Below are positions 1-63,934 of a stretch of DNA of 63,934 nt, one piece after another (position 1 is the stretch's first letter; each line of letters opens with the position of its first letter). The notes under the pieces are model-generated. The model was not told where the DNA came from, did not search any database, and was given only the letters and a program-made list of their open reading frames with translations. The stretch is taken from positions 1 through 63,934 of the forward strand of contig JAGQRE010000006.1 of the NCBI GenBank assembly GCA_020425695.1. The letters are read 5' to 3'. This DNA is from Planctomycetota bacterium (lineage in GTDB: Bacteria > Planctomycetota > UBA8742 > UBA2392). The translations under genes and the position numbers were made by a program.

Positions 1-1
1 G

Positions 2-466
2 CTTCATATCCTCAAAAACGGCGGCGCCGCAGGTGTCTTCCCTGAGGGCAGCCGCTCAGAACAACGATTGATGGGTGCGTGGAAGCCCGGTGCCCTGCGT
101 GCGGCGTTCACGGCCAAGGCGACGATCCTGCCTATCAGCTTTGTGACGGCCGGTGAGTTCTGGCCACGGGGGCAGTGGCGACCGCGCTTCTTCAATAAGC
201 ACCACATCAAGATTCACCCGGCGCTGACACACGAAGACTACATGGCGGGGATGCCCGAAGGCATGCGCGAGAAAGAGTGGCAGGAAGTCGTGTCAGAGCG
301 CATTCGCGACATGATCAACCAGCCGATTATTGATCGACTGGAAGAAGGTCGCCGCCACCACGAAGACCTTGCCCGCGCGAATGACCCGCTGGGTACCTGC
401 GCCAATGACCCAATAGCCGAACGCACAAAGAAGTACGAGCAGGCAAACGCCCAACTGATCGCCTGA
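2..466 (+). CDS. PlsC/LPLAT-family acyltransferase, C-terminal part (5' end outside window)
   Basis: The frame is open from the window edge. Codons before the first ATG (68) read LHILKNGGAAGVFPEGSRSEQRL, the FPEG(T/S)R acyltransferase block. The same frame continues into ORF-track 68..466. Confidence 0.6.
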   Translation, partial: LHILKNGGAAGVFPEGSRSEQRLMGAWKPGALRAAFTAKATILPISFVTAGEFWPRGQWRPRFFNKHHIKIHPALTHEDYMAGMPEGMREKEWQEVVSERIRDMINQPIIDRLEEGRRHHEDLARANDPLGTCANDPIAERTKKYEQANAQLIA

Positions 467-494
467 ACTTTCATCTCCCGATCTGCCGATACCG

Positions 495-1844
495 ATGCGG
501 GGGAGCATGGCGCGTCGACGAAAACGAAAGCGTTTCAACTTTGAACTTCGGCTTGGCGCGAAACCGGCGCGTATTGCCGGTGTCGTCTTTGGCGTGTTCA
601 TGGTTGCAGCGACAATCGGTTGCGTCGTCTACACCAGCGTCGCGCCCGAAAACCGTGAAGAAGTCGCCACGCCACCGGAGAGATTTCAACCGGAGCCTCT
701 GGAGCGTCTGGATCGCATCGAAGGCTGGGTCCCCTACTGGGGCGATGAAGCACAAATCGCTGGAGACGCGGCCAAAGCGGGCTTCACGGACCTGCTGTTC
801 TTTCACGGCAGCGTCGACGAAGACGGCTCAGTCAGACTCGAAGACACACGCGGTCTGGCGGCCGGCCTCGCGGCGTCAGGCTCAGCGCGCAGCTGGCTTA
901 CCGTCACGAACCACGGCGGCTCGATGCAGGGGGCGTTGATTGACAACCCGGACGCCCACACCGACAGCCTGCTGGACGCCTATCACGCCAGCGGCTGCAG
1001 CCACCTGGACCTGGACTACGAAAGTCTGAACGTCGCACAAGCCGCGGCACTTCTTCCGCTGGCCTCGGCTGTCAGCGACAGGCTCCCGTCAGGTGCCCGC
1101 CTTTCATTCACACTGCAGCCGGTCGATGACCAGTTGCGCCCGAACCAGCGCGTTGCCTATCAGAAGTTGCTTGAGTCACCGCACGTCTACACCGTTCGTC
1201 TCATGATGTATGACTACCACTGGCGCGGCAGTCTCCCGGGCGCGCTGTACCCACTGCCGGCCTTTGAGCGACTTCTGAAACTCTGGGCACCCCATGCTCA
1301 CAAGCTGACTATGTGCCTGCCACTATACGGCTATGACTGGGCGCGTCCGGAGGACACGAGCATTCCGAAGGCTGAAGTCGTTACCTTGCGCGACGTCAGA
1401 ACGCTTTCTTCAAAGCCCGGCTTCGACGCGGTCTGGATGACGCAAGAGGGAGAGCTGGCAGCGCGATACCTGGACGGCGTTACCCACATGGTTGCCTTGC
1501 CGTCACACCGCGCGATCCAAGCACGCGTCGAACTCGGGCTGGACTGGGGCGTGCCAGGCGTCAGCTTCTGGCACTTGGGTTGCGCTTCGCCGGGGCCTGT
1601 CGTGCAAGTCTGCGCCAGAGACAGGCTGGCACGCGAAACGATCACCTACGACCGCGCCAATGCCTGGAACGACTGGCTGGAACCGTTCAAACGTCGTGTC
1701 TGCAAAGTGATCACCGGCGATGGCAGTCGCACACTTGAACAGATCGGTGAAGCACACGGCGTGTCGCGGTCAGCCATGTTCCGGTTCAATGAACAGGTCA
1801 CGGACGGCGACCTCAGCGGGCAGACCGTCTTTATCCCGGAATAG
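495..1844 (+). CDS. GH18-like (chitinase/YaaH-like) membrane-anchored protein with LysM-like C-terminus
   Basis: 449-aa ORF with a polybasic N-terminus and one TM helix. It has GWVPYWG and HLDLDYESL (DxDxE-type GH18 block). The C-terminal GDGSRTLEQIGEAHGVSRSAMFRFNEQV looks LysM-like. Confidence 0.5.
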   Translation: MRGSMARRRKRKRFNFELRLGAKPARIAGVVFGVFMVAATIGCVVYTSVAPENREEVATPPERFQPEPLERLDRIEGWVPYWGDEAQIAGDAAKAGFTDLLFFHGSVDEDGSVRLEDTRGLAAGLAASGSARSWLTVTNHGGSMQGALIDNPDAHTDSLLDAYHASGCSHLDLDYESLNVAQAAALLPLASAVSDRLPSGARLSFTLQPVDDQLRPNQRVAYQKLLESPHVYTVRLMMYDYHWRGSLPGALYPLPAFERLLKLWAPHAHKLTMCLPLYGYDWARPEDTSIPKAEVVTLRDVRTLSSKPGFDAVWMTQEGELAARYLDGVTHMVALPSHRAIQARVELGLDWGVPGVSFWHLGCASPGPVVQVCARDRLARETITYDRANAWNDWLEPFKRRVCKVITGDGSRTLEQIGEAHGVSRSAMFRFNEQVTDGDLSGQTVFIPE

Positions 1845-1928
1845 ATCCTCAAGCTAAGTTGCCCGGTTTTGACCCAATTTGAGCGGCTGACCCCTTTAGG
1901 CACGCGCTTCGCGTAATACGCTGTCAGC

Positions 1929-3206
1929 ATGGATCGCGATGAAGCATACAAGTTGCTCGGGTTGTACGTCGGCGCGACGAATGAGCAGATTCAGTCGAAG
2001 TTTGATTCGATGAACGCCGAGCTTCGCGCACAGTTGGCTGCCGGAACTTCTCTAGCCGGAAACGACGTGCAGGCCAAACTCGACCAACTCGGACTGGCTT
2101 ACCACACCGCAATGTCGGACGACAATTCGGCAGCAAGCCTGATTTCACCCGCTACCCGCGTAATTGAGCCGCCGGCCCCACCTGCGCCGGCTAAGGGCAA
2201 GCGTGGATCGTTGGTCGTTCTGTTCATGGCCGTGACGATGGTGCTCATCGCCAGCACGTCGTTTGGCGGGATCTGGTACCTCGACAACCAACGTGACATC
2301 AAACAAGCGAAACGCGAACAGGCCGGCGCCCACGCCGCACAAGATGCCTGGGAGAAGTATCGAGCCGCACAAGGGCTTCCGCAAACAACCGACGGGCTTC
2401 GAGCCGACGAAGCACTGGCGTTGGCTGAGCGTACCTTGGACGAGGGCTATGCCGAGGAGGCCGGCGAGGATTTCAAAACGGTGCAGGAGTTATACATCAC
2501 GACCCTGAAGGCCGAGAATGCGCGCCTCGCAACAGCCTGGGACACTGAAGTCGTGACGATCTGGAAACAACGTCTGAAAGACCGGTTCCCATTCAACCGC
2601 GACTCGGAGACTGATGTCGACATGGGCGACGTGAACGCACTGTTTCAGCCGCGCAATGGCGCAGTCTGGCGAATCAGCGCGAGCTACGACGCCTTGGGCG
2701 ACATCACGATCATGGATCGGCAGTACGCGACCGTGCCTGCCAAGTTGCGCGAGACTGTTGAATCGGCGAAAGTCATCCGTGACGCCCTCTACGCTGAAGA
2801 CGCCACAACCGTGGATGTTCCGTTTTCGATCAAGCTTATTGGTAAAATCCCGTTGCTCGTGATCGAGCTGGATACCGGTGGCGCCACTGTTTCGACCCGG
2901 GACGAGAACTTCACGCTGGCACGCTGGACGCTGAAACAATCTGGCGCGCGTCTGGCGCCCAAGAAAGTTGGAGACCGTCCAAGCAAGCAGCCCGAGATCG
3001 ACTTCAGCGAAAGCTCATGGGGACTACTACACCTGCTGAGCTACGGCGACTACAAAGGTGAAGTCGATGGCTCGCACTTGTGGAATTTCGAAGTCACCGG
3101 CGAAGGCACCCGCGGTCGCACGCTGGAGGGCGACGTCCGAATCCAGTTGCTGGGCAAGAACAACCCGTTCGACTTCGCGACGTATTCGGGATTCAGTGCC
3201 GAATAG
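1929..3206 (+). CDS. Membrane protein with degenerate J-like N-terminus and TssM/IcmF-related C-terminal region
   Basis: The N-terminus EAYKLLGLYVGATNEQIQSKF resembles a J-domain helix but has no HPD. There is one TM helix (LVVLFMAVTMVLIASTSFGGIWYL). RFPFNRDSETDVDMGDVNALFQPRNGAVW resembles the RYPF...DF..lF block of ImcF-related domains. Confidence 0.45.
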   Translation: MDRDEAYKLLGLYVGATNEQIQSKFDSMNAELRAQLAAGTSLAGNDVQAKLDQLGLAYHTAMSDDNSAASLISPATRVIEPPAPPAPAKGKRGSLVVLFMAVTMVLIASTSFGGIWYLDNQRDIKQAKREQAGAHAAQDAWEKYRAAQGLPQTTDGLRADEALALAERTLDEGYAEEAGEDFKTVQELYITTLKAENARLATAWDTEVVTIWKQRLKDRFPFNRDSETDVDMGDVNALFQPRNGAVWRISASYDALGDITIMDRQYATVPAKLRETVESAKVIRDALYAEDATTVDVPFSIKLIGKIPLLVIELDTGGATVSTRDENFTLARWTLKQSGARLAPKKVGDRPSKQPEIDFSESSWGLLHLLSYGDYKGEVDGSHLWNFEVTGEGTRGRTLEGDVRIQLLGKNNPFDFATYSGFSAE

Positions 3207-3503
3207 TCAGTCCCGGCTGCCGGTCTCTTCGTCGAGTCTGAGTTCGCCACTGTCGTCAGTCACGTGATCGTGGATATCCGACAGTTCCTGCCGCTCGGCC
3301 TCGTTGGGCTTCTTGTCGGTCGCGGACGGCAATCCGCCCTCTTGTTCACCCACCAGTTCCGCGGCACTCAGGTAGCGCCCGGTCTCAAGGTCAAGCAGAC
3401 GGGCCTGCAACGGAATCTCAGCCGAGGTGATGGCCTTCAGTATCGAACTCTTCTTGAAGGGGCCTTTCAGCCCCTGCTTGGTGAGGACCTTGAAGCCGAT
3501 CAT
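3207..3503 (-). CDS. Small protein, tandem paralog 1 (conserved ~55-aa N-domain, acidic tail)
   Basis: MIGFKVLTKQGLKGPFKKSSILKAITSAEIPLQARLLDLETGRYLSAAELVGEQ is near-identical in pattern to the N-terminus of 3563..3955. Confidence 0.6.
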   Translation of the reverse strand: MIGFKVLTKQGLKGPFKKSSILKAITSAEIPLQARLLDLETGRYLSAAELVGEQEGGLPSATDKKPNEAERQELSDIHDHVTDDSGELRLDEETGSRD

Positions 3504-3562
3504 GGGGCAAACTCCGGGGCAACCAGGGAAGCTATAAGCTTAGAGGATTGCCCCTGACTCAA

Positions 3563-3955
3563 TCAAGCGGCCGGGTGCGTAAGCTCAAGCTCATCGTCCG
3601 CGCTCGCGCGAAGCTTCCGCGGCTTGGGCAAACGCGCGCGCTTGAGGGGGATCTTGCCTTGAAGAATGACGCGGGGCGTTTCAACGACTTCCGGCTTCAC
3701 TTCTTCCTCAAGCTTGAGCTCGCTTTCTGACCGCTTCGCCTCTGGCTTCTTGGCGGTCTTCGGCTGGGCATGTGTGCCCTGCTGCGGGTCAATCTGCTCG
3801 CCGACCAGTTCAGCGGCGAAAATGTAGCGCCCCGTCGAGAGATCAAGCAGGCGGGCCTGCAGCGGTACCATCGCGCTCGTGATGGCCTTCACGATTGAGC
3901 TTTTCTTGAAGGGGCCCTTGAGCCCGTCTTTGGAGAGAACTTTGTAACCGATCAT
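3563..3955 (-). CDS. Small protein, tandem paralog 2 (same N-domain, longer charged tail)
   Basis: MIGYKVLSKDGLKGPFKKSSIVKAITSAMVPLQARLLDLSTGRYIFAAELVGEQ; the tail is Lys/Glu-rich. Confidence 0.6.
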   Translation of the reverse strand: MIGYKVLSKDGLKGPFKKSSIVKAITSAMVPLQARLLDLSTGRYIFAAELVGEQIDPQQGTHAQPKTAKKPEAKRSESELKLEEEVKPEVVETPRVILQGKIPLKRARLPKPRKLRASADDELELTHPAA

Positions 3956-4178
3956 GGAGAACTCCTGTTGGTGATAAGACCAAGGTACAACACGCTACGC
4001 GGATGCGCGCATACCAACTACCATCTCACACCTCATACTATTGCGTATCGGGAATAGCGAATCCGCAGCCACGAAATCCGCAGGACAGCCGGCTACTGCT
4101 CACCCGCGTCTCGCCTGGTCTTTGTTAAGTCTCTACTCAGCGCTTTCCCGCGCCTACGTCGGGGCTAGACTCTGCGCC

Positions 4179-5663
4179 ATGAGTTTCACGAAACGAACGA
4201 TCCGCGGCCAGCCGCTACGCACGAAAATCGTGTGTACGCTGGGACCTGCGTCTCGCGATCAGGGCATGATCGAGCGCCTGATTGACGCCGGCATGAGTGT
4301 CGCAAGGCTCAACATGTCGCACGGCACGCACGCGGTGCACCAGGAGACATTCGATGCCGTCCGCGCGGGTGCCGAGGCACGCAATCGCCCGATTGCCGTG
4401 ATGGTCGATCTGTGTGGCCCGAAGATTCGCCTGAGCGAAATCGAAGGCGGCAGCCTTACGCTCGCCACCGGCAGCAGTGTTGACTTTGTGCGTGGCGTCG
4501 CGCCCGGCACAAAGGACGAACTGACTTGCAGCTACGATGGCTTCCTTGATGACGTCGAAGTCGATGAACCTGTGTTCATCAATGACGGGGCCGTACGCTT
4601 AACCGTCGTCAGAAAAGCCACCGACCGCGTCACCTGCAGTGTGGACGTAGGCGGTGTCATCAGCAGCCGCAAAGGCATCAACCTGCCGGGGACGCGAATC
4701 AGCTCACCATCGCTGACGGACAAAGACATCCGCGACCTGGAGTTCGGCGTCGGTTTGGGCGCTGACCTGTTCGCACTGTCGTTCGTTCGCAGCGCAGAAG
4801 AAGTGAAGGATTTGCGTTCAAGGTTGCAGGCGCTGGGTTCAAACGCGCAGATCGTCTCAAAGATCGAGAAGCCGCAGGCGCTGAAAGACCTTGAAGCGAT
4901 TATTGAGGCCAGCGACGCGGTCATGGTCGCCCGCGGCGATCTCGGCATTGAGTTGCCGGTCGAAACGGTCCCGCTGCACCAGAAGCACATTGTGCGTGCA
5001 TGCCACGAGGCACTGAAGCCGGTAATCGTCGCAACGCAGGTTCTCGAAAGCATGATCGAGCACCCGACACCTACACGCGCTGAGGTCAGCGACATAGCCA
5101 ACGCAATCGAAGACGGCTGCGACGCGCTGATGCTTTCCGCCGAGACGGCCGCGGGCAAGTACCCGATTGAAGCTGTCGAAACGATGGCTCGCGTTTGCCG
5201 CGATGTCGAAAAAGTCCTCACGGTTAAGGCCGCACCGGAAGATTTCATCGGGCGTCGTGCCGGTGACGCGCTGCGTAAAGCCATGGTCATTGGCGCTGCG
5301 ATCATCGCAGAGCCGCTGGGCGCGAAGTTCATCGTGGTACGCTCGGAATCCGGCGTAACGGCCCGCTATCTCAGCAAGGTTCGCGGGCACTGCCCGATCC
5401 TGGCAGTGCATCACGAAGCTTCGGTGTTGCGCCGCCACGCCTTGATGTGGGGCGTACTGGCGGTCCAGACAACCGCTGAACACGGAGAGTTGCCGCCGAT
5501 GGAGGACGACCTGCGGCAACTGGCCCGGTCGATACTTGAAGAAGGGCTGGTCAGCATCTCAGACCGGATTGTCGTAATCAGCCGCTACCCATGGGGCGAG
5601 CAGCTCCCGCCGAACAACATACGTACACTGAGAGTCGGCGATGCGCTGGGGGCTCTGCCCTAG
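4179..5663 (+). CDS. pyk: Pyruvate kinase
   Basis: Blocks TKIVCTLGPAS, MSVARLNMSHG, KIEKPQAL and MVARGDLGIELP. The start is placed at ATG 4179 (MSFTKR...); the 46 upstream codons of ORF 4041 look non-homologous. Confidence 0.9.
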   Translation: MSFTKRTIRGQPLRTKIVCTLGPASRDQGMIERLIDAGMSVARLNMSHGTHAVHQETFDAVRAGAEARNRPIAVMVDLCGPKIRLSEIEGGSLTLATGSSVDFVRGVAPGTKDELTCSYDGFLDDVEVDEPVFINDGAVRLTVVRKATDRVTCSVDVGGVISSRKGINLPGTRISSPSLTDKDIRDLEFGVGLGADLFALSFVRSAEEVKDLRSRLQALGSNAQIVSKIEKPQALKDLEAIIEASDAVMVARGDLGIELPVETVPLHQKHIVRACHEALKPVIVATQVLESMIEHPTPTRAEVSDIANAIEDGCDALMLSAETAAGKYPIEAVETMARVCRDVEKVLTVKAAPEDFIGRRAGDALRKAMVIGAAIIAEPLGAKFIVVRSESGVTARYLSKVRGHCPILAVHHEASVLRRHALMWGVLAVQTTAEHGELPPMEDDLRQLARSILEEGLVSISDRIVVISRYPWGEQLPPNNIRTLRVGDALGALP

Positions 5664-6688
5664 CCGAACAGGTCAGCCAGGCGGCGGTAGTCCTCCGTGA
5701 CCTTCTTTTCCTTGCCGGTCACGTCGGCCAGCAGTACGGGCTGCACGGCGGTGCCTTGCAGCCCCGCAAGCTTGCCGTGGTCGCCGCTCTGCAGCAGATC
5801 ATAGGCCGCGTCAGACACACGCGTCGCGAGTATGCGGTCGGCCGCGATTGGCGCGGCGCAACGTTGCAGATAGCCGAGCGTCGTGCAGCGGGCGTCATAG
5901 CCGATGCGGTCTTCAATCTCGCGTGCGAGCATAGGCCCGACGCCCCCGAGCTTCGGACGCCCGAGTTTGTCCGTGGCAGATGAACGGGGGTCGATCAAAC
6001 CCTCGCTGTCCACGGCGCCTTCAGCAATCACGATGATGCTGTAGTTGCGGTCATACTTGTCGTGGCGCAGCTTCAGCTTGTCGCACACCTGGTCAAGCGT
6101 GAAGGGGAACTCCGGCATCAGCGCAAGGTCAGCGCCGCCCGCGATGGCGGACTCGACAGCAATCCAGCCAACGTTTCGCCCCATCACTTCGACCACCATT
6201 ACACGATTGTGTGACTCGGCCGTCGTGCGCAGATTGTCCAGCGCGTGGGTGCACATCTCGACGGCTGTCAGGAACCCGATTGTCAGCTCCGTGCCGGCGA
6301 GGTCGTTATCGATAGTCTTCGGAATTCCCACGACCGGGAAACCGGACGCACTGAGCTTCGCGGCCGCTGTCTGGCTGCCGTTGCCGCCGACAACAATCAG
6401 CCCCTCAATGCCGTGTTTGGCAAGCGCCGCCTTGGCCTTGGCTTCGTCACCTTCTTCAAGAAACAGCCTTGAGCGTGACGAACGCAGGATCGTCCCGGCC
6501 GTCTGAACGATGCCCGTGATGTCTTCACGCGTGATCACGCGAACTTCGTCCTTCAGGAGCCCATCCCACGAGTCAAAGATGCCCATCAACTCAACGCCGT
6601 CATAAAAACAGCGCCGGGCAACCGTGCGGATGCATGCGTTGGTGCCGGGCGCGTCTCCGCCGCTGGTGATGATGCCGATTCGTTTCAT
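5660..6688 (-). CDS. pfk: 6-phosphofructokinase
   Basis: Blocks IGIITSGGDAPGTNA, VVGGNGS, IPKTIDNDL and VEVMGRNVGW. Confidence 0.9.
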   Translation of the reverse strand: MKRIGIITSGGDAPGTNACIRTVARRCFYDGVELMGIFDSWDGLLKDEVRVITREDITGIVQTAGTILRSSRSRLFLEEGDEAKAKAALAKHGIEGLIVVGGNGSQTAAAKLSASGFPVVGIPKTIDNDLAGTELTIGFLTAVEMCTHALDNLRTTAESHNRVMVVEVMGRNVGWIAVESAIAGGADLALMPEFPFTLDQVCDKLKLRHDKYDRNYSIIVIAEGAVDSEGLIDPRSSATDKLGRPKLGGVGPMLAREIEDRIGYDARCTTLGYLQRCAAPIAADRILATRVSDAAYDLLQSGDHGKLAGLQGTAVQPVLLADVTGKEKKVTEDYRRLADLFG

Positions 6689-6740
6689 TTGGTCCTGTTA
6701 AACTGGTCCTGCTAAACGAGAGCCTGAAGCACCAACGGAG

Positions 6741-7853
<1,113 letters not shown>

Positions 7854-7909
7854 TTAAACAACGACTCCCGCACAAGGCGGGAGCCGCTGTTTGAGACTCT
7901 GTGCCTGGC

Positions 7910-8500
7910 TTACTTGTGGCTCTTGGCCAGGTACGCGCCTGTGCTTTCAGCGGTCGGCTTGATGGCCTCGGCGCCTTCGTCCCAGTTTGCCGGGCAGACT
8001 TCGCCATGCTGCTTGCTGAACTGGAACGCCTTCACTACGCGAAGGGTTTCCTTGACGCTGCGACCCACATTGAGGGCGTTTACGGTCTGGTGCTGCAACA
8101 CGCCGTCCGGGTCGATCAGGAACAGACCGCGCAGTGCCACGCCGCCCTGCTCAAGCAGCACGCCGTAATCGCGGGAGATGTTCTTGGTCAGGTCGGCCAG
8201 CAGCGGGAACTTCACGCCGCCAAGCCCGCCCTTGTCGAGGGACATGTTGTTCCACGCAAGGTGGCTGAACTTGCTGTCAACGCTGCATGCAATGACTTCG
8301 GTGTTGAGCTTCTTGAATTCCTCGATCGCATCGCTGAATGCGACGATCTCGGTCGGGCAGACGAACGTGAAGTCCAGCGGGTAGAAGAACAGCACAACCC
8401 ACTTGCCCTTGTAGTCGCCAAGCTTGATGTTCGTGAACTCGGTGCCGACAACCGCTTCGCCGGCGAAGTCCGGTGCCGGTGATCCAACCTGAATACCCAT
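7910..8500 (-). CDS. Typical 2-Cys peroxiredoxin (AhpC/Tsa family)
   Basis: FFYPLDFTFVCPTEI carries the peroxidatic Cys and HGEVCPANW the resolving Cys. Confidence 0.9.
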   Translation of the reverse strand: MGIQVGSPAPDFAGEAVVGTEFTNIKLGDYKGKWVVLFFYPLDFTFVCPTEIVAFSDAIEEFKKLNTEVIACSVDSKFSHLAWNNMSLDKGGLGGVKFPLLADLTKNISRDYGVLLEQGGVALRGLFLIDPDGVLQHQTVNALNVGRSVKETLRVVKAFQFSKQHGEVCPANWDEGAEAIKPTAESTGAYLAKSHK

Positions 8501-8739
8501 GTTCTCTTCCTCTCGATTCTGAGTGTTTTGTCCGCTTCAACCGGCGCATGCCGTACTGCCGGCCCTAACGCCGGGGAGGGGAATGATAATCCGTCTCAGT
8601 GGCCCCTCAAGGAACAAATTGGACTGTCTAGGTCCAAAGTTACATAGGCCCGTGACATGCTGTTGTGGCAGACCGCGGGTGGCGCAGCTATCGCCCCGGT
8701 TGTAGGCTCCCGCCCCGAATTCGATACGGAGAGATACAG

Positions 8740-9210
8740 ATGGCCATTGAACGCACACTGATCCTGATCAAGCCTGACGGCGTGCAGCGCGCGCTGGTCG
8801 GCGAAATCGTCAACCGCTTTGAGCGCACCGGCATGAAAATCGTCGGCATGAAGCTGATGCAGATGACGCCTGAGCTGGCAAGCCAGCATTACAAAGATCA
8901 CGTCGGCAAGGGCTTCTACGACGGGCTGGTCAAATTCATGACCAGCAGCCCGCTAGTGGCTCTCGCCATCGAAGGCCCCAAGGCCGTCGACAACTGCCGC
9001 AAGCTCATGGGCAAGACATTCTGCACGGACGCCGTGGCCGGCACGATTCGAGGCGACTTTGGCATCAGCCGTGGGCTGAACCTGGTGCACGGCAGCGACA
9101 GCCCTGAGAGCGCCCAGCGTGAACTGGGCCTGTTCTTCCAGGCCAACGAGTTGCTTGAGTACTCACGGGCCGTTGACGCCTGGACGCAGAACGACGAAGA
9201 CCGCGGCTAG
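8740..9210 (+). CDS. ndk: Nucleoside diphosphate kinase
   Basis: MAIERTLILIKPDGVQR and NLVHGSDS are present. The start is placed at ATG 8740 inside ORF 8665..9210. Confidence 0.9.
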   Translation: MAIERTLILIKPDGVQRALVGEIVNRFERTGMKIVGMKLMQMTPELASQHYKDHVGKGFYDGLVKFMTSSPLVALAIEGPKAVDNCRKLMGKTFCTDAVAGTIRGDFGISRGLNLVHGSDSPESAQRELGLFFQANELLEYSRAVDAWTQNDEDRG

Positions 9211-9229
9211 AGACACCCGCGAAACCGGT

Positions 9230-9263
9230 GTGAAAGCCCGCAACCCCGGTTGCGGGCTTTCAC
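9230..9263 (+). terminator. Strong hairpin downstream of ndk
   Basis: GTGAAAGCCCGCAAC-cccg-GTTGCGGGCTTTCAC is a perfect 15-bp stem 20 nt after the ndk stop. No clear T-tract follows. Confidence 0.55.
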
Positions 9264-9448
9264 GCATCGTCATCAAAACTAGAATCGTTGAATACCGGCC
9301 ATGAGCGCCGGATGCCACACCAGCCGGAGGCAGTGCTATAGACACGCTCGAAGCCGCACGCATAGCCTATGAGGCATGCCTCTCCAAGAAAGCCACCGAC
9401 GTTCGCCTGCTTGAGGTTACGGGGCTCACCATTGTCGCCGACTACTTT

Positions 9449-9691
9449 GTGATCTGCACCGCCGGGAGCTCAACCCAGGCTCGTGCAATCGCTGACGAAG
9501 CCCGTAAAGCGCTGAAGGAAAAGGCCGGGTTGGCGCCAATTGGCGTTGAAGGCAAAGACGAAGGCTGGTGGGTACTGAGCGATTTCGGCGACGTGATTGT
9601 GCACGTGTTTCAGGAAGACGCCCGCCAGTATTACGCTATCGACCAGACGTGGGCCGACGCCCAAGTCGTTCAGGAATCCGAAGCGGCTTAG
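9449..9691 (+). CDS. rsfS: Ribosome silencing factor RsfS (iojap-like); true start probably upstream
   Basis: DYFVICTAGSSTQARAIADE and GWWVLSDFGDVIVHVFQ are present. RsfS-like sequence continues upstream of GTG 9449, back to about 9341, with no canonical start codon. Confidence 0.8.
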   Translation: MICTAGSSTQARAIADEARKALKEKAGLAPIGVEGKDEGWWVLSDFGDVIVHVFQEDARQYYAIDQTWADAQVVQESEAA

Positions 9692-10683
9692 CCACCGCGC
9701 CCGAATACAAGCGAAATCGACAGCGCAAACGTGTGCGCCGGATTTGTCTTCAGCTCAAACAACTCGTCATCCTCGACATAGTTCCAGACGCGGGCTTTGC
9801 CGCCGAGACCCAAGGCGTATGTCAGCCCAAACGCCAGTTGCGCGCCTCCGGGCTCTCCGGTCAGTGGCACGAAGAACTCGTGCGTCACGCCAACCGCAAA
9901 ACTCTCAAGCTTGATCAAGTGATCGTCCGGCCAGCGCTCGCCTGTCAGTATGTAGCGGTCGCTATAGCGCCCAAAGAACTGTGTCACACGAAACCACGAC
10001 ACCGGCTGTTCGCTGACACGTACTGACCCGCCATACGGGAACGTATAGCCGGCCTGGAGGGTCAACCAATCCTCAGGCTTCCATTTGAACTTGGCACTGA
10101 GCAGCCCGAACTCGAGATCAAACTTGTCAGAAGGCTTCCAGGCGAAGTTGACGCCGGGCAGCGGAATGTACCGGAATGAAAACCCGCCGCTATCACGGAC
10201 AGCCGTAGAGAAGAAGATGGACGGCGTGACTGACCATTCATCGTCAATGGGTACACGCACGCCGACACTGGCATTGATCGTGAAGGCGTCCCAGACAAAC
10301 TCGTCTGCGTCGGACTTCATGGAAACGTTGAAGAAGGTCACGATCGACAGATCGCCCACGCCGAAGTTGCCGAAGGCGCCGATGCTGGTATCGATCAGCC
10401 GGGGCGGAAGCGTGTTGCGTTGGTTGTCAAGACCGATGTAGCGAAAGCTACCGGTTAAGAACAATGATCGGCGCGGATTCGTCAGGATCGGCGCCGAGAC
10501 AAGCCCGTCGGCGGCCTGCCAGCGTACGGCGTCGTCCTTTCCGACCACATCGGTTTCAAGCCCGAACAAATACCGCACGCCCGGAGACCGCGAAGTCTCG
10601 ACGCTCCATGCTTCGCGCGGGATACCCTGTGCCACACAGCAAGTCGGCACCAGCAGCAGGAAAGCCGTTATCAGAAACCGCAT
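9688..10683 (-). CDS. Putative outer-membrane beta-barrel protein
   Basis: Signal peptide MRFLITAFLLLVPTCCVAQG. The body has an alternating aromatic/Gly-rich beta-strand pattern and a C-terminal ...SISLVFGRGG. Confidence 0.45.
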   Translation of the reverse strand: MRFLITAFLLLVPTCCVAQGIPREAWSVETSRSPGVRYLFGLETDVVGKDDAVRWQAADGLVSAPILTNPRRSLFLTGSFRYIGLDNQRNTLPPRLIDTSIGAFGNFGVGDLSIVTFFNVSMKSDADEFVWDAFTINASVGVRVPIDDEWSVTPSIFFSTAVRDSGGFSFRYIPLPGVNFAWKPSDKFDLEFGLLSAKFKWKPEDWLTLQAGYTFPYGGSVRVSEQPVSWFRVTQFFGRYSDRYILTGERWPDDHLIKLESFAVGVTHEFFVPLTGEPGGAQLAFGLTYALGLGGKARVWNYVEDDELFELKTNPAHTFALSISLVFGRGG

Positions 10684-10710
10684 TCATTTTCCGGACGCCC
10701 CCGGACGGGG

Positions 10711-11484
10711 CTAACGCATTCTGGATTCGGCTTCTTCCACACTCAGGGCGGTTTCAAACAGCTTTCCCATTTCCAGCATCTCGAGCATCACGCGGACTTT
10801 GGGTGGTGGGTTCACCAGGAAGAAGACACCGTCGCGTCCGCGAATCGTTTCGCTGATTCGGCGAATCCAGACCGTGCCTTCATCAACGAGTGTTCGAAGC
10901 TCGGTAGCATCAAGAATCAGATTCCGCGTCGTCTGCCGGAACTCTGCGTTCCACTTGCGCTCGAAAGTCGGTGCGCTGACTTTGTCGAAGCTGCGTTTCA
11001 GCTTGAGAACCTGCGTGTCGGCTACACCCGAGTCACTCATGCCGCCCCAGCAACTTCGCATCTCCTCGGTGATGCTCGGCTTGGCGGGCAGCATGCGGAA
11101 CTGGCCCGACAACGCTGCCAGCATGCCATCCATCACCTTCTGCGCGGCCTGCCCGAAACTGTCATAGAATCGGAAGCTGTTATCCGGCGCGCCCTCTGTA
11201 AGTTTGCTGCGCAATGCCTGCGGCGCGCCGATGATTGCGAGAAACCCACTGTCATTCTCGCTGAACAGCCCGGCAAGCCCGGCCATGGTGTCGATGCCAG
11301 CGCGGTCAATCTGCTTCAGCCCACGGATGTCCAGAAACAGGCGCTTGGGCAACGGTTGGAGGCTCCGCCCCAAGTTGACCGTAAAGTCACCGATGCACGC
11401 CTTCGTGAATGACCCGTCCAGCGTGAACGCCGCCGTGCTTGGCGTATCAATCGGAAGCTGCTGCCAGCTCAGTTCGCCCGACAT
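10711..11484 (-). CDS. Tandem STAS-domain protein (anti-sigma-antagonist-like)
   Basis: There are two STAS-like halves: FLDIRGLKQIDRAGIDTMAGL and LILDATELRTLVDEGTVWIRR...VNPPPKVRVMLEMLEM. Confidence 0.55.
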   Translation of the reverse strand: MSGELSWQQLPIDTPSTAAFTLDGSFTKACIGDFTVNLGRSLQPLPKRLFLDIRGLKQIDRAGIDTMAGLAGLFSENDSGFLAIIGAPQALRSKLTEGAPDNSFRFYDSFGQAAQKVMDGMLAALSGQFRMLPAKPSITEEMRSCWGGMSDSGVADTQVLKLKRSFDKVSAPTFERKWNAEFRQTTRNLILDATELRTLVDEGTVWIRRISETIRGRDGVFFLVNPPPKVRVMLEMLEMGKLFETALSVEEAESRMR

Positions 11485-11545
11485 GGTCGAGTCCCGGATC
11501 GTGGTGGGGCTTACAGTTTAGCTTCGCGGTTGCGCAGAAGTCCAA

Positions 11546-12280
11546 CTAAGGACCAATCCAGCCACCGGCCAGAAAGTGTTGCCAGACTTCGGCCCACGGC
11601 TTGCCGTCCATGAGCGGCTTCCAGAAGCTCCACATCGAAAGCTGCGCAGCCCACAGTATCACCACACCAAGGATGGGTTCCCAGGCACGATTCTTGAACG
11701 CACGCACCAGGCTGAAGCGGCTGACTGCACCAGTACGCCAAGGTGCTATTGAGGGAAAGAACCGGGGCACGTTGCGACAATACGCCTCGTACGGCTCACC
11801 GTAGATGCTGCTCAGCATCTCCTCTTCAATGCGGATCTGCGCCCTGTAAATCGAGAAGAACATCACGTTGTAGATCAGCAGCACTGCCGCGTTGAAAGGC
11901 CAGGCGGTGTTCAGTGCCAGCCCGCAGCCGATAAGCCATGTACCGACGTACAGCGGGTTCCGTGTACGTCCGTACGGCCCGGCCGTCGCAAGCTCTTCCT
12001 TCTTGAGCAGATAGCCCATGGACCAGATACGCACGCCCACACCCAGCAGCGTCACACCCATGCCGAGAAACCGCAGCACCATGTGACCAACGCGGTCTTC
12101 ATCAAGGGGCGCGCGCCAAGCAAGCAAGACAAACGCCGCGTACAGAGGCCAGAAGCCTTGCAGGCGCAGACGATCAAGGCGCTTTTCGCGGCGCTTGCCG
12201 TCCTTGATTTCGGGTTGCCGAGTCGCCTTCAGCGGGCCTTCGGCAAACGCGTCATCAGTGTTGTTGTCGTGTTCTGTCAT
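11546..12280 (-). CDS. ICMT/PEMT-family membrane methyltransferase
   Basis: Multi-TM protein carrying GPYGRTRNPLYVG, the RNP(L/M)Y hallmark. Confidence 0.65.
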   Translation of the reverse strand: MTEHDNNTDDAFAEGPLKATRQPEIKDGKRREKRLDRLRLQGFWPLYAAFVLLAWRAPLDEDRVGHMVLRFLGMGVTLLGVGVRIWSMGYLLKKEELATAGPYGRTRNPLYVGTWLIGCGLALNTAWPFNAAVLLIYNVMFFSIYRAQIRIEEEMLSSIYGEPYEAYCRNVPRFFPSIAPWRTGAVSRFSLVRAFKNRAWEPILGVVILWAAQLSMWSFWKPLMDGKPWAEVWQHFLAGGWIGP

Positions 12281-12324
12281 GAAGCGCCGGAATCTACAGT
12301 CAAGTAACGCACAGTCCTAGGGGC

Positions 12325-14223
12325 TCAGGCCTGCAACCAGCGCCAGAAACCTTTGAGTTTCAAACCTCCGCGCATGGCTTCCTTGGCGTGCAGCTTTGCC
12401 TTTTCTTTATTGCCGTCTTTTCGGTACGCCCGCGACAACTCCAGGTGCTTGCGCGCAGCCCGGGCGATGTGACGGCGGATGCTGTCGGCGTCGCTGTTGT
12501 GCAGCAGGGCGTTCACCATGCAAATCCGCGAGTACGCCTCTTCGAGCGCGTTGGCGCGACGCGTTTTACTGATGCTGTCATCGCTGCGATGGACCGTAAG
12601 CAAAGGCTGCTCGCACACGCGAATGCCCGAGTTGTTGACGGCGCGGGCGAGGCGCAAGAAGAAATCCCAGTCGTTGCTGATCGGGAAGCGCTCATTAAAC
12701 AGCCCGGTCTTCTCCAGCATGTGGCGCTTGAAGATCAGGCTGCTGGTCTTCAGCGACAGGTTCTCGTACAGGTCGCGAAACAGGTGGTTGTCACGCCCCG
12801 GCAACACGTCAGGCTTGATCTCACGCGAGCCGTCGGCGTTGATATGCGTATGCCGCGAACTTGCTGCGACGTACTCATCGCGCATGGCAGCGAGTTGCAG
12901 TTGCAGCTTCTCGTTTTCCCAGACGTCATCTGAATCCAGCAACGCAACCCACTCTCCTTGCGCCCGCCGTAGCCCCACATTGCGTGCGCTGCTGGCACCA
13001 CCATTCGGCTTGCGGATATAGCGGACCCGCTCGGGTGGGTTCTTGAATTTCTCCTGGGTGTCGTCCGTGCTGCCGTCATCAACTACAAGAACCTCAACCG
13101 ACTTCTCTGTCTGCTCAAGGGCTGACTTCACGGCACGCTCTGCATTCTGAGCACGATTGTGCGTAGGGATGACGACGCTGACACTGGGCGTAAATCCGCT
13201 CGGCATGTTCGCGACTTCAGTGACGTCGTTGGGCTCAGGTTGCGCCTGGGTCATCGCGACATAGCTTTCCCAGCGCTTTTCGACGGAGTCTTCGATACGC
13301 GGGGGCAACTCCCGGTCCGGATCGCGCTGCGGGTTTTCCAGCAGCTTTTCGACCTCGACCCACACCTCATCCAATGTCAGTCGATCAATCGGCACCGGCT
13401 TCGCCGCGTTCACATCGCGCGACTCGCCGTCCTGCGCGGGCGCTACCATTGTTCTCATGACCTTGGAATTCGGCGCGTTCTTGATCGGATTGCTGGGGCC
13501 GTAAAGCATCAGCCCGGGCAGCCCCATCGCGGCCGCGAGGTGGCCCACGCCGGAGTCGTTGCCCAGATAGAACTTTGACTCGCCGATCAAAGCGGCCGTC
13601 TCAGGCAGCTCCATATGGAAGCGAGAGACGAAGTCGTCCTCCCAGTTCTCTTCGCTGCGGTCGTCATGCGTGCCGGTAACGATGACGTCGCGCCCGGTAT
13701 CGGCGATACGCTGGCACAATTCGCGCCAGTGCCCCCAGCGCTTGACGGCGCTGTTGCGGTCGCAGCCTGCATGCACGATCACGCCGCCGAGAGGAGCCGT
13801 ACGCTTGTGGCGCTGTTCCGGCGGTAGCCCAAGGTTCGGGTCGTGTGCCTTCACGTACGCCTGAGGCGTCGGGCCTGCGTAGCCCAGCCAGCGGGCAAGC
13901 TCGACGTTGGCTTCCGTTTCGGACTGATGCTTTACGTGCCGCTTCTCAACCTTCAGGCACATGCCCGGGGCGAACATGCGCGTAAGTTGGCGACGCCCGT
14001 AGGCGCTGACACCAAAATCGTAGTCGGCGACGTTGAATTGATCGTGGCCGGTAAACACCTTGCCGACGACTTCCCAGTCATCCCAGAGCGGCTTCAGCTT
14101 GTCGGCCAGGGGCGAGTTGACGTAAAGGTCAACGTCATGGCCCATCAGCCAAAGCGCACGCAGCAGCGGCGTACCTTGAATGCAGTTACCTAGTCCCTGA
14201 CTGATTTCGACGAGTAGACGCAT
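12325..14223 (-). CDS. Fused glycosyltransferase: GT9 (heptosyltransferase-like) N-half + GT2 C-half
   Basis: The N-half has GLGNCIQGTPLLRAL and GNDSGVGHLAAAMGLP. The C-half has VVIPTHNRAQNAERAV...VLVVDDGSTDDT and LLDSDD. Confidence 0.7.
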   Translation of the reverse strand: MRLLVEISQGLGNCIQGTPLLRALWLMGHDVDLYVNSPLADKLKPLWDDWEVVGKVFTGHDQFNVADYDFGVSAYGRRQLTRMFAPGMCLKVEKRHVKHQSETEANVELARWLGYAGPTPQAYVKAHDPNLGLPPEQRHKRTAPLGGVIVHAGCDRNSAVKRWGHWRELCQRIADTGRDVIVTGTHDDRSEENWEDDFVSRFHMELPETAALIGESKFYLGNDSGVGHLAAAMGLPGLMLYGPSNPIKNAPNSKVMRTMVAPAQDGESRDVNAAKPVPIDRLTLDEVWVEVEKLLENPQRDPDRELPPRIEDSVEKRWESYVAMTQAQPEPNDVTEVANMPSGFTPSVSVVIPTHNRAQNAERAVKSALEQTEKSVEVLVVDDGSTDDTQEKFKNPPERVRYIRKPNGGASSARNVGLRRAQGEWVALLDSDDVWENEKLQLQLAAMRDEYVAASSRHTHINADGSREIKPDVLPGRDNHLFRDLYENLSLKTSSLIFKRHMLEKTGLFNERFPISNDWDFFLRLARAVNNSGIRVCEQPLLTVHRSDDSISKTRRANALEEAYSRICMVNALLHNSDADSIRRHIARAARKHLELSRAYRKDGNKEKAKLHAKEAMRGGLKLKGFWRWLQA

Positions 14224-14311
14224 TCCGCCTGTTTAGCCGCATAAGCAGAAAAACACAAAAGCGGTTTGGCTGGGGAAAACCTGAAGGCTCGCCGACAGTC
14301 CTGCTCCGGCG

Positions 14312-15589
14312 TCACTTCCATTCGATGTCCGTGAAACGCAGGGTGCAGTTCTCAAGGCAGACGCCGAGCTTGGCGCCCTTCAACTCAAAGCTCCCCAACT
14401 CGACGTCATTGGCGCTGACGGTGATTGAATCGCCCGCGCGGATCGCTTTCAGGCGGTATGTACCTTCGATCTGATCGGGCGCAGTTCCCCGTTTCAGAAC
14501 AATCCACTTACCTTCAACGCGCTGGTTGATGCTGAAGCCGCCGGCGTTGTTCAGCAACACAACCGTGTAGCTGTCGGCATCACTGAAACCGATCAGCAGC
14601 CCGCCTTTCCATGCGCCTTCCGGTACATTCAGTGTAGCCGACAACTCTGTTGCATCGTCGCGCGCTCGGCACGCGCTTGTAACTTTGCTGGTGCCGATGA
14701 CTGAGTCTGCTCCCTGCCCCTGCCACTCGTTCCAGACCGGCACGAAAGGTTCCTGCTGGGTCTTCAGCCACTCAAGAATCTTGGGTTGCAGCTTCTTCGG
14801 GTCGCCGATGGTCTTTTTGAATGCGTTGCTGGCCGACTGGCCGCCATCGAGTTTCTTCGCAAGCTGCTTCCATGCCTTCTGGTACTTGCCGTCCTCGGCG
14901 ATCTGGAGATAGCGCACCAGGGCCCACTGTTCAGGGCGGGCGCTGGCGCGGTCGCCGTTGACCATCGCCGCGAGGTCGTAGTCGTCGCGCATGAAAAGGT
15001 CCAACGCCAGCTTCGGGTAGTTCGCGAGGCTGCAGAACGGAACCACGCCTGAGGTCAGCTTCTCGCCGTCCCAGTAGTGGCGCGAGAAGTTCTCTACGAT
15101 GCCTTCGATGTACCAGACGTCCTTGGGGCCCACGTTCTTGCAGCAGGCAAGGAAATGGAACTGGTGCATCGCCTCGTGGATCAGCAGTTGCCGCGAGTTG
15201 TACAACGTTGGCTGCCGGTACAGATACACGCAGCGCGTTCCCGGCCAATAGTAGCCGCCCGCGCCGACGGGAATCGCGACACCATCTTCCTTCAGTTTTG
15301 TCTGCCAGCCTTCCTGAGTGGCGAGGAAGTAGACGTTGAGTCTTTCGCCCTTCTTCAGGCGCGGTTTCGCGCCGAAGAACTCCTCGAACTGGGGCCAGCA
15401 GGCTTCCAGCACGCGCGAGTACTCCTGCCCGGTTTGCTCGTCGACATCGGTGCCGAGGCGATAGTGTTCTGACTCATGGAATTGAAGTGTGAGTTGGCTG
15501 TCTTGCGGCGGCTCGTCCGCAACGACAGAACTCTGCACAAATGCCAGTAGTAACAGAATCGCCGCGCAGAGGCTGAGAGATATACGCAC
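14312..15589 (-). CDS. Secreted HExxH (DUF1570-like) putative metallopeptidase with C-terminal beta-sandwich-like domain
   Basis: Signal peptide MRISLSLCAAILLLLAFVQS, followed by IHEAMHQF. Confidence 0.45.
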   Translation of the reverse strand: MRISLSLCAAILLLLAFVQSSVVADEPPQDSQLTLQFHESEHYRLGTDVDEQTGQEYSRVLEACWPQFEEFFGAKPRLKKGERLNVYFLATQEGWQTKLKEDGVAIPVGAGGYYWPGTRCVYLYRQPTLYNSRQLLIHEAMHQFHFLACCKNVGPKDVWYIEGIVENFSRHYWDGEKLTSGVVPFCSLANYPKLALDLFMRDDYDLAAMVNGDRASARPEQWALVRYLQIAEDGKYQKAWKQLAKKLDGGQSASNAFKKTIGDPKKLQPKILEWLKTQQEPFVPVWNEWQGQGADSVIGTSKVTSACRARDDATELSATLNVPEGAWKGGLLIGFSDADSYTVVLLNNAGGFSINQRVEGKWIVLKRGTAPDQIEGTYRLKAIRAGDSITVSANDVELGSFELKGAKLGVCLENCTLRFTDIEWK

Positions 15590-15677
15590 GGGATTGCTCC
15601 GGATCAGGCTGCCCAGCCTTTTGATTGGTTAATAGTTGGAAGTTTATGGTTGGTCGTCAACTGCGATCTGCCAACTA

Positions 15678-16625
15678 TCAGCTTAACGACTTCCACCATT
15701 CGTACTGTTTCGCCACGCCTTCGGCAAAACTGGTTTTGGGTTCATAGCCGAGTATCTTCCGCGCTTTGCTTACGTCGGCCATGGTGCGCGGCACGTCGCC
15801 CGGCTGCACCGGCTTGCGGTCGAGTTTGGCCTGCTTGCCCATGACCTTCTCAATCGTGTGCACCATCTCCGTCAGCGTTACCGGCTCATCGCCGCCGAGG
15901 TTAATGATCTCGAGAGCGCCCACCCGATCAATGCTCGCAAGTACACCCTGCACGATGTCGTCGATGAACGTGTAGTCGCGCCCGGTGGTGCCGTCACCGA
16001 AGAACGGGATCGGCTGGTCTTGCTCGATCAGGCGGATGAATTTGGCAATCGCGAGGTCAGGGCGCTGCCCCGGGCCGAATACGGTAAAGAAGCGCAAGGC
16101 GTGGCTTTCGATGCCGTACAAATGATGCCAGGTCGCGAGCATTAACTCGTTGCTGCGTTTGGTGGCGGCGTAGGGCGACCACGGCAGATTGATCGGGTCC
16201 TCTTCGCTGAACGGGACTTTTTCCTGCCCGCCGTAAACACTGCTGCTGCTGGCATGCACGAGCTTCTTCAGCCCGCGCTCGCGCATGCCTTCAAGGATAT
16301 TCACCAGCCCGCGCACATTCGTGTCTGTGTATAGCAACGGTTGCTCAAGGCTCGGGCGCACGCCGGCCCGCGCGGCCAGGTTGACGACAACATCAGCGCC
16401 ATCACCCAGCGCGGCGTTGACGTCGTCGGCAACACGAAGGTCACCCTCTACCATTTGAAAGTCGCCGTCCAGCTTCTCCAGCTCGGCCACGTTCTGGCGC
16501 TTGATCGCCGGGTCATAGAAGTCATTGAAATCATCAAGCCCGACAACGCTGTCGCCGCGGGCAAGCAGCGCACGAGAAAGCCGAGACCCAATAAAGCCGG
16601 CCGCACCGGTAACGAATACTTTCAT
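15678..16625 (-). CDS. NAD-dependent sugar-nucleotide epimerase/dehydratase (SDR)
   Basis: VTGAAGFIGSRL Rossmann motif and YAATK (YxxxK). Confidence 0.85.
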   Translation of the reverse strand: MKVFVTGAAGFIGSRLSRALLARGDSVVGLDDFNDFYDPAIKRQNVAELEKLDGDFQMVEGDLRVADDVNAALGDGADVVVNLAARAGVRPSLEQPLLYTDTNVRGLVNILEGMRERGLKKLVHASSSSVYGGQEKVPFSEEDPINLPWSPYAATKRSNELMLATWHHLYGIESHALRFFTVFGPGQRPDLAIAKFIRLIEQDQPIPFFGDGTTGRDYTFIDDIVQGVLASIDRVGALEIINLGGDEPVTLTEMVHTIEKVMGKQAKLDRKPVQPGDVPRTMADVSKARKILGYEPKTSFAEGVAKQYEWWKSLS

Positions 16626-16735
16626 GGCATGCCTCCGTGAACGGGATTAGCCCGTCGAGGGTCGCTGGTCAATGGTAGCTCCGCCTTGACCATCGGCCAC
16701 AAACCACCGACCATCCACACGAACGGAGTAAGCCC

Positions 16736-17587
16736 ATGACCTTCCGACTAGCATTCGCCTCCAATGCCATGAAGCGTTACTCGCTCGATGACGCCATCGA
16801 CCTCGTGGCCGACGCCGGTTATCAGGGCATGGAGATTCTGCTCGATATCCCCCACGCGTTTCCACCAAACGTTAAAGACGACGACGTCAAACGCTGGCGC
16901 GAGAAGCTGGATGCGCGCGGGCTGGCCGTCAGCAACTGCAACTCATTCATGCTGTACGGCATCGAGGGCTGCCATCGACCTAGCTGGTGCGAACGCGACC
17001 CTGAGCGCCGCAAGCTACGCGTCGAGCATACCCGCGACTGCCTGCACCTGGCCGCGAAGCTTGGCGCGCCGACCATCAGTACCGAGCCCGGCGGGCCGAT
17101 TGATGAGGGCGTCACCCGCGAGCAGGCCGCCGACTGGTTTGAAGAAGGTATCCGTAGCGTCTTGCCCGACGCCGCCGAAGCCGGCGTGCGCTTGTGCATT
17201 GAGCCTGAGCCCGACCTGCTGATTGAAAAGGCCGGGCAGTACGAAGAATTCATGCAACGCTTTGCCGGTGATGAACTGGCCGAGAAATGGCTGGGGCTGA
17301 ACTTCGACGTCGGCCACTTCTACTGCGTCGGCGAAGACCCGGCGGCAAACGCCGCAAGGTTCAAGGGCAAGATTCACCACATCCAGATTGAGGACATCGC
17401 CGCAGACCGCGTGCATTTTCATCTGGTGCCCGGCGACGGAGCGATCGACTTTGACGAATTCTTCAAACAGCTAAGGCAGGCCGACTACGACAACGGCTGG
17501 ATCACCGTCGAGCTGTACACGTTCGAGCACAAGGCTGTAGAAGTCGCCCAGCGCGCCCGCGAATTCCTGCTGCCGTATGTTTCCTGA
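16736..17587 (+). CDS. Sugar phosphate isomerase/epimerase (xylose-isomerase-like TIM barrel)
   Basis: Blocks CIEPEPDLLIE, LNFDVGHF and IHHIQIED. Confidence 0.7.
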   Translation: MTFRLAFASNAMKRYSLDDAIDLVADAGYQGMEILLDIPHAFPPNVKDDDVKRWREKLDARGLAVSNCNSFMLYGIEGCHRPSWCERDPERRKLRVEHTRDCLHLAAKLGAPTISTEPGGPIDEGVTREQAADWFEEGIRSVLPDAAEAGVRLCIEPEPDLLIEKAGQYEEFMQRFAGDELAEKWLGLNFDVGHFYCVGEDPAANAARFKGKIHHIQIEDIAADRVHFHLVPGDGAIDFDEFFKQLRQADYDNGWITVELYTFEHKAVEVAQRAREFLLPYVS

Positions 17588-17968
17588 TTAGCCTGCTGCC
17601 TTGGCATTCATGGCGAGGATGGCCGTGATCCAGAGCAGGAAGCGCATTAGCAGAAAGCCCATGGCAAGCATCTTGTGAGTGCCCTTGGGTTTGCCTGCGC
17701 TTACTTTACCGCCGCTGTAGAGCATGGCCGGGTACCACGGCACCAGCGCGATTGCGATCAGGATGTGAACGACCAGCCACGGGCCCATCGGGGCAAACAG
17801 TTGCCCTGTGGCCTTGCGGTCAAGTTCAATGAAAAGCAGCAGCGCAACATCCAGCGCGAAGCCGAACGTCATCCACATCATGTGCAACGGATGACGACGT
17901 TTGAAAAACACGCCGATCACCAGCCAAGCAAACACGCCGCCATTGAGGATTGTGAACAAGTGATTCAT
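17588..17968 (-). CDS. Small polytopic membrane protein
   Basis: Four predicted TM helices. The start is placed at MNHLFTIL (ATG 17968) inside ORF 17588..18022. Confidence 0.45.
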   Translation of the reverse strand: MNHLFTILNGGVFAWLVIGVFFKRRHPLHMMWMTFGFALDVALLLFIELDRKATGQLFAPMGPWLVVHILIAIALVPWYPAMLYSGGKVSAGKPKGTHKMLAMGFLLMRFLLWITAILAMNAKAAG

Positions 17969-18033
17969 GCTGGTCTTCTTGCTTCCCGCACGGATTAGGG
18001 ATCGTTGAGCCCCGCCGGTCAAGGTGTCGTTTG

Positions 18034-18930
18034 ATGAAGCTGATCACCAATCCTTCTGACGTCACGGCTGCACTGGCAGACGCTGAAGAACGCGGCCCTT
18101 GCCGTCGTGTGCTGATGGCGGCTCCCGACTACTTCAATATCGAAAGCGCAATCAACCCATGGATGCGCAACGCCGAAGGCGAACTGAACGTCGTTGACTC
18201 TGCAAAGGCCCGCTACCAATGGGATACCATGGCTCGCGCTTATCGTGATGTCGGGATTGAAGTACAGGTGATCGAAGGCCCGCCGGGCTTACCCGACTTC
18301 TGTTTCGCCGCAAACCAGAGCCTTACGTGTCGAGACGCTTCAGGACGCCAGATCGCCTTGCTGTCCGAAATGGCAAGTGAAACCCGCCGCGAAGAAGTTG
18401 CCCACTTCCGGCACTGGTACAAAGCACATGGGTTCACCGTCGTCGACTGCCCGCCCGAGCTGCGACCATTCGAGGGCACAGGCGACGCGAGTCGCCATCA
18501 CGGACGTCACGCTTTCTGGGGTGGTGTCGGCCCGCGCACCGGTCTTGATGCCTGGAACTTCGTGGCCGAAACTACAGGCGCAAGCGTCATTCCGCTGAAC
18601 CTACCGGACCCGCGCTACTACCACCTGGACACCTGCCTCGCCGTCCTGTCACCGCGTGCCGCGCTGTATGTGCCCGCAGCGTTCGATGACGCTGGTCGGT
18701 CACTGCTGGCCGCCGGCTTCGATGATCTGATCGCAGTCAGCAACCACGACGCCGCCAACTTCGCCTGCAATGCGCACTGTCCTGACGGCACGCATGTGTT
18801 GATCCAACAGGGTTCCGGCCAGACTTTGGAAGCACTGGTGAAACGAGGTTTCACGGTGATCGAGCTCGACACTTCGGAGTTCATGAAGTCTGGCGGCAGC
18901 GTCTTCTGCCTGAAACAAGAGCTGCCCTGA
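18034..18930 (+). CDS. Guanidino-group-modifying enzyme superfamily protein (amidinotransferase/DDAH-like)
   Basis: YHLDTCL and the C-terminal KSGGSVFCL (nucleophilic Cys block) are present. Confidence 0.6.
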   Translation: MKLITNPSDVTAALADAEERGPCRRVLMAAPDYFNIESAINPWMRNAEGELNVVDSAKARYQWDTMARAYRDVGIEVQVIEGPPGLPDFCFAANQSLTCRDASGRQIALLSEMASETRREEVAHFRHWYKAHGFTVVDCPPELRPFEGTGDASRHHGRHAFWGGVGPRTGLDAWNFVAETTGASVIPLNLPDPRYYHLDTCLAVLSPRAALYVPAAFDDAGRSLLAAGFDDLIAVSNHDAANFACNAHCPDGTHVLIQQGSGQTLEALVKRGFTVIELDTSEFMKSGGSVFCLKQELP

Positions 18931-19075
18931 CCTGCGCAAGAGCATCCAATCCCTTTGCCGAACCGCAATTACACGTTTGATCGCACCTGTTGCGCGGGTC
19001 ATACGTTCATACAATTAAGAGTCGGGGCGCAGGCCCTGTGAGAATTCCCCACGGCCCGCCCCGAATGGGCCAGTT

Positions 19076-20254
19076 ATGCTGCTGCAGTTCTGCGACAAAT
19101 GTGGACGACCCCTCAGCGAAGGCTGTATCGCTCGCGGTGAAGCCGTTGATCGCGACGGTGAACTCGTATGTGCAAGCTGCCTTGCCAATGAGCGAACCAA
19201 ATCCGCCGTCCGCGCCGCTGAAAGCGACGCCGGACAAGAGACCACCGGCCCACTCGGACACTACGAGCAGGCCGTCTGGGGTTGCGAGTCCTGCGGCATT
19301 CCCGTGACGGCGCTTGATCTGATCGAAGGTCGGGGCTCGCGCGTCGGTGGCATGCTGCGATGCTCACGCTGTGCGCCCATCGTCAAGAAAGCCCCGGAAG
19401 TTCCTAAGGCTGAGCCGAAACCTGCGGCCCCCGCGCGCCCCTCTATTCCGCGCCCGGCACCATCGATTCCACGTGCAGCGCAGACGCCGCGAGTCTCTTC
19501 AACGCCGCGGCATTCCACAGCGGCCGCGAACCAGTTTCTGGCAGAGGCAAAGTCGGAGCAGAAACGCCCGATACTGCCGATCGTAATGATCGCGATCGTG
19601 CTACCCATGTTTGCCGTAAGCCTGTATTTCGCGATCACTTCACAACAGAAGCTGAACGAGGCGATGGGCAGGCAGGCCAATGCCCAGGCCGGCGCCGGCG
19701 ACCCCTCTGACCGGCGCAATCAACGACCACGCGAAGAGCTTAACCCCGAACCTCTCAGTGGCGAAACAGACGACACACCACCCGAAGTAAAGCCACCGAT
19801 GGAGGACACTAACCCGCCAAGTGCGCGTCCTCTGCCACCGGGAGTGATGGACGACCTGATCGCCATCGAGAACGAGTTGGCCGAGCCGGCGATTGCGAAA
19901 CTGCAGTCCAAGAATCTGGGTGAAGTCTGGGAAGGACTGATCGAAATCGGCTCGCGTCGCCTGATCGCCGCCCGTCCATATGTGCGGGCGCTGCTGCGCG
20001 ACCCCGACGACAAAACGCGCGCTCTGGCCTGCAGAGTAGCAGGCATGCTGAACGACAAAGAAGCGCTGCCTACGTTGAACCGCATGCTTGAGCTTGACCC
20101 GGACGACAACGTCAAAGTCGAGGCACGCAAGGCCCGCGACCGCCTGACCGGCGAAGCCACACGCGAACTCCGCGACATGACGGACGCCGAGTTGCAAGAG
20201 ATGCTGGAGGACATCCAGCGCGAGCTGGATCGGCGTCGAGGTCGCAATGACTAA
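19076..20254 (+). CDS. Zinc-ribbon / Pro-rich / TM / HEAT-repeat protein
   Basis: Two CxxC...CxxC ribbons (FCDKCG...CASC and CESCG...CSRC), one TM helix, and a HEAT-like C-terminus (RALLRDPDDKTRALACRVAGML). Confidence 0.5.
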   Translation: MLLQFCDKCGRPLSEGCIARGEAVDRDGELVCASCLANERTKSAVRAAESDAGQETTGPLGHYEQAVWGCESCGIPVTALDLIEGRGSRVGGMLRCSRCAPIVKKAPEVPKAEPKPAAPARPSIPRPAPSIPRAAQTPRVSSTPRHSTAAANQFLAEAKSEQKRPILPIVMIAIVLPMFAVSLYFAITSQQKLNEAMGRQANAQAGAGDPSDRRNQRPREELNPEPLSGETDDTPPEVKPPMEDTNPPSARPLPPGVMDDLIAIENELAEPAIAKLQSKNLGEVWEGLIEIGSRRLIAARPYVRALLRDPDDKTRALACRVAGMLNDKEALPTLNRMLELDPDDNVKVEARKARDRLTGEATRELRDMTDAELQEMLEDIQRELDRRRGRND

Positions 20255-21875
20255 GCGAGCCGGAAAACGTGACTGGCGCACCCCGCTGCTGCTGACACTA
20301 AGCGTTCACCTGATGGTGTTCACGCTGGCGATCAACCACCGCCTGTTCAGCATGATCGAAGAGCCGTTGCCCGGCCCCTACGTCATGAAGGTCAGCGACA
20401 TCATCGGCTCGGACCCGGAAGAAGAGAAGCAGGAGAACGACCCGGGTGCGGCGCCGGGCGAAGTTTCAGAGACCTCAAGCCCGGCCAGCGCGAGCGTCAG
20501 CCAGGCCTTCAACAAACTCGAGACCGCCGAGATCGAACCTCGGCCTGAGCGCGACAAGCCGACGACAGATGCCAGTGACGAAACAGCGCCGACGACAGAT
20601 GGCCGCACGCTGGCCGAGCGCCTGCAGGCGTCACTGGACGTGGCCGGCGGCGGAGGCAGTGATGAAGGCAGTGTCGGTCTCGGGGGCGGCGGTAGTCACG
20701 GGCTGCGCGGTGAGGGCAAGCATGGCGTCGGGCTGAAGCGCCACGGCGGCTCAGGCGAAACAGAAGATGCAGTACACATGGCGCTGGGCTGGCTGGTGTC
20801 GGTACAGGACCTCGACGGCAAGTGGGACTCTGACAACTACATGACCCATTACCTGCCAAGCGCATCTCCCGGCGAACGAGGCGCCGAAGGCATTGGGCTC
20901 GCTCGCAACGACATCGGGTTGACTGGCTTGTGTATGCTCGCGTTCACCGGTGCAGGCTACAGTGACCAGTCCGGCAGTTACAAAACCACCGTAAAGCACG
21001 CGCGGGAGTTTCTGTTGTCTGAGCAACGTGTGGCCGACGGCGGCTTCGGGCTCGATGACAACTCTCATCAGGTAACGATGTATGCCCACACGCTGGCAAC
21101 CTTCGCGATCACTGACCTGTACCTTGTTACCGGTGATGAGAGTTTGCGAACGCCGATGCGCCGCGCTCTTGAGTACTTGCTCAGTATGCAGGGGCCGGGC
21201 GGCGGCTGGGACTATGACCAGCGCTACCCCAGCAAACGCGAAAGCTGGGAGCCGTCCACCCGCGACGACCTTTCGATCTCCGGTTGGGCCATCCTCGCAT
21301 TAGTCGCGGCGCGTGAAGCCAACTTTGAAATCCCGCAGGACAACCTGGATCGACTCGCCCAATTCTTAAAGGATTGCACTCGCAAGGACGGGCAGGCCGT
21401 ATACGCCGACGAAGGCACGCGCTCAGGCCACCGGGGTATGGCCATGCTGGCCGCGAGCAACGTCTGCCGGCGCTTGCTCGGCGAACCGAACGATTCCTGG
21501 GTGCAGCAGAAGCAGCTTGAGAAAATCAGCAAGGAGCCGCCAAGCTGGTCCCGCGCAAACGACCTCAACGGCAGCAACATGTACTACTGGTATTACGGCT
21601 CAGTCTCGATGCTGCTCTCGAAAGACACGTCCGGTGGCGAAGACCGCTGGCGGCAATGGAATATCGCGCTGAAGCGCACACTGCTCGACAACCAGGTGAA
21701 GTCTGGCGCGCGGCGCGGCAGCTTTGACCCGGTCGGTCACTGGGCAAAGAACGGCGGCGGGCGCGTTTATGCCACGGCCATCTGTGCACTGAACCTTGAG
21801 ATCTACTACCGGTATGAACCGGAGTATCTGCGGGTACGCGCAAACGAATTGAACTACCTGTGGGCGGACGACTAG
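20247..21875 (+). CDS. Prenyltransferase/squalene-cyclase-repeat (alpha-alpha toroid) protein
   Basis: One N-terminal TM helix, then repeated Q/GGW-type units (DGKWDSD, DGGFGLDD, GGGWDYDQ, ISGWAILAL). It overlaps the upstream gene by 8 nt. Confidence 0.55.
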   Translation: MTKRAGKRDWRTPLLLTLSVHLMVFTLAINHRLFSMIEEPLPGPYVMKVSDIIGSDPEEEKQENDPGAAPGEVSETSSPASASVSQAFNKLETAEIEPRPERDKPTTDASDETAPTTDGRTLAERLQASLDVAGGGGSDEGSVGLGGGGSHGLRGEGKHGVGLKRHGGSGETEDAVHMALGWLVSVQDLDGKWDSDNYMTHYLPSASPGERGAEGIGLARNDIGLTGLCMLAFTGAGYSDQSGSYKTTVKHAREFLLSEQRVADGGFGLDDNSHQVTMYAHTLATFAITDLYLVTGDESLRTPMRRALEYLLSMQGPGGGWDYDQRYPSKRESWEPSTRDDLSISGWAILALVAAREANFEIPQDNLDRLAQFLKDCTRKDGQAVYADEGTRSGHRGMAMLAASNVCRRLLGEPNDSWVQQKQLEKISKEPPSWSRANDLNGSNMYYWYYGSVSMLLSKDTSGGEDRWRQWNIALKRTLLDNQVKSGARRGSFDPVGHWAKNGGGRVYATAICALNLEIYYRYEPEYLRVRANELNYLWADD

Positions 21876-22093
21876 TCAGGTTTTTCGTCCCGCCACCTTT
21901 ACATCCAACGCGAATTCATCCAAAAAGCTAAGTCCGTCCACGGACGGCGGTTCTCCCCTCGGCGGCTTCCACCCAATGGACCAACGGCGGCCGAGCGGAG
22001 TGCCGAAACAGCACACCGTTGCCTCAGGCGAGGCGGCGGGAAGCTGCCCAAGTGGCGCTGCTCAGGCAACGCCAAAGCAACAGGAGCCGTTGG

Positions 22094-22753
22094 ATGCTGC
22101 AACTCGTACCGACTCGTGCGTTCTTCACCAAGGGCGTAGGGATTCACAAGGACTATCTCGCAAGCTTCGAAGACGCATTGCGCGACGCCGGCATTGCCGC
22201 GCTGAACGTCGTCACAATCAGCTCGATCATGCCTCCGGGCTGCAAGATCGTCCCGAAGAAGGCCGGGCTGAAAGAACTTCATGACGGGCAAGTCGCCTTC
22301 TGCGTCATGTCGCGCCAGGCCACCAACGAGTACCGCCGCATGATTGCTGCCAGCGTCGGCGTCTCCATACCAAAGGACCCGACGAAGTTCGGCTACCTGT
22401 CTGAGTACCACACATACGGCGTGAACGACCAACAGGCCGGCGACTACGCTGAAGACCTTGCCGCCAGCATGCTCGCCACGACCATGGGCCTGCCCTTCGA
22501 CCCAAGCAAAGCCTGGAACGAACGCAAACAGGAGTGGAAGCTCGGCGGCGAAATCGTCACCACGCGCAACGTCACGCAGTCAGCCGAAGGTCCGAAGGAC
22601 ATGTGGGCTACGGTGATCGCGGCCTGTGTCTTCATCTTCGACAACTGGCAGGTTACGCCCGACCAGCTCAAGGCGCTGAACGCCGGGCACCAGGGGTTGC
22701 GTGTGCCGGAGCTTGCAAACCCGAAGCCGAAGCGCGCCAAGAAGAAGAAGTAG
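22094..22753 (+). CDS. pdaD: Pyruvoyl-dependent arginine decarboxylase
   Basis: FFTKGVGIHKDYLASFEDALRDAGIAALNVVTISSIMPP contains the Ser-Ser self-cleavage site. The start is placed at ATG 22094 inside ORF 22019. Confidence 0.8.
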   Translation: MLQLVPTRAFFTKGVGIHKDYLASFEDALRDAGIAALNVVTISSIMPPGCKIVPKKAGLKELHDGQVAFCVMSRQATNEYRRMIAASVGVSIPKDPTKFGYLSEYHTYGVNDQQAGDYAEDLAASMLATTMGLPFDPSKAWNERKQEWKLGGEIVTTRNVTQSAEGPKDMWATVIAACVFIFDNWQVTPDQLKALNAGHQGLRVPELANPKPKRAKKKK

Positions 22754-22817
22754 GAAGGTTCAACAAACGGCCGGCGTTCGGTTTAACCGGACGCCGGCCT
22801 TGGTATGAAAGAACATC

Positions 22818-23732
22818 ATGGGAACAAAGCTGACAGACTTGCTCGTCACCGACGACGACAATTTCTTCGGGCTTGAGCCTGAGCTGGCAACGCTTGAGCG
22901 CGCGCGCTTTGTGGTCATGTCTGCGCCTTACGAAGGCACGGTGAGCTATGGCAAGGGCACGGGTGCCGGTCCGGAAGCGATCCGCCTGGCGAGCCAGCAA
23001 GTTGAACTGTTTGATGAGATCACCGGCGAAGAACACATCCCGCGCCACGGCGTTGCCACGTTGAAAGCCTTCGACCCGAATTGCACCGCCGAAGAAATGA
23101 CCATCGGCCAGATCTACCCGGCCACACAACAGATTCTCGAAGCGGGCAAGTTCCCGATCCTGATCGGTGGCGAGCATTCCGTTTCACCGGGCGCAGTCAA
23201 AGCCGTGGCCGAGCGCGTGCCGGACTTGAGTGTGTTCCACATCGACGCCCACAGCGACATGCGTGAAGCCTACCACGACGACCCGTACAGCCACGCCAGC
23301 GCGGCGGCACGCATCAACGAATGGTGCCCGATTGTGCAGGTCGGCATTCGCTCACGGGAAAAGTTCGAAGCCGGGCACCCCGACCGCCCGGTGCACTGCT
23401 ATCACGCCTGGGATCACCACACGGAAGGCCCATGGATTGAAGAGGCCGTGGGCAAACTCAGCCGTAACGTCTACCTGACCATCGACGTGGACGGCTTCGA
23501 CCCAAGCGTCTTTCCCGGCACCGGCACACCCGAGCCGGGCGGGCTGACCTGGTACCTCGGTCTGAAGATCATCCAGAAGATCGCCCAAAGCCGAAACATC
23601 GTAGGCTTCGACATTGTTGAAGTAGCCCCAACCGAAGGCCAGCAAGTAAGCGAATTCGCCGCAGCAAGGCTGATGGGGCGAATCATCGCGTTCATCTCAC
23701 ACTACTGCTGGAGAGCCGAAGGCGCGGTCTAG
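22818..23732 (+). CDS. speB: Agmatinase (arginase family)
   Basis: Blocks LIGGEHSVS, HIDAHSDM and YLTIDVDGFDP. Confidence 0.85.
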   Translation: MGTKLTDLLVTDDDNFFGLEPELATLERARFVVMSAPYEGTVSYGKGTGAGPEAIRLASQQVELFDEITGEEHIPRHGVATLKAFDPNCTAEEMTIGQIYPATQQILEAGKFPILIGGEHSVSPGAVKAVAERVPDLSVFHIDAHSDMREAYHDDPYSHASAAARINEWCPIVQVGIRSREKFEAGHPDRPVHCYHAWDHHTEGPWIEEAVGKLSRNVYLTIDVDGFDPSVFPGTGTPEPGGLTWYLGLKIIQKIAQSRNIVGFDIVEVAPTEGQQVSEFAAARLMGRIIAFISHYCWRAEGAV

Positions 23733-23743
23733 AGAGCCTGCGG

Positions 23744-25270
23744 TTATCTCATGTCCAGTCGGTACAACGCGTACTCGGTTGAGTCTTCGCGGTCTTGTCG
23801 GTCGGTGCGGATGACCGACTTTGCCCAGATATCGTTGCCTATGCGGCAGAGCTTTTCCCAGGATTCGTTATCTCCGCGAGGAGGCTGAAGCAGAACGAAT
23901 TGTCCGTCCCGCTCCCAGTACAGTTTGCCGAAGCTCTGCAGAAACAGGGCTGGGCTGCGCCCGTACACAACCGCCCGGGTCAGGTCTACCTCTTGGGGTA
24001 CATCGTATGCCTTCAGTTTACCGGTGTCGCTTGCCAGTTCGTACAGTGTTGAGGCGCGTCCCTTAAGGAAGTACAGATGCTCTGCGTCAAAGGTGGTTAC
24101 ATACTCCAGCGGCGCAGCGCTCTTACCTTCGCGCCAACCATCCATGGTGAGGGCGAACAACTTGCCGGAACGAACCGTATAGTTCGCCCCTGGACTTTTG
24201 GAACGCCAGCTCGGTCTCACCATCAGTACCTCAGCAGCACTCTCAGGACCCGCACGGAAGAAGGTGTCCTCAGCATCTATGGGCAATCCAACACGAGCCC
24301 AAACCCCTTCATCCAGTTGGTACAGCCCACCCTTGGTTGCAGCCCACAACTTGCCATCAAGCACCGTCCAGAGCGTGTCGTTGGGAACCATGGGGACAGG
24401 AAACTCGTCGGTCACCAGCACGCGCTTACCGTCATGCCACTTAGCAATCCGGAGATATTTGTAGGGACTGGACCGTCCGTCACCGCTGTAGAACTCGTAA
24501 AGCTCGTCGCGCCATACCAAGTAGTGGACCCCTTCTCTACCTGCTCCACTTGGCGATTCCGAAGTTGGCATCGCAATGCCCCTGAGTGCCAGCGCCCCTC
24601 CCTTGTCGTCCAGCTTCCACAGCCCCCATTCTTCGGAGTCCGTGAGCGGCCCGTGGAAATACAAGCACTTACTTTCGACAGCCTGAACGGATTTTACAGG
24701 CAACGTGCGCCCTGACTCATCTTCAATCACTTTGAGTTCGTCGCCGTCAACCAACGCCAAGCCCCATTTCGGTTCTGTCGACCTCAGCTTGGGCTCAGGA
24801 ACATAGGTAAGCAGCGCCTTGCCACGGTGAGAGCCGGAGGGACTAACCATCAACCTTCCGACAACTTCGTCCCCCGATTCCATTTCGACGATCTGCTGAA
24901 GCTTGTCGTTGGTGACGCGCCAAAGTTGCATTCGATCAAAAGACCGACGTTCGTTGTAGGTCCTGATGAACAACCCAACCTCTGACGGTGCGAGGTCATA
25001 CCCGTATGTTACGGCCTCTGTATTTAGTTGAAGTTGCCGCCATTCGGCCGGGAGCGACCGCCCTTCGCTATCCAACACCGGATAAGAACGTGCAGCGAGT
25101 GATCTCTCGGGCGTGTTCGATTCACTGACCGGGTCGTCGGCATTGCCGCAGAAGGACCCGGCATCGCTGACAGTCCCGTTCGGTGTGCCTGTGTTCGCGC
25201 CAGGGTCAGTTTCCGAACCACCACAAGCCGCAACGAGCCCTGCAAGAACTGCCAACAAAAGCTTCCGCAT
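23744..25270 (-). CDS. Lipoprotein of unknown function (beta-propeller-like repeats?)
   Basis: Lipobox LAGLVAAC after MRKLLLAVL. No recognisable catalytic motif. Confidence 0.45.
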   Translation of the reverse strand: MRKLLLAVLAGLVAACGGSETDPGANTGTPNGTVSDAGSFCGNADDPVSESNTPERSLAARSYPVLDSEGRSLPAEWRQLQLNTEAVTYGYDLAPSEVGLFIRTYNERRSFDRMQLWRVTNDKLQQIVEMESGDEVVGRLMVSPSGSHRGKALLTYVPEPKLRSTEPKWGLALVDGDELKVIEDESGRTLPVKSVQAVESKCLYFHGPLTDSEEWGLWKLDDKGGALALRGIAMPTSESPSGAGREGVHYLVWRDELYEFYSGDGRSSPYKYLRIAKWHDGKRVLVTDEFPVPMVPNDTLWTVLDGKLWAATKGGLYQLDEGVWARVGLPIDAEDTFFRAGPESAAEVLMVRPSWRSKSPGANYTVRSGKLFALTMDGWREGKSAAPLEYVTTFDAEHLYFLKGRASTLYELASDTGKLKAYDVPQEVDLTRAVVYGRSPALFLQSFGKLYWERDGQFVLLQPPRGDNESWEKLCRIGNDIWAKSVIRTDRQDREDSTEYALYRLDMR

Positions 25271-25294
25271 ATCTACGCACTCCAGCCAACAATG

Positions 25295-27559
25295 CTAAAT
25301 CGCACGAAGGATCAAGACCACGGCCGCCGCGATGCCTGCGAGTATGAACGGTGCCCACGCGATAAGGTATGTCGTCTTGCCGGCCTTGGGGGCGTTCGGC
25401 GATGCCCGGTACTCGCGGTAGCGCCGCACTAGTTCATCCGAAGCCGCGCCGAGAATCTTGCCCGCCCTGACTCTGAAGAACCAGCTCCACAGAATGCCGC
25501 TCCATAATGGCGTCAGTGCCATCAGGTAGTGCGTGGCCGATACGCTGTGTTCTGGCTCAAGCAAGCCCGGCGAGATCATGCCGATCCACGCCAGCGTCCC
25601 CATGGCGCCGAACAAAACAGCGTTGCTGGCGAAGGCGCGGGCCATGGGCGCGACCTGCTTGCGCAGCTCGGGCGTCATACGTTTGGTCAGCAAGGCCCGC
25701 ATGGCGCGATTTACTTCGCGCGTCGGGTGGCCTATTTGCGCCAGCACCCAGACACCGGCCAGCACGGTCACCAGATGCAGCATCAGCGTCCCGCGCCGGA
25801 AATCGGCCGGCATACGCTGGAGCTTCCACTCCCAGCCCGCTGTATTCATGAAAAATACGGCGAGTGCGACTACCAGTGCCACAACCATCCAGCGAAACAG
25901 CATGTCACGCCGGTCTTGGCCGGAGATCGCGTCCAGTGCGTCAAGCTTGCGATAGGTCCCTTGCTCAAGTGCTCCGACCGCCAGCGTGCACAGCAGTGCC
26001 GAACCGAACATCTGCACTGACACAATGGCCGCGGCGACGCTCCCCATCGCAATCGAATACACCAGCGTGAAGTCGGCCGCGGCGAAGTACATCCACTTTG
26101 CCCGGCGCGATGCTTCGGCGACAAAGTAGCCACGCAGGTCTTCCTGCGTGATGCCAGCTCTGCGCCAAAGCAGTAACCCGTGGGTAGCATCGAACGCCGC
26201 CCAAGGCTTGAGGACCATCCACACAACCATGGTGCCGAAGCCCAGCACAGTCAGCCCGGAAAGAACGCCCGGGTCATACAGGTGCTGTTTGAGATACAGA
26301 TTGTCGATACCGACTAGAACCACGGCCGTCGCCAGGAATGTCGAAGCGATCACCAGAAAAGCGAACGTCTTCCCCAGCAGCGAAAAGAACAGCCCTTCAT
26401 CGGCCGAGGATTCAACCTGTTCTTCGTATACCTCAAGCGCCTTCTGCAGCTCGTGAACGGTCTGGAACCGATTCTCGGCATCGGGCTCAAGGCATTTCAT
26501 CACGATGCTTTCGAGCCCGCGCGGGACGACAACTTCCGGGTTGCGGACACTAGGCGGAGGCGGCGGCTCGGTCGCGACACGACGTATGAGTTCGCTGGCG
26601 GTCGTCGCCTCATAGGGCGGATGCAGCGAAAGCAGCTCATACAGGATCGCGCCGAGACTGTAGATATCGCTGCGCTCATCGATCTTGTCGCGCTCGCCAC
26701 GGGCTTGCTCGGGCGGCATGTAGGCGGGTGTGCCGATGATGGTGCCATCAAGCGTTTCGCTGCCGGGCGTTTGCAGGCGCGTGGTCGTGATCTTGCTGAC
26801 CAGTTCCGGTTTGTCGCGCACCTTGGCCAGCCCCCAGTCCATCACCATCACTTCGCCGTAATCGCCGATCATGACGTTGTCCGGCTTGAGATCGCGGTGG
26901 ATGACGCCGCGGTCATGCGCGTAGGCCATGCAATTGAGCAACTGCCCGAAGATGTACAGGCGACGTGTAAGCGGGTATTCGCCGGGGGCGTCTTTGTCGC
27001 CCGCCCGCAAGCGGCGCAAAATACGCGCGAGGCTGTTGCCCTCAACCAACTTCATGGTGAAGAACGTGCGTCCGCCCGGCTCATGGGCAAGTTCGTGTAC
27101 AGGCACGATGTTCGGATGGCTCAGTTGGCCCGTGACCTGCGCCTCTTCAACGAAGCGCGCGATGCTGAGGCTGCCGGACCGGTCGGCACGTGTGACCTTG
27201 AGGGCTACGTCGCGCTTCAGGTCCCGGTCAAAGGCACGAATCACAACACCCATGCCGCCACGCCCGATTTCGCCCCGCAACTCGTAGCGTCGCCCGCCCA
27301 TGGCCGGCGATGCCGCGACACGCCGTGTCTCGGCCTGGCTGTCGCGCAACGTCGATGCTTCATCGCTGGCTACGTCAAGCAGCGTCTGCTGGATGTCCGG
27401 GTCGCAGTAGATTGACGGCTGCCCAATCTCGAGCAACGTTTCACCGGCATCAGGTACCGTCGCCGCATCTTCGGATGCGCTGACAACCGCTCCGCCGATC
27501 TCCAGCAGCGTTTCGCCCTCGTCTTCAGGCTTGCTTTCGGTTTCCGGCTCATCTGTCAT
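25295..27559 (-). CDS. Ser/Thr protein kinase fused to a polytopic membrane domain
   Basis: Kinase blocks GRGGMGVV, VALKV, HRDLKPDNVMI, DWGLAK and GTPAYMPPEQ, then at least 8 TM helices. The start is placed at MTDEPE (ATG 27559). Confidence 0.85.
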   Translation of the reverse strand: MTDEPETESKPEDEGETLLEIGGAVVSASEDAATVPDAGETLLEIGQPSIYCDPDIQQTLLDVASDEASTLRDSQAETRRVAASPAMGGRRYELRGEIGRGGMGVVIRAFDRDLKRDVALKVTRADRSGSLSIARFVEEAQVTGQLSHPNIVPVHELAHEPGGRTFFTMKLVEGNSLARILRRLRAGDKDAPGEYPLTRRLYIFGQLLNCMAYAHDRGVIHRDLKPDNVMIGDYGEVMVMDWGLAKVRDKPELVSKITTTRLQTPGSETLDGTIIGTPAYMPPEQARGERDKIDERSDIYSLGAILYELLSLHPPYEATTASELIRRVATEPPPPPSVRNPEVVVPRGLESIVMKCLEPDAENRFQTVHELQKALEVYEEQVESSADEGLFFSLLGKTFAFLVIASTFLATAVVLVGIDNLYLKQHLYDPGVLSGLTVLGFGTMVVWMVLKPWAAFDATHGLLLWRRAGITQEDLRGYFVAEASRRAKWMYFAAADFTLVYSIAMGSVAAAIVSVQMFGSALLCTLAVGALEQGTYRKLDALDAISGQDRRDMLFRWMVVALVVALAVFFMNTAGWEWKLQRMPADFRRGTLMLHLVTVLAGVWVLAQIGHPTREVNRAMRALLTKRMTPELRKQVAPMARAFASNAVLFGAMGTLAWIGMISPGLLEPEHSVSATHYLMALTPLWSGILWSWFFRVRAGKILGAASDELVRRYREYRASPNAPKAGKTTYLIAWAPFILAGIAAAVVLILRAI

Positions 27560-27648
27560 CGGGCAAATCTTCCACGGCGCAGCTAGCGGAAAGCACTGCA
27601 CCTTCGCGCTAAAGAAGCTTTTTGGTCTCAGTAAGTTAGCATCCTCAC

Positions 27649-28611
27649 ATGCGCAAGCGTCCATTGTTTCAAAGCGGCCCGGATGTCAGTGAGATCGGCC
27701 TGAGCCTTTCTGCCCCTCCCACCGCGTCTCTGCCGCTGAATCAGTTGGCAGTCCTCGCACCGGAAAGCGAAGACCCAGCCGTTTCCGGCGAGGACGCCAT
27801 GGCCACAGCGATCCGTCGCGCGATTGAACTCGGCGTCAACCTGATTGACACGGACTGGATCACCGCAAACGGCCACGCACAGGAAGTGCTCGGGCGGATA
27901 CTCGAAACCCAGCAACGTGAGTCGCTGATCATCACCACTAAGTCCGGCCCGCGCCTGACATTTCATGGTGCGCTCACGCTGGACAACTCGCGAGCCAACC
28001 TGATTAACCAGTGCCACGACAGCTTGTTTCGTCTGAAGACTGAGTACATCGACCTGTATCAATTGCATTGGCCGGATGACACGTCGCCGATTCAGACCGC
28101 ACGCGGGTTGCAAGACATCCAAAGCGCCGGACAAGCGAAATGGTTTGGCGTCTGCAACTACAACCTGCCACAGATCGAAGCACTGGGCGGCCACATCAAG
28201 CTGCAAACCGTACAAGCGCCGCTGAACTTGTTGAACCGCAAGGCCCTGGCCGACCTGCTGCCTTGGTGTATCGCCGGGGGCGTCGGGTTTCTGGCGTCAG
28301 ACCCATTGCTGTCCGGGCTGTTGACCGGGCGGTTCACCGGCACTGAAGAATTCACCGACGACGACCGCGACGAGTACTTCACACAGCCACACTTCGCAAA
28401 GGCGGTTGCCCTCGCGAATGACCTGAATGAGCTAGGCGATGCCACAACGTTGGCAGTCGGCTGGGCACTTGCGCAGCCCGGTGTTAGCTGTGTGCTGTGC
28501 CCGGTCGTACCGCCAGTCGTGCTCGAACGCCTAGTCCAGGCCGAGCCACTTGAGCCCGCCATGGTCAATAGCCTGGACGAGCTTGTTCGCGCACACGGCT
28601 TTATCGGCTGA
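27649..28611 (+). CDS. Aldo/keto reductase
   Basis: Blocks INLIDTD, HAQEVLG, DLYQLHWPD and GVCNY. Confidence 0.8.
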   Translation: MRKRPLFQSGPDVSEIGLSLSAPPTASLPLNQLAVLAPESEDPAVSGEDAMATAIRRAIELGVNLIDTDWITANGHAQEVLGRILETQQRESLIITTKSGPRLTFHGALTLDNSRANLINQCHDSLFRLKTEYIDLYQLHWPDDTSPIQTARGLQDIQSAGQAKWFGVCNYNLPQIEALGGHIKLQTVQAPLNLLNRKALADLLPWCIAGGVGFLASDPLLSGLLTGRFTGTEEFTDDDRDEYFTQPHFAKAVALANDLNELGDATTLAVGWALAQPGVSCVLCPVVPPVVLERLVQAEPLEPAMVNSLDELVRAHGFIG

Positions 28612-28683
28612 AGAAAGATTTGGGGTCCTGCTGGGCGCCTGCCGATTCGTATAAGTACATAGGGCCCCGTAGTTTCCCCAGAC

Positions 28684-30957
28684 ATGAACATCATGAGCCG
28701 AGCTTTTCTCTTCCTTATATTGCTGTTGCTGGCGATGCCCGCCTTTGGGCACGACATCGCCGTGTCTCAACCGGATGCGCGCGGCGGGTGGTTGCTACTT
28801 GAGAATCCACCAGGCGAAAGCGGCGAGGGCCTGTCCGAACACGCTGGCGACCCGGGCATGCCTGCCCCGGACCCGTTGGGCTGGCCGCATGGCGACGGCA
28901 GTCCGGCAGGTGGATACCCGCAGACCGAACTCTGGCATTTCGACGCAACCAAAGGCAGCTACACCCGCGCGACGCACTTTCTGTCGCCGACGAATGTCGC
29001 CTTCCAGCGTACGCTGGTGGCCGTGCTGACAATTGAAGGCCAGCCCTATGTGCTGCACTACGACCCCTACCTGACGCTCAGCAAAGGGCAGAACCAACTA
29101 CTGCGCGTGGACGACAAGTCACCAAACGCAAGCGGCAAAGTGCCAACTGACGCCATCGTCTTTTCGTCCAACGATTTCATCGATGCCCCGGCCGTGTCGC
29201 CTGACAACAAGCGCATCGCCTTTCGGGCATTCACATTCGTGGACGGCAAGTTCCTGATTACTTTGCGTGTATACGACGTGTCGGACTGGAAGCTGCTCGC
29301 TGAATCCGCGCCGCGAACTTTCGCCCGTCCCGTCTGGATCGACAACGAGAGCCTCGCCGCAATCGCGTGGGACGCCTCCGGCCTACCGCAAGCGCCGCAG
29401 CGCGATACTTCGCGGAGTTACAGCCTGGGCATCGTCGAAAGCCACACGCCGCAACCCGGCAAGCTCCTCCGCCTCGATCTTCAGGACAACGCTCTGGCAA
29501 CATCCGAACTGCTGAAGGGCGAGTTTCCGCCGGACCGTTACACCGACACCATCCAGCGTGACCCCTTCGGCCACGGCCTGATCGTCGCCCGCAAAGACGG
29601 CGACGGCGTGGTCGTTGAACTTCGAGAGCCCAAACAAGACGGCGAAACGGTTGAGGTCGCCCGCTTTGAACTCTGGCGCGGATGCAGCGTCAGCATGCAA
29701 CGCGTGCGCTTGGCCGGTGTACGAACCGTTGAGCGTGCCCGCACCTTCGTAATCAGCGACCTCTACCGCTGGGACGAAATCGAAATCCCGACGCCCGAGG
29801 GTGAAGTCCGCCGCATACTTCCCGGCGACGACAAGCTGGAGGTCAAAGACGTGTTGCTTCCGGAGTTTTCGCCGGACGGGCACGGCGGGCTGATTGACCT
29901 CGGGCGCGGAGTGCTGGGATTGCTTGAGCCGGTGATGAACCCCGACTTCGATGCGGAGACCAAGGACCGCGATAACACACAGTTGCTGCGCCACACATTG
30001 AGCATCCTGAGCTGGCCCGGTTGCGACACCATGCAGAACCCGCGCGTACTGCAAAGCCTGAGCAAGCTTGTGCGACGCTTTTCGGAAATCGGCGAGATCC
30101 GCAGCACCATCCTCGCGTTCGACATCAAGATCGCCGGCAACGGTGGACAAAACGAAAAGAACGGGCGCATGATCGAGTTGTATGGCGCGAACGGACGCAA
30201 AGGCAAAGGACGGATTCGCACCGAGGACAACCTCGGCGGAGAATGGATCGTGCAGTCAATCAGCGAGCAGAAAACCGACGCGGCGAAAGACGACTACTAC
30301 GACTGTGTGGGTGTCGGTGGAGACATGCGCAAGCGCGCCGCCGATACGGTCGGGAAGGCCTATGACGACCTGATCACACAACTTGAGGCGCGGAAGCTGC
30401 TTATCCTGACGGGCGTCGAGAAGGACGCCGACCACGGCGGTCTGACGTTCATCCGTCGCGACTACTACCGCGACCCAAACAGCGGCGCCACCTGGCGCAC
30501 ATGGGTGTTCGTGAAGTACGGAAGAGAAATAGAAGGCGGCGGGCGCGAACGCGTCATCGTTCGTTTCGTGGCCGACCTGCCGATTGGCTCGGCCGGTGAC
30601 TGGAAGTTCCCCCACGCGATAGCGCAGGTGCAATTGCGCTTCGCTCTCGCCAATGGCAAGGGCGGCGCCGACACCGAGCTGACGTTCGAACCCGACCGCT
30701 ATGTCGCCCTGCCCAACCTCGTGGATCAGGCCACGAAGCCCGAAAACAAACGTGCTCCCGACCTGCTGCTGCCGAAAGTGTTCCGGATCTACCAGCGTGA
30801 CGACAAAGGCAAGTTGATTGAGCAGCTACGCGCCACGGCCGTTACGAAAGAGTTCGACCACCCGGCACAGTTCGTGAAATCCGCCAGAATTACGCCCGGA
30901 TATGAGGTTCCCTTGGTCGCCTTCAAGAAAGAGCAATTCACCGAAAAGCAGCGTTAG
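28684..30957 (+). CDS. Large secreted protein of unknown function
   Basis: Signal peptide MNIMSRAFLFLILLLLAMPAFG. 757 aa with no recognised motif. Confidence 0.45.
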   Translation: MNIMSRAFLFLILLLLAMPAFGHDIAVSQPDARGGWLLLENPPGESGEGLSEHAGDPGMPAPDPLGWPHGDGSPAGGYPQTELWHFDATKGSYTRATHFLSPTNVAFQRTLVAVLTIEGQPYVLHYDPYLTLSKGQNQLLRVDDKSPNASGKVPTDAIVFSSNDFIDAPAVSPDNKRIAFRAFTFVDGKFLITLRVYDVSDWKLLAESAPRTFARPVWIDNESLAAIAWDASGLPQAPQRDTSRSYSLGIVESHTPQPGKLLRLDLQDNALATSELLKGEFPPDRYTDTIQRDPFGHGLIVARKDGDGVVVELREPKQDGETVEVARFELWRGCSVSMQRVRLAGVRTVERARTFVISDLYRWDEIEIPTPEGEVRRILPGDDKLEVKDVLLPEFSPDGHGGLIDLGRGVLGLLEPVMNPDFDAETKDRDNTQLLRHTLSILSWPGCDTMQNPRVLQSLSKLVRRFSEIGEIRSTILAFDIKIAGNGGQNEKNGRMIELYGANGRKGKGRIRTEDNLGGEWIVQSISEQKTDAAKDDYYDCVGVGGDMRKRAADTVGKAYDDLITQLEARKLLILTGVEKDADHGGLTFIRRDYYRDPNSGATWRTWVFVKYGREIEGGGRERVIVRFVADLPIGSAGDWKFPHAIAQVQLRFALANGKGGADTELTFEPDRYVALPNLVDQATKPENKRAPDLLLPKVFRIYQRDDKGKLIEQLRATAVTKEFDHPAQFVKSARITPGYEVPLVAFKKEQFTEKQR

Positions 30958-30997
30958 TGTGCGACCGCGTGTGTAAAGATTCCGCCAGCGCCCCCTA

Positions 30998-31026
30998 TTG
31001 ACGCTGCAAAGGAAGGCAAGTATCTA
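30998..31026 (+). promoter_or_regulatory. Candidate sigma70-type promoter for the tRNA
   Basis: TTGACG (30998-31003), a 17-nt spacer, then TATCTA (31021-31026), about 42 nt upstream of the tRNA 5' end. Confidence 0.35.
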
Positions 31027-31067
31027 TTGCCCCTCGCGCCGCAGCAAAGGCCGCGCGGATTGAAAAC

Positions 31068-31143
31068 TGCGGGGTGGAGCAGATGGCAGCTCGCAAGGCT
31101 CATAACCTTGAGGTCGCAGGTTCGAGTCCTGCCCCCGCTACCA
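31068..31143 (+). tRNA. tRNA-Met (anticodon CAU), initiator-like
   Basis: Cloverleaf read by hand: acceptor UGCGGGG/CCCCGCU, D arm GAGC-AGAUGGCA-GCUC, anticodon arm CAAGG-CUCAUAA-CCUUG, variable AGGUC, T arm GCAGG-UUCGAGU-CCUGC, then ACCA. It runs closely parallel to E. coli tRNA-fMet. Confidence 0.9.
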
Positions 31144-32743
31144 ATTTCAGTACAGAATCGAGGGCGCCCGTCAGGGAGCCCTCGATTCTCATTTGGCCCT
31201 GAGCGTCCACCAGGATCGCCGAAACGTGATGCATCAGCTCATGCCTGAACTGATGCACGTCTTGGCTTGCTAGAAGACCTCGGATGTCTTCCATCTCCGC
31301 TCTTACTCGGTCTTCTAGTCCAACCAGCAAGTCCTTCTTCACCAATGAGTTGATGCCATCCAGTGCATCGGCGACGGTGGTTCTACGTTTTGCCTTCTCT
31401 TGCAGTTGCTTGGCGAGCTCCGGTACGTCGGTAGCAATGGTCATCGCTCGCGACAGCTTCTCGATCTCCTTGTCCAGCTTCTTCTGTTCCTTCTCCAGTC
31501 GCTTCCGATCCGCCGCATGACTGCCGCGGTGTTCGGTGATCAGCTTCTCGATTGCCTCAGTGATGATCGCGACGCTCTCCTCGTTGAGGATGTTCTCTTC
31601 GATGGCTTTCATGACGGAGTCCATCAGCGTGGCCTGATCGACCTTAGTGGAGTTGGCACAGATGCTGGAACCGCGCCGGCGGTTGTAGCTGCAGGCGTAA
31701 TTGACGTAGGTGTGTCCCTTGCGGCTGGTCTTGATTGCCATGTAGGTCGCTCCGCAGTCCGCACACTTGATGATGCCGGCGAAGGGATAGCGGATGTTCC
31801 GGTGTGCAGTGGATGCCTTTGTCGATTTCCGCTTGCCCAGGCGATCAGCAACAGCACGCCAGAGGTCATCAGTGATGATGCGGAGATCCGGCATCTTCTT
31901 GATCTTCCACTCTGATCGCGGGTTGTTCCGCTTCGTCTTGGTTCCGTCGTTCTTTCGGAAGAACTGCTGGCGGTTGTAGATCAGGCAGCCGGTGTAGGTC
32001 TCGTTGTGGATGATCCCCCGGATGGTCGACGGATCGAAGCCTCGGCCGCTGTCCGGTGTCGGCACCGCGGCGTCGTTCAATCGCTCGGCGATCTTGCGCA
32101 GTCCCATGCCCTGGCTCGACCAAGTGAATATGTCTTTGACGACCCTGGCGCGCAGCGGATCAACCTCGAGCACCGTTCGTTGGATCACGTGACCGCCCTT
32201 GCCGGTGCGGCCCTTGGGGTCGGCGATTTTCTTCAGCTTGTAGCCGTAGGGTGGTCGCCCGCCGGTCCAGAAGCCCTCGGAGTTGGCTTGTTCCTGCCCG
32301 CGTCGCGTCTCGGCTGCAAGGTTGGCGGAGTAGAATTCGTCGAGGCATTCGAGAATTCCTTCCATCAGCTTGCCGTGTGCCGACTCGGGGTCGACCGGCT
32401 CCGACACGCTTCGGACGACGATCCCGCGCTTGCGTAGCAGGCCTTTGACCAGGATCGACTCTTCGCGATTGCGGGCGAGTCGGCTGAATTTCCAGACCAG
32501 CACTGTGGAGAAACGGGGTGGGTCGTCCTTGGCGGCAATGATCATCTCTTGGTAGGCGGCGCGCTCGCGATTCCGGCCTGACATGGCGGAGTCGGTGAAC
32601 ACCAGGTCGGCTGGAACGGTCAGCCCGTTGGCTTCGGCGAACTGCCGGCACTTCTCGACCTGTGAATCGATGGACGAGTCATCCTGTAGTTCGGAACTGA
32701 AGCGCGCGTAGATCGCGGCGATGTTGGTTACGTTTGTAGTCAT
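31100..32743 (-). CDS. Large serine recombinase (integrase)
   Basis: AAIYARFSSELQDDSSIDSQ (catalytic Ser block), GGRPPYGYK recombinase domain, zinc ribbon CADCGATY...YACS...C, and a coiled-coil region. The start is at ATG 32743. The 3' end runs through the repeat into the tRNA. Confidence 0.9.
   Translation of the reverse strand: MTTNVTNIAAIYARFSSELQDDSSIDSQVEKCRQFAEANGLTVPADLVFTDSAMSGRNRERAAYQEMIIAAKDDPPRFSTVLVWKFSRLARNREESILVKGLLRKRGIVVRSVSEPVDPESAHGKLMEGILECLDEFYSANLAAETRRGQEQANSEGFWTGGRPPYGYKLKKIADPKGRTGKGGHVIQRTVLEVDPLRARVVKDIFTWSSQGMGLRKIAERLNDAAVPTPDSGRGFDPSTIRGIIHNETYTGCLIYNRQQFFRKNDGTKTKRNNPRSEWKIKKMPDLRIITDDLWRAVADRLGKRKSTKASTAHRNIRYPFAGIIKCADCGATYMAIKTSRKGHTYVNYACSYNRRRGSSICANSTKVDQATLMDSVMKAIEENILNEESVAIITEAIEKLITEHRGSHAADRKRLEKEQKKLDKEIEKLSRAMTIATDVPELAKQLQEKAKRRTTVADALDGINSLVKKDLLVGLEDRVRAEMEDIRGLLASQDVHQFRHELMHHVSAILVDAQGQMRIEGSLTGALDSVLKLVAGAGLEPATSRL
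31131..31207. repeat. Direct repeat, left copy (attL side): tRNA 3' end + downstream hairpin
   Basis: Identical base for base to 63858-63934. The preceding bases differ (…tcct|g vs …tcgg|g). Confidence 0.9.
31155..31188 (+). terminator. Hairpin downstream of tRNA (inside the direct repeat)
   Basis: GAATCGAGGGC-12 nt-GCCCTCGATTC is an 11-bp stem, followed by tcattt. Confidence 0.5.
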
Positions 32744-33058
32744 GGGAACCTCCAAATATGAACAGGGGCCCACGGAATCGTGGGCCCCTGTTCGGCGTCA
32801 ATTTTACGGTTGGTTACACATCCCTCTTCGGGGTCCATCTACTTCGGTGACATTTGCGACCCACTCTCGCCCGTTCTCCGAGGTTCTTCTTGGCCCCTTC
32901 CTTGCATGGAAGCAGGTCCAGAGGCCTCTGGGGCCGTCTCGGATTTCTTGGAAGCAGAAGAAGCTGCCTTCTGGCCCTCGAGGATCTTGTCGGCGATCGC
33001 TTCCGCCAAGAGACGGAGGAAGCCGGCGAACGGGTGGGGTTGCTTGTCTGGCGAGCCA

Positions 33059-33634
33059 CTATTCGGCACGCGTTTTGGCCAACCAATCGACGAGGTCTTC
33101 GGCAATCTCATCGAACACTGCGTGCTGACGCTTCATTTCTTTGCTTGTCTTGAAGTGCATCCCTCCGACGAGTGAGAACTGACTGAGCTTCAAGCAGCAG
33201 AGTTCGGCCAGCAACTCACTGATTAACACTGCACCCCAGTCTCTTGCGCCTTCGATCATCAGCACCTGCGCAACATCTTCTTCCGTCAACTCCCCGGGGA
33301 ATTGCTTGCGCCGGTCAGTCTGGGGAAGCTTGACTACAGCTGCTTTCCAGACGTCGACAACGTCCTTGGTGTGGACCAAGCCTTCCATGAGGATCGTGAT
33401 GTCACTCATGAACTGAATGAAGTGGAACGGGTAACCGCGCGACTTCCGCATAGCGATGAGGCACCACAGTGCCACGATCTTGCTCTTCGCATCGGGGGAG
33501 ATAGGCACGCGTTGTTCCCTCGGCTTGTACCCCTTTCGTTGGTTGGGCTGTTTCTTCGGTTTCGGTCTGTGCTTGTCCTTGTTCGGCTTCCTTTTCTTTC
33601 GCTTGCCCTGCTGTCGGTTCTTGTGACTGCTCAC
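33059..33634 (-). CDS. Hypothetical protein with polybasic N-terminal tail
   Basis: GTG 33634 is preceded by AAAGGA. The N-terminus reads VSSHKNRQQGKRKKRKPNKDKHRPKPKKQPNQRKG. The longer ORF-track version (to 33850) has an implausible N-terminus. Confidence 0.45.
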   Translation of the reverse strand: MSSHKNRQQGKRKKRKPNKDKHRPKPKKQPNQRKGYKPREQRVPISPDAKSKIVALWCLIAMRKSRGYPFHFIQFMSDITILMEGLVHTKDVVDVWKAAVVKLPQTDRRKQFPGELTEEDVAQVLMIEGARDWGAVLISELLAELCCLKLSQFSLVGGMHFKTSKEMKRQHAVFDEIAEDLVDWLAKTRAE

Positions 33635-33928
33635 AGTGAATCCTTTCGTCGCCCCGAGAATAGAAACTGGAGCCGCCCACCCTCGTCGGGGAGTGCGAGA
33701 GTGGGCGTATAGGATTGGGTGGTGTTCATCGCTGAACGGCGCTGGAAGACACCGAGTAGCAGCGTTGACCCGCGGCAGTTCGCGTGAGCGGTATTTCCAG
33801 TTGTCCGGTGCGAACGCGGAACCGCCGACTCCTGCGTGACATTCGTTCAACTACTGGACAGAAGGGCACCTCTGGGGTCGTGTTTGCACGACCCATTTGA
33901 GATGTCCTTCTCCATACGAGTGATTCAG

Positions 33929-34402
33929 TTATTCTTTGCGGTACTCCAGATCAGCTTCGGCGAGCTTTGCTGCTATCGAAGACAGCATTAGGACGTAGTT
34001 CGTGGCATGGATGTATCCCCAGGCCGAACGCCAGTGCGACTTCAGGATGAAGTTCAGCTCCTGCAATACCGGAAACAGGCGGCTCTTTTCGGACGAGCCG
34101 TAAACTCCTTCTTCCAAGATGCTCTTCAGGTTTTCTACCGTGCTCGCGAACTCATTCAGATCGAAGCTTTCGCAGTGGACCGCGTCGGTTTCGTCACACC
34201 GCGGAGTTTGGTTGGCCTGTCGATGTTCCTCAATCAAGCTTTCAACCACACTGATCAGCTTGATCGGAACTTCGAACTTGTCCTCTGGGTGCTGCCCGAA
34301 CAGATCCTCAGGACAGTAACCCGCCAACACTTTGGCTATATCGGGCACCCAGTCATCCATGATCTCAAAAGGTACTGCAACGTTTCGACCATTCATTTCC
34401 AT
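33929..34402 (-). CDS. Hypothetical protein (157 aa, acidic)
   Basis: ATG 34402 is preceded by GAAAGGAAACAAG. No motif recognised. Confidence 0.5.
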   Translation of the reverse strand: MEMNGRNVAVPFEIMDDWVPDIAKVLAGYCPEDLFGQHPEDKFEVPIKLISVVESLIEEHRQANQTPRCDETDAVHCESFDLNEFASTVENLKSILEEGVYGSSEKSRLFPVLQELNFILKSHWRSAWGYIHATNYVLMLSSIAAKLAEADLEYRKE

Positions 34403-34428
34403 CTTGTTTCCTTTCGTAAGAAATAGAG

Positions 34429-34454
34429 TGGACCGGCCACAGCGAGCCGGTCCA
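34429..34454 (-). promoter_or_regulatory. Leader hairpin 27 nt upstream of the 34402 start
   Basis: TGGACCGGC-8 nt-GCCGGTCCA is a perfect 9-bp stem. It shares the GGACCGG core with the 94-bp repeats. Confidence 0.4.
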
Positions 34455-34696
34455 GTTAGATTTGGTAGTTTCCGATGTCGGCTAGTCTTTCCCGTCCTCG
34501 CGCATGTCGCGGATTCTGGAAACTAGCTAACGGCACTTCACAAACTGTTTAGTGCGGTGCTACTTTTGCATGGCTAACTCCTTTCTCACATTGATCGGAA
34601 GACTCATTAGTTCCACTAGGAACGAAGAGTGCCTAGTCTCTGTAGGTAAGTTCCCTTGTCACAAAACCGAAGCTTTGGCAGTGGTGGCTTGAGCCC

Positions 34697-35872
34697 TCAT
34701 TGTTGAGAAGGAGTTCGTTGCGCGATTGCCGCTCCCTCAGCAGTTTCGGCTCGCGTTGCTTGGCCCATGGAGTGAAACATTGACCCCCAGATCACCTCAC
34801 TATCAGCCATGCAAGCACTGAATTTCGACAAGGGGCCGACTTCCTTGTCACCCCAGTCATAGTCTTCTGCCTCGCCAAAGAGCGCTTCAACGGACTGCCG
34901 TGCACGTTCTAGGCACTCCTTGCCGTTCTTTTGGAGTTGAACTTTCTGCAGCGCATGATCGAGAGAGACTAAGTGTTGAGCTACCCTCAGACTCCACAGG
35001 TCGCTCTTCTTGCTGCCGGCCGATACCTCAGGCGACATGAAGTCCAGCGACTGCACGCACTTCCAGAAAACTCTGTCCGGATCACCAGGGTCGTCAACCT
35101 TGATGATGGGCTTGAACCAGTTCGTAGTCACTTCTTGCCAGAGGAATTGCAGAGCACCGTCGGCGAGCTCTGTCACTAACTCGCTTCCTCCACACTGCTG
35201 AATCCAACGGCCTCCGTTGATCTTCGCAGTTAGCCTGTAGGCCGGCCTTTTGGGATCGTAGGCGTCGGATACTTTCCGTGACGACACTCGCCAACCGGGT
35301 GACGTTTGTCTATCAGTTTGCGTGTACTCGAAAGCAATGCCGCCGTCGCTTCTCGCCCGGCCGTATTTGACTGTCTTCCTCGGTGGCAAGTTGGAACCAG
35401 CTAGGTGGGTGACCATCTCCAGGGTCACTGGCTCTGTAAGGCAAGCTATGGAGTTCGGGAGCTCCGGCGTTGGGCCATGAGTGCCCTGCATGTCGGCATA
35501 TAGCTCGATGTATTGGACTGCAACGTCGACACTAGACCCGCTGATGTACTCTGGAATCTTTCCGATTGCCGCGAGCAGCTGCTTGGGAGTGGTCGTACTT
35601 GAAGCCCCTTGACCGATCCTCACCCTGAATTTGCTGCTGTCGATCGGATCTGCGTCCTTCGCGGGGAAGGCGATGATCCCTTGAGCAATGTTTGTGGCCA
35701 GTCGTGTAACGTCGACCGTTTCAATAACCACGTCCACATCCTCGATGAAGTGCGGATTGTTGTCCTCCAGCTCAATTAGTCTTTGAGATGCAACGGGGTT
35801 GGGCAGTTCGAAATCCGCTACGATCTGCGAGATGCCGCACCCAATGGTCTTTGGTTCTTCGTCTGTAAACAT
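34697..35872 (-). CDS. Hypothetical protein, distant paralog of 36137..37231 (possibly Rep_trans-like replication initiator)
   Basis: ATG 35872 follows AGGAGGAATAAA. Blocks shared with its paralog: IGCGISQI/ICSGIDGL, YIELYADMQGT/SIDLYVDMQDT, YDPKRPAYRL/YDPGKTVRRL, LWQEVTTNWF/LWTYLTEKWF. Confidence 0.5.
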   Translation of the reverse strand: MFTDEEPKTIGCGISQIVADFELPNPVASQRLIELEDNNPHFIEDVDVVIETVDVTRLATNIAQGIIAFPAKDADPIDSSKFRVRIGQGASSTTTPKQLLAAIGKIPEYISGSSVDVAVQYIELYADMQGTHGPTPELPNSIACLTEPVTLEMVTHLAGSNLPPRKTVKYGRARSDGGIAFEYTQTDRQTSPGWRVSSRKVSDAYDPKRPAYRLTAKINGGRWIQQCGGSELVTELADGALQFLWQEVTTNWFKPIIKVDDPGDPDRVFWKCVQSLDFMSPEVSAGSKKSDLWSLRVAQHLVSLDHALQKVQLQKNGKECLERARQSVEALFGEAEDYDWGDKEVGPLSKFSACMADSEVIWGSMFHSMGQATRAETAEGAAIAQRTPSQQ

Positions 35873-35901
35873 TTTATTCCTCCTAAACTAGCGGGCCGAC
35901 C

Positions 35902-35995
35902 GGTGACGGTGCGACGAGCACCGGTCCGAAGGCCCGAGAAAAGTGATTTGCGATTGATGACTGCCTTAGCTGTGTGAATGCCAGCGCGGAGCGCG
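35902..35995. repeat. 94-bp leader/promoter repeat, copy 1
   Basis: About 91% identical (8 mismatches, counted by eye) to 37718-37811. It starts 30 nt upstream of ATG 35872 and contains the hairpin CGGTGC-N5-GCACCG. Confidence 0.85.
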
Positions 35996-36136
35996 TGAAC
36001 GTGGGCAGTTGATCTTGGCGGGTGCGCACGCGTTTGTGGCACCGTCTATAGATAGGCGGTTTCGGGCTATATAAGACGCACGGCAGTGCAAGCTGCGGAT
36101 CGTGGTATCTGCCCGGTAAGGCCACGCCCGCTAGGG

Positions 36137-37231
36137 CTACAGTTCCAGGCCTTCAAGCGGATCTTCATAATCGTCTGCATCGCGCTCGGAGTCCGACTCT
36201 TCGCGTCGGGCGATCAGCAGTTGCGCCGCATCCAGCAAAGTTAGCTGAGCCAGCTTGCAGTCTTCTTCACTATCAGAAAGCCCCGCGATCTTGCGCAGAT
36301 GTCCAGCGGCCTGCTTGACCCTGGAGTCCAGTTGCAGTGCTGCATTCGAAACAACTGTCCGGTCAAGCACTGGCCTCTTTGCTAGCGGTAACTCGTCTTG
36401 CACCAACTTCCACCAACGGTGCGTCTTGATCTTCTTCCTCGTATTCGTCTTGGGTGTAGCCAGCAACCGGAACCACTTTTCAGTCAGGTAGGTCCACAGA
36501 GTGTTCAGTCCACCCGACGCTAACTGGTCGACTTCGGGCTTCACTCCTGCACTTGCAAACCGAGCAGGACCCCGCACACGAAACTCCAGTCGCCTGACAG
36601 TCTTTCCTGGGTCGTACTGCTCGTTGAGCTGCCAGTGTTGAACTCGCCAGTCCACAGCTTTCAAACTGGGCTTCTCGTAGTACACAGCGACGATGCTGTC
36701 GCTCGTCCGCTGTGAGTCTCCCCACCTCATCGTGCGAATTGGCTGGCCTTCGACATTCAGTACATCGTGCTCGCACAAGTCTTTTGAGCGCTGTGCACGA
36801 CAATTGACCCGGTTCTTCAGACTCTTGTCCGGACGGGACGTGTCCTGCATGTCCACGTAGAGGTCGATTGAAGAGACTCTGCAGTGGACGTTCGCGCCGA
36901 AGATCTGGGCTGCGATTTGCTGGCTGCACCTGAAGAGCTCTTCGGTGCCAAGGACTGCGTTCGTGCGTGCCCCGGCGATGATGCGGAAGTTGTCGTGGCC
37001 GGTTTCGTTGCTTTTGCCGATGTGGTAGCCGACGAAGTCGTGCATCCCTTGCAGCAATACAGAGTCTTTCCGGCGGCTCGTCAGCGCGACAGATGCGCCT
37101 TCCACTTCATACGGTCCGCGGTGAATCAGCCTGTCCCATTCGGTCAGCGTCATCGCTCGTTGCAGCTCGACGGTGATTTGCAGCCCGTCGATGCCCGAGC
37201 AAATGATTCGGGGCTTCGTTCTAAACATCAT
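36137..37231 (-). CDS. Hypothetical protein, paralog of 34697..35872 (possibly Rep_trans-like)
   Basis: AAGGAGAAG precedes ATGATG (37231/37228). SSIDLYVDMQ, TMRWGDSQRTSDSIVAVYYEKP and VRRLEFRVRG resemble rolling-circle Rep_trans blocks, but the match is weak. Confidence 0.5.
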   Translation of the reverse strand: MMFRTKPRIICSGIDGLQITVELQRAMTLTEWDRLIHRGPYEVEGASVALTSRRKDSVLLQGMHDFVGYHIGKSNETGHDNFRIIAGARTNAVLGTEELFRCSQQIAAQIFGANVHCRVSSIDLYVDMQDTSRPDKSLKNRVNCRAQRSKDLCEHDVLNVEGQPIRTMRWGDSQRTSDSIVAVYYEKPSLKAVDWRVQHWQLNEQYDPGKTVRRLEFRVRGPARFASAGVKPEVDQLASGGLNTLWTYLTEKWFRLLATPKTNTRKKIKTHRWWKLVQDELPLAKRPVLDRTVVSNAALQLDSRVKQAAGHLRKIAGLSDSEEDCKLAQLTLLDAAQLLIARREESDSERDADDYEDPLEGLEL

Positions 37232-37323
37232 CTTCTCCTTGTTGTTGGTGATTTGAGTGGCCTTGGACGAGCGGGGGCTAGGACTGTGCGTCGTCCTGGC
37301 CCCCACGTGGCAATCCGTGTGAG

Positions 37324-37689
37324 CTAGTCCTCGATGGCGTCCAGCGCCTCTTCGACTTCGTCTTCCACGACTTCGGACTCGGCCGGGGTGGTGGGATCCG
37401 ATTCCGCCGGCGGGCTGACGTCTACCGCCTCGAAGCCGTACTCTTCGAGCAGTTCGAGCGTGCGAGTGTGTTGTTCTTTGATCTTGCGCTCGAGAAGCCG
37501 GCGAAAGGCGCTGAACGCCTGCTTGCCGTGTTTCGGAACCTTGAGACCGTGTTTGGTGTACAACTCCTCGGCCACGACGTTCGCGTCCTCGCCGTCGATG
37601 GCGATTCGCGCATACGCCTTCAGCCTTTCCTCGTACGGGATGTTGTTCTTCGAGGTCTTGCCTAGCGGGGGAATGATGAAGCTCTTCAT
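37324..37689 (-). CDS. Hypothetical small protein (121 aa, acidic C-tail)
   Basis: ATG 37689 follows AGGAGCAGTAAA. The start lies inside ORF 37324..37737. Confidence 0.5.
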   Translation of the reverse strand: MKSFIIPPLGKTSKNNIPYEERLKAYARIAIDGEDANVVAEELYTKHGLKVPKHGKQAFSAFRRLLERKIKEQHTRTLELLEEYGFEAVDVSPPAESDPTTPAESEVVEDEVEEALDAIED

Positions 37690-37717
37690 TTTACTGCTCC
37701 TGTATTGTGGACCTGCG

Positions 37718-37811
37718 GGTGACGGTGCGACGTGCACCGGTCCGGAAGCCCGAGAAAAGTGATTTGCGATTGATGATTGCCTTAGCTGTGTAAATGGCAG
37801 CGCGAGGCGCG
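37718..37811. repeat. 94-bp leader/promoter repeat, copy 2
   Basis: It starts 29 nt upstream of ATG 37689, the same spacing as copy 1. Confidence 0.85.
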
Positions 37812-38112
37812 CTGCCCTGGCCGGCGGGGCGGCCAGTTGTGAACTGTAGTGCAGATGCTGCTGGGGTAGGTCATCGGCCGCAGGGGCCTTTGTGACGGGG
37901 TTCTAGCGGTGATGGTGGTTGTGGGGGTGGCGCGTCGCCGTACCCTTTGAAAAGGACGACGCGCCCAAGATTCGACCGGTCTTTCTGCCCCGGGGAAATC
38001 TCAGTCCCTACAACCTAGTCCATTCGGCGAGATATAAGCCGCGCTCAACGGAACGAATGATGATATGCGGCTGCGCGAGGGTCTCAACTGGCCCATCATC
38101 TCGTAGTTGAAC

Positions 38113-39060
38113 CTAGCGGCTGACCCGCTTTGCGCCCCATCCCAGATGCCGGCGTAACCACTCTGCGTCGGATATCCCGAGTTCATTCTTCTTCATGTTG
38201 TAGAACTTTGGTCCAAGCTTTGCCGGATTCTCGCTACCGAAGAACTCGCGAGCTAGTCGCGGCATGTTCCAGTACATCCACTGATGTCGAGTACCCAACG
38301 CCCTCTTGGACTTGATCAGGCCGAACTCCACGAAGTAGGACGCTACATCATCGAATCCAATCTTGGGCACCCGCACTCGGTCCACTTCCTTAACCTTCGA
38401 CTTCTCGGCCTTCGTGTACGCAATCAGCGCAGTGACAACTGAAGCCAAGTTTTCACGTGCATTGCCATTAGCGCGCTCGCAGCAGCGAGCCAGAAACACG
38501 AACAATGGCTTGAACTGTTTGCGGTCCACTTGGTCCATCATCGCAATCATGTGGTTTGCACGAACTTCTGCTTTCTCCGCGGCCTGTTCTTCACGCCAAG
38601 CGTCGTAGTCCTCTTGGCGCTCCAAACCCTCAGCTTCTGCACGCCGCTGACCGCGCTCGCTCGAGCTCTCAGCCAACATGTCTCGAAGCAACTTCGCGTC
38701 TTGTACCCGCTTTATGCGATAGTCGCGCAACTCTGACCGCTTCCACAGAGACACTGTCGGAGCGCCATGGACGAACGTGGACTTCAACGTTCGTCGGACT
38801 TCTGTGACGTACCGCCTTCTCTTCTTGTCCGACTTTCGGCCACAAAGACCTCGAACGAAGTACGGGTCAACGTGGGGGTTCTCCAAGAGCAGAAAATCCG
38901 TCAGGCGGTCGGTGACCTCATCTTCGGTAATGAACTCCCTAGACCGTGCTTCTGCCGGCTGACCGCCTGAACACTTCGTCCAGTTCTTCAGCATGTCTCT
39001 GCAACGGGATGCTTCTTGCCTTACTTCTCGTTCAAAAACTCCATCAGACTTCTTTCCCAT
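38113..39060 (-). CDS. Hypothetical protein (315 aa)
   Basis: ATG 39060 follows GAGGAGTGTAG. Charged and coiled-coil-like in the middle, with no motif recognised. Confidence 0.5.
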   Translation of the reverse strand: MGKKSDGVFEREVRQEASRCRDMLKNWTKCSGGQPAEARSREFITEDEVTDRLTDFLLLENPHVDPYFVRGLCGRKSDKKRRRYVTEVRRTLKSTFVHGAPTVSLWKRSELRDYRIKRVQDAKLLRDMLAESSSERGQRRAEAEGLERQEDYDAWREEQAAEKAEVRANHMIAMMDQVDRKQFKPLFVFLARCCERANGNARENLASVVTALIAYTKAEKSKVKEVDRVRVPKIGFDDVASYFVEFGLIKSKRALGTRHQWMYWNMPRLAREFFGSENPAKLGPKFYNMKKNELGISDAEWLRRHLGWGAKRVSR

Positions 39061-39689
39061 CTACACTCCTCGGTTGTGGCGCCGCCCCATGCGGCGCTGA
39101 AGGAAGAACGCCATCAAATGCGCGTCCGAGTCCTGAATTATAGCTCCTGCAAATCGCGTCCCTGCTCGCGACGATTTCGAGCCAAAACCGTCACCACCAT
39201 CCGTTCGGCGACGTTTCGAGCTCCTTCCGACTTGGCTGTGGCACATCTTGTGGTGCAACTTTTTTCAGTTTTCTGAGTTGGCGGTTCGGGTTCTCAGATA
39301 CCCCCCGGGGGTCATACCGGGGGTGGGCTCACGGATGCGAAAAAAACTGATTCAGCCGATTGCCCCGATCCGTGCGTGCGAGCCTTTGGAGCAGGACATG
39401 CCAGCATGGTGACGTCATCGACGGTCAAGGCTTGGCAGCACTTGGGGGCGGACAGACGAACTCAACTGCCAACACTTCGTCCCGGGTCGAGGATCTCACG
39501 GATCACCATCTCGTGGAGGCTCTCTTGCCCATGCCGGAAATCGGGGAGTCACTCGCCCATTCTCAACGGCTCAAGCCTACCGGGGGCACAAGTTGTAGGT
39601 GACGCCTTGGTCACGCTTCGGCGGAGCGTGGTACATCTTGTGAAAACTCGGCTCCTGAGCCTTGCTTCGTGCCAGCACCACATCAGTTT

Positions 39690-39965
39690 TCAATCGCCGG
39701 CGGAAGGATCAGAGCGGGACGTCGGGTGGAAATGGGTGGAATCCGCGTGGGTGAACTGCCAGTGGCACGCAAAGCGCTGAATCGAATTGCGGTCCGCGAT
39801 GAGTACTGTGCGCCAACAACCGACACACTGGGACAGCACTTCTTCGGCAGGCACGATCGAGTGCCATGCCAGCGGGGTGACGTCATCGAACGTGGTGATT
39901 GGGGAGCAGTGTGCGTGAGTGACGTTCCCGAACGCGGGCGCTTCGCCCGGGTGTGCACCTGCCAA
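39690..39965 (-). CDS. Possible small Cys/His-rich protein
   Basis: The ORF starts 13 nt after the stop of 39978..40166 in the same operon direction and contains CVGCW...CHW. Support is weak. Confidence 0.25.
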   Translation of the reverse strand: MAGAHPGEAPAFGNVTHAHCSPITTFDDVTPLAWHSIVPAEEVLSQCVGCWRTVLIADRNSIQRFACHWQFTHADSTHFHPTSRSDPSAGD

Positions 39966-39977
39966 TGGATCGCTGCT

Positions 39978-40166
39978 TCACGCGCAGTTGGATTCTCGGG
40001 CATCAGCAAGTGCTTTCTCGTGCCGCTTCCTGCGCTCGTCACTGTGCTTACGGGCTGTCGAAAGGGCTTTGGCCTGTTCATTCTCGGCCTTCTTGCGCGC
40101 TGCGTCGTCTTCCTTCGCAGTCTTTACGACTGAGTTCTCTTCCTCGAAGAGTCTGGACAGCTTCAT
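39978..40166 (-). CDS. Small Lys/Glu-rich protein
   Basis: ATG 40166 overlaps the upstream stop in an ATGA arrangement. Sequence begins MKLSRLFEEENSVVKTAKEDDAARKKAENEQ... Confidence 0.4.
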   Translation of the reverse strand: MKLSRLFEEENSVVKTAKEDDAARKKAENEQAKALSTARKHSDERRKRHEKALADARESNCA

Positions 40167-40411
40167 CTGTCCCTCCCCCTGGAAGCCTTGCGTCTCTGGG
40201 TTCGAAGACTCTTGCCTCGCCGGCTCCAGTACGCGCGCTTTGATTCGAGCAACCGCTGTCTGTTTTGGTTTGCCCATTTGCGATAGCTGTCAGAACAGCA
40301 CTTACGGCACGTGGAGCGCCGCTCGAGTTCGCCACGAACACGAAGTGGGAAGTCATCGAGCGGCAGGTTCTGCGCACACTGGGCGCAGCGTTGGTGATTG
40401 TTGGTTTCCAT
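40163..40411 (-). CDS. Small Cys-rich (zinc-finger-like) protein
   Basis: METNNHQRCAQCAQNLPLDDF...STCRKCCSDSYRKW. An alternative start lies at 40480. Confidence 0.4.
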   Translation of the reverse strand: METNNHQRCAQCAQNLPLDDFPLRVRGELERRSTCRKCCSDSYRKWANQNRQRLLESKRAYWSRRGKSLRTQRRKASRGRDR

Positions 40412-40433
40412 ACCGTATCTTTGCCTGCCAGCA

Positions 40434-40727
40434 CTACCGGCGAGACAATCGAGTCCGCAGACGTCGAATCGAGAGATCATCGCCTGTGGCCAGGGCTAGC
40501 CTCAGCGCACTTCCATCCCGGTAGAGAGCATCGGTCGGTTGAATCCGCGACCACTCAGCGGCCAACATCAACGTCTCTTCGACCCGCGATTTGTAAGGGA
40601 AGACGAGAAGCCCACCGGCAACGCGAACGCGGCGATAACCAAGAAACGAGAGACCGAGCAAGTACAGACGGAATTGGTCGGTCATGTAATCGGGCAACTC
40701 GCCAACTAACTTAGCAGTCGTGATCAT
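40434..40727 (-). CDS. Hypothetical protein (97 aa)
   Basis: Its start overlaps the recombinase stop by 4 nt (ATGA-type coupling). Confidence 0.45.
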   Translation of the reverse strand: MITTAKLVGELPDYMTDQFRLYLLGLSFLGYRRVRVAGGLLVFPYKSRVEETLMLAAEWSRIQPTDALYRDGSALRLALATGDDLSIRRLRTRLSRR

Positions 40728-41413
40728 GCTTCAACCTCCTGGCGCTGAAGCACGCCGCGGATGGTCTTGGGGTACCACTTCCCACCCTTCTTGGCTGGCA
40801 CGCCATCTCGATTGAGTTGCTTTGCAATACGAAGGTAGCCGTAACCCTGCTCACGCAGACCGAGGATCCGATCAACGATGCGCTGCTCGTCCTCCACAGG
40901 GACCAGCAGGCCATCGTCGTCGGCTTCGTAACCCAACGGGATCTCCCCCACCCGGTAGCCGTCGGCGCGCTTGGACGCGAGAGCTTCCCTGGTCCGGTCG
41001 CCGATGAGATTGCGCTCGAACTCTGCGAAGGTGGCGATCAGGGAGAAGAACATCTTCCCGGCCGCAGTGCTGGTGTCGAAGTCCTCAGTCAAAGACGCGA
41101 AGTCCACGCCATAGCGACGGAACTCGTTGGTGGTGTTCAGGGCGTCGGTGGCGTTTCTGAACATCCGGTCCAGCTTGACCACGACCACGACGTCACACTC
41201 TCGCCGCCGGACCAACTCCAGGATCTCTCGGGCACCGTCGCGATTGAGGTTCTTGGCGGAGACGCCGGCGTCGACCACAACCTTGACCAGCTCCCAACCC
41301 TTGGCGACGCAGTGGGCTTCCAATCGCTTCTTCTGGGCAGCCAAGGAGATGCCCTCGTTGGCCTGCTCCAAGGTCGAGACGCGAGTGTAGGCGATGACTC
41401 GGTTCCTGTTCAT
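40724..41413 (-). CDS. Small serine recombinase (resolvase domain + partial recombinase domain, no zinc ribbon)
   Basis: VIAYTRVSTLEQANEGISLAAQ, VVVKLDRMFRN and GDRTREAL are present. The start is placed at ATG 41413 inside ORF 40724..41542. Confidence 0.85.
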   Translation of the reverse strand: MNRNRVIAYTRVSTLEQANEGISLAAQKKRLEAHCVAKGWELVKVVVDAGVSAKNLNRDGAREILELVRRRECDVVVVVKLDRMFRNATDALNTTNEFRRYGVDFASLTEDFDTSTAAGKMFFSLIATFAEFERNLIGDRTREALASKRADGYRVGEIPLGYEADDDGLLVPVEDEQRIVDRILGLREQGYGYLRIAKQLNRDGVPAKKGGKWYPKTIRGVLQRQEVEA

Positions 41414-41673
41414 CGGCTCACCCTCCCCCGGCTGGTCGCCAGGACAGCGATGGTCTCGGTCAGGTCCAGATCGAGCACGGTGTCGAGGTCTACCCGAACC
41501 ACGACGAGGCCTTCCTGGGTCCAGGCATCGCGGCCGGTCCACGTGTGATCGCTAGATGAAACAAGGAAGGAAGGGACAAAGTCGATGCGCAGACAGGCGT
41601 CTGCTGCACCCTGGGCCAGCACGAACTGAGCGCCTGGTGAATCACCTGACCAGGCTACGAGGTACGTCTTCAT
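41410..41673 (-). CDS. Hypothetical protein (87 aa)
   Basis: AAGGAGAAAGCC precedes ATG 41673. Its stop overlaps the recombinase start by 4 nt. Confidence 0.45.
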   Translation of the reverse strand: MKTYLVAWSGDSPGAQFVLAQGAADACLRIDFVPSFLVSSSDHTWTGRDAWTQEGLVVVRVDLDTVLDLDLTETIAVLATSRGRVSR

Positions 41674-41707
41674 GGCTTTCTCCTTGGGTTAGAACCACCA
41701 AGGAAAA

Positions 41708-41723
41708 AGCACGCGACGTGCCA
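41708..41723 (-). promoter_or_regulatory. Sigma54-like -24/-12 element
   Basis: The minus strand reads TGGCAC-GTCGC-GTGCT (GG-N10-GC), about 34 nt upstream of ATG 41673. Confidence 0.45.
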
Positions 41724-41741
41724 GCCTGAAACCCATATGCG

Positions 41742-41781
41742 GAATGGTTCCGAACCCGCGTTGCGAAATTCGGAACCATTC
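41742..41781. repeat. 13-bp perfect inverted repeat
   Basis: GAATGGTTCCGAA (41742-54), a 14-nt spacer, then TTCGGAACCATTC (41769-81). It lies between the zinc-ribbon gene stop and the sigma54-like element. Confidence 0.7.
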
Positions 41782-41887
41782 GGAATTGGAGGGAGGTGTT
41801 ACTGACGAGAAACAGCTCTGTATCGACGGAGAATCAGCCTGTTTCTGGGGATTAACAAGCGACGAGTTGGCACGTCGCGTGCGTTCG

Positions 41888-42283
41888 CTACTTGGGCTTC
41901 TTTGTGGGTTCGGTTGACCGAGATCGCTTGAGCGCCGCGTCCTCGATATCCGATGTCGTTGGGGCCGCAGGAACAACTGGCTTCTTCGGCTTAGCCTTTC
42001 CCAATACTTTGAAAGCCGGTGTTCCACACTCGGGGCAGGGGACGCCTTCCTTTATGCTCTTGAACAGCCCAACGTCGAACTTGTGGCCCGAGGGGCAGAC
42101 CAGTGTCTTGGTCCGGCGATCGAAGACCTTCTTGATGGCGTCCAGGGCGAACTGAAGCCCTTCGATCTCGCCGGTTAACTTGGCTTTGCCGCCACCCTTT
42201 GCTGCATCCAGCTTGGACTGGGTCGTCGCCAGGCGTTGGCCGATCTCGGTTGAAAGGAATGCGAACTTGTCTCGTTTGGCCAT
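41888..42283 (-). CDS. Zinc-ribbon protein with basic C-tail
   Basis: GGAGGTGCCAATC precedes ATG 42283. CPSGH...CPECG is present and the C-terminus is KAKPKKPVVP...KKPK. Confidence 0.55.
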   Translation of the reverse strand: MAKRDKFAFLSTEIGQRLATTQSKLDAAKGGGKAKLTGEIEGLQFALDAIKKVFDRRTKTLVCPSGHKFDVGLFKSIKEGVPCPECGTPAFKVLGKAKPKKPVVPAAPTTSDIEDAALKRSRSTEPTKKPK

Positions 42284-42306
42284 GATTGGCACCTCCGCCT
42301 GGTAAA

Positions 42307-42322
42307 AGCACGCGAGATGCCA
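42307..42322 (-). promoter_or_regulatory. Sigma54-like -24/-12 element
   Basis: The minus strand reads TGGCAT-CTCGC-GTGCT (GG-N10-GC), about 23 nt upstream of ATG 42283. It shares TCGCGTGCTTTT with the element at 41708-41723. Confidence 0.45.
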
Positions 42323-42366
42323 AGTCGAGAACTGCAACTGATGCGACAAGTTGAGGGAAGTCTGAG

Positions 42367-42416
42367 TTGGGTATAACCAGCCTTTGGCCTCGGTGACGAA
42401 CTTTGGGTATAACCAG
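42367..42416. repeat. Two perfect 14-bp direct repeats (candidate operator/UAS)
   Basis: TTGGGTATAACCAG occurs at 42367-42380 and 42403-42416 (36-bp period), in the divergent region between 42283(-) and 42521(+). Confidence 0.75.
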
Positions 42417-42520
42417 ATGCCCAGTGGGTAACATTACCTCAGATTGGCGATATCTCTTGTAGAATGGCTGGCACACTGAGACCGAGCTCGGTCGCCAATG
42501 TCAAGTCGGAGAACACTTAG

Positions 42521-43402
42521 ATGCCAGCGAAACGGCCTAAGGCAGCTTCCAAGAAGAAGAAGCCCGCGAAAAGAACCAAAGCAGTTCCCAAGAAGAAAAA
42601 GACTGTCCCCCCGATCATGGGAGCCCATCCAGCCAAGGGGAGCTTCATTGCTGACGTATTGAACGCGACCGACGGGGAAACAACCCTGAACTTTCCTCAC
42701 CGCAGCCTGATTGAACGCGTAAACAAACGGAAGTCGTTCGTGTCGAAGCTTCGGGAGTGCATCAAAACCCATCACGCGAGCGCAGATCAGCTCAAAAGAG
42801 ACCGAGAACGTAGGGCAGCGTTCAAAAAGCTTGGGCTCGAGAAGGAAGCCAAGAAGATCAAGCGCTTTCCCAGAAACTCAGATACGCGCAAGGGTAACCT
42901 GGCAGAAGTGTTACTCGCCGAATACCTGGAAGTCGTATGCAAAGCGAAGGTCCCAATTTTTCGTCTCCGATACAATCCAAACGTGGATCAATCGATGAAG
43001 GGGGACGATCTACTTCTGTTCGATTTTGATTCCAATCCTCCTCGAGTAATTGTGGGTGAAGCAAAGTTTCGAAGTGCTTCAAGCACTACGACGGTCAGGA
43101 AGATGGTCGAAGCTCTGCAAGTGTCGCTAGATAGTGGCACTCCGGCGTCACTGACGTTTGTTGCGGATCGACTGTTTGAACAGGGTGAAGAAGAACTTGG
43201 TAAGCAAGTGAATGCTGTGCCCGAGCTCCTGGTCGTGGGCAAAGTCGAAATGGCCTATGTGGGATTTTTGCTGAGTGACGCTAAAGCCGCCACGAGAATC
43301 AATGGCTCAACAGCACCGTTCAAGGGGCGTCTTGCGTTGCTATCTCTATCTCTGGACAAGCCGACCTCCTTAGTTGCGCCTTGCTACAAGGGACTGAGCT
43401 AG
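42521..43402 (+). CDS. hamA: HamA-like PD-(D/E)xK protein (Hachiman-type partner) with polybasic N-tail
   Basis: RKGNLAEVLLAEYLE ... GDDLLLFDFDSNPPRVIVGEAKF fits a D...ExK nuclease-fold pattern. The gene sits immediately upstream of a DExH helicase. An alternative start is ATG 42617. Confidence 0.55.
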   Translation: MPAKRPKAASKKKKPAKRTKAVPKKKKTVPPIMGAHPAKGSFIADVLNATDGETTLNFPHRSLIERVNKRKSFVSKLRECIKTHHASADQLKRDRERRAAFKKLGLEKEAKKIKRFPRNSDTRKGNLAEVLLAEYLEVVCKAKVPIFRLRYNPNVDQSMKGDDLLLFDFDSNPPRVIVGEAKFRSASSTTTVRKMVEALQVSLDSGTPASLTFVADRLFEQGEEELGKQVNAVPELLVVGKVEMAYVGFLLSDAKAATRINGSTAPFKGRLALLSLSLDKPTSLVAPCYKGLS

Positions 43403-43404
43403 CC

Positions 43405-46400
43405 ATGCCTATCCCCCCCGAACTCGCTACCGAGACCATCCGGATATTGTCCAGCGGCAGAGCCGCAAACCTGCAAGCGCAGTCCCGCTCGTTCTCGATC
43501 CTCAAGGAAGTTGGCGAGATCGACGAGAACTTCCCAGCTTTCGACACTGACCTTCCTGAGAAGACAACTCACATTGCGTTCGCGCTCCTCTCTGCAGCCT
43601 GCAGCCTCGCGGAGCAGGATCGAAGGGAAGACAGTATCTCACCACTTGAACGCGCAGCGGACTTGCTCAGCAACGTCCACGTAGCCAACACCGACGGCTC
43701 TAAGGGCGCGGCGTTCAACTGCCTGATAGCTGCAATGGCCTACTATGCGGCAGGGCAATACTCACGGGCCTTTGTGCTACTGCGCGACATCGAACACGCC
43801 ACTCCGGTATCCCGTGTTCTGGCATCCTTCATTCGGCGCGACGTGGACGGACTCATTCGTCAACTGAATGACGTGCTGTTGGCAGATTCGCCGGAGTTCC
43901 GCGAACAGAGTGTCCTTGACGAGTGGGCAATGACACTGGCGGTTGCACGTACTGTGTCCACGGCGTTCGAATTCGTACTCACAGGCCAACTCGGTCCGCT
44001 TGATGAGACTATAGATAGAGACCTGGATGCAGCTTGGTCGATTTCAAAGTCTGGCGGGTATTCGGCATGGTGGTGGCTTATCAGACTGCTCAAGTTGATG
44101 CTCACCGATCTTCGACAATCTTCACCCTGGTCAGTACTCCCCCCTCACTTCGATCCAGAGGTCGGTGCCCGGCTTCGTCGCTACATCTCACTGCTGAGCT
44201 TTGGGCGAACTCCGGTGTTTGAGCTCTGGACATCACAACGCATCGCCTTGGGAACAGCTTTGGATCCATCTTCCAGGGGCGCCGTTATCAACCTGAGGAC
44301 AAGCGCGGGTAAGACCAGAGTTGCAGAAACCGCCATTCTGAAGACGCTTCTCGAGAACGCTGGGTCGAAAGTTCTATACATCGCTCCTTTCCGGTCCCTT
44401 GCGTTTGAAATTGAGGAGTCCCTGAACAGTACTCTTCAGTGGATGGGTTGCACGGTAACGCACTTGTATGGAGGCTCGCGATTCGGGGCTGCCGACGCGG
44501 TAATGGCGTCTGAAGCGAAAATCATAGTGGCCACTCCCGAGAAAACGCGATCTATGCTGCGGGCACAGCCCGAATTCCTAGATGACGTCAAGCTCGTCGT
44601 CATTGACGAAGGCCATCTCATCGGTCCATCTGAACGCTTTGTACGGAACGAAGTGTTTCTTGAGCACTTGCGCGGCCACTTGAGCAGAACCGACTCGCGC
44701 ATCCTGTTGCTCTCTGCGGTACTCCCCAATGTGCAGCAAATGGCTCAGTGGATCGCTGGCGATGCCGACTCAGCAGCCGTTTCAAACTGGAAGCCCGCCG
44801 GAGAGCAGTTTGGATGGCTTAGGTGGAGCGGCAAAAGCGTAAAGCTGGAGTGGCATGGTGATATACCTTCATTCAATCCGTCATTCGTCGTCGCAACACC
44901 GACTTCAAAACGCAAGGGGGCGAGGCACTTCCCACGAAACAAGAATGAGGCAGTTGCGGCAACGGCCGTCAAACTCAGTGCAATTGGCCCGATAATGATT
45001 TTTATCGGGCAGGCTCGCTCAGTCCCGCCAATGGCAAAACACGTTATGACTGCTATGGGTGACTCAGCTCAAACCCACGTTTGGCCGGCAACTACATGGA
45101 ACGTCTTTGAGTCAGCATGCATGGAGGAACTCGGTCCGGACTCGCTCGTGCAGAAAGCAGCGCGTGTCGGCATCATCTGCCACAGTAACGCGCTGACACC
45201 ACAGGTTCGCAACGCTATGGAACGCTTGATGCGTTCAACCCCTCCCCGCATCATCATCGCAACCACAACGTTAGCCCAGGGCGTCAACGTAGGCATTAGT
45301 GCAGTGATCGTGGCATCAACGTCCATCGGGAACAAAAAGAGCGTTGGCGTTCGAGACTTCTGGAACATCTGCGGTCGCGCAGGGCGCGCTTTCTCCGACT
45401 CAGAGGGGAAGGTCCTATATGCCTTAGATGACTCCCTCAAAGACTGGCAAAAGAGGGCCGCCCGGAAACAAGCCAAGATCTACCTGAACGGGTTGGGATC
45501 CAGCTACGTCGAGAGCGGGCTTTTGGTTGTTGTGAGTCGTCTACGCCGCGTTGCCGAAGCAGCAGGCGTGGTATTCGAAGATCTACTTACCATGGCAGCC
45601 GAGAATGACTTCTCGATCTTAGACGACCAGGCGACCGCGTTCGGTCAAGTGTGCGATCTCATTGATGATGAACTTTTGGCAATGCACCTTGATCCCAGAC
45701 TCAACGCCGATGGTCGAGAGCCAGCTGAGTGGATAGACGATGTGCTTCGAGACTCCCTAGCAAGCATCCAAGCCGCTACAGGAAACTACCCAATAGACCC
45801 AGACGAACTCTTGGCATTCTTATCGTCGCGCGCTACGGCGGTTTTAGCTCAGGTACCGGAGGATGATGACAGGCGGAGTCTCGCCGCCACTGCCCTGCCC
45901 TTCAGCACTGCAAGATTCATGCAAGCAGACAGGGACTTATTCATCGAAGTAGCTGAGCGATTGCTTCAGGATAATCTGGCTCTAGAGAGTCTTGTGTGGG
46001 CCGTTGGAGCGGTCGAGGACTGGGCTTTACTCAAGGCTCAGGCTGTAGTGGCCAAAATGCCCGAAAAATCGGAGCTTGACCAGATTCGAGAAGGTTGGCT
46101 TGGGGGCGTTGCTCTAAGCGAGCTATCTGAACGTGTTCACTCAGCCGCAAAGCTCGCAAAAGACTTCTATGGCTATCAACTCCCTTGGATTTTACACGCA
46201 GCTTCCCAACACATTCGCCGATCCGCTGGTGAAGATACCGCGAACGCACTTGCGTCACTATCCCTATTGACGGAACTCGGTGTACCGACCACCAAAGCAG
46301 CCTTCGCTTACTTGGCTGGACTTAGGTCAAGAGTAGCCGCTACGGAGTTGGCGAGGGTTGCGCCTGAAATTGGAAACAGCGTGGATGAAGTCAGGCTGTC

Positions 46401-46740
46401 GCTCCGGGATAGTGCGTTCATTCGTGGCCTGACGGGTCGCATTTCGAACGGAACCCTTGCATGGGTGGATTTGCTTCTTGTGCAGTTCCGAGTTGCCAGC
46501 GATGGTCTCCCGAAGTGTGCTGATTTTGCGCTTTCGGACCCGGTACCCGTAAGCGAGCTTTACGCAAGGACCCTAGGGAAGTCCACTTTCCTCTGTTCTC
46601 TGGACGGTCGCTTCAAGGTCGAAGTAGGATCTAACGATGACTTTCCGTTCAGCAAGCTTGCAGATCGCGCAAGTGTGTCGTTCGTGAAGGATGGGGATTC
46701 ATGGCAAATGCGCCAGCGAGATCCGCGGTCGAGGTCTTGA
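43405..46740 (+). CDS. hamB: HamB-like SF2 DExH helicase
   Basis: Helicase blocks RTSAGKTRVAE (motif I), VIDEGHLIG (II), LLSAV (III), ATTTLAQGVNVG (V) and ICGRAGRAF (VI). ATG 43405 lies 2 nt after the upstream stop. Confidence 0.65.
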   Translation: MPIPPELATETIRILSSGRAANLQAQSRSFSILKEVGEIDENFPAFDTDLPEKTTHIAFALLSAACSLAEQDRREDSISPLERAADLLSNVHVANTDGSKGAAFNCLIAAMAYYAAGQYSRAFVLLRDIEHATPVSRVLASFIRRDVDGLIRQLNDVLLADSPEFREQSVLDEWAMTLAVARTVSTAFEFVLTGQLGPLDETIDRDLDAAWSISKSGGYSAWWWLIRLLKLMLTDLRQSSPWSVLPPHFDPEVGARLRRYISLLSFGRTPVFELWTSQRIALGTALDPSSRGAVINLRTSAGKTRVAETAILKTLLENAGSKVLYIAPFRSLAFEIEESLNSTLQWMGCTVTHLYGGSRFGAADAVMASEAKIIVATPEKTRSMLRAQPEFLDDVKLVVIDEGHLIGPSERFVRNEVFLEHLRGHLSRTDSRILLLSAVLPNVQQMAQWIAGDADSAAVSNWKPAGEQFGWLRWSGKSVKLEWHGDIPSFNPSFVVATPTSKRKGARHFPRNKNEAVAATAVKLSAIGPIMIFIGQARSVPPMAKHVMTAMGDSAQTHVWPATTWNVFESACMEELGPDSLVQKAARVGIICHSNALTPQVRNAMERLMRSTPPRIIIATTTLAQGVNVGISAVIVASTSIGNKKSVGVRDFWNICGRAGRAFSDSEGKVLYALDDSLKDWQKRAARKQAKIYLNGLGSSYVESGLLVVVSRLRRVAEAAGVVFEDLLTMAAENDFSILDDQATAFGQVCDLIDDELLAMHLDPRLNADGREPAEWIDDVLRDSLASIQAATGNYPIDPDELLAFLSSRATAVLAQVPEDDDRRSLAATALPFSTARFMQADRDLFIEVAERLLQDNLALESLVWAVGAVEDWALLKAQAVVAKMPEKSELDQIREGWLGGVALSELSERVHSAAKLAKDFYGYQLPWILHAASQHIRRSAGEDTANALASLSLLTELGVPTTKAAFAYLAGLRSRVAATELARVAPEIGNSVDEVRLSLRDSAFIRGLTGRISNGTLAWVDLLLVQFRVASDGLPKCADFALSDPVPVSELYARTLGKSTFLCSLDGRFKVEVGSNDDFPFSKLADRASVSFVKDGDSWQMRQRDPRSRS

Positions 46741-46755
46741 TTCAGCGCTCAGAGA

Positions 46756-49700
46756 TTGAGCCAGTCCGCCACTAGATGTTCAATTGCGCCACCTGTGTCG
46801 ACAGGTGCAGTATGTTGTTTGAAATGTAGGGATCGCTTCTTGGGTAACGCAGGAGACAACCTCAGCAAGAGACTGCAGCAGCTCTCCGAGCGCCTGGTGA
46901 ACATTACGAGGCGGAACAAGAGCATCCGCTTGCTCCGCAAGGCCAAGCGACAGTGCATAGACCTTTTCGAGATCGACACACTGTCACCCGGCACCGCAGA
47001 AGAGGCCGTGAAGCAGGTACTGCGCGGCAAAGACTCCAACGTGTTGTCATGGAAGGACTCGCCGGTTGACCCGCGAGACGAGCGTTACGAACTCTTGATT
47101 GACGAACGCGACGAACTTGAGGAGGTCGAAACTCCTGAGTTCAAGCGTGTACGGCTATTCAAGAAGCTAGACGCCAACCTGACGCAGCTAAGTCGTAATG
47201 CAAGGCAGATCGAGGAGGAGACCGGAGCTGTTGACCTCTACCTCGGCTACCCTTGGATCATCGGAAACTGCGACGACACCGAAGGCACGTTCCTACAAGC
47301 TCCGGTGATGCTGTTTCCAGTCCGGCTTGTTGCCCAGAGATCGCCGCGTCTGGAGTGGGTGTTGGAGGCACGGTCGGACGCAGAGCCAATCTTTAACGAG
47401 GCGTTGGCCCTAGCCCTTGAGCAGTTTCACGAAACCAAGTTCAGCGAGGAACTGGTTAATGAAGTGGAAGAAGCTGCGGCAAGCGAAGAGGCTAGCCGAG
47501 ATCCTGCGTGGCTCATCGACTGGCTTCACGCCAAACTCACCGAGGTTGGGTTGCGCATGTCCGACTCCACCACGGTGCTCAGCTCGCTTCCGGAGTACAA
47601 GGCAGAGCAGGTTCCCAGGGCAACCGGAGCATTCGCGCTGCGAGCGCACGCTGTGGTTGGGTACTTCCCGCAAGCAGGCTCCTCACTCAGGCGCGACTAC
47701 GAGCTGTTGATTGAGAAGTCTGACCGAGGCGGACTGGAGGGCGTACTCGGGCGTTTGCTCGATTCCTCCGTAGAAGGACCCGAGTCAGACCACGACGGCC
47801 AAGTAACGAGCATGGACGAAGTGCAGGAAGCCGACACCTGCTGGATTATGAGCAGTGACGCTTCGCAGGAGTCTGCCATGCTGCGGTCGCGGACGGAGGA
47901 CTGTCTGGTTGTCCACGGCCCACCGGGCACTGGAAAATCACAAGTGATCTGCAACCTAGTGTCCGACGCGCTTTCCCGTGGCGAACGTGTCGTCATTTGC
48001 TGCCAGAAGCGCGCCGCGCTCGATGTTGTGTTCCAGCGTCTCTCGGCCGCCGGCCTAAGTGATCACGTCGCCGTGGTTCATGATCACGCCAACGACCGTG
48101 CACCGCTGTACCAACGGATTGCGACCACGCTCGAAGAGCAACAGGAAGAGCATGCCCACCAGTTGGAAACGGAAGGTGCTCAGCTAGCACAGTCGATCGA
48201 CAAGGCGACTTCGGTACTGAGCGAGATTGCGCGAGAACTTCACAAAGAGAGGCGCTGCGGACACACAGCACGCGAGCTTTACGCCCAAGCTGCCGCAATT
48301 GCTGATGACCAAGACCAGGACATCCTGCGTGCGGCAGGGCAGTTCGACCGCAACAGTCTGCGTGAGTTCCTTGATCGGGTCGAGTTGCTTGCCGATCTCA
48401 ACTCTCGGCTCAGCGACCGAGCCTCTGCGTGGTCCGGACGAAAAAGCTTCGGACAACTGACCTTCGCGGACCGTGGTCGGATCGACGAGGCCTTGGTTAG
48501 TGCTCTTGAGTCAGCAAAGGCTCTGATACGAGCGGAAAGCGCAATAACAGACGCGCGGCCTGCAGCCTCCAAGGCCGCCGGATCACTCGAAGCCTTGAAA
48601 GCGCTTTCGGCAATCAACCCATCGCACGTTGATTCTGTGGTAGCGGGACTGACGCGCGAACTGATGGACGCCTCCGCCATGGGCACGGCCAAGGCCGCGC
48701 TAGAAGCAACCAGTCGACTCTTGCCTCAGCTCAAAGCACTACCTTCTAAGCCCGGTCCCGAATTCGCCGGCGGTCCGCCCGAGTTAGCCGTCTCGCTAGA
48801 GACATGGTTGGGAAAACGGACGGGTCTGTTCCGTGTGTTCAGCGGGACTTATCGGACAGCAAAGAAGAAGGCTGCCGAATACGTGGCTAGGGAGGGTCTA
48901 ACCCTCAGTGCAGAAGTAGTTGCTGAGCATGCGGCGATGATTCGCTCACAACAGCAATGGAATCGTCTGTCCAAGGCAACTGAAGGCAGCTTGCTCCAAC
49001 CCTTGATCGTAGGCGTGTCCACTGCCGACCAAGTCGAGTCGACGGTCGGTCAACTCCGTTCAGCGGTCGAGCTCTCAACGCTAGTCAAGGGACTGCTGCA
49101 GCAGGCAGAGATCGTCAGGGAGGAGTTGCTGAATGATGGAGACTCCTTGCAGGCGATTTCTTTTCGGTCAGCGAAGCTCGCCGCATTGGGAGAGAGTTTC
49201 CGCCTCGTAAAAGGCGCAACCGAATCCCTGACGGAGTTCCTTCGGGACGAAGCCGTTGCACGGCTCGTGGCCAACGCGGACCAGGATGCTTCCGTGGTCT
49301 ATGGTCTCTTCGAGCGTTTGAGAGCAGGACTTGGCGACTTCGACACCTTACAGAGCATCGATGACGTACTGGACAAGTTGAGGCAAGTGGAAGCCGCGGT
49401 CTACCGCCACGTTCGCAAGAAGCATGGGGCTGCCGACTGGCGACGGACCATCGAAGGGGCGGTCAAGTTGGGCTGGCTTGCAGAGGTGGAAAAAGAAGCC
49501 AGTGGTCTTCGTCGCGTATCGTCGGGGGAGATTGGCAACCTACGAATTCACTTCAAGGAACAACTCGACAGGCGGCGCGAGCTCAATAAGAAACGACTCG
49601 CACTGCGCCTGCACCGGCGTGGGTCTGAGGTTCGTTTTGAGCCAGGACGAGACGTCGACAAACGCCACAGTGCTGAGAAGCCTTGGCGCGACCTGAAGCA

Positions 49701-51156
49701 CCAAGTGAACAAGCGGCGCCGACTGTGGCCACTGCGGAAGCTCGTCCACGATCTCAGTTGGCCCTTGCTAGAGGTCGTGCCTTGCTGGCTAGTTTCTCCG
49801 GAGACGCTGTCAGCCGCGTTTCCGCTGCAACCCGGACTGTTCGATCTGGCCATATTCGACGAAGCCTCACAGCTCGCCGTGCAGTACGGACTTCCCGCAT
49901 TCTATCGCGCCAAGCGAATCGTGATTGCCGGCGATGAGCAGCAGCTTAGGCCCTTTGACTTATTCGGTGCGTTGGGCGTGCAGACTGACCTCGAAGGCGT
50001 TGATATGGATGAAGACGCCTCTGCCGTGGAAGCTGAGAGCATGCTTACGCTCGCGAAGACACGCTTTCCTGAAGTAGTGCTGAATTGCCACTACCGATCA
50101 AAGTACGAGGAGCTGATCGAGTTTTCCAATCAGGGGTTCTATCAAGGCCGGTTGATGACCGTTCCGCCTGCCGATGGGATCGACACCGCGCCAATCTCAT
50201 GGAAGAAAGTCGAAGGTCGTTGGGAGAACAGAAGAAACGCGCCCGAGGCAGCAGCGGTGCTCGAACTGCTGTTTGAGCAGATGCAGCAATACGGGACGGA
50301 AAAGAGCTTTGGGATCATCACGTTCAACAACACGCAGCAGGAAGAGATCAAGGACCAGATCGACCGGCGTAAGGCTGCTGATCCTGAGTTCGCAGCACTC
50401 ATTGCGCTTGAAGAGAACCCCGAGTCCGGGAAGCTTGATGATGCCATCTTCGTCAAGAACATCGAAAACGTTCAGGGGGATGAGCGGGACGTCATCATTT
50501 TCTCGATCGGCTACGCACCGGATGCAACTGGTCGGGTCTACAATCGGTTCGGGACTCTGGGCCAGGAGGGTGGAGACAACCGATTGAACGTGGCCATTTC
50601 ACGTGCCAAAGAACGAATCTTTGTCGTCTCTTCTATTGAGCCCGAAGACTTGAACGTATCCGGGTCCACTCATCGAGGACCGCAGTTGCTTCGCCGCTAC
50701 CTTGAATACGCAAGAGCGGTAAGTAGCCAGGCTGTCGATACGCGCGATGCGGTATTGAGGCACGTAAACCCGGCACTCGATGTCCGGGTCGAAAAGACGG
50801 GGCAGTTCGATAGCCCTCTTGAAGAGCAGGTGTACGACGAACTGACTCGCCGCAACCTAGTCGTAAAGCCTCAGGTCGGGGTGTCTGGGTACCGAATCGA
50901 TCTAGGCGTGCTAGACCCTTCCAACCCTTCACGCTACCTGCTCGGGATCGAGTGCGACGGGGCGACTTATCACAGCGCCCGAAGCGTTCGTGAGCGCGAC
51001 GCCTACCGTCAGCGGTTTCTCGAGAGCCGCGGCTGGATCATCCACCGGATATGGAGCCGCAACTGGTGGCGAAATCGATCGGCCGAAATGGACAGCCTCA
51101 TGGAAGCGATCGCTAAGGCAAAGAATGCGGCGCCGGCAGATAAGACAGCGGACTAA
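46756..51156 (+). CDS. Hhe-like giant protein: DUF4011-like N-region + Upf1/DNA2-like SF1 helicase + Vsr/DUF559-like endonuclease C-domain
   Basis: TRRNKSIRLL and LYLGYPWI...APVMLFPVRL match DUF4011 patterns. VHGPPGTGKSQ, IFDEASQL, CHYRS, VQGDERDVIIFS and RLNVAISRAKE are SF1 blocks. The C-terminal GYRIDLGV...GIECDGATYHS...RDAYRQRFLESRGWIIHRIWS is Vsr-like. The start is uncertain (TTG 46756, GTG 46795). Confidence 0.7.
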   Translation: MSQSATRCSIAPPVSTGAVCCLKCRDRFLGNAGDNLSKRLQQLSERLVNITRRNKSIRLLRKAKRQCIDLFEIDTLSPGTAEEAVKQVLRGKDSNVLSWKDSPVDPRDERYELLIDERDELEEVETPEFKRVRLFKKLDANLTQLSRNARQIEEETGAVDLYLGYPWIIGNCDDTEGTFLQAPVMLFPVRLVAQRSPRLEWVLEARSDAEPIFNEALALALEQFHETKFSEELVNEVEEAAASEEASRDPAWLIDWLHAKLTEVGLRMSDSTTVLSSLPEYKAEQVPRATGAFALRAHAVVGYFPQAGSSLRRDYELLIEKSDRGGLEGVLGRLLDSSVEGPESDHDGQVTSMDEVQEADTCWIMSSDASQESAMLRSRTEDCLVVHGPPGTGKSQVICNLVSDALSRGERVVICCQKRAALDVVFQRLSAAGLSDHVAVVHDHANDRAPLYQRIATTLEEQQEEHAHQLETEGAQLAQSIDKATSVLSEIARELHKERRCGHTARELYAQAAAIADDQDQDILRAAGQFDRNSLREFLDRVELLADLNSRLSDRASAWSGRKSFGQLTFADRGRIDEALVSALESAKALIRAESAITDARPAASKAAGSLEALKALSAINPSHVDSVVAGLTRELMDASAMGTAKAALEATSRLLPQLKALPSKPGPEFAGGPPELAVSLETWLGKRTGLFRVFSGTYRTAKKKAAEYVAREGLTLSAEVVAEHAAMIRSQQQWNRLSKATEGSLLQPLIVGVSTADQVESTVGQLRSAVELSTLVKGLLQQAEIVREELLNDGDSLQAISFRSAKLAALGESFRLVKGATESLTEFLRDEAVARLVANADQDASVVYGLFERLRAGLGDFDTLQSIDDVLDKLRQVEAAVYRHVRKKHGAADWRRTIEGAVKLGWLAEVEKEASGLRRVSSGEIGNLRIHFKEQLDRRRELNKKRLALRLHRRGSEVRFEPGRDVDKRHSAEKPWRDLKHQVNKRRRLWPLRKLVHDLSWPLLEVVPCWLVSPETLSAAFPLQPGLFDLAIFDEASQLAVQYGLPAFYRAKRIVIAGDEQQLRPFDLFGALGVQTDLEGVDMDEDASAVEAESMLTLAKTRFPEVVLNCHYRSKYEELIEFSNQGFYQGRLMTVPPADGIDTAPISWKKVEGRWENRRNAPEAAAVLELLFEQMQQYGTEKSFGIITFNNTQQEEIKDQIDRRKAADPEFAALIALEENPESGKLDDAIFVKNIENVQGDERDVIIFSIGYAPDATGRVYNRFGTLGQEGGDNRLNVAISRAKERIFVVSSIEPEDLNVSGSTHRGPQLLRRYLEYARAVSSQAVDTRDAVLRHVNPALDVRVEKTGQFDSPLEEQVYDELTRRNLVVKPQVGVSGYRIDLGVLDPSNPSRYLLGIECDGATYHSARSVRERDAYRQRFLESRGWIIHRIWSRNWWRNRSAEMDSLMEAIAKAKNAAPADKTAD

Positions 51157-51554
51157 CTTGGCTACCGGAAAGAAGCCCACCAACTGCTCCCTCGAGGGAA
51201 ATCGTCCCTTACTGGTGCGGAGACTGCGACTTTGGAAGTCCGCGCCTGGTGAACACCCACTTCCACCGCGCCTAGCTCCACAAGCGCATGGGGCTCGACG
51301 GTCCAAGCAAGCGCGCGATCTGAGGATGGGCGAGCGGCTGCTAAGGGCATAGACAAGCTGTCTCGTCAAAGCCCAGGTCCCAAAGCCGCCACACACCAAA
51401 ACCGCCGAGCCGGAGTAGGGTGACGAATCATGGCCATACAGGGCTTTCTCTCGAAGCTGGCTCGTTTCTGACATACACCAACATTGATCAACGTTTCAGC
51501 GAGGATGTCGCACAAGCTTGTATGGTTGACTTGTCGACAAGAGGAGCACACGCC

Positions 51555-52979
51555 ATGGATAAGGCCGAGCAAACGGACGTCTTCGTGTCCTTTACGGATG
51601 CCGATGACAAATTTGCCCAGAAGATTGGTGCGCAACTTGAAGCCGAGACCATTGATGGTTCCCCCGACGGACGGCGTCTGCAGGTCTTCCTCTACAAATG
51701 GGATATCGACGGGTCCGAGAACATTGTGCACCGACTCAACCAGGCGCTTAGGCAGGCTCGCCATGTTCTGCTGGTGGTGTCGCCGGAGTACATTGATCGA
51801 GCATGGCCTACTGCCGAATGGGCGCAGCAGATCATGGTTGACCCACTAAACCTGTCGAAGCGACTTATCGTTTGCCTAAGAAGGGATGTGACGCAGGATG
51901 GCGATCGGGGCTACGAAGCGCCCCCACTCCTAGCACCCTTGAAGCGATTCGATTTCCGACGCGATAGGGACTTTTCAAGGGAGTTCAGAAAAGTTCTGCG
52001 TATCGTGCGCGGTCAACCCCCTGCGCGTGGCCGTTCAAGAAAGCCGCTAGGGATGATCGGTGCGTCACCACAGACACTGGTACCCAGTGCGCCAGAGTCG
52101 TCATTTGGACCAGACGTAGTCGACGATCTGTTGCTCGGGAACCTGCTCCCTGTGGAGCGACATGCGGGGATCATCTGGAGTGCACCAACTAGCCTCCGGC
52201 CATGGCAGTTGGCAAAGGAATGTCCAGATGCAGCCCCATTCTATGTCAACTCCAAGCGTGTGTGGACTTTCTCGGATCTCACCGAATCAAGCAATTCGCT
52301 AAGACCGCGGGTTGAGATCGCCGGAATTCAGAGCCATACCGTGAGGGAGTTTCGCAACCATGCAGATCAATGGCGTCTCACGATGGCGCTCTTGAATCGT
52401 TGCTTTCTTGAACACTTGCCTGACTTCGTTCGACGCGACCGGAAGGGACGGTTCTTCTTCGTACCCAATGAGGACATGACAGATCGAATGGTCAATCTCG
52501 GAAGCGGGCCCGAGATCGGAGTTGCATCCAAGAAGGACGGTCGCGACGGAGGAATGGATTTCTGGGTTCATCGTGCGGCATGGATTAGCTTCATGGACAT
52601 TGGCGAAAGTCTCTTCCTGCGCATTGAGCCCTGTTACGTCTTCACCACTGATGGGTTGCATAGCATGGGAGGCCGGTCCGTCGGTCAACTCGCAATTCAA
52701 TGGACGGGCAAAGAGCGGAACGCCGCCGTCGTTCGGCAAGTGATGTTCTGGAGCAGGTTCCTTCGCAAGGGAAAGCGTAACATCGTTCTTGAGAGTGGTG
52801 GTGATCCGATTGTTGTGAGGCCAGTGCCAGCGACCGGCGAGGCCGCTTTTGGTATTGAGGGTGACCATATCGGTGTTCGCTCACTGGTTTCACACGTTGT
52901 TGACGACCTGAATCTTGCGGCGAGATCGGCCGACAGCTACTACGCCGACGAGTCGGAAGAAGGTGCGAGTAATGGCTAG
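51555..52979 (+). CDS. TIR-APAZ protein (short-pAgo partner, SPARTA-type)
   Basis: GAGGAG lies 8 nt before ATG 51555. TIR blocks are DVFVSFTDADDKFA and VLLVVSPEYIDRAWPTAEW. The ~330-aa C-region is called APAZ from size and context only. Confidence 0.7.
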   Translation: MDKAEQTDVFVSFTDADDKFAQKIGAQLEAETIDGSPDGRRLQVFLYKWDIDGSENIVHRLNQALRQARHVLLVVSPEYIDRAWPTAEWAQQIMVDPLNLSKRLIVCLRRDVTQDGDRGYEAPPLLAPLKRFDFRRDRDFSREFRKVLRIVRGQPPARGRSRKPLGMIGASPQTLVPSAPESSFGPDVVDDLLLGNLLPVERHAGIIWSAPTSLRPWQLAKECPDAAPFYVNSKRVWTFSDLTESSNSLRPRVEIAGIQSHTVREFRNHADQWRLTMALLNRCFLEHLPDFVRRDRKGRFFFVPNEDMTDRMVNLGSGPEIGVASKKDGRDGGMDFWVHRAAWISFMDIGESLFLRIEPCYVFTTDGLHSMGGRSVGQLAIQWTGKERNAAVVRQVMFWSRFLRKGKRNIVLESGGDPIVVRPVPATGEAAFGIEGDHIGVRSLVSHVVDDLNLAARSADSYYADESEEGASNG

Positions 52980-54591
52980 AGATCAGAAGAACCAACGGAA
53001 ACGGAAACGCAAGCGACGGAGCCGCGTCCGAGGTGGTGAACTCGTGGACGCGTTGCTCAGAAAATACGGCCCATCATTCAGAGTTTGGCATGTCGAAGAG
53101 CCAAAACTCCTCTTCGGATCTGGCCAAGCAATTGAAGATCCTAAGGCAGGATTAACTCTATATGGACCGGTATCAGCCGGCAGCGTGCACCGGTCTGCAA
53201 TTCGCCTGGGACTAATTGGCACAGGCGAAACAGTACAGGCTACAAAGGGCTTTCTTCAGCAACTTCACAGTCGCATATCGGCGGGAAGGAATTCAAAGGG
53301 TGAGCCCCTCGATAGGGTCCTTCATCCGGACTTCCCCGGGCTCGGGCATGACTCACCACTCCAGTGCACGGCCGAACTGATACCCAACGGATGCGAGACT
53401 CTCACGGATCGTGAAGTTCGCGCCGCCTTGGACGACAAGAGCCGTCAAACTCGTGTTGAGCGAATGGTGAGCTTGGTGGTAGGCCGCGTTCTTGCCCTAG
53501 CATCAAAAGACCCAGCTCCCGACGTCATCATTGTGGTGCTACCCCAGGACGTTAGAGACGGCTGTCGTGCGCCAAGAAGCAGGGGCCCAAAGAAGGTGTT
53601 CGTGCCGCCCCATATCAAGTTTCAGCGTGAAACTGAAGCTGAAGCTGAGAAGGTCGGCCAAATGATGCTGTTTGATTCTGGGGCGGTAGTGGAAGAAGAA
53701 GATGAAGAGCACGAGCCACTCTACTTGGACTTCCACAATGCGCTCAAAGCTCGCGCGATGCGAGGGCGCGTGCCCATCCAACTCATTTGGGAGCCGACAC
53801 TGAAGGGCACTAGAAGCAAGGAAGATCGCGCGACCATTGCTTGGAACATCGTCACGGCTCTATTGTACAAGGCGGGCAACATTCCTTGGCAGTTGAGGGA
53901 GCCGGACCCCAGAACCTGCTTTCTCGGCATCAGCTTCTTCAAGGATGGTCGCACCAACGACTCGCGCGCGAGTTTGGCGCAGGCATTCGCACAGACCGGA
54001 GAAGGCTTTGTCCTCAAGGGTGAGTCTGCTACTTGGGACCCGCTGGAGAGACAGGCGCATTTGAGTGAGTCGGGGGCTGAACGTACCTTGAAACGCGTTC
54101 TCGACGACTACGAAGATCGGTTTCACGATCGTCCGACGCGAGTAGTTGTTCACAAGACGTCCAGATATTCCGTTGGCGAACTTGCCGGATTCCGGAGGGC
54201 ACTAGATGGTGTTCACACGCACGACTTCCTGGCACTCGGTGATCGCGGGATCAGGTTCATGCGCCTTGGGCACGAACCGCCTCTGCGCGGGACTGTCATT
54301 GAATTGGGAAAGCGCAACTATCTTGTATACACCGTTGGCTACGTGCCGAGCGTCCGTGCATATCCTGGTATGCGAGTGCCCATCCCGTTAGAGATCATCG
54401 AACACCATGGAGATTCCGACAGCGAGCGAGTGTGCCGCGAGGTCTTAGCACTGACAAAGCTCAATTGGAACAACTGTAGATTGGCAACTCGAGATCCCAT
54501 CACAATCGCATTCTCCAAGAAGGTCGCGAGCATTGTGCGCGAGTTTGGAAGCAGCGATCCGCCGGAGCACAAATATAGGTTTTTCATGTAG
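52972..54591 (+). CDS. Short prokaryotic Argonaute (MID-PIWI only)
   Basis: At 539 aa it is too short for N/PAZ domains. PIWI-type blocks are LLYKAGNIPWQL and RVVVHKTSRY. ATG 52972 overlaps the upstream gene by 8 nt. The N-terminus is polybasic (MARDQKNQRKRKRKRRSRVRGG). Confidence 0.75.
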   Translation: MARDQKNQRKRKRKRRSRVRGGELVDALLRKYGPSFRVWHVEEPKLLFGSGQAIEDPKAGLTLYGPVSAGSVHRSAIRLGLIGTGETVQATKGFLQQLHSRISAGRNSKGEPLDRVLHPDFPGLGHDSPLQCTAELIPNGCETLTDREVRAALDDKSRQTRVERMVSLVVGRVLALASKDPAPDVIIVVLPQDVRDGCRAPRSRGPKKVFVPPHIKFQRETEAEAEKVGQMMLFDSGAVVEEEDEEHEPLYLDFHNALKARAMRGRVPIQLIWEPTLKGTRSKEDRATIAWNIVTALLYKAGNIPWQLREPDPRTCFLGISFFKDGRTNDSRASLAQAFAQTGEGFVLKGESATWDPLERQAHLSESGAERTLKRVLDDYEDRFHDRPTRVVVHKTSRYSVGELAGFRRALDGVHTHDFLALGDRGIRFMRLGHEPPLRGTVIELGKRNYLVYTVGYVPSVRAYPGMRVPIPLEIIEHHGDSDSERVCREVLALTKLNWNNCRLATRDPITIAFSKKVASIVREFGSSDPPEHKYRFFM

Positions 54592-54749
54592 CTCTGCCGC
54601 CATGCCTTCGGCGAAGGGATCAGCCAAGGCGAATCTTTAGTCAGGGGAAGCAAGGAACTCGAAAGGATGTTCGCCACACCAAGGATGCCTGGGCGACCAA
54701 GCATAGGCGCCGCTTAGATTGTCTGTGGCGTTCGAATCGACGGGACATA

Positions 54750-55088
54750 GTGCACCTTCTCGGAAGCGCATACTGCTCGAGCACTGACGTCCTCAAGAAC
54801 ATCATCTCGTCGCCCTATCCGGTTGTGGGGCGCGAGACAACCATCACAGGTGGCGATGGAAAGACGTCTGTTTGCTACAATCTCGACCATATGGGTTGGA
54901 GCCCAAGAATGCCTAGAAATAGGCTCGACGGAGTTTTCGGCAGGGACAGCGAGACAACCATCGCCGCTAGCGACGGAAAGACGTCGGTTTGCTACAATCT
55001 TGGCATAGTGGATAAATACTCAGAAATGCCTAGAAACAGGCCCGACGGAACTCTTGGTGAAGACACGGCGGAGAACTCCACAACCTAG
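54750..55088 (+). CDS. Possible small repeat protein (2 x 39-aa units)
   Basis: The repeat period is exactly 39 codons in this frame. Differences inside the conserved blocks are mostly synonymous (gat/gac, tct/tcg, ctc/ctt, aat/aac). GTG start with no clear RBS. Confidence 0.3.
   Translation: MHLLGSAYCSSTDVLKNIISSPYPVVGRETTITGGDGKTSVCYNLDHMGWSPRMPRNRLDGVFGRDSETTIAASDGKTSVCYNLGIVDKYSEMPRNRPDGTLGEDTAENSTT
54832..55065. repeat. 117-bp tandem repeat, 2 copies (+ partial third start)
   Basis: The copies begin at 54832 and 54949. Conserved blocks are GCGAGACAACCATC, GGAAAGACGTC(T/G)GTTTGCTACAATCT and AATGCCTAGAAA(T/C)AGGC(T/C)CGACGGA, separated by variable about 25-nt stretches. Confidence 0.85.
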
Positions 55089-55142
55089 GCCGGGCAGTGC
55101 GAGCCTCGGGACGACTCAAAAACGGGTGTGGTGTGTCTGCAA

Positions 55143-55610
55143 TCAAGAAGGGGAGTTTTTCTGTTCCAGATCGCGGATGATGTTGCAGCCGTCAACGCCT
55201 CTGTCCCCCGGCGGGCAATCACGGATTAGTTGCTTCAACTGTTTGCGTAGCGTCTTCAGATTTGCGAGCTTCTTCTCGACCTCAAGAAGCTTGTCCTCCG
55301 TGCGTTCACGTACCTCCGCGCACCTCGCGTCGCTACTCGTCTTGAGGTCTACCAACTCGCGAATCTCGCGAAGTGTGAAGCCGCATGCCTTCGCGCCCAA
55401 AATGAACCTAATGATTGTAAGCTCTGCGTCGGCGTACATTCGGTATCCGCCGGAGGATCGATCTGGCTCACGAATAATCCCCTCTCGCTCGTAAAACCTT
55501 AGGGTCTGGATAGTTACGCCGTATTTCCTGGCGACTTGGCCAACCGTTAATCCCCTGGCGGTGCCAGTAGTTTGCCTCGGTGATCGGGATTTGGTTCTCG
55601 AAGTTTTCAT
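55143..55610 (-). CDS. MerR-family metal-responsive transcription regulator
   Basis: LTVGQVARKYGVTIQTLRFYEREGII forms the HTH, and the C-terminal CPPGDRGVDGC is a Cys pair. The start is placed at ATG 55610. Confidence 0.85.
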   Translation of the reverse strand: MKTSRTKSRSPRQTTGTARGLTVGQVARKYGVTIQTLRFYEREGIIREPDRSSGGYRMYADAELTIIRFILGAKACGFTLREIRELVDLKTSSDARCAEVRERTEDKLLEVEKKLANLKTLRKQLKQLIRDCPPGDRGVDGCNIIRDLEQKNSPS

Positions 55611-55618
55611 GAGTTCCC

Positions 55619-55651
55619 CCTTGAGCCTATAGCAAGGAATAGGGTTAGGAT
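55619..55651 (+). promoter_or_regulatory. MerR-type promoter/operator for the efflux operon
   Basis: TTGAGC (55621-26), a 19-nt spacer, then TAGGAT (55646-51). The dyad CCTTG-N9-CAAGG (55619-37) spans the -35/spacer. Confidence 0.55.
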
Positions 55652-55720
55652 AAGGGAGACTGCTGTTGCTCGCAATCAGAAACATCTCAGGTCGCGCTGC
55701 ACCTATCGATGGAGATAGTC

Positions 55721-57307
55721 ATGAACGAAGCCGCTAAGGGTGGTAATCCCCCTCAACCGATGCCGGAAAATGGCACCCAAGCCTCCAAGTTCGCCGCAGT
55801 TTGGGGTGCATTGCCGACGCTGGCGATTCTGGTTGCGTTAGGCGGTGTTGCGTTCTGGGGACATCACACCGGCTGGACTCTTCCCAGCTTCGATGAACTG
55901 ACGGCTGACGGCAGTGAGACTACGGCCGACTGGTGTGAGGCCCACAAAGTGCCGGAGTCCCTCTGCGTGGAATGCAACCTCGATGAATATCCGCGACCTG
56001 CCTACTACGGCTGGGACGAAGACTACGGCGTATTCAACAACCCTGAGCGTCACCCGGACCTGGCTCAAGTGAACGGCACGCCTCAACTACCAAAGTACGA
56101 TACCCTTGCAGCACTGCGCGTAATGGATCGGCAGGAAAACGATCCCAAGTGCCCGCTTCACCTTCCTCGCTTGCAGTTCGCGTCATTGGAAGCTGCCGAG
56201 AAGATGGGTGTAGAGTTCGAAGTCGTTTCTGAGCGGCCGATGGAGGATCACGTCGTTGCAAATGCCGAGGTCGTCTACGAGCCAACGGCCGTCGCGAGAG
56301 TTTCTTCGCCAGTTGGTGGCAGAGTATGGCAGGTACGGACCCAACTCGGGAACGCCGTGGCGGCTGGCGACGTGTTGGCCTTGATCGACTCACCAGGCAT
56401 CGCCGACGCGAAGGGTAACTACATTGAAGCTGTCATCGCGATGCAGACTAAAGAGGAAGAGTACCAAACGCTTCTCCAGGTTAGCGAGACAGTCAGCGTC
56501 GGGCGTATGACCTTGGTCGAAGCAAAGAGTGCTCGGGACGGCGCGAAGAGCCGCCTGACCCGTACGATCCAATTGCTGGCCAACTTGGGGCTCAACGTTC
56601 CCACGTCGGTATCCGAGTTGGATCCGGACACCCTGAACGAGGAAATGCGCTTTCTCGGCATTCCCGAGTCGCTCAGAGTGGACATCGCAGAGTCGACCAG
56701 CACATCCAGCCTTTTCCCTCTCACTGCACCACAAGCCGGAATCGTTACGGAACTGAATTTGGCAACGGGCGAAGTGGTCGATACGCGTGACGTACTCGGT
56801 GTTGTCGCGAATCGTGAGAAGATGATGGTCTCAATGAGCGTAACAGCCGAGCATTCGAAGTATGTCCGCGAAGGTCTCACAGTCCGGTTCGTATCCGACG
56901 TAGGCGAGATCACGGTTGACGGGGTCGTGAAATGGATCAGCAATTCCGTTGACGACATTTCGCGCCAGTTGGAAGTCCGTGCAACCATCACGGCCATACC
57001 GGCGAATCTGCGCGCCAACACATTCGGCACGGCATATATCATTCTCAGGCAGGAACCGAACGCGGTCGTGGTGCCACGCAGCGCGGTGCAGTGGGAGGGA
57101 GACTGCAATGTCGTGTTTGTGCGCGACAAGAACTTCCGCAAGCCTGACTACCCCAAAGTCATCCACGTCCGAAAGGTCCGACCCGGTGCCAGCGACGGTG
57201 AATTCGTAGAGCTATTGGCTGGCGTTCTGCCAGGCGAAGTAGTGGTGAGCGCAGGGGCAGGAATCCTCAGGGGGCAAATGCTCGCCAACAAGCTCGGCGC
57301 GGGCTGA
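55721..57307 (+). CDS. RND efflux periplasmic adaptor (CzcB/CusB-like, HlyD family)
   Basis: GGAG lies 6 nt before ATG 55721; an alternative ATG is at 55709. The protein has a TM anchor, WCEAHKVPESLCVECN, and lipoyl/beta-barrel adaptor blocks. Confidence 0.8.
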   Translation: MNEAAKGGNPPQPMPENGTQASKFAAVWGALPTLAILVALGGVAFWGHHTGWTLPSFDELTADGSETTADWCEAHKVPESLCVECNLDEYPRPAYYGWDEDYGVFNNPERHPDLAQVNGTPQLPKYDTLAALRVMDRQENDPKCPLHLPRLQFASLEAAEKMGVEFEVVSERPMEDHVVANAEVVYEPTAVARVSSPVGGRVWQVRTQLGNAVAAGDVLALIDSPGIADAKGNYIEAVIAMQTKEEEYQTLLQVSETVSVGRMTLVEAKSARDGAKSRLTRTIQLLANLGLNVPTSVSELDPDTLNEEMRFLGIPESLRVDIAESTSTSSLFPLTAPQAGIVTELNLATGEVVDTRDVLGVVANREKMMVSMSVTAEHSKYVREGLTVRFVSDVGEITVDGVVKWISNSVDDISRQLEVRATITAIPANLRANTFGTAYIILRQEPNAVVVPRSAVQWEGDCNVVFVRDKNFRKPDYPKVIHVRKVRPGASDGEFVELLAGVLPGEVVVSAGAGILRGQMLANKLGAG

Positions 57308-57375
57308 GTGGATTGCGTAGGTGAGTAGCCCGGTCGGGCCTCTGAAATAGAAACTCCAACGATGGACGGTCAGCC

Positions 57376-60300
57376 GTGCTGAACTGGTTAATCAACTTTT
57401 CCTTACGGCATAGGTACGCGGTCATTATCGGCTCGCTGGTCCTCGGCGTTGGTGGCTTCATTTCGATGAACCAGTTGGAACTGGACGCCTTTCCGGATAC
57501 CACGCCGGTAATGGTTCAAATCAACACGGTCGCACCGGCGCTAGGCCCTGAAGAAGTCGAAAGCCAGCTGACCTTCCCAATCGAGCAGTCGCTGAGCGGT
57601 CTGCCAAAGCTTGAACTCGTACGTTCGATATCAAAGTTCGGGCTATCTCAAGTCGTGGTGATTTTCGAAGACGGCACGGATATCTATTTCGCTCGTCAGC
57701 TTGTAACCGAGCGCTTGAATACCGTTGAGTTGCCGGAAGGCCTCCAGAAACCGGAGCTCGGTCCAGTATCAACAGGGCTGGGCGAGGTGTTTCACTACAT
57801 CGTTACCAGCGAGGGTTCAGATCTTACGGACCTACGCACCACTCACGATTGGGTAGTAAAGCCGACACTTCGTACCGTACCGGGTACCGCTGAGGTCAAT
57901 AGCTGGGGTGGATATGAAAAGCAATTTCAAGTGCGCATCTACCCCGAAAAGTTGGTCAAGCACGAACTGACATTCGAAGAAGTAGTAGAAGCGCTTGAGA
58001 AGAACAACCGGAACGTAGGCGGTGGCAGCATAAGCGACGAGTCCGAGACACTGCTGGTTCACGGACACGGACGCCTGGAATCGCTTGACGCAATTCGCAA
58101 CATCATCCTCTCATCTGAAGACGGTGTACCGGTCAAACTTCTTGACGTCGCTGACGTCGAGATCGGTCACGAAATTCGTCGCGGGGCGGTGACGGCCGAT
58201 GGTAAGGGGGAAGTCGTCCTCGGAATCGGCTTCATGCTGATGGGCGAAAACAGCCACGAAGTCACCTGGAACATGAAGGACAAGTTGGACGAAGTGAGCG
58301 GCTCCCTGCCGCCCGGCACTCGCGTTGAGCCCGTCTACGACCGCACGGAACTGGTCGACTACGTCATCGACACGGTACGGGGGAACTTGCTTGAAGGCGG
58401 GCTATTCGTCGTAGTCGTGCTGTTCCTTTTTCTGGGTAACTTTCGAGGTGCGTTCATCGTCGCTTTGGCGATTCCCCTTTCCATGCTCGCAGCATTTAGC
58501 GGAATGCTCCAGGCTGGCATAGCGGCAAGCTTGCTCAGTCTTGGAGCAATTGATTTTGGCATGGTCGTGGACTCGTCAGTTGTAATGGTCGAGAACTGCG
58601 TACGGCGGCTGGCTGGCGACAAGTCGGGCGCTAGCAAACTGGACATCATCCGCGACGCCGCAATTGAGGTGAGGCGACCGACTCTGTTCGGTGAGCTGAT
58701 TATCATGATCGTGTACCTTCCAATTCTCACGTTGGAGGGCATCGAGGGCAAGTTGTTCCGGCCAATGGCGCTTACCGTGATATTCGCATTAGCCGGTTCG
58801 ATGCTGCTCTCCATGACGCTGATGCCAGCCCTCGCCAGCATAATCCTTCCAAGGAGACCAAGGGAAAAGGAGCCCTTGTTGATGCGCCTGGTTCTTCGGC
58901 TCTACACTCCCGTACTGGATTTCGCGTTGCGTCGAAAAGGCTTTGTCATGGCCGTTGGCGCTCTCATCCTGTTCGTCGCATTTGGCGTGGTTGCCCCGAA
59001 TCTAGGGTCGGAGTTCGTCCCGCGACTGTCAGAGGGTGCGATTGTGATCAACACGGTGCGCCTGACCGGTACTTCCATCGAAGACTCGGTCGAAAGCAAC
59101 ACGCAGATTGAGCGGGCGATCCTTCGAGAGTTCCCAGACGAAGTCGAACATGTGTGGAGTCGAATCGGGACGGCCGAAGTCGCAACTGACCCCATGGGCA
59201 TCGAGCTCACGGACATATTCGTGACGTTCAAGCCACGGCCTCAGTGGAAACGTGCGTCCACCCAAGCCGAACTGACCGAGAAGATTCAACGCAGCTTGCG
59301 TGATGTGCCTGGACTAAAGATGGCGTACACGCAGCCGATTGAAATGCGGATCAATGAGATGGTCTCCGGCGTCCGAACAGACTTCGCTGTGAAGATTTTT
59401 GGTGACGACTTTGACGAACTCGTGGAAAAAGCCCAGGAGGTCGAGTCGATCCTTTTGTCAACGGAAGGCAGTGCCGACGTAAGCGTTGAGCAGATTACCG
59501 GACAGCCTGTGTTGGAGGTGCGAGTTCGTCAGGATCAACTAGCGCGCTACGGCGTGCCAGCGCAGGACGTGATGAACTTGGTTGAGTCTTTGGGCTCGTT
59601 CGAAGTAGGAGAAGTGTTTCAGGGTCAGCTTCGATTCCCGCTTGTCATCCGGCTTCCGGAGAAGTACCGAGAAGGTGCCCAATCGGTCCGTGAGCTGTTG
59701 CTCACGAGCGCCGACGGAGAGAAGGTCCCGTTGGGGCGACTCGCGGATGTAACCGTTATCGAAGGGCCGTCCACCATTACTCGCGAGTGGGGCCAGCGTC
59801 GTATCACCGTCACCTGCAACGTCCGAGGGCGGGACCTCGGCAGTTTTGTCGAAGAGGCTCAGGCAAAAGTTGATGAGGGCGTTGCACTTCCATCGGCTCG
59901 CTACCGTATTGACTACGGAGGGCAGTACGAAAACCTGATCCGTGCGCAGAGTCGACTGTTCTTGGTCGTACCACTGGCTCTCGCACTGATATTCATCCTG
60001 CTGTACTTCACCTACCACAACATCATCGATTCCGTCAGGGTATTCACGGCGTTGCCGTTCGCGTGGGTAGGTGGAATCTTCGCGCTGTGGATTCGAGGAA
60101 TGCCGTTCTCGATCTCTGCGGCGATTGGGTTCATCGCGCTGTCAGGCGTCGCGGTGCTCGATGACATGATCCTTGTGTCTTACATCAATCAACTCCGAGC
60201 AAAGGGCATGCCGGTCGAAGAGGCCGTTACAGTCGCTGCAAAAACACGACTCCGACCCGTCTTGATGACGACACTTGTGGCGGCGTTGGGGTTCGTACCC

Positions 60301-60471
60301 ATGGCTTTCAACAAAGGCATGGGTGCGGAGGTGCAACGTCCACTGGCGACCGTAGTCATCGGTGGCGTTGTCGTAGCCATGGTTATGTCGCTTGTCGTCG
60401 GCCGTGTCGTCTACGTGCTTTCGGACAAACTGCGACGTCCTCGCGTGTATTCAGCTAAGACAGAGGTCTAG
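57376..60471 (+). CDS. CusA/CzcA-family heavy-metal RND transporter
   Basis: 1031 aa with 12-TM RND topology. Typical blocks are DAFPDTTPVMVQI, GAIDFGMVVDSSVVMVEN and ALSGVAVLDDMILV. Confidence 0.9.
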   Translation: MLNWLINFSLRHRYAVIIGSLVLGVGGFISMNQLELDAFPDTTPVMVQINTVAPALGPEEVESQLTFPIEQSLSGLPKLELVRSISKFGLSQVVVIFEDGTDIYFARQLVTERLNTVELPEGLQKPELGPVSTGLGEVFHYIVTSEGSDLTDLRTTHDWVVKPTLRTVPGTAEVNSWGGYEKQFQVRIYPEKLVKHELTFEEVVEALEKNNRNVGGGSISDESETLLVHGHGRLESLDAIRNIILSSEDGVPVKLLDVADVEIGHEIRRGAVTADGKGEVVLGIGFMLMGENSHEVTWNMKDKLDEVSGSLPPGTRVEPVYDRTELVDYVIDTVRGNLLEGGLFVVVVLFLFLGNFRGAFIVALAIPLSMLAAFSGMLQAGIAASLLSLGAIDFGMVVDSSVVMVENCVRRLAGDKSGASKLDIIRDAAIEVRRPTLFGELIIMIVYLPILTLEGIEGKLFRPMALTVIFALAGSMLLSMTLMPALASIILPRRPREKEPLLMRLVLRLYTPVLDFALRRKGFVMAVGALILFVAFGVVAPNLGSEFVPRLSEGAIVINTVRLTGTSIEDSVESNTQIERAILREFPDEVEHVWSRIGTAEVATDPMGIELTDIFVTFKPRPQWKRASTQAELTEKIQRSLRDVPGLKMAYTQPIEMRINEMVSGVRTDFAVKIFGDDFDELVEKAQEVESILLSTEGSADVSVEQITGQPVLEVRVRQDQLARYGVPAQDVMNLVESLGSFEVGEVFQGQLRFPLVIRLPEKYREGAQSVRELLLTSADGEKVPLGRLADVTVIEGPSTITREWGQRRITVTCNVRGRDLGSFVEEAQAKVDEGVALPSARYRIDYGGQYENLIRAQSRLFLVVPLALALIFILLYFTYHNIIDSVRVFTALPFAWVGGIFALWIRGMPFSISAAIGFIALSGVAVLDDMILVSYINQLRAKGMPVEEAVTVAAKTRLRPVLMTTLVAALGFVPMAFNKGMGAEVQRPLATVVIGGVVVAMVMSLVVGRVVYVLSDKLRRPRVYSAKTEV

Positions 60472-60523
60472 TTTGACCTGCCGTATAAGCGTTACTTCAT
60501 TTTTCAGGAACAAGGGGAGACTA

Positions 60524-60910
60524 ATGAGAGGTATCAACAAGTTTACTGTGGGCAACGCAATGCTCGTCATCGCTGTCGTGCTGGTCATGACGGCGTGTGG
60601 CGGAGCGGGGAACAATGCTGCTGCGAATGACGGTGGCACTAAAGCTTCGACCACACCGCTTATCGTTTACACAGATCATATGGATGACGAGTGCCCTGAG
60701 GACATTGAGAGAGAGACGAAGGGAATCGCCGGGCTGGATCGGGTTGAGTGCGACGTCCCGAAGAAAACCACGAAGGTCTACCCTAAAGCTGGCGCAACGC
60801 TGTCGATCAAGGCGGTTTGGGAAGCCATTGACAAGGCCCTTGAGGGCGAAGGCAAAGTCGAGAAGGTTGACGGTCCGGACGGAATGGTGACGTCTAAGCC
60901 TGACAAGTAG
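60524..60910 (+). CDS. Small lipoprotein, HMA-like fold (putative metal chaperone)
   Basis: AAGGGGAG precedes ATG 60524. Lipobox VMTAC. A ferredoxin-like segment LIVYTDHMDDECPEDIERE...VECDV is present but lacks the canonical CxxC. Confidence 0.4.
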   Translation: MRGINKFTVGNAMLVIAVVLVMTACGGAGNNAAANDGGTKASTTPLIVYTDHMDDECPEDIERETKGIAGLDRVECDVPKKTTKVYPKAGATLSIKAVWEAIDKALEGEGKVEKVDGPDGMVTSKPDK

Positions 60911-60989
60911 GCGGGCTGTATCGGCTACTAAAGCTGCTTGAGCTGTCGGTAGTGGAGTTTCTTGTGTCAGCGGCGAGCAGGAGCGTTAG

Positions 60990-62378
60990 ATGTTGAGATG
61001 TCGAGAAACCGGGATAGCGATTCTCGCTGTGACCACACTTTGGTGCGTTGCGGGATGTCAGAGTTACTCACCACTGCCGCTGGATTTGGATGAGCACCAG
61101 CGGCAGTGGGAATCTCGTGACGTGAACGGGAGTGCAGTCCGCGCGTACTCGGAAAACTTGAACAAACGGGACGGTGGTCGACGGGCACCATATGACCCGG
61201 CTGACGGACTAAGCCTGGAAGAAGCCGAGGCAGTTGCTTTGTTCTTCAATGCGTCCCTGCGAACGCTCCGCCTTGATTCTGGCGTGGCACTCGCCGGAGC
61301 AATTGAGGCCGCAAATTGGCAGGACCCGGAGCTCAGCGTCGATGGAGGGGTCATCCTCGCGTCAATCGCTCAGCCATGGTACGCCGCTGCCGCGATCAGA
61401 TTCACCATTCCGCTGTCAGGCCGTCCTGGTGTCGAGCAAGATAAAGCCTACGCGGTCCATCGTGAGGAGTGGGCGTCTGTCGTAGCGGCCGAGTGGGAAC
61501 TGCTCGGAGCCCTTAGGCGCGAGTGGGTGAAGCTGGCTGCGATTCGCCAACGGCTAGCCCTCGCCGAGGTTCAGCTGGGCGAAGTTGAAAGCATCCGAGA
61601 CTCAGCGAAGGCCTTGTTAGATGTTGGCAGGGTGACCGCAGCGGAGGTTCGAGTCTTTGAAATCGAACTGGTACGACAGGAACTGTTGATTGAGCGGCTC
61701 AAACGCCAAGCGGCAATCCAGGTAGATGTCATTCGCGGCATCTTGGGACTCGTGCCAGAAGCGCCCGTCAAGCTCGTTACGCAACTCGACGCGTTCCTGA
61801 ACGTACCGCCCGACGTCATTGGGGCCATGCGCGAACGCAATCCCCACCTTGCGGTAAAACGTGCTGCCTATGACGTCGCGGAACAGTCCCTTCGGTTGGA
61901 GATTAGGAAGCAGTACCCAGACCTAACCATCGGTCCTGGCTACGAGATTGAGGAGGGCCAGTCCCGCATTGGGATCGGATTCGGACTCCCGATACCCATT
62001 ATCAATCTGAACCGACGTGGCATCGCCGAAGCAAGGGCGAAGCGTCTGGCATCGAAGTCAGCATTTGAAGCTGAATATGAACGGCTTGCTGCAAAAGTCG
62101 CGGTGTCAGAGAAAGAACTTCAGCTTGCAACCGAGATTCGAAAGACGCTTGAGGACGTGCTACTCCCACTTGCCAGTACACAAGTGAAAGAAGTCGTGAA
62201 ACTGGGCGAACTAGGACGCCTTGACGTAGTTCTCGTGCTCGAATCTATGCGCACCCGATACGAAGCCCAATTGGAGCTTGTGGACGCTCGGCTGCAAGAG
62301 TCGTTGGCAACGATCAGCCTTGCAGAAGTCGTAGGTCCGACTTACGGGAAACCCCCGATACCGACGGAGGGTAGTTGA
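60990..62378 (+). CDS. TolC/CzcC-like outer-membrane efflux factor
   Basis: Lipobox CVAGC, followed by two coiled-coil/beta repeats typical of the OMF family. Confidence 0.75.
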   Translation: MLRCRETGIAILAVTTLWCVAGCQSYSPLPLDLDEHQRQWESRDVNGSAVRAYSENLNKRDGGRRAPYDPADGLSLEEAEAVALFFNASLRTLRLDSGVALAGAIEAANWQDPELSVDGGVILASIAQPWYAAAAIRFTIPLSGRPGVEQDKAYAVHREEWASVVAAEWELLGALRREWVKLAAIRQRLALAEVQLGEVESIRDSAKALLDVGRVTAAEVRVFEIELVRQELLIERLKRQAAIQVDVIRGILGLVPEAPVKLVTQLDAFLNVPPDVIGAMRERNPHLAVKRAAYDVAEQSLRLEIRKQYPDLTIGPGYEIEEGQSRIGIGFGLPIPIINLNRRGIAEARAKRLASKSAFEAEYERLAAKVAVSEKELQLATEIRKTLEDVLLPLASTQVKEVVKLGELGRLDVVLVLESMRTRYEAQLELVDARLQESLATISLAEVVGPTYGKPPIPTEGS

Positions 62379-62534
62379 GAGAGTTGCTATCCCGTCTTCG
62401 ATGAGGGCGGCTCAGGACTGGTCGGTTGTTTACCGGACTCTGACCAGCCCGTATTCGAACGGCGACGAGTTGTTGATCTGTCGCGAATTCAATGGAATGC
62501 CGGAAGGCTTCAAAACGACTGTCGGAGAACTTTG

Positions 62535-63383
62535 ATGAAAACATGCCGGGCTCTTTTCCTTCTGGCCGCAATTGCAGCCTCCTTGCTGGCGGTGGCCTGT
62601 GGTCAAGGTGGTGAAGAAGAGACGGGGAACCAAGCCCAAACCTCAGAGCCTCCTTTGTCTTGGGACGATCAGTCGAATTCTGAGTGGCTCTATCGAAGCC
62701 AATACAAAACTACCATGCGGCACATGTGGCTGAACGCGAATCGTATCGTTGCTGCCGGTAGCGGGGAAAATGAACCCTCCTGGGCAGAAGTCGAGATGTT
62801 TGCAACGGACATACATTGGCGGGCAGAGTTGTATGCAAGCTATTGGCAGCTTCTAGTCGCTGAGTCAGAGGAAGGGTTGTTTGCACTTGAAGATGAAGAC
62901 CGAATTGGCGTGTCCGCGCAAATCGACAAGGTGAGCATGGCTTGCGATAGTTGCCATGCCGCTACATGGTCGCCTTGGTACCTGCGGGTCAACGAAGGCA
63001 CGTTAGACCAGTGGAAGTCGAACGAACCACGGCCCCACATAGCAGTCAACCCGGAGCCGAATCCACCCCTTCGGACTCCCCACCTCGAAGAAATGAAACT
63101 GATTTGTGACAACGAGGTCGATTTACGCGCTTCGCTGGACAAGTGGGACCTGGCAAAAATGGAAGATGCGCTGACCTCAATCCGAAATGTCGCGACTGCA
63201 AGGTCCGCATTCTGGAAACCCGTTGTCGAAAACTCAGCCACGATCATGGACTTGGCCCAGAGGAAGAAGCGAGAAGGTCTGTCTGAAGCCTACGGAGGGA
63301 TGACGTTCGGTTGCCTCGCTTGCCACGCCAGCAATGTCGGCAAACTTCGCGAGATCAACAACCCCGTCCCTTGGACGGACTAA
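62535..63383 (+). CDS. Di-haem c-type cytochrome lipoprotein (two cytochrome c'-like halves)
   Basis: Lipobox LLAVAC. There are two CxxCH sites (CDSCH, CLACH), each at the end of a ~120-aa helical half. Confidence 0.6.
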   Translation: MKTCRALFLLAAIAASLLAVACGQGGEEETGNQAQTSEPPLSWDDQSNSEWLYRSQYKTTMRHMWLNANRIVAAGSGENEPSWAEVEMFATDIHWRAELYASYWQLLVAESEEGLFALEDEDRIGVSAQIDKVSMACDSCHAATWSPWYLRVNEGTLDQWKSNEPRPHIAVNPEPNPPLRTPHLEEMKLICDNEVDLRASLDKWDLAKMEDALTSIRNVATARSAFWKPVVENSATIMDLAQRKKREGLSEAYGGMTFGCLACHASNVGKLREINNPVPWTD

Positions 63384-63857
63384 GCCGTGTATGGAGCCAG
63401 GGGTGTTAGCGCCAGTCGCAATTTTCTACGAGCCGGTAACAGGTTGCACAAGAACATTGAAGTCAAGCTTCATTCGGAGGAATAGAAGCTTTGTGAGTGT
63501 AGGAACAGCCTCGTTGAAGAGTCCGGATGTTCAGTTCGTCGACCAGGAAAGGTCAGGATTCAGTTTATGAGGGGGTGGGTTCGCTTCGATTCCTCCGAAG
63601 CCTGTCTTGCACCAGTGCCTGCCCCCTCTCTACTCTTGTAGAACTTGATGCGTTGCGATCAGTCATACGAAGCCTTTGTCACTTGTCGTTACCGAAAATG
63701 CCGTCTTGGCAGTTTTGACCGATGACTTTGATCCAACGGTGATTCTGTCCGTGCAGCCTGAGCGCTGCACGGAAACCCTATAGTACTGGACCTTTACGCC
63801 GACAAGCGCACGCCCGACGTCCATCGCAACTCGACTCTGTACTCAAGTGCGGATCGG

Positions 63858-63934
63858 GCCCCCGCTACCAATTTCAGTACAGAATCGAGGGCGCCCGTCA
63901 GGGAGCCCTCGATTCTCATTTGGCCCTGAGCGTC
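63858..63934. repeat. Direct repeat, right copy (attR side), truncated by window end
   Basis: Identical to 31131-31207. It includes a pseudo tRNA 3' end (GCCCCCGCTACCA) and the hairpin copy. Confidence 0.9.

What the first reader, a model, noticed from the sequence alone, without database searches (positions are those of the whole stretch)
51555..54591. Short-pAgo / TIR-APAZ (SPARTA-type) NAD-depleting defence pair carried on the island
Two same-strand genes overlap by 8 nt. The first is 474 aa and has an N-terminal TIR domain (DVFVSF...; VLLVVSPEYIDRAWPTAEW, which includes a Glu where TIR NADases place the catalytic residue). It is followed by a ~330-aa region of the size expected for APAZ. 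The second is a 539-aa Argonaute with PIWI-type blocks (LLYKAGNIPWQL, RVVVHKTSRY) and no room for N/PAZ domains. This is the architecture of short-pAgo systems, which use small RNA guides to detect invading DNA and then oligomerise and hydrolyse NAD+. Three things are unusual here: a polybasic 22-aa N-terminal extension on the pAgo, carriage as cargo of a tRNA-integrated element in a very GC-rich host, and a structured 117-bp repeat directly downstream.
Basis: partly seen in the sequence, partly recalled or inferred. Interest (0 to 1): 0.8.

Follow-up and report, generated by a model that had tools for sequence, protein, structure and literature searches.

The report
TIR-Argonaute defence gene pair, non-SPARTA lineage
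These two overlapping genes form a real short-Argonaute and TIR-APAZ anti-plasmid/anti-phage system that probably kills the infected cell by destroying NAD+, but it belongs to an uncharacterised lineage nearer the nuclease-carrying systems (SPARDA/SPARHA) than to the studied SPARTA systems.

Summary
Gene 51555-52979 (+) encodes a 474-aa TIR-APAZ protein. Gene 52972-54591 (+) encodes a 539-aa MID-PIWI Argonaute. They overlap by 8 nt and each has a Shine-Dalgarno-like site.

The TIR keeps an invariant Glu (E88) in the catalytic column. The Argonaute has lost all four slicer residues but keeps an intact 5'-phosphate pocket (H255/K259/Q270/K300).

"SPARTA-type" holds for the architecture but not for the lineage.
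- The pAgo clade is monophyletic (199/200 bootstraps) and is sister to the SPARTA clade S2A in only 2/200.
- An S2B pAgo profile scores 455 bits against 290 for an S2A profile.
- The APAZ matches SPARHA and SPARDA APAZ and never SPARTA TIR-APAZ.
- The TIR carries the motifs of TIR-STAND proteins, not of SPARTA TIRs.

The pair therefore probably belongs to the "TIR subgroup of S2B", which a 2023 preprint mentions and which no paper in the searched library characterises. That identification is an inference.

The polybasic pAgo N-terminal tail is real and clade-specific. The 117-bp repeat is real but is not structured and is not linked to the system. The host is only about 60% GC, and only the left end of the island is visible.

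It is a new member of a known kind and is moderately interesting.

The parts
51541..51546 (+). Shine-Dalgarno-like GAGGAG, 8 nt upstream of the TIR-APAZ ATG
   Evidence: Read directly from the sequence.
51555..52979 (+). TIR-APAZ gene (474 aa plus stop)
   Evidence: ORF. TIR_2 at E=3e-18. APAZ/PNTD models at E=3e-26. The predicted structure (AF2, mean pLDDT 75) has SPARHA APAZ 9om4_A as best Foldseek hit and aligns over its full length to SPARTA TIR-APAZ chains.
51576..52010 (+). TIR domain (residues 8-152). The putative catalytic Glu E88 is encoded at 51816-51818, within W84-x-x-x-E88.
   Evidence: Pfam TIR_2 over residues 9-147. E88 and W89 are invariant in 32 homologues. E88 aligns with the conserved Glu column of S2A SPARTA TIRs.
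52011..52121 (+). TIR-APAZ linker (residues 153-189), predicted disordered, with the conserved motif PPxRG (P155, R158, G159)
   Evidence: R158 and G159 are invariant and P155 is nearly invariant. pLDDT is about 33-37.
52122..52889 (+). APAZ domain (residues 190-445)
   Evidence: PADLOC Aga_REase/SIR2-PNTD1-PNTD2. PDB sequence hits to SPARHA and SPARDA APAZ only. Foldseek 9om4_A: TM 0.77 (normalised to the target), 25% identity. pLDDT above 90 over residues 200-310.
52890..52976 (+). [quoted passage not shown]
   Evidence: 6-16 D/E in the last 30 residues in all 31 loci examined. An acidic tail is described as autoinhibitory in SPARTA and as conserved in S2A and S2B (10.1101/2023.09.23.559129).
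52960..52965 (+). Shine-Dalgarno-like AAGGTG, 6 nt upstream of the pAgo ATG, inside the TIR-APAZ coding end (translational coupling)
   Evidence: Read from the sequence. In 29 of 31 homologous loci an in-frame ATG lies within -25 to +4 nt of the last base of the upstream stop codon.
52972..54591 (+). Short pAgo gene (539 aa plus stop)
   Evidence: PADLOC pAgo_I at E=1e-145. PDB short pAgos at E=5e-73 to 6e-52. AF2 mean pLDDT 88 and pTM 0.86. Foldseek SPARDA pAgo: TM 0.90 (normalised to the target), 30% identity.
52972..53088 (+). Clade-specific N-terminal extension of the pAgo (residues 1-39): a polybasic tail (residues 2-22, 15 K/R) followed by a conserved helix (LxxLLxxxxPSFxxWH)
   Evidence: Family median is 35.5 aa before the conserved EP motif, against 0-13 aa in 15 S1/S2A/S2B reference pAgos (five of them PDB chains cut at the aligned region, whose own alignments start 2-12 residues from the chain N-terminus). 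Median K+R is 7.5. Predicted as helix 5-31 with low to moderate confidence.
53089..53871 (+). MID domain (about residues 40-300, boundary approximate). It holds the HK-type 5'-phosphate pocket (H255, K259, Q270, K300) and a ~60-aa insertion (residues 192-254, window 53545-53733).
   Evidence: The pocket residues align with TtAgo R418/K422/Q433/K457. In the family H is present in 106/116, K in 116/116, Q in 115/116 and K in 116/116. The insertion length was compared with references.
53872..54588 (+). Catalytically dead PIWI domain (about residues 301-539), ending in the conserved ...KYRFFM C-terminus
   Evidence: TtAgo D478/E512/D546/D660 align with S321/A362/T396/gap. No acidic residue occurs at these columns in any of 116 family members.

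Best explanation
The pair is a two-gene short prokaryotic Argonaute abortive-infection system. Its effector is a TIR NADase fused to an APAZ domain. Its scaffold (pAgo plus APAZ) belongs to the S2B radiation of short pAgo systems, which holds SPARDA, SPARHA and the SIR2/Mrr-like partners, not to the SPARTA clade S2A.

Proposed mechanism:
1. The genes are co-translated (8-nt overlap). The proteins form a heterodimer in which APAZ supplies the N/L1/L2-like lobe that the MID-PIWI pAgo lacks. This is inferred from homology and co-evolution.
2. [quoted passage not shown] This is inferred from SPARTA; the tail itself is shown.
3. The pAgo binds a 5'-phosphorylated small guide, most likely RNA from the transcriptome, in its H-K-Q-K MID pocket. 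The residues are shown; the guide chemistry is inferred.
4. Pairing with complementary invader ssDNA cannot lead to slicing, because loss of DEDX is shown. Instead it drives pAgo-pAgo oligomerisation, which brings TIR domains together. E88 in composite TIR-TIR sites then hydrolyses NAD(P)+. The cell stops growing or dies and the plasmid or phage is lost. This step is inferred.

The TIR module was probably captured independently of the SPARTA TIR, from the pool of TIR domains used by STAND/NLR-like defence proteins.
For: Domains:
- TIR_2 at E=3e-18, APAZ models at E=3e-26 and pAgo_I at E=1e-145.
- Solved-structure sequence hits.
- AF2 models with Foldseek hits to SPARHA/SPARDA/SPARTA chains.

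Catalytic and binding residues:
- E88 is invariant and aligns with the S2A catalytic Glu column.
- The DEDX positions are S321/A362/T396/gap, and the pocket H255/K259/Q270/K300 is conserved.

A self-contained two-gene unit:
- All 38 loci with a full-length TIR-APAZ (37 GTDB species loci plus the metagenome locus L001) carry pAgo sequence immediately downstream on the same strand; 34 have a full-length pAgo and four (L014, L015, L031, L044) have it interrupted, cut short or only partly matched.
- No third gene is conserved across the 32 loci analysed.
- The TIR-APAZ and pAgo distance matrices correlate at Mantel r=0.925, with 0 of 2000 permutations reaching that value.

Lineage:
- Family monophyly 199/200, S2A monophyly 200/200, family sister to S2A 2/200.
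- The S2B pAgo profile scores 455 bits and the S2A profile 290 bits.
- The dead-site residues (S, A/P, T) match the S2B references, not S2A (V, F/Y, K).
- The family TIR-APAZ profile scores S2B DUF4365-APAZ at 95 bits, S2B SIR2-APAZ at 54, SMEK-APAZ at 39-45 and S2A TIR-APAZ at -2 to 21, with no TIR-to-TIR match.
- The TIR motifs (DxFLxHNxADKxW, VFFDEWDI, SPE..W..EW) are shared at 31-41% identity with the TIR domains of other defence-type proteins, including TIR-NB-ARC/STAND-TPR proteins.

Context:
- The genes sit next to Hachiman (HamA/HamB) and a PDC-S37/Hhe-like helicase-nuclease.
- The closest homologue also lies in a defence island with type I R-M, GmrSD and an AAA_15/DUF3696 protein.

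Literature:
- A TIR subgroup in S2B is mentioned in 10.1101/2023.06.08.544223.
- The SPARTA mechanism is described in PMC9097488 and 10.1101/2023.09.23.559129.
Against: - There is no experimental evidence for this clade. NADase activity, guide and target type, and oligomeric state are all inferred from relatives at 22-30% (pAgo) and 13-25% (TIR-APAZ) identity.
- Confidence in the TIR model is only moderate (pLDDT 55-91, and below 50 at residues 85-87, next to E88).
- Deep branching within S2 is unresolved in my NJ trees (supports 7-32%). S2B was not recovered as monophyletic, so 'S2B' here means 'outside S2A and most similar to S2B members'.
- The pAgo shares a ~60-aa MID insertion and an H-type pocket with S2A pAgos, so some affinity to S2A cannot be excluded.
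- TIR domains can make signalling nucleotides instead of simply depleting NAD+.
Confidence: 0.8

Rival explanations
1. It is an ordinary SPARTA (clade S2A) orthologue, and everything known for MapSPARTA, CrtSPARTA and BabSPARTA, including the butterfly tetramer, transfers directly.
For: - Same gene order and domain order, and an acidic C-tail.
- The model aligns over its full length to SPARTA TIR-APAZ chains in Foldseek (E about 1e-15).
- It shares the HK pocket and a ~60-aa MID insertion with S2A pAgos.
Against: - The family is sister to S2A in only 2 of 200 bootstraps, and S2A is monophyletic without it in 200/200.
- The S2A pAgo profile scores 290 bits against 455 for S2B.
- SPARTA TIR-APAZ is not found by sequence even at E<=10.
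- The family profile gives S2A TIR-APAZ only -2 to 21 bits and no TIR match.
- Identity to SPARTA TIR-APAZ in structural alignment is 13-15%, against 25% for SPARHA APAZ.
Confidence: 0.04
2. The TIR is a signal generator, as in Thoeris. On target recognition it makes a cyclic ADPR-type nucleotide that activates a separate effector elsewhere, rather than killing by NAD+ depletion.
For: - Bacterial TIRs of the TIR_2 type include signal-producing enzymes. This is general knowledge and was not tested here.
- There are weak NCBIfam similarities to the Thoeris III protein ThcB4 (E=0.012) and to the retron TIR (E=9.5e-7).
Against: - No third gene is conserved next to the pair in 32 loci.
- The nearest TIR relatives are effector TIRs fused directly to STAND/NB-ARC sensors.
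- The characterised pAgo-linked TIR (SPARTA) yields non-cyclic ADPR plus nicotinamide (PMC9097488).
Confidence: 0.07
3. The pair is a decaying or inactive remnant carried passively on the island.
For: - In the protein collection the window's pAgo appears only as a 387-aa product (P0033), which could suggest a damaged 5' part.
- Some homologous loci do have an interrupted or cut-short pAgo (L014, L015, L031, L044).
Against: - Both ORFs are intact and align along their full length with homologues: 96-100% query coverage, 61% and 67% identity to the nearest pair.
- All invariant family residues checked are present.
- The start codon and its coupling to the upstream stop are conserved.
- The 387-aa product is best explained as a gene-calling error.
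Confidence: 0.03

Closest known systems
SPARTA (short pAgo / TIR-APAZ, clade S2A; MapSPARTA, CrtSPARTA, BabSPARTA; PDB 8fex, 8isy, 8qlo and others)
   Same: - Two-gene operon with TIR-APAZ first and the MID-PIWI pAgo second.
- TIR with a conserved Glu in the catalytic column.
- Acidic C-terminal tail on the APAZ protein.
- Slicer residues lost and H-K-Q-K 5'-phosphate pocket kept.
- A ~60-aa insertion in the MID domain.
- Same overall folds.
- Expected output: NAD(P)+ depletion on guide-directed detection of invader DNA.
   Different: - The pAgo lies outside the S2A clade.
- The APAZ and TIR are not detectably similar to SPARTA's at sequence level.
- The TIR motifs differ: DxFLxHNxADKxW / FFDEWDI here, FISHAxPEDNxF / VWAD..GG in S2A.
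- The pAgo has a ~35-40-aa N-terminal extension with a polybasic tail that S2A pAgos lack.
- The dead active-site residues are S/A/T here and V/F-Y/K in S2A.
- Hosts are mainly Planctomycetota and Verrucomicrobiota.
SPARHA (short pAgo / HNH-APAZ, S2B; AcaSPARHA, PDB 9om4)
   Same: - Best sequence match for both proteins: pAgo 249 bits, APAZ E=4e-16.
- Best structural match for the APAZ: TM 0.77 (normalised to the target), 25% identity.
- Most frequent sister group in bootstraps (44 of 200).
- Identical dead-site pattern S/A/T.
   Different: - The effector is an HNH nuclease that degrades DNA from filaments; here it is a TIR.
- The SPARHA pAgo has an R-type pocket, no MID insertion and no N-terminal extension.
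SPARDA (short pAgo / DREN(DUF4365)-APAZ, S2B; Nba, Xau and Eae; PDB 9jsb, 9qbl, 9qbp)
   Same: - The pAgo is the best structural match: TM 0.90 (normalised to the target), 28-30% identity.
- The family APAZ profile scores the two plasmid-borne DUF4365-APAZ proteins (Hymenobacter L072, Haematobacter L083) highest, at 95-96 bits.
   Different: - The effector is a PD-(D/E)XK nuclease with collateral DNase/RNase activity from filaments, not a TIR.
- It has no MID insertion and no N-terminal extension.
The 'subgroup of TIR effectors' within APAZ clade S2B noted by Prostova et al. (bioRxiv 10.1101/2023.06.08.544223)
   Same: A TIR effector on an S2B-type APAZ is exactly what is found here. The authors also propose exchange of TIR and SIR2 effectors between clades.
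   Different: - The paper only mentions the subgroup in a phylogeny. No member is characterised, and no paper in the searched library reports experiments on it.
- I could not check that their subgroup is the same clade as this one.
TIR-NB-ARC/STAND(-TPR) NLR-like defence proteins
   Same: The TIR domains share 31-41% identity and the same motif set (L036, L041, L043).
   Different: The sensor is a STAND NTPase with TPR repeats on the same polypeptide, not an Argonaute-APAZ module.

Membership tests
Short pAgo systems (effector-APAZ plus MID-PIWI pAgo) | The Argonaute consists of MID and PIWI only, with no N or PAZ domains | tested here: met
   The 539-aa protein covers the whole 455-position PADLOC pAgo_I model. 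It aligns end to end with 471-507-aa solved short pAgos. The AF2 model matches short pAgo chains at TM 0.79-0.90, normalised to the target.
Short pAgo systems (effector-APAZ plus MID-PIWI pAgo) | The catalytic DEDX tetrad of PIWI is lost | tested here: met
   TtAgo D478/E512/D546/D660 align with S321/A362/T396/gap. No acidic residue occurs in any of 116 family members.
Short pAgo systems (effector-APAZ plus MID-PIWI pAgo) | An APAZ-domain protein with an N-terminal effector domain is encoded in the same operon | tested here: met
   The genes are adjacent with an 8-nt overlap. APAZ is shown. The pairing is conserved in all 38 loci with a full-length TIR-APAZ, four of them with an interrupted or only partly matched pAgo. 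Mantel r=0.925.
Short pAgo systems (effector-APAZ plus MID-PIWI pAgo) | [quoted passage not shown] | tested here: met
   H255/K259/Q270/K300 are conserved in the family (H 106/116, K 116/116, Q 115/116, K 116/116). The C-terminus ...KYRFFM matches the family consensus.
Short pAgo systems (effector-APAZ plus MID-PIWI pAgo) | A stable pAgo/APAZ heterodimer whose effector is activated by guide-directed target binding | not testable with these tools
   This needs co-purification and activity assays. The tools predict single chains only.
SPARTA (clade S2A sensu Koopal et al. 2022) | The partner protein has the TIR-APAZ architecture | tested here: met
   TIR_2 over residues 9-147 plus APAZ over residues 187-438. 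The model aligns over its full length to SPARTA TIR-APAZ chains.
SPARTA (clade S2A sensu Koopal et al. 2022) | A TIR catalytic glutamate (E77 in MapTIR-APAZ) | tested here: met
   E88 is invariant. It aligns with the conserved Glu column of four S2A TIR-APAZ proteins.
SPARTA (clade S2A sensu Koopal et al. 2022) | The pAgo belongs to phylogenetic clade S2A | tested here: not met
   S2A (MapAgo plus 5 plasmid-borne relatives) is monophyletic in 200/200 bootstraps without the family. The family is sister to S2A in 2/200. Corrected distances are 1.65-1.81 to S2A and 1.31-1.43 to S2B. Profile scores are 290 (S2A) and 455 bits (S2B).
SPARTA (clade S2A sensu Koopal et al. 2022) | The TIR-APAZ is orthologous to S2A TIR-APAZ | tested here: not met
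   No SPARTA TIR-APAZ chain is found by phmmer at E<=10 with the TIR part or the APAZ part, nor at E<=0.01 with the whole protein. The family profile gives -2 to 21 bits on five S2A partners, against 39-96 bits on five of six S2B partners (17 on the sixth).
SPARTA (clade S2A sensu Koopal et al. 2022) | An acidic autoinhibitory C-terminal tail on TIR-APAZ | tested here: met
   The last 30 residues hold 7 D/E in the window and 6-16 across the 31 loci examined. Its function is inferred.
SPARTA (clade S2A sensu Koopal et al. 2022) | RNA-guided, ssDNA-triggered tetramerisation and NAD(P)ase activity | not testable with these tools
   This needs biochemistry and cryo-EM.
Clade S2B short pAgo systems | The APAZ domain is of the S2B type | tested here: met
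   The only significant PDB sequence hits are SPARHA and SPARDA APAZ. PADLOC's best matches are REase- and SIR2-PNTD models. The family profile scores 95-96 bits on DUF4365-APAZ.
Clade S2B short pAgo systems | The pAgo branches within the S2B radiation | tested here: inconclusive
   The pAgo is most similar to S2B members by distance, by profile score and by dead-site residues. However, the deep NJ nodes have 7-32% support and S2B was not recovered as a clade. The family groups with S2B to the exclusion of S2A in 60 of 200 bootstraps.
TIR-domain NADases | A TIR fold with the conserved catalytic Glu (WxxxE-type motif) | tested here: met
   TIR_2 and TIR Pfam hits above their cut-offs. W84-P-T-A-E88 is present, with E88 invariant.
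TIR-domain NADases | Measured NAD+ cleavage | not testable with these tools
   This needs an enzymatic assay.

The most novel reading that the evidence does not exclude
This is an S2B-scaffold TIR system that may not work like SPARTA in its assembly step. Its pAgo and APAZ are nearest to the filament-forming SPARDA and SPARHA systems. Target recognition may therefore drive open-ended pAgo filaments that line up TIR domains into a continuous NADase array, as in TIR-SAVED or TIR-STING filaments, rather than a closed tetramer. The clade-specific polybasic pAgo N-terminal tail would then act either as a partner for the acidic APAZ tail (a second autoinhibitory latch) or as an extra nucleic-acid clamp. 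If so, the system would be a natural experiment showing that the same Argonaute sensor chassis can drive either nucleases or a NADase through one assembly principle.
Probability: 0.3. Interest if true: 0.6.

Novelty: new member of a known kind. Interest (0 to 1): 0.4.

Why it matters
All mechanistic knowledge of Argonaute-controlled TIR NADases comes from one clade, S2A SPARTA. This locus and its roughly 60-100 relatives (counted as clusters at 50% identity) pair a TIR with a different scaffold, the S2B-type one otherwise used with nucleases, and apparently acquired that TIR independently. Characterising one member would show three things. First, whether effector swapping leaves the activation geometry unchanged. 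Second, whether TIR activation can be driven by filaments. Third, what the conserved basic pAgo tail does. The clade could also widen the set of programmable NADase reporters used for nucleic-acid detection. For annotating this window, the finding also marks a multi-system defence island that holds Hachiman, a helicase-nuclease and the pAgo pair.

Tried and rejected
1. An alternative pAgo start at GTG 53044 (codon 25, preceded by GAGGTGGTGA) would remove the polybasic tail. I rejected it. 105 of 116 clade members have at least 25 residues before the EP motif, and these are mostly K/R-rich. In 29 of 31 loci an in-frame ATG lies within -25 to +4 nt of the last base of the upstream stop codon.
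2. I considered that the polybasic tail might be an artefact of reading the acidic-tail codons in another frame. In the window the basic stretch is encoded entirely downstream of the TIR-APAZ stop. In other loci at most the first 8 codons overlap.
3. The 117-bp repeat as a structured RNA or as part of the system was rejected. Fold z-scores are -0.1, -1.9, +0.2 and -1.5 and the two copies share no structure. Rfam finds only the tRNA in the window. blastn finds the repeat in none of the 80-odd fetched loci, including the closest homologue L001. No sigma-70-like promoter or terminator enrichment is seen.
4. A search for the right-hand island end as a repeat of the tRNA-Met 3' end found none in the window.
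5. Pfam gives no hit for the pAgo and NCBIfam gives only weak ones. This reflects model coverage, since the PADLOC, PDB and fold searches are decisive.
6. Looking up the window's own contig through protein P0033 found nothing on record. The host is therefore inferred only from relatives, which are Planctomycetota at 41-42% identity.
7. I looked for a conserved third gene. The apparent extra clusters are antisense shadow ORFs inside the two genes.
8. The deep phylogeny within S2 could not be resolved by NJ with 200 bootstraps.

Full report
**Observation**

ORF 51555-52979 (+) encodes 474 aa from an ATG preceded by GAGGAG at 51541-51546. ORF 52972-54591 (+) encodes 539 aa from an ATG preceded by AAGGTG at 52960-52965. 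The overlap is 8 nt. The closest homologous pair, from a metagenome contig (L001), has 61% and 67% identity and the same 8-nt overlap.

**What the proteins are**

- Protein 1 matches Pfam TIR_2 (E=3.1e-18, residues 9-147) and TIR.
- Residues 187-438 of protein 1 match PADLOC's pAgo-associated PNTD1-PNTD2 (APAZ) models. The best hits are the REase- and SIR2-linked versions, at E=2.8e-26 and 4.4e-25.
- Protein 2 has no Pfam hit, but it matches PADLOC pAgo_I over the full model at E=1.2e-145. It also matches solved short pAgos at E=5e-73 to 6e-52.
- AlphaFold2 models were built from family alignments. TIR-APAZ has mean pLDDT 75, with values above 90 through most of APAZ. The pAgo has mean pLDDT 88 and pTM 0.86.
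- In Foldseek the TIR-APAZ model hits SPARHA APAZ 9om4_A best (TM 0.77 normalised to the target, 25% identity). It aligns over its full length with SPARTA TIR-APAZ chains at 13-15% identity.
- The pAgo model hits SPARDA, SPARHA and SPARTA pAgos at TM 0.79-0.90, normalised to the target.

**Functional residues**

In an alignment of 32 TIR-APAZ relatives, E88 and W89 are invariant within the motif W-P-T-x-E-W. E88 falls in the same column as the conserved Glu of S2A SPARTA TIRs. That Glu is E77 in MapTIR-APAZ, whose E77A mutant serves as the catalytic-dead control (10.1101/2023.09.23.559129).

I aligned the pAgo family with TtAgo, fetched from plasmid pTT27.
- The catalytic residues D478, E512, D546 and D660 correspond to S321, A362, T396 and a gap. 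No acidic residue occurs at these columns in any of 116 family members.
- The 5'-phosphate pocket residues R418, K422, Q433 and K457 correspond to H255, K259, Q270 and K300. Across the family H is present in 106/116, K in 116/116, Q in 115/116 and K in 116/116.

The protein therefore cannot slice but should still bind a 5'-phosphorylated guide.

**A self-contained two-gene unit**

- A scan of one genome per GTDB species found 37 species loci with a full-length relative of the TIR-APAZ; with the metagenome locus L001 that makes 38.
- All 38 carry pAgo sequence immediately downstream on the same strand. Thirty-four have a full-length pAgo. In the other four (L014, L015, L031, L044) it is interrupted, cut short or only partly matched; L031 ends about 140 bp after its match.
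- No other gene is conserved around the pair in the 32 loci analysed. The apparent extra clusters are antisense shadow ORFs.
- The pairwise distances of the two proteins across 31 loci correlate at Mantel r=0.925, and 0 of 2000 permutations reach that value.
- The TIR-APAZ ends in an acidic tail in every locus, with 6-16 D/E in the last 30 residues. In SPARTA such a tail occupies the nucleic-acid channel and autoinhibits the complex, and it is reported as conserved in S2A and S2B.

**Lineage: architecture like SPARTA, ancestry not**

By sequence, the pAgo is closest to SPARHA (249 bits), then SPARDA (207-221) and then SPARTA (180-186). The APAZ region finds only SPARHA (E=4e-16) and SPARDA (E=7e-7 to 0.02). 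Neither the APAZ part nor the TIR part finds any SPARTA TIR-APAZ chain, even at E<=10.

I collected reference pairs from plasmids with their annotated partners.
- Five were S2A TIR- or Mrr-TIR-APAZ pairs.
- The S2B pairs carried DUF4365, SMEK, SIR2 or unannotated partners.
- One was an S1B SIR2 pair, used as outgroup.
- PDB chains were recovered from HMMER alignments.

Results of the comparison:
- In NJ trees the window's clade is monophyletic in 199/200 bootstraps and S2A in 200/200.
- The two are sisters in 2/200. The commonest sister is SPARHA, in 44/200.
- An S2B pAgo profile scores the window at 455 bits and an S2A profile at 290.
- The residues that replaced the catalytic tetrad (S, A/P, T) match the S2B references rather than S2A (V, F/Y, K).
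- The family TIR-APAZ profile scores S2B DUF4365-APAZ at 95-96 bits, S2B SIR2-APAZ at 54, SMEK-APAZ at 39-45 and the Haloarcula partner at 17. S2A TIR-APAZ scores only -2 to 21, with no alignment in the TIR region.

The TIR also has a different origin. Its motifs (DxFLxHNxADKxW, VFFDEWDI, SPE..W..EW) recur at 31-41% identity in TIR domains fused to other C-terminal regions. These include NB-ARC/STAND NTPases with TPR repeats (L036, L041, L043). S2A TIRs carry a different motif set.

The most economical reading is that an S2B-type APAZ/pAgo chassis captured a TIR effector independently. Prostova et al. state that clade S2B 'includes ... a subgroup of TIR effectors' and suggest effector exchange (10.1101/2023.06.08.544223). 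Koopal et al. and later reviews place TIR in S2A only. Three full-text searches found no paper that characterises an S2B TIR system or mentions Planctomycetes in this context.

Three caveats apply.
- The deep nodes within S2 are unresolved (supports 7-32%).
- S2B was not recovered as a clade.
- The pAgo shares an H-type pocket and a ~60-aa MID insertion with S2A.

**Clade-specific features**

- The pAgo N-terminal extension is real. Family members have a median of 35.5 residues before the conserved EP motif, against 0-13 in the 15 reference pAgos. Five of those references are PDB chains cut at the aligned region, but their own alignments start only 2-12 residues from the chain N-terminus. Median K+R is 7.5, and the window's tail is extreme at 15 K/R in 39 residues.
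- An in-frame ATG lies within -25 to +4 nt of the last base of the upstream stop codon in 29 of 31 loci. This argues that the extension is translated and that the genes are translationally coupled.
- AF2 predicts a helix over residues 5-31, with low confidence in the basic part.
- Other conserved features are a PPxRG motif in the disordered TIR-APAZ linker and a ~60-aa MID insertion. Among the references only S2A and an S2B SIR2-associated pAgo share that insertion. SPARDA and SPARHA lack it.

**Distribution**

An exhaustive HMMER search of 1.84 billion cluster representatives gave 66 proteins at E<=1e-30 and 287 at E<=1e-10. Full-length TIR+APAZ matches extend down to about 25% identity. GTDB hosts are mainly Planctomycetota and Verrucomicrobiota. 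There are a few Myxococcota, Gemmatimonadota and Bdellovibrionota and one Thermoplasmata MAG. None of 72,556 plasmids carries a close relative of the pAgo; the best match is 34% identical.

**Context**

- tRNA-Met lies at 31068-31143.
- A 557-aa large serine recombinase lies at 31100-32773 (-), and a second, shorter recombinase at 40724-41542 (-).
- GC content falls from about 0.60 to 0.52-0.59 after 31 kb.
- Just upstream of the pair are Hachiman HamA and HamB (42521-43402 and 43381-46740). HamB matches its model at 1242 bits.
- Also upstream is a 1466-aa DUF4011 / SF1-helicase / MTES_1575-nuclease protein (46756-51156). It matches PADLOC PDC-S37 (E=7e-210) and Hhe.
- Downstream lie a MerR regulator and a membrane-fusion / RND / outer-membrane efflux set.
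- No repeat of the tRNA 3' end is present, so the island's right end is not defined within the window.

**The downstream repeat**

Region 54832-55049 holds 1.9 copies of a 117-bp unit at 79% identity. It begins 241 nt after the pAgo stop. It folds no better than shuffled sequence on either strand. It has no Rfam match and is absent from every other locus fetched. I treat it as unrelated to the system and as unexplained.

**Mechanism proposed**

1. The two proteins are produced by coupled translation and form a heterodimer.
2. The acidic tail autoinhibits the complex.
3. A 5'-P guide, probably RNA, is loaded into the H-K-Q-K pocket.
4. The guide pairs with invader ssDNA, without cleavage.
5. 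The pAgo-driven oligomerisation assembles TIR-TIR composite sites.
6. E88-dependent NAD(P)+ hydrolysis causes growth arrest or death of the invaded cell.

The domains, residues, gene coupling, co-evolution and lineage are shown here. Heterodimer formation, guide and target chemistry, oligomer type and NADase output are inferred from SPARTA, SPARDA and SPARHA.

**Verdict**

This is a well-supported short pAgo/TIR-APAZ defence pair. It is a new member of a known kind and probably belongs to the S2B TIR subgroup, which has been mentioned but not characterised. Interest is moderate. The open point worth an experiment is whether a TIR on an S2B chassis is activated by filaments or by a SPARTA-like tetramer, and what the conserved basic tail contributes.

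Noticed in passing
window 42521-46740 (+): A complete Hachiman defence system. HamA is 293 aa (PADLOC HamA E=6.6e-88). HamB is a 1119-aa helicase (1242 bits). The two genes overlap by 22 nt.
   Followed up: partly
window 46756-51156 (+): A 1466-aa single-protein candidate defence gene with DUF4011, an SF1 helicase (AAA_11/AAA_12) and a C-terminal MTES_1575 restriction-endonuclease-like domain. Its best PADLOC matches are PDC-S37 (E=7e-210) and Hhe (E=3e-109).
   Followed up: partly
window 31068-32773 and 40724-41542: tRNA-Met is directly abutted, and overlapped at its 3' end, by a 557-aa large serine recombinase on the minus strand. A second, shorter serine recombinase (272 aa, with only half of the Recombinase domain) lies 8 kb further in. 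No direct repeat of the tRNA 3' end occurs in the window. The five ORFs between them (33059-39060, minus strand) have no Pfam hits, and the four scanned against PADLOC also had none.
   Followed up: partly
window 54832-55049: A tandem 117-bp repeat (1.9 copies, 79% identity) lies in the 551-bp convergent intergenic region between the pAgo and the MerR gene. It has conserved blocks, including GTTTGCTACAATCT and the small palindrome GCCTAGAAATAGGC. It is not significantly structured, has no Rfam match and is absent from all other loci fetched. Its function is unknown.
   Followed up: yes
window 55143-62378: A MerR-family regulator (minus strand) is divergent from a tripartite efflux set: a HlyD/CusB-type membrane-fusion protein, a 1031-aa RND pump and an outer-membrane factor. 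This is probably metal or drug efflux cargo next to the defence genes.
   Followed up: partly
window 52972-53430 (pAgo 5' third): The public protein collection holds the window's pAgo only as a 387-aa product starting at residue 153 (P0033). All homologues are 520-560 aa and align from about residue 20-40 onwards. This is probably a gene-calling truncation that would hide the MID domain from annotation pipelines.
   Followed up: partly
window 53545-53733 (pAgo residues 192-254); reference loci L074, L078-L082: A ~60-aa insertion in the MID domain is present in this clade, in S2A SPARTA pAgos and in an S2B SIR2-associated pAgo. It is short or absent in the nuclease-associated SPARDA, SPARHA and SMEK pAgos. 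It may therefore track NADase effectors. The sample is small.
   Followed up: partly
homologous loci L002-L045 (junction of TIR-APAZ and pAgo): In many loci the first 3-9 codons of the pAgo, often Lys/Arg-rich, overlap the last codons of the acidic APAZ tail in another frame. GAR-rich acidic codons read out of frame give AAG or AGA basic codons. This is a possible dual-coding origin for part of the basic tail.
   Followed up: partly
L014 (Verrucomicrobia UBA1319), L015, L031, L044: Some relatives have the pAgo interrupted, cut short or only partly matched. In L014 only the 3' part of the pAgo (query residues 292-539) was matched, about 3.4 kb downstream of the TIR-APAZ. This suggests occasional inactivation of the system, though L031 may simply end at the contig edge.
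   Followed up: no
L017 and L033: L017 is labelled as a Bifidobacteriaceae MAG. Its pair matches the window's proteins at the same identities as that of the Verrucomicrobia MAG L018 and nearly the same as L016, so the contig is probably mis-binned. L033 is a Thermoplasmata archaeon MAG with a diverged copy (28% and 33% identity), which means either cross-domain transfer or mis-binning.
   Followed up: no
window 1929-3206 and 25295-27664: The chromosomal part of the window holds a protein with similarity to the TssM/IcmF C-terminus (E=3e-16, far below the model's cut-off) and a 789-aa Ser/Thr kinase. Pyruvate kinase lies at 4041-5663. None of this bears on the finding.
   Followed up: no
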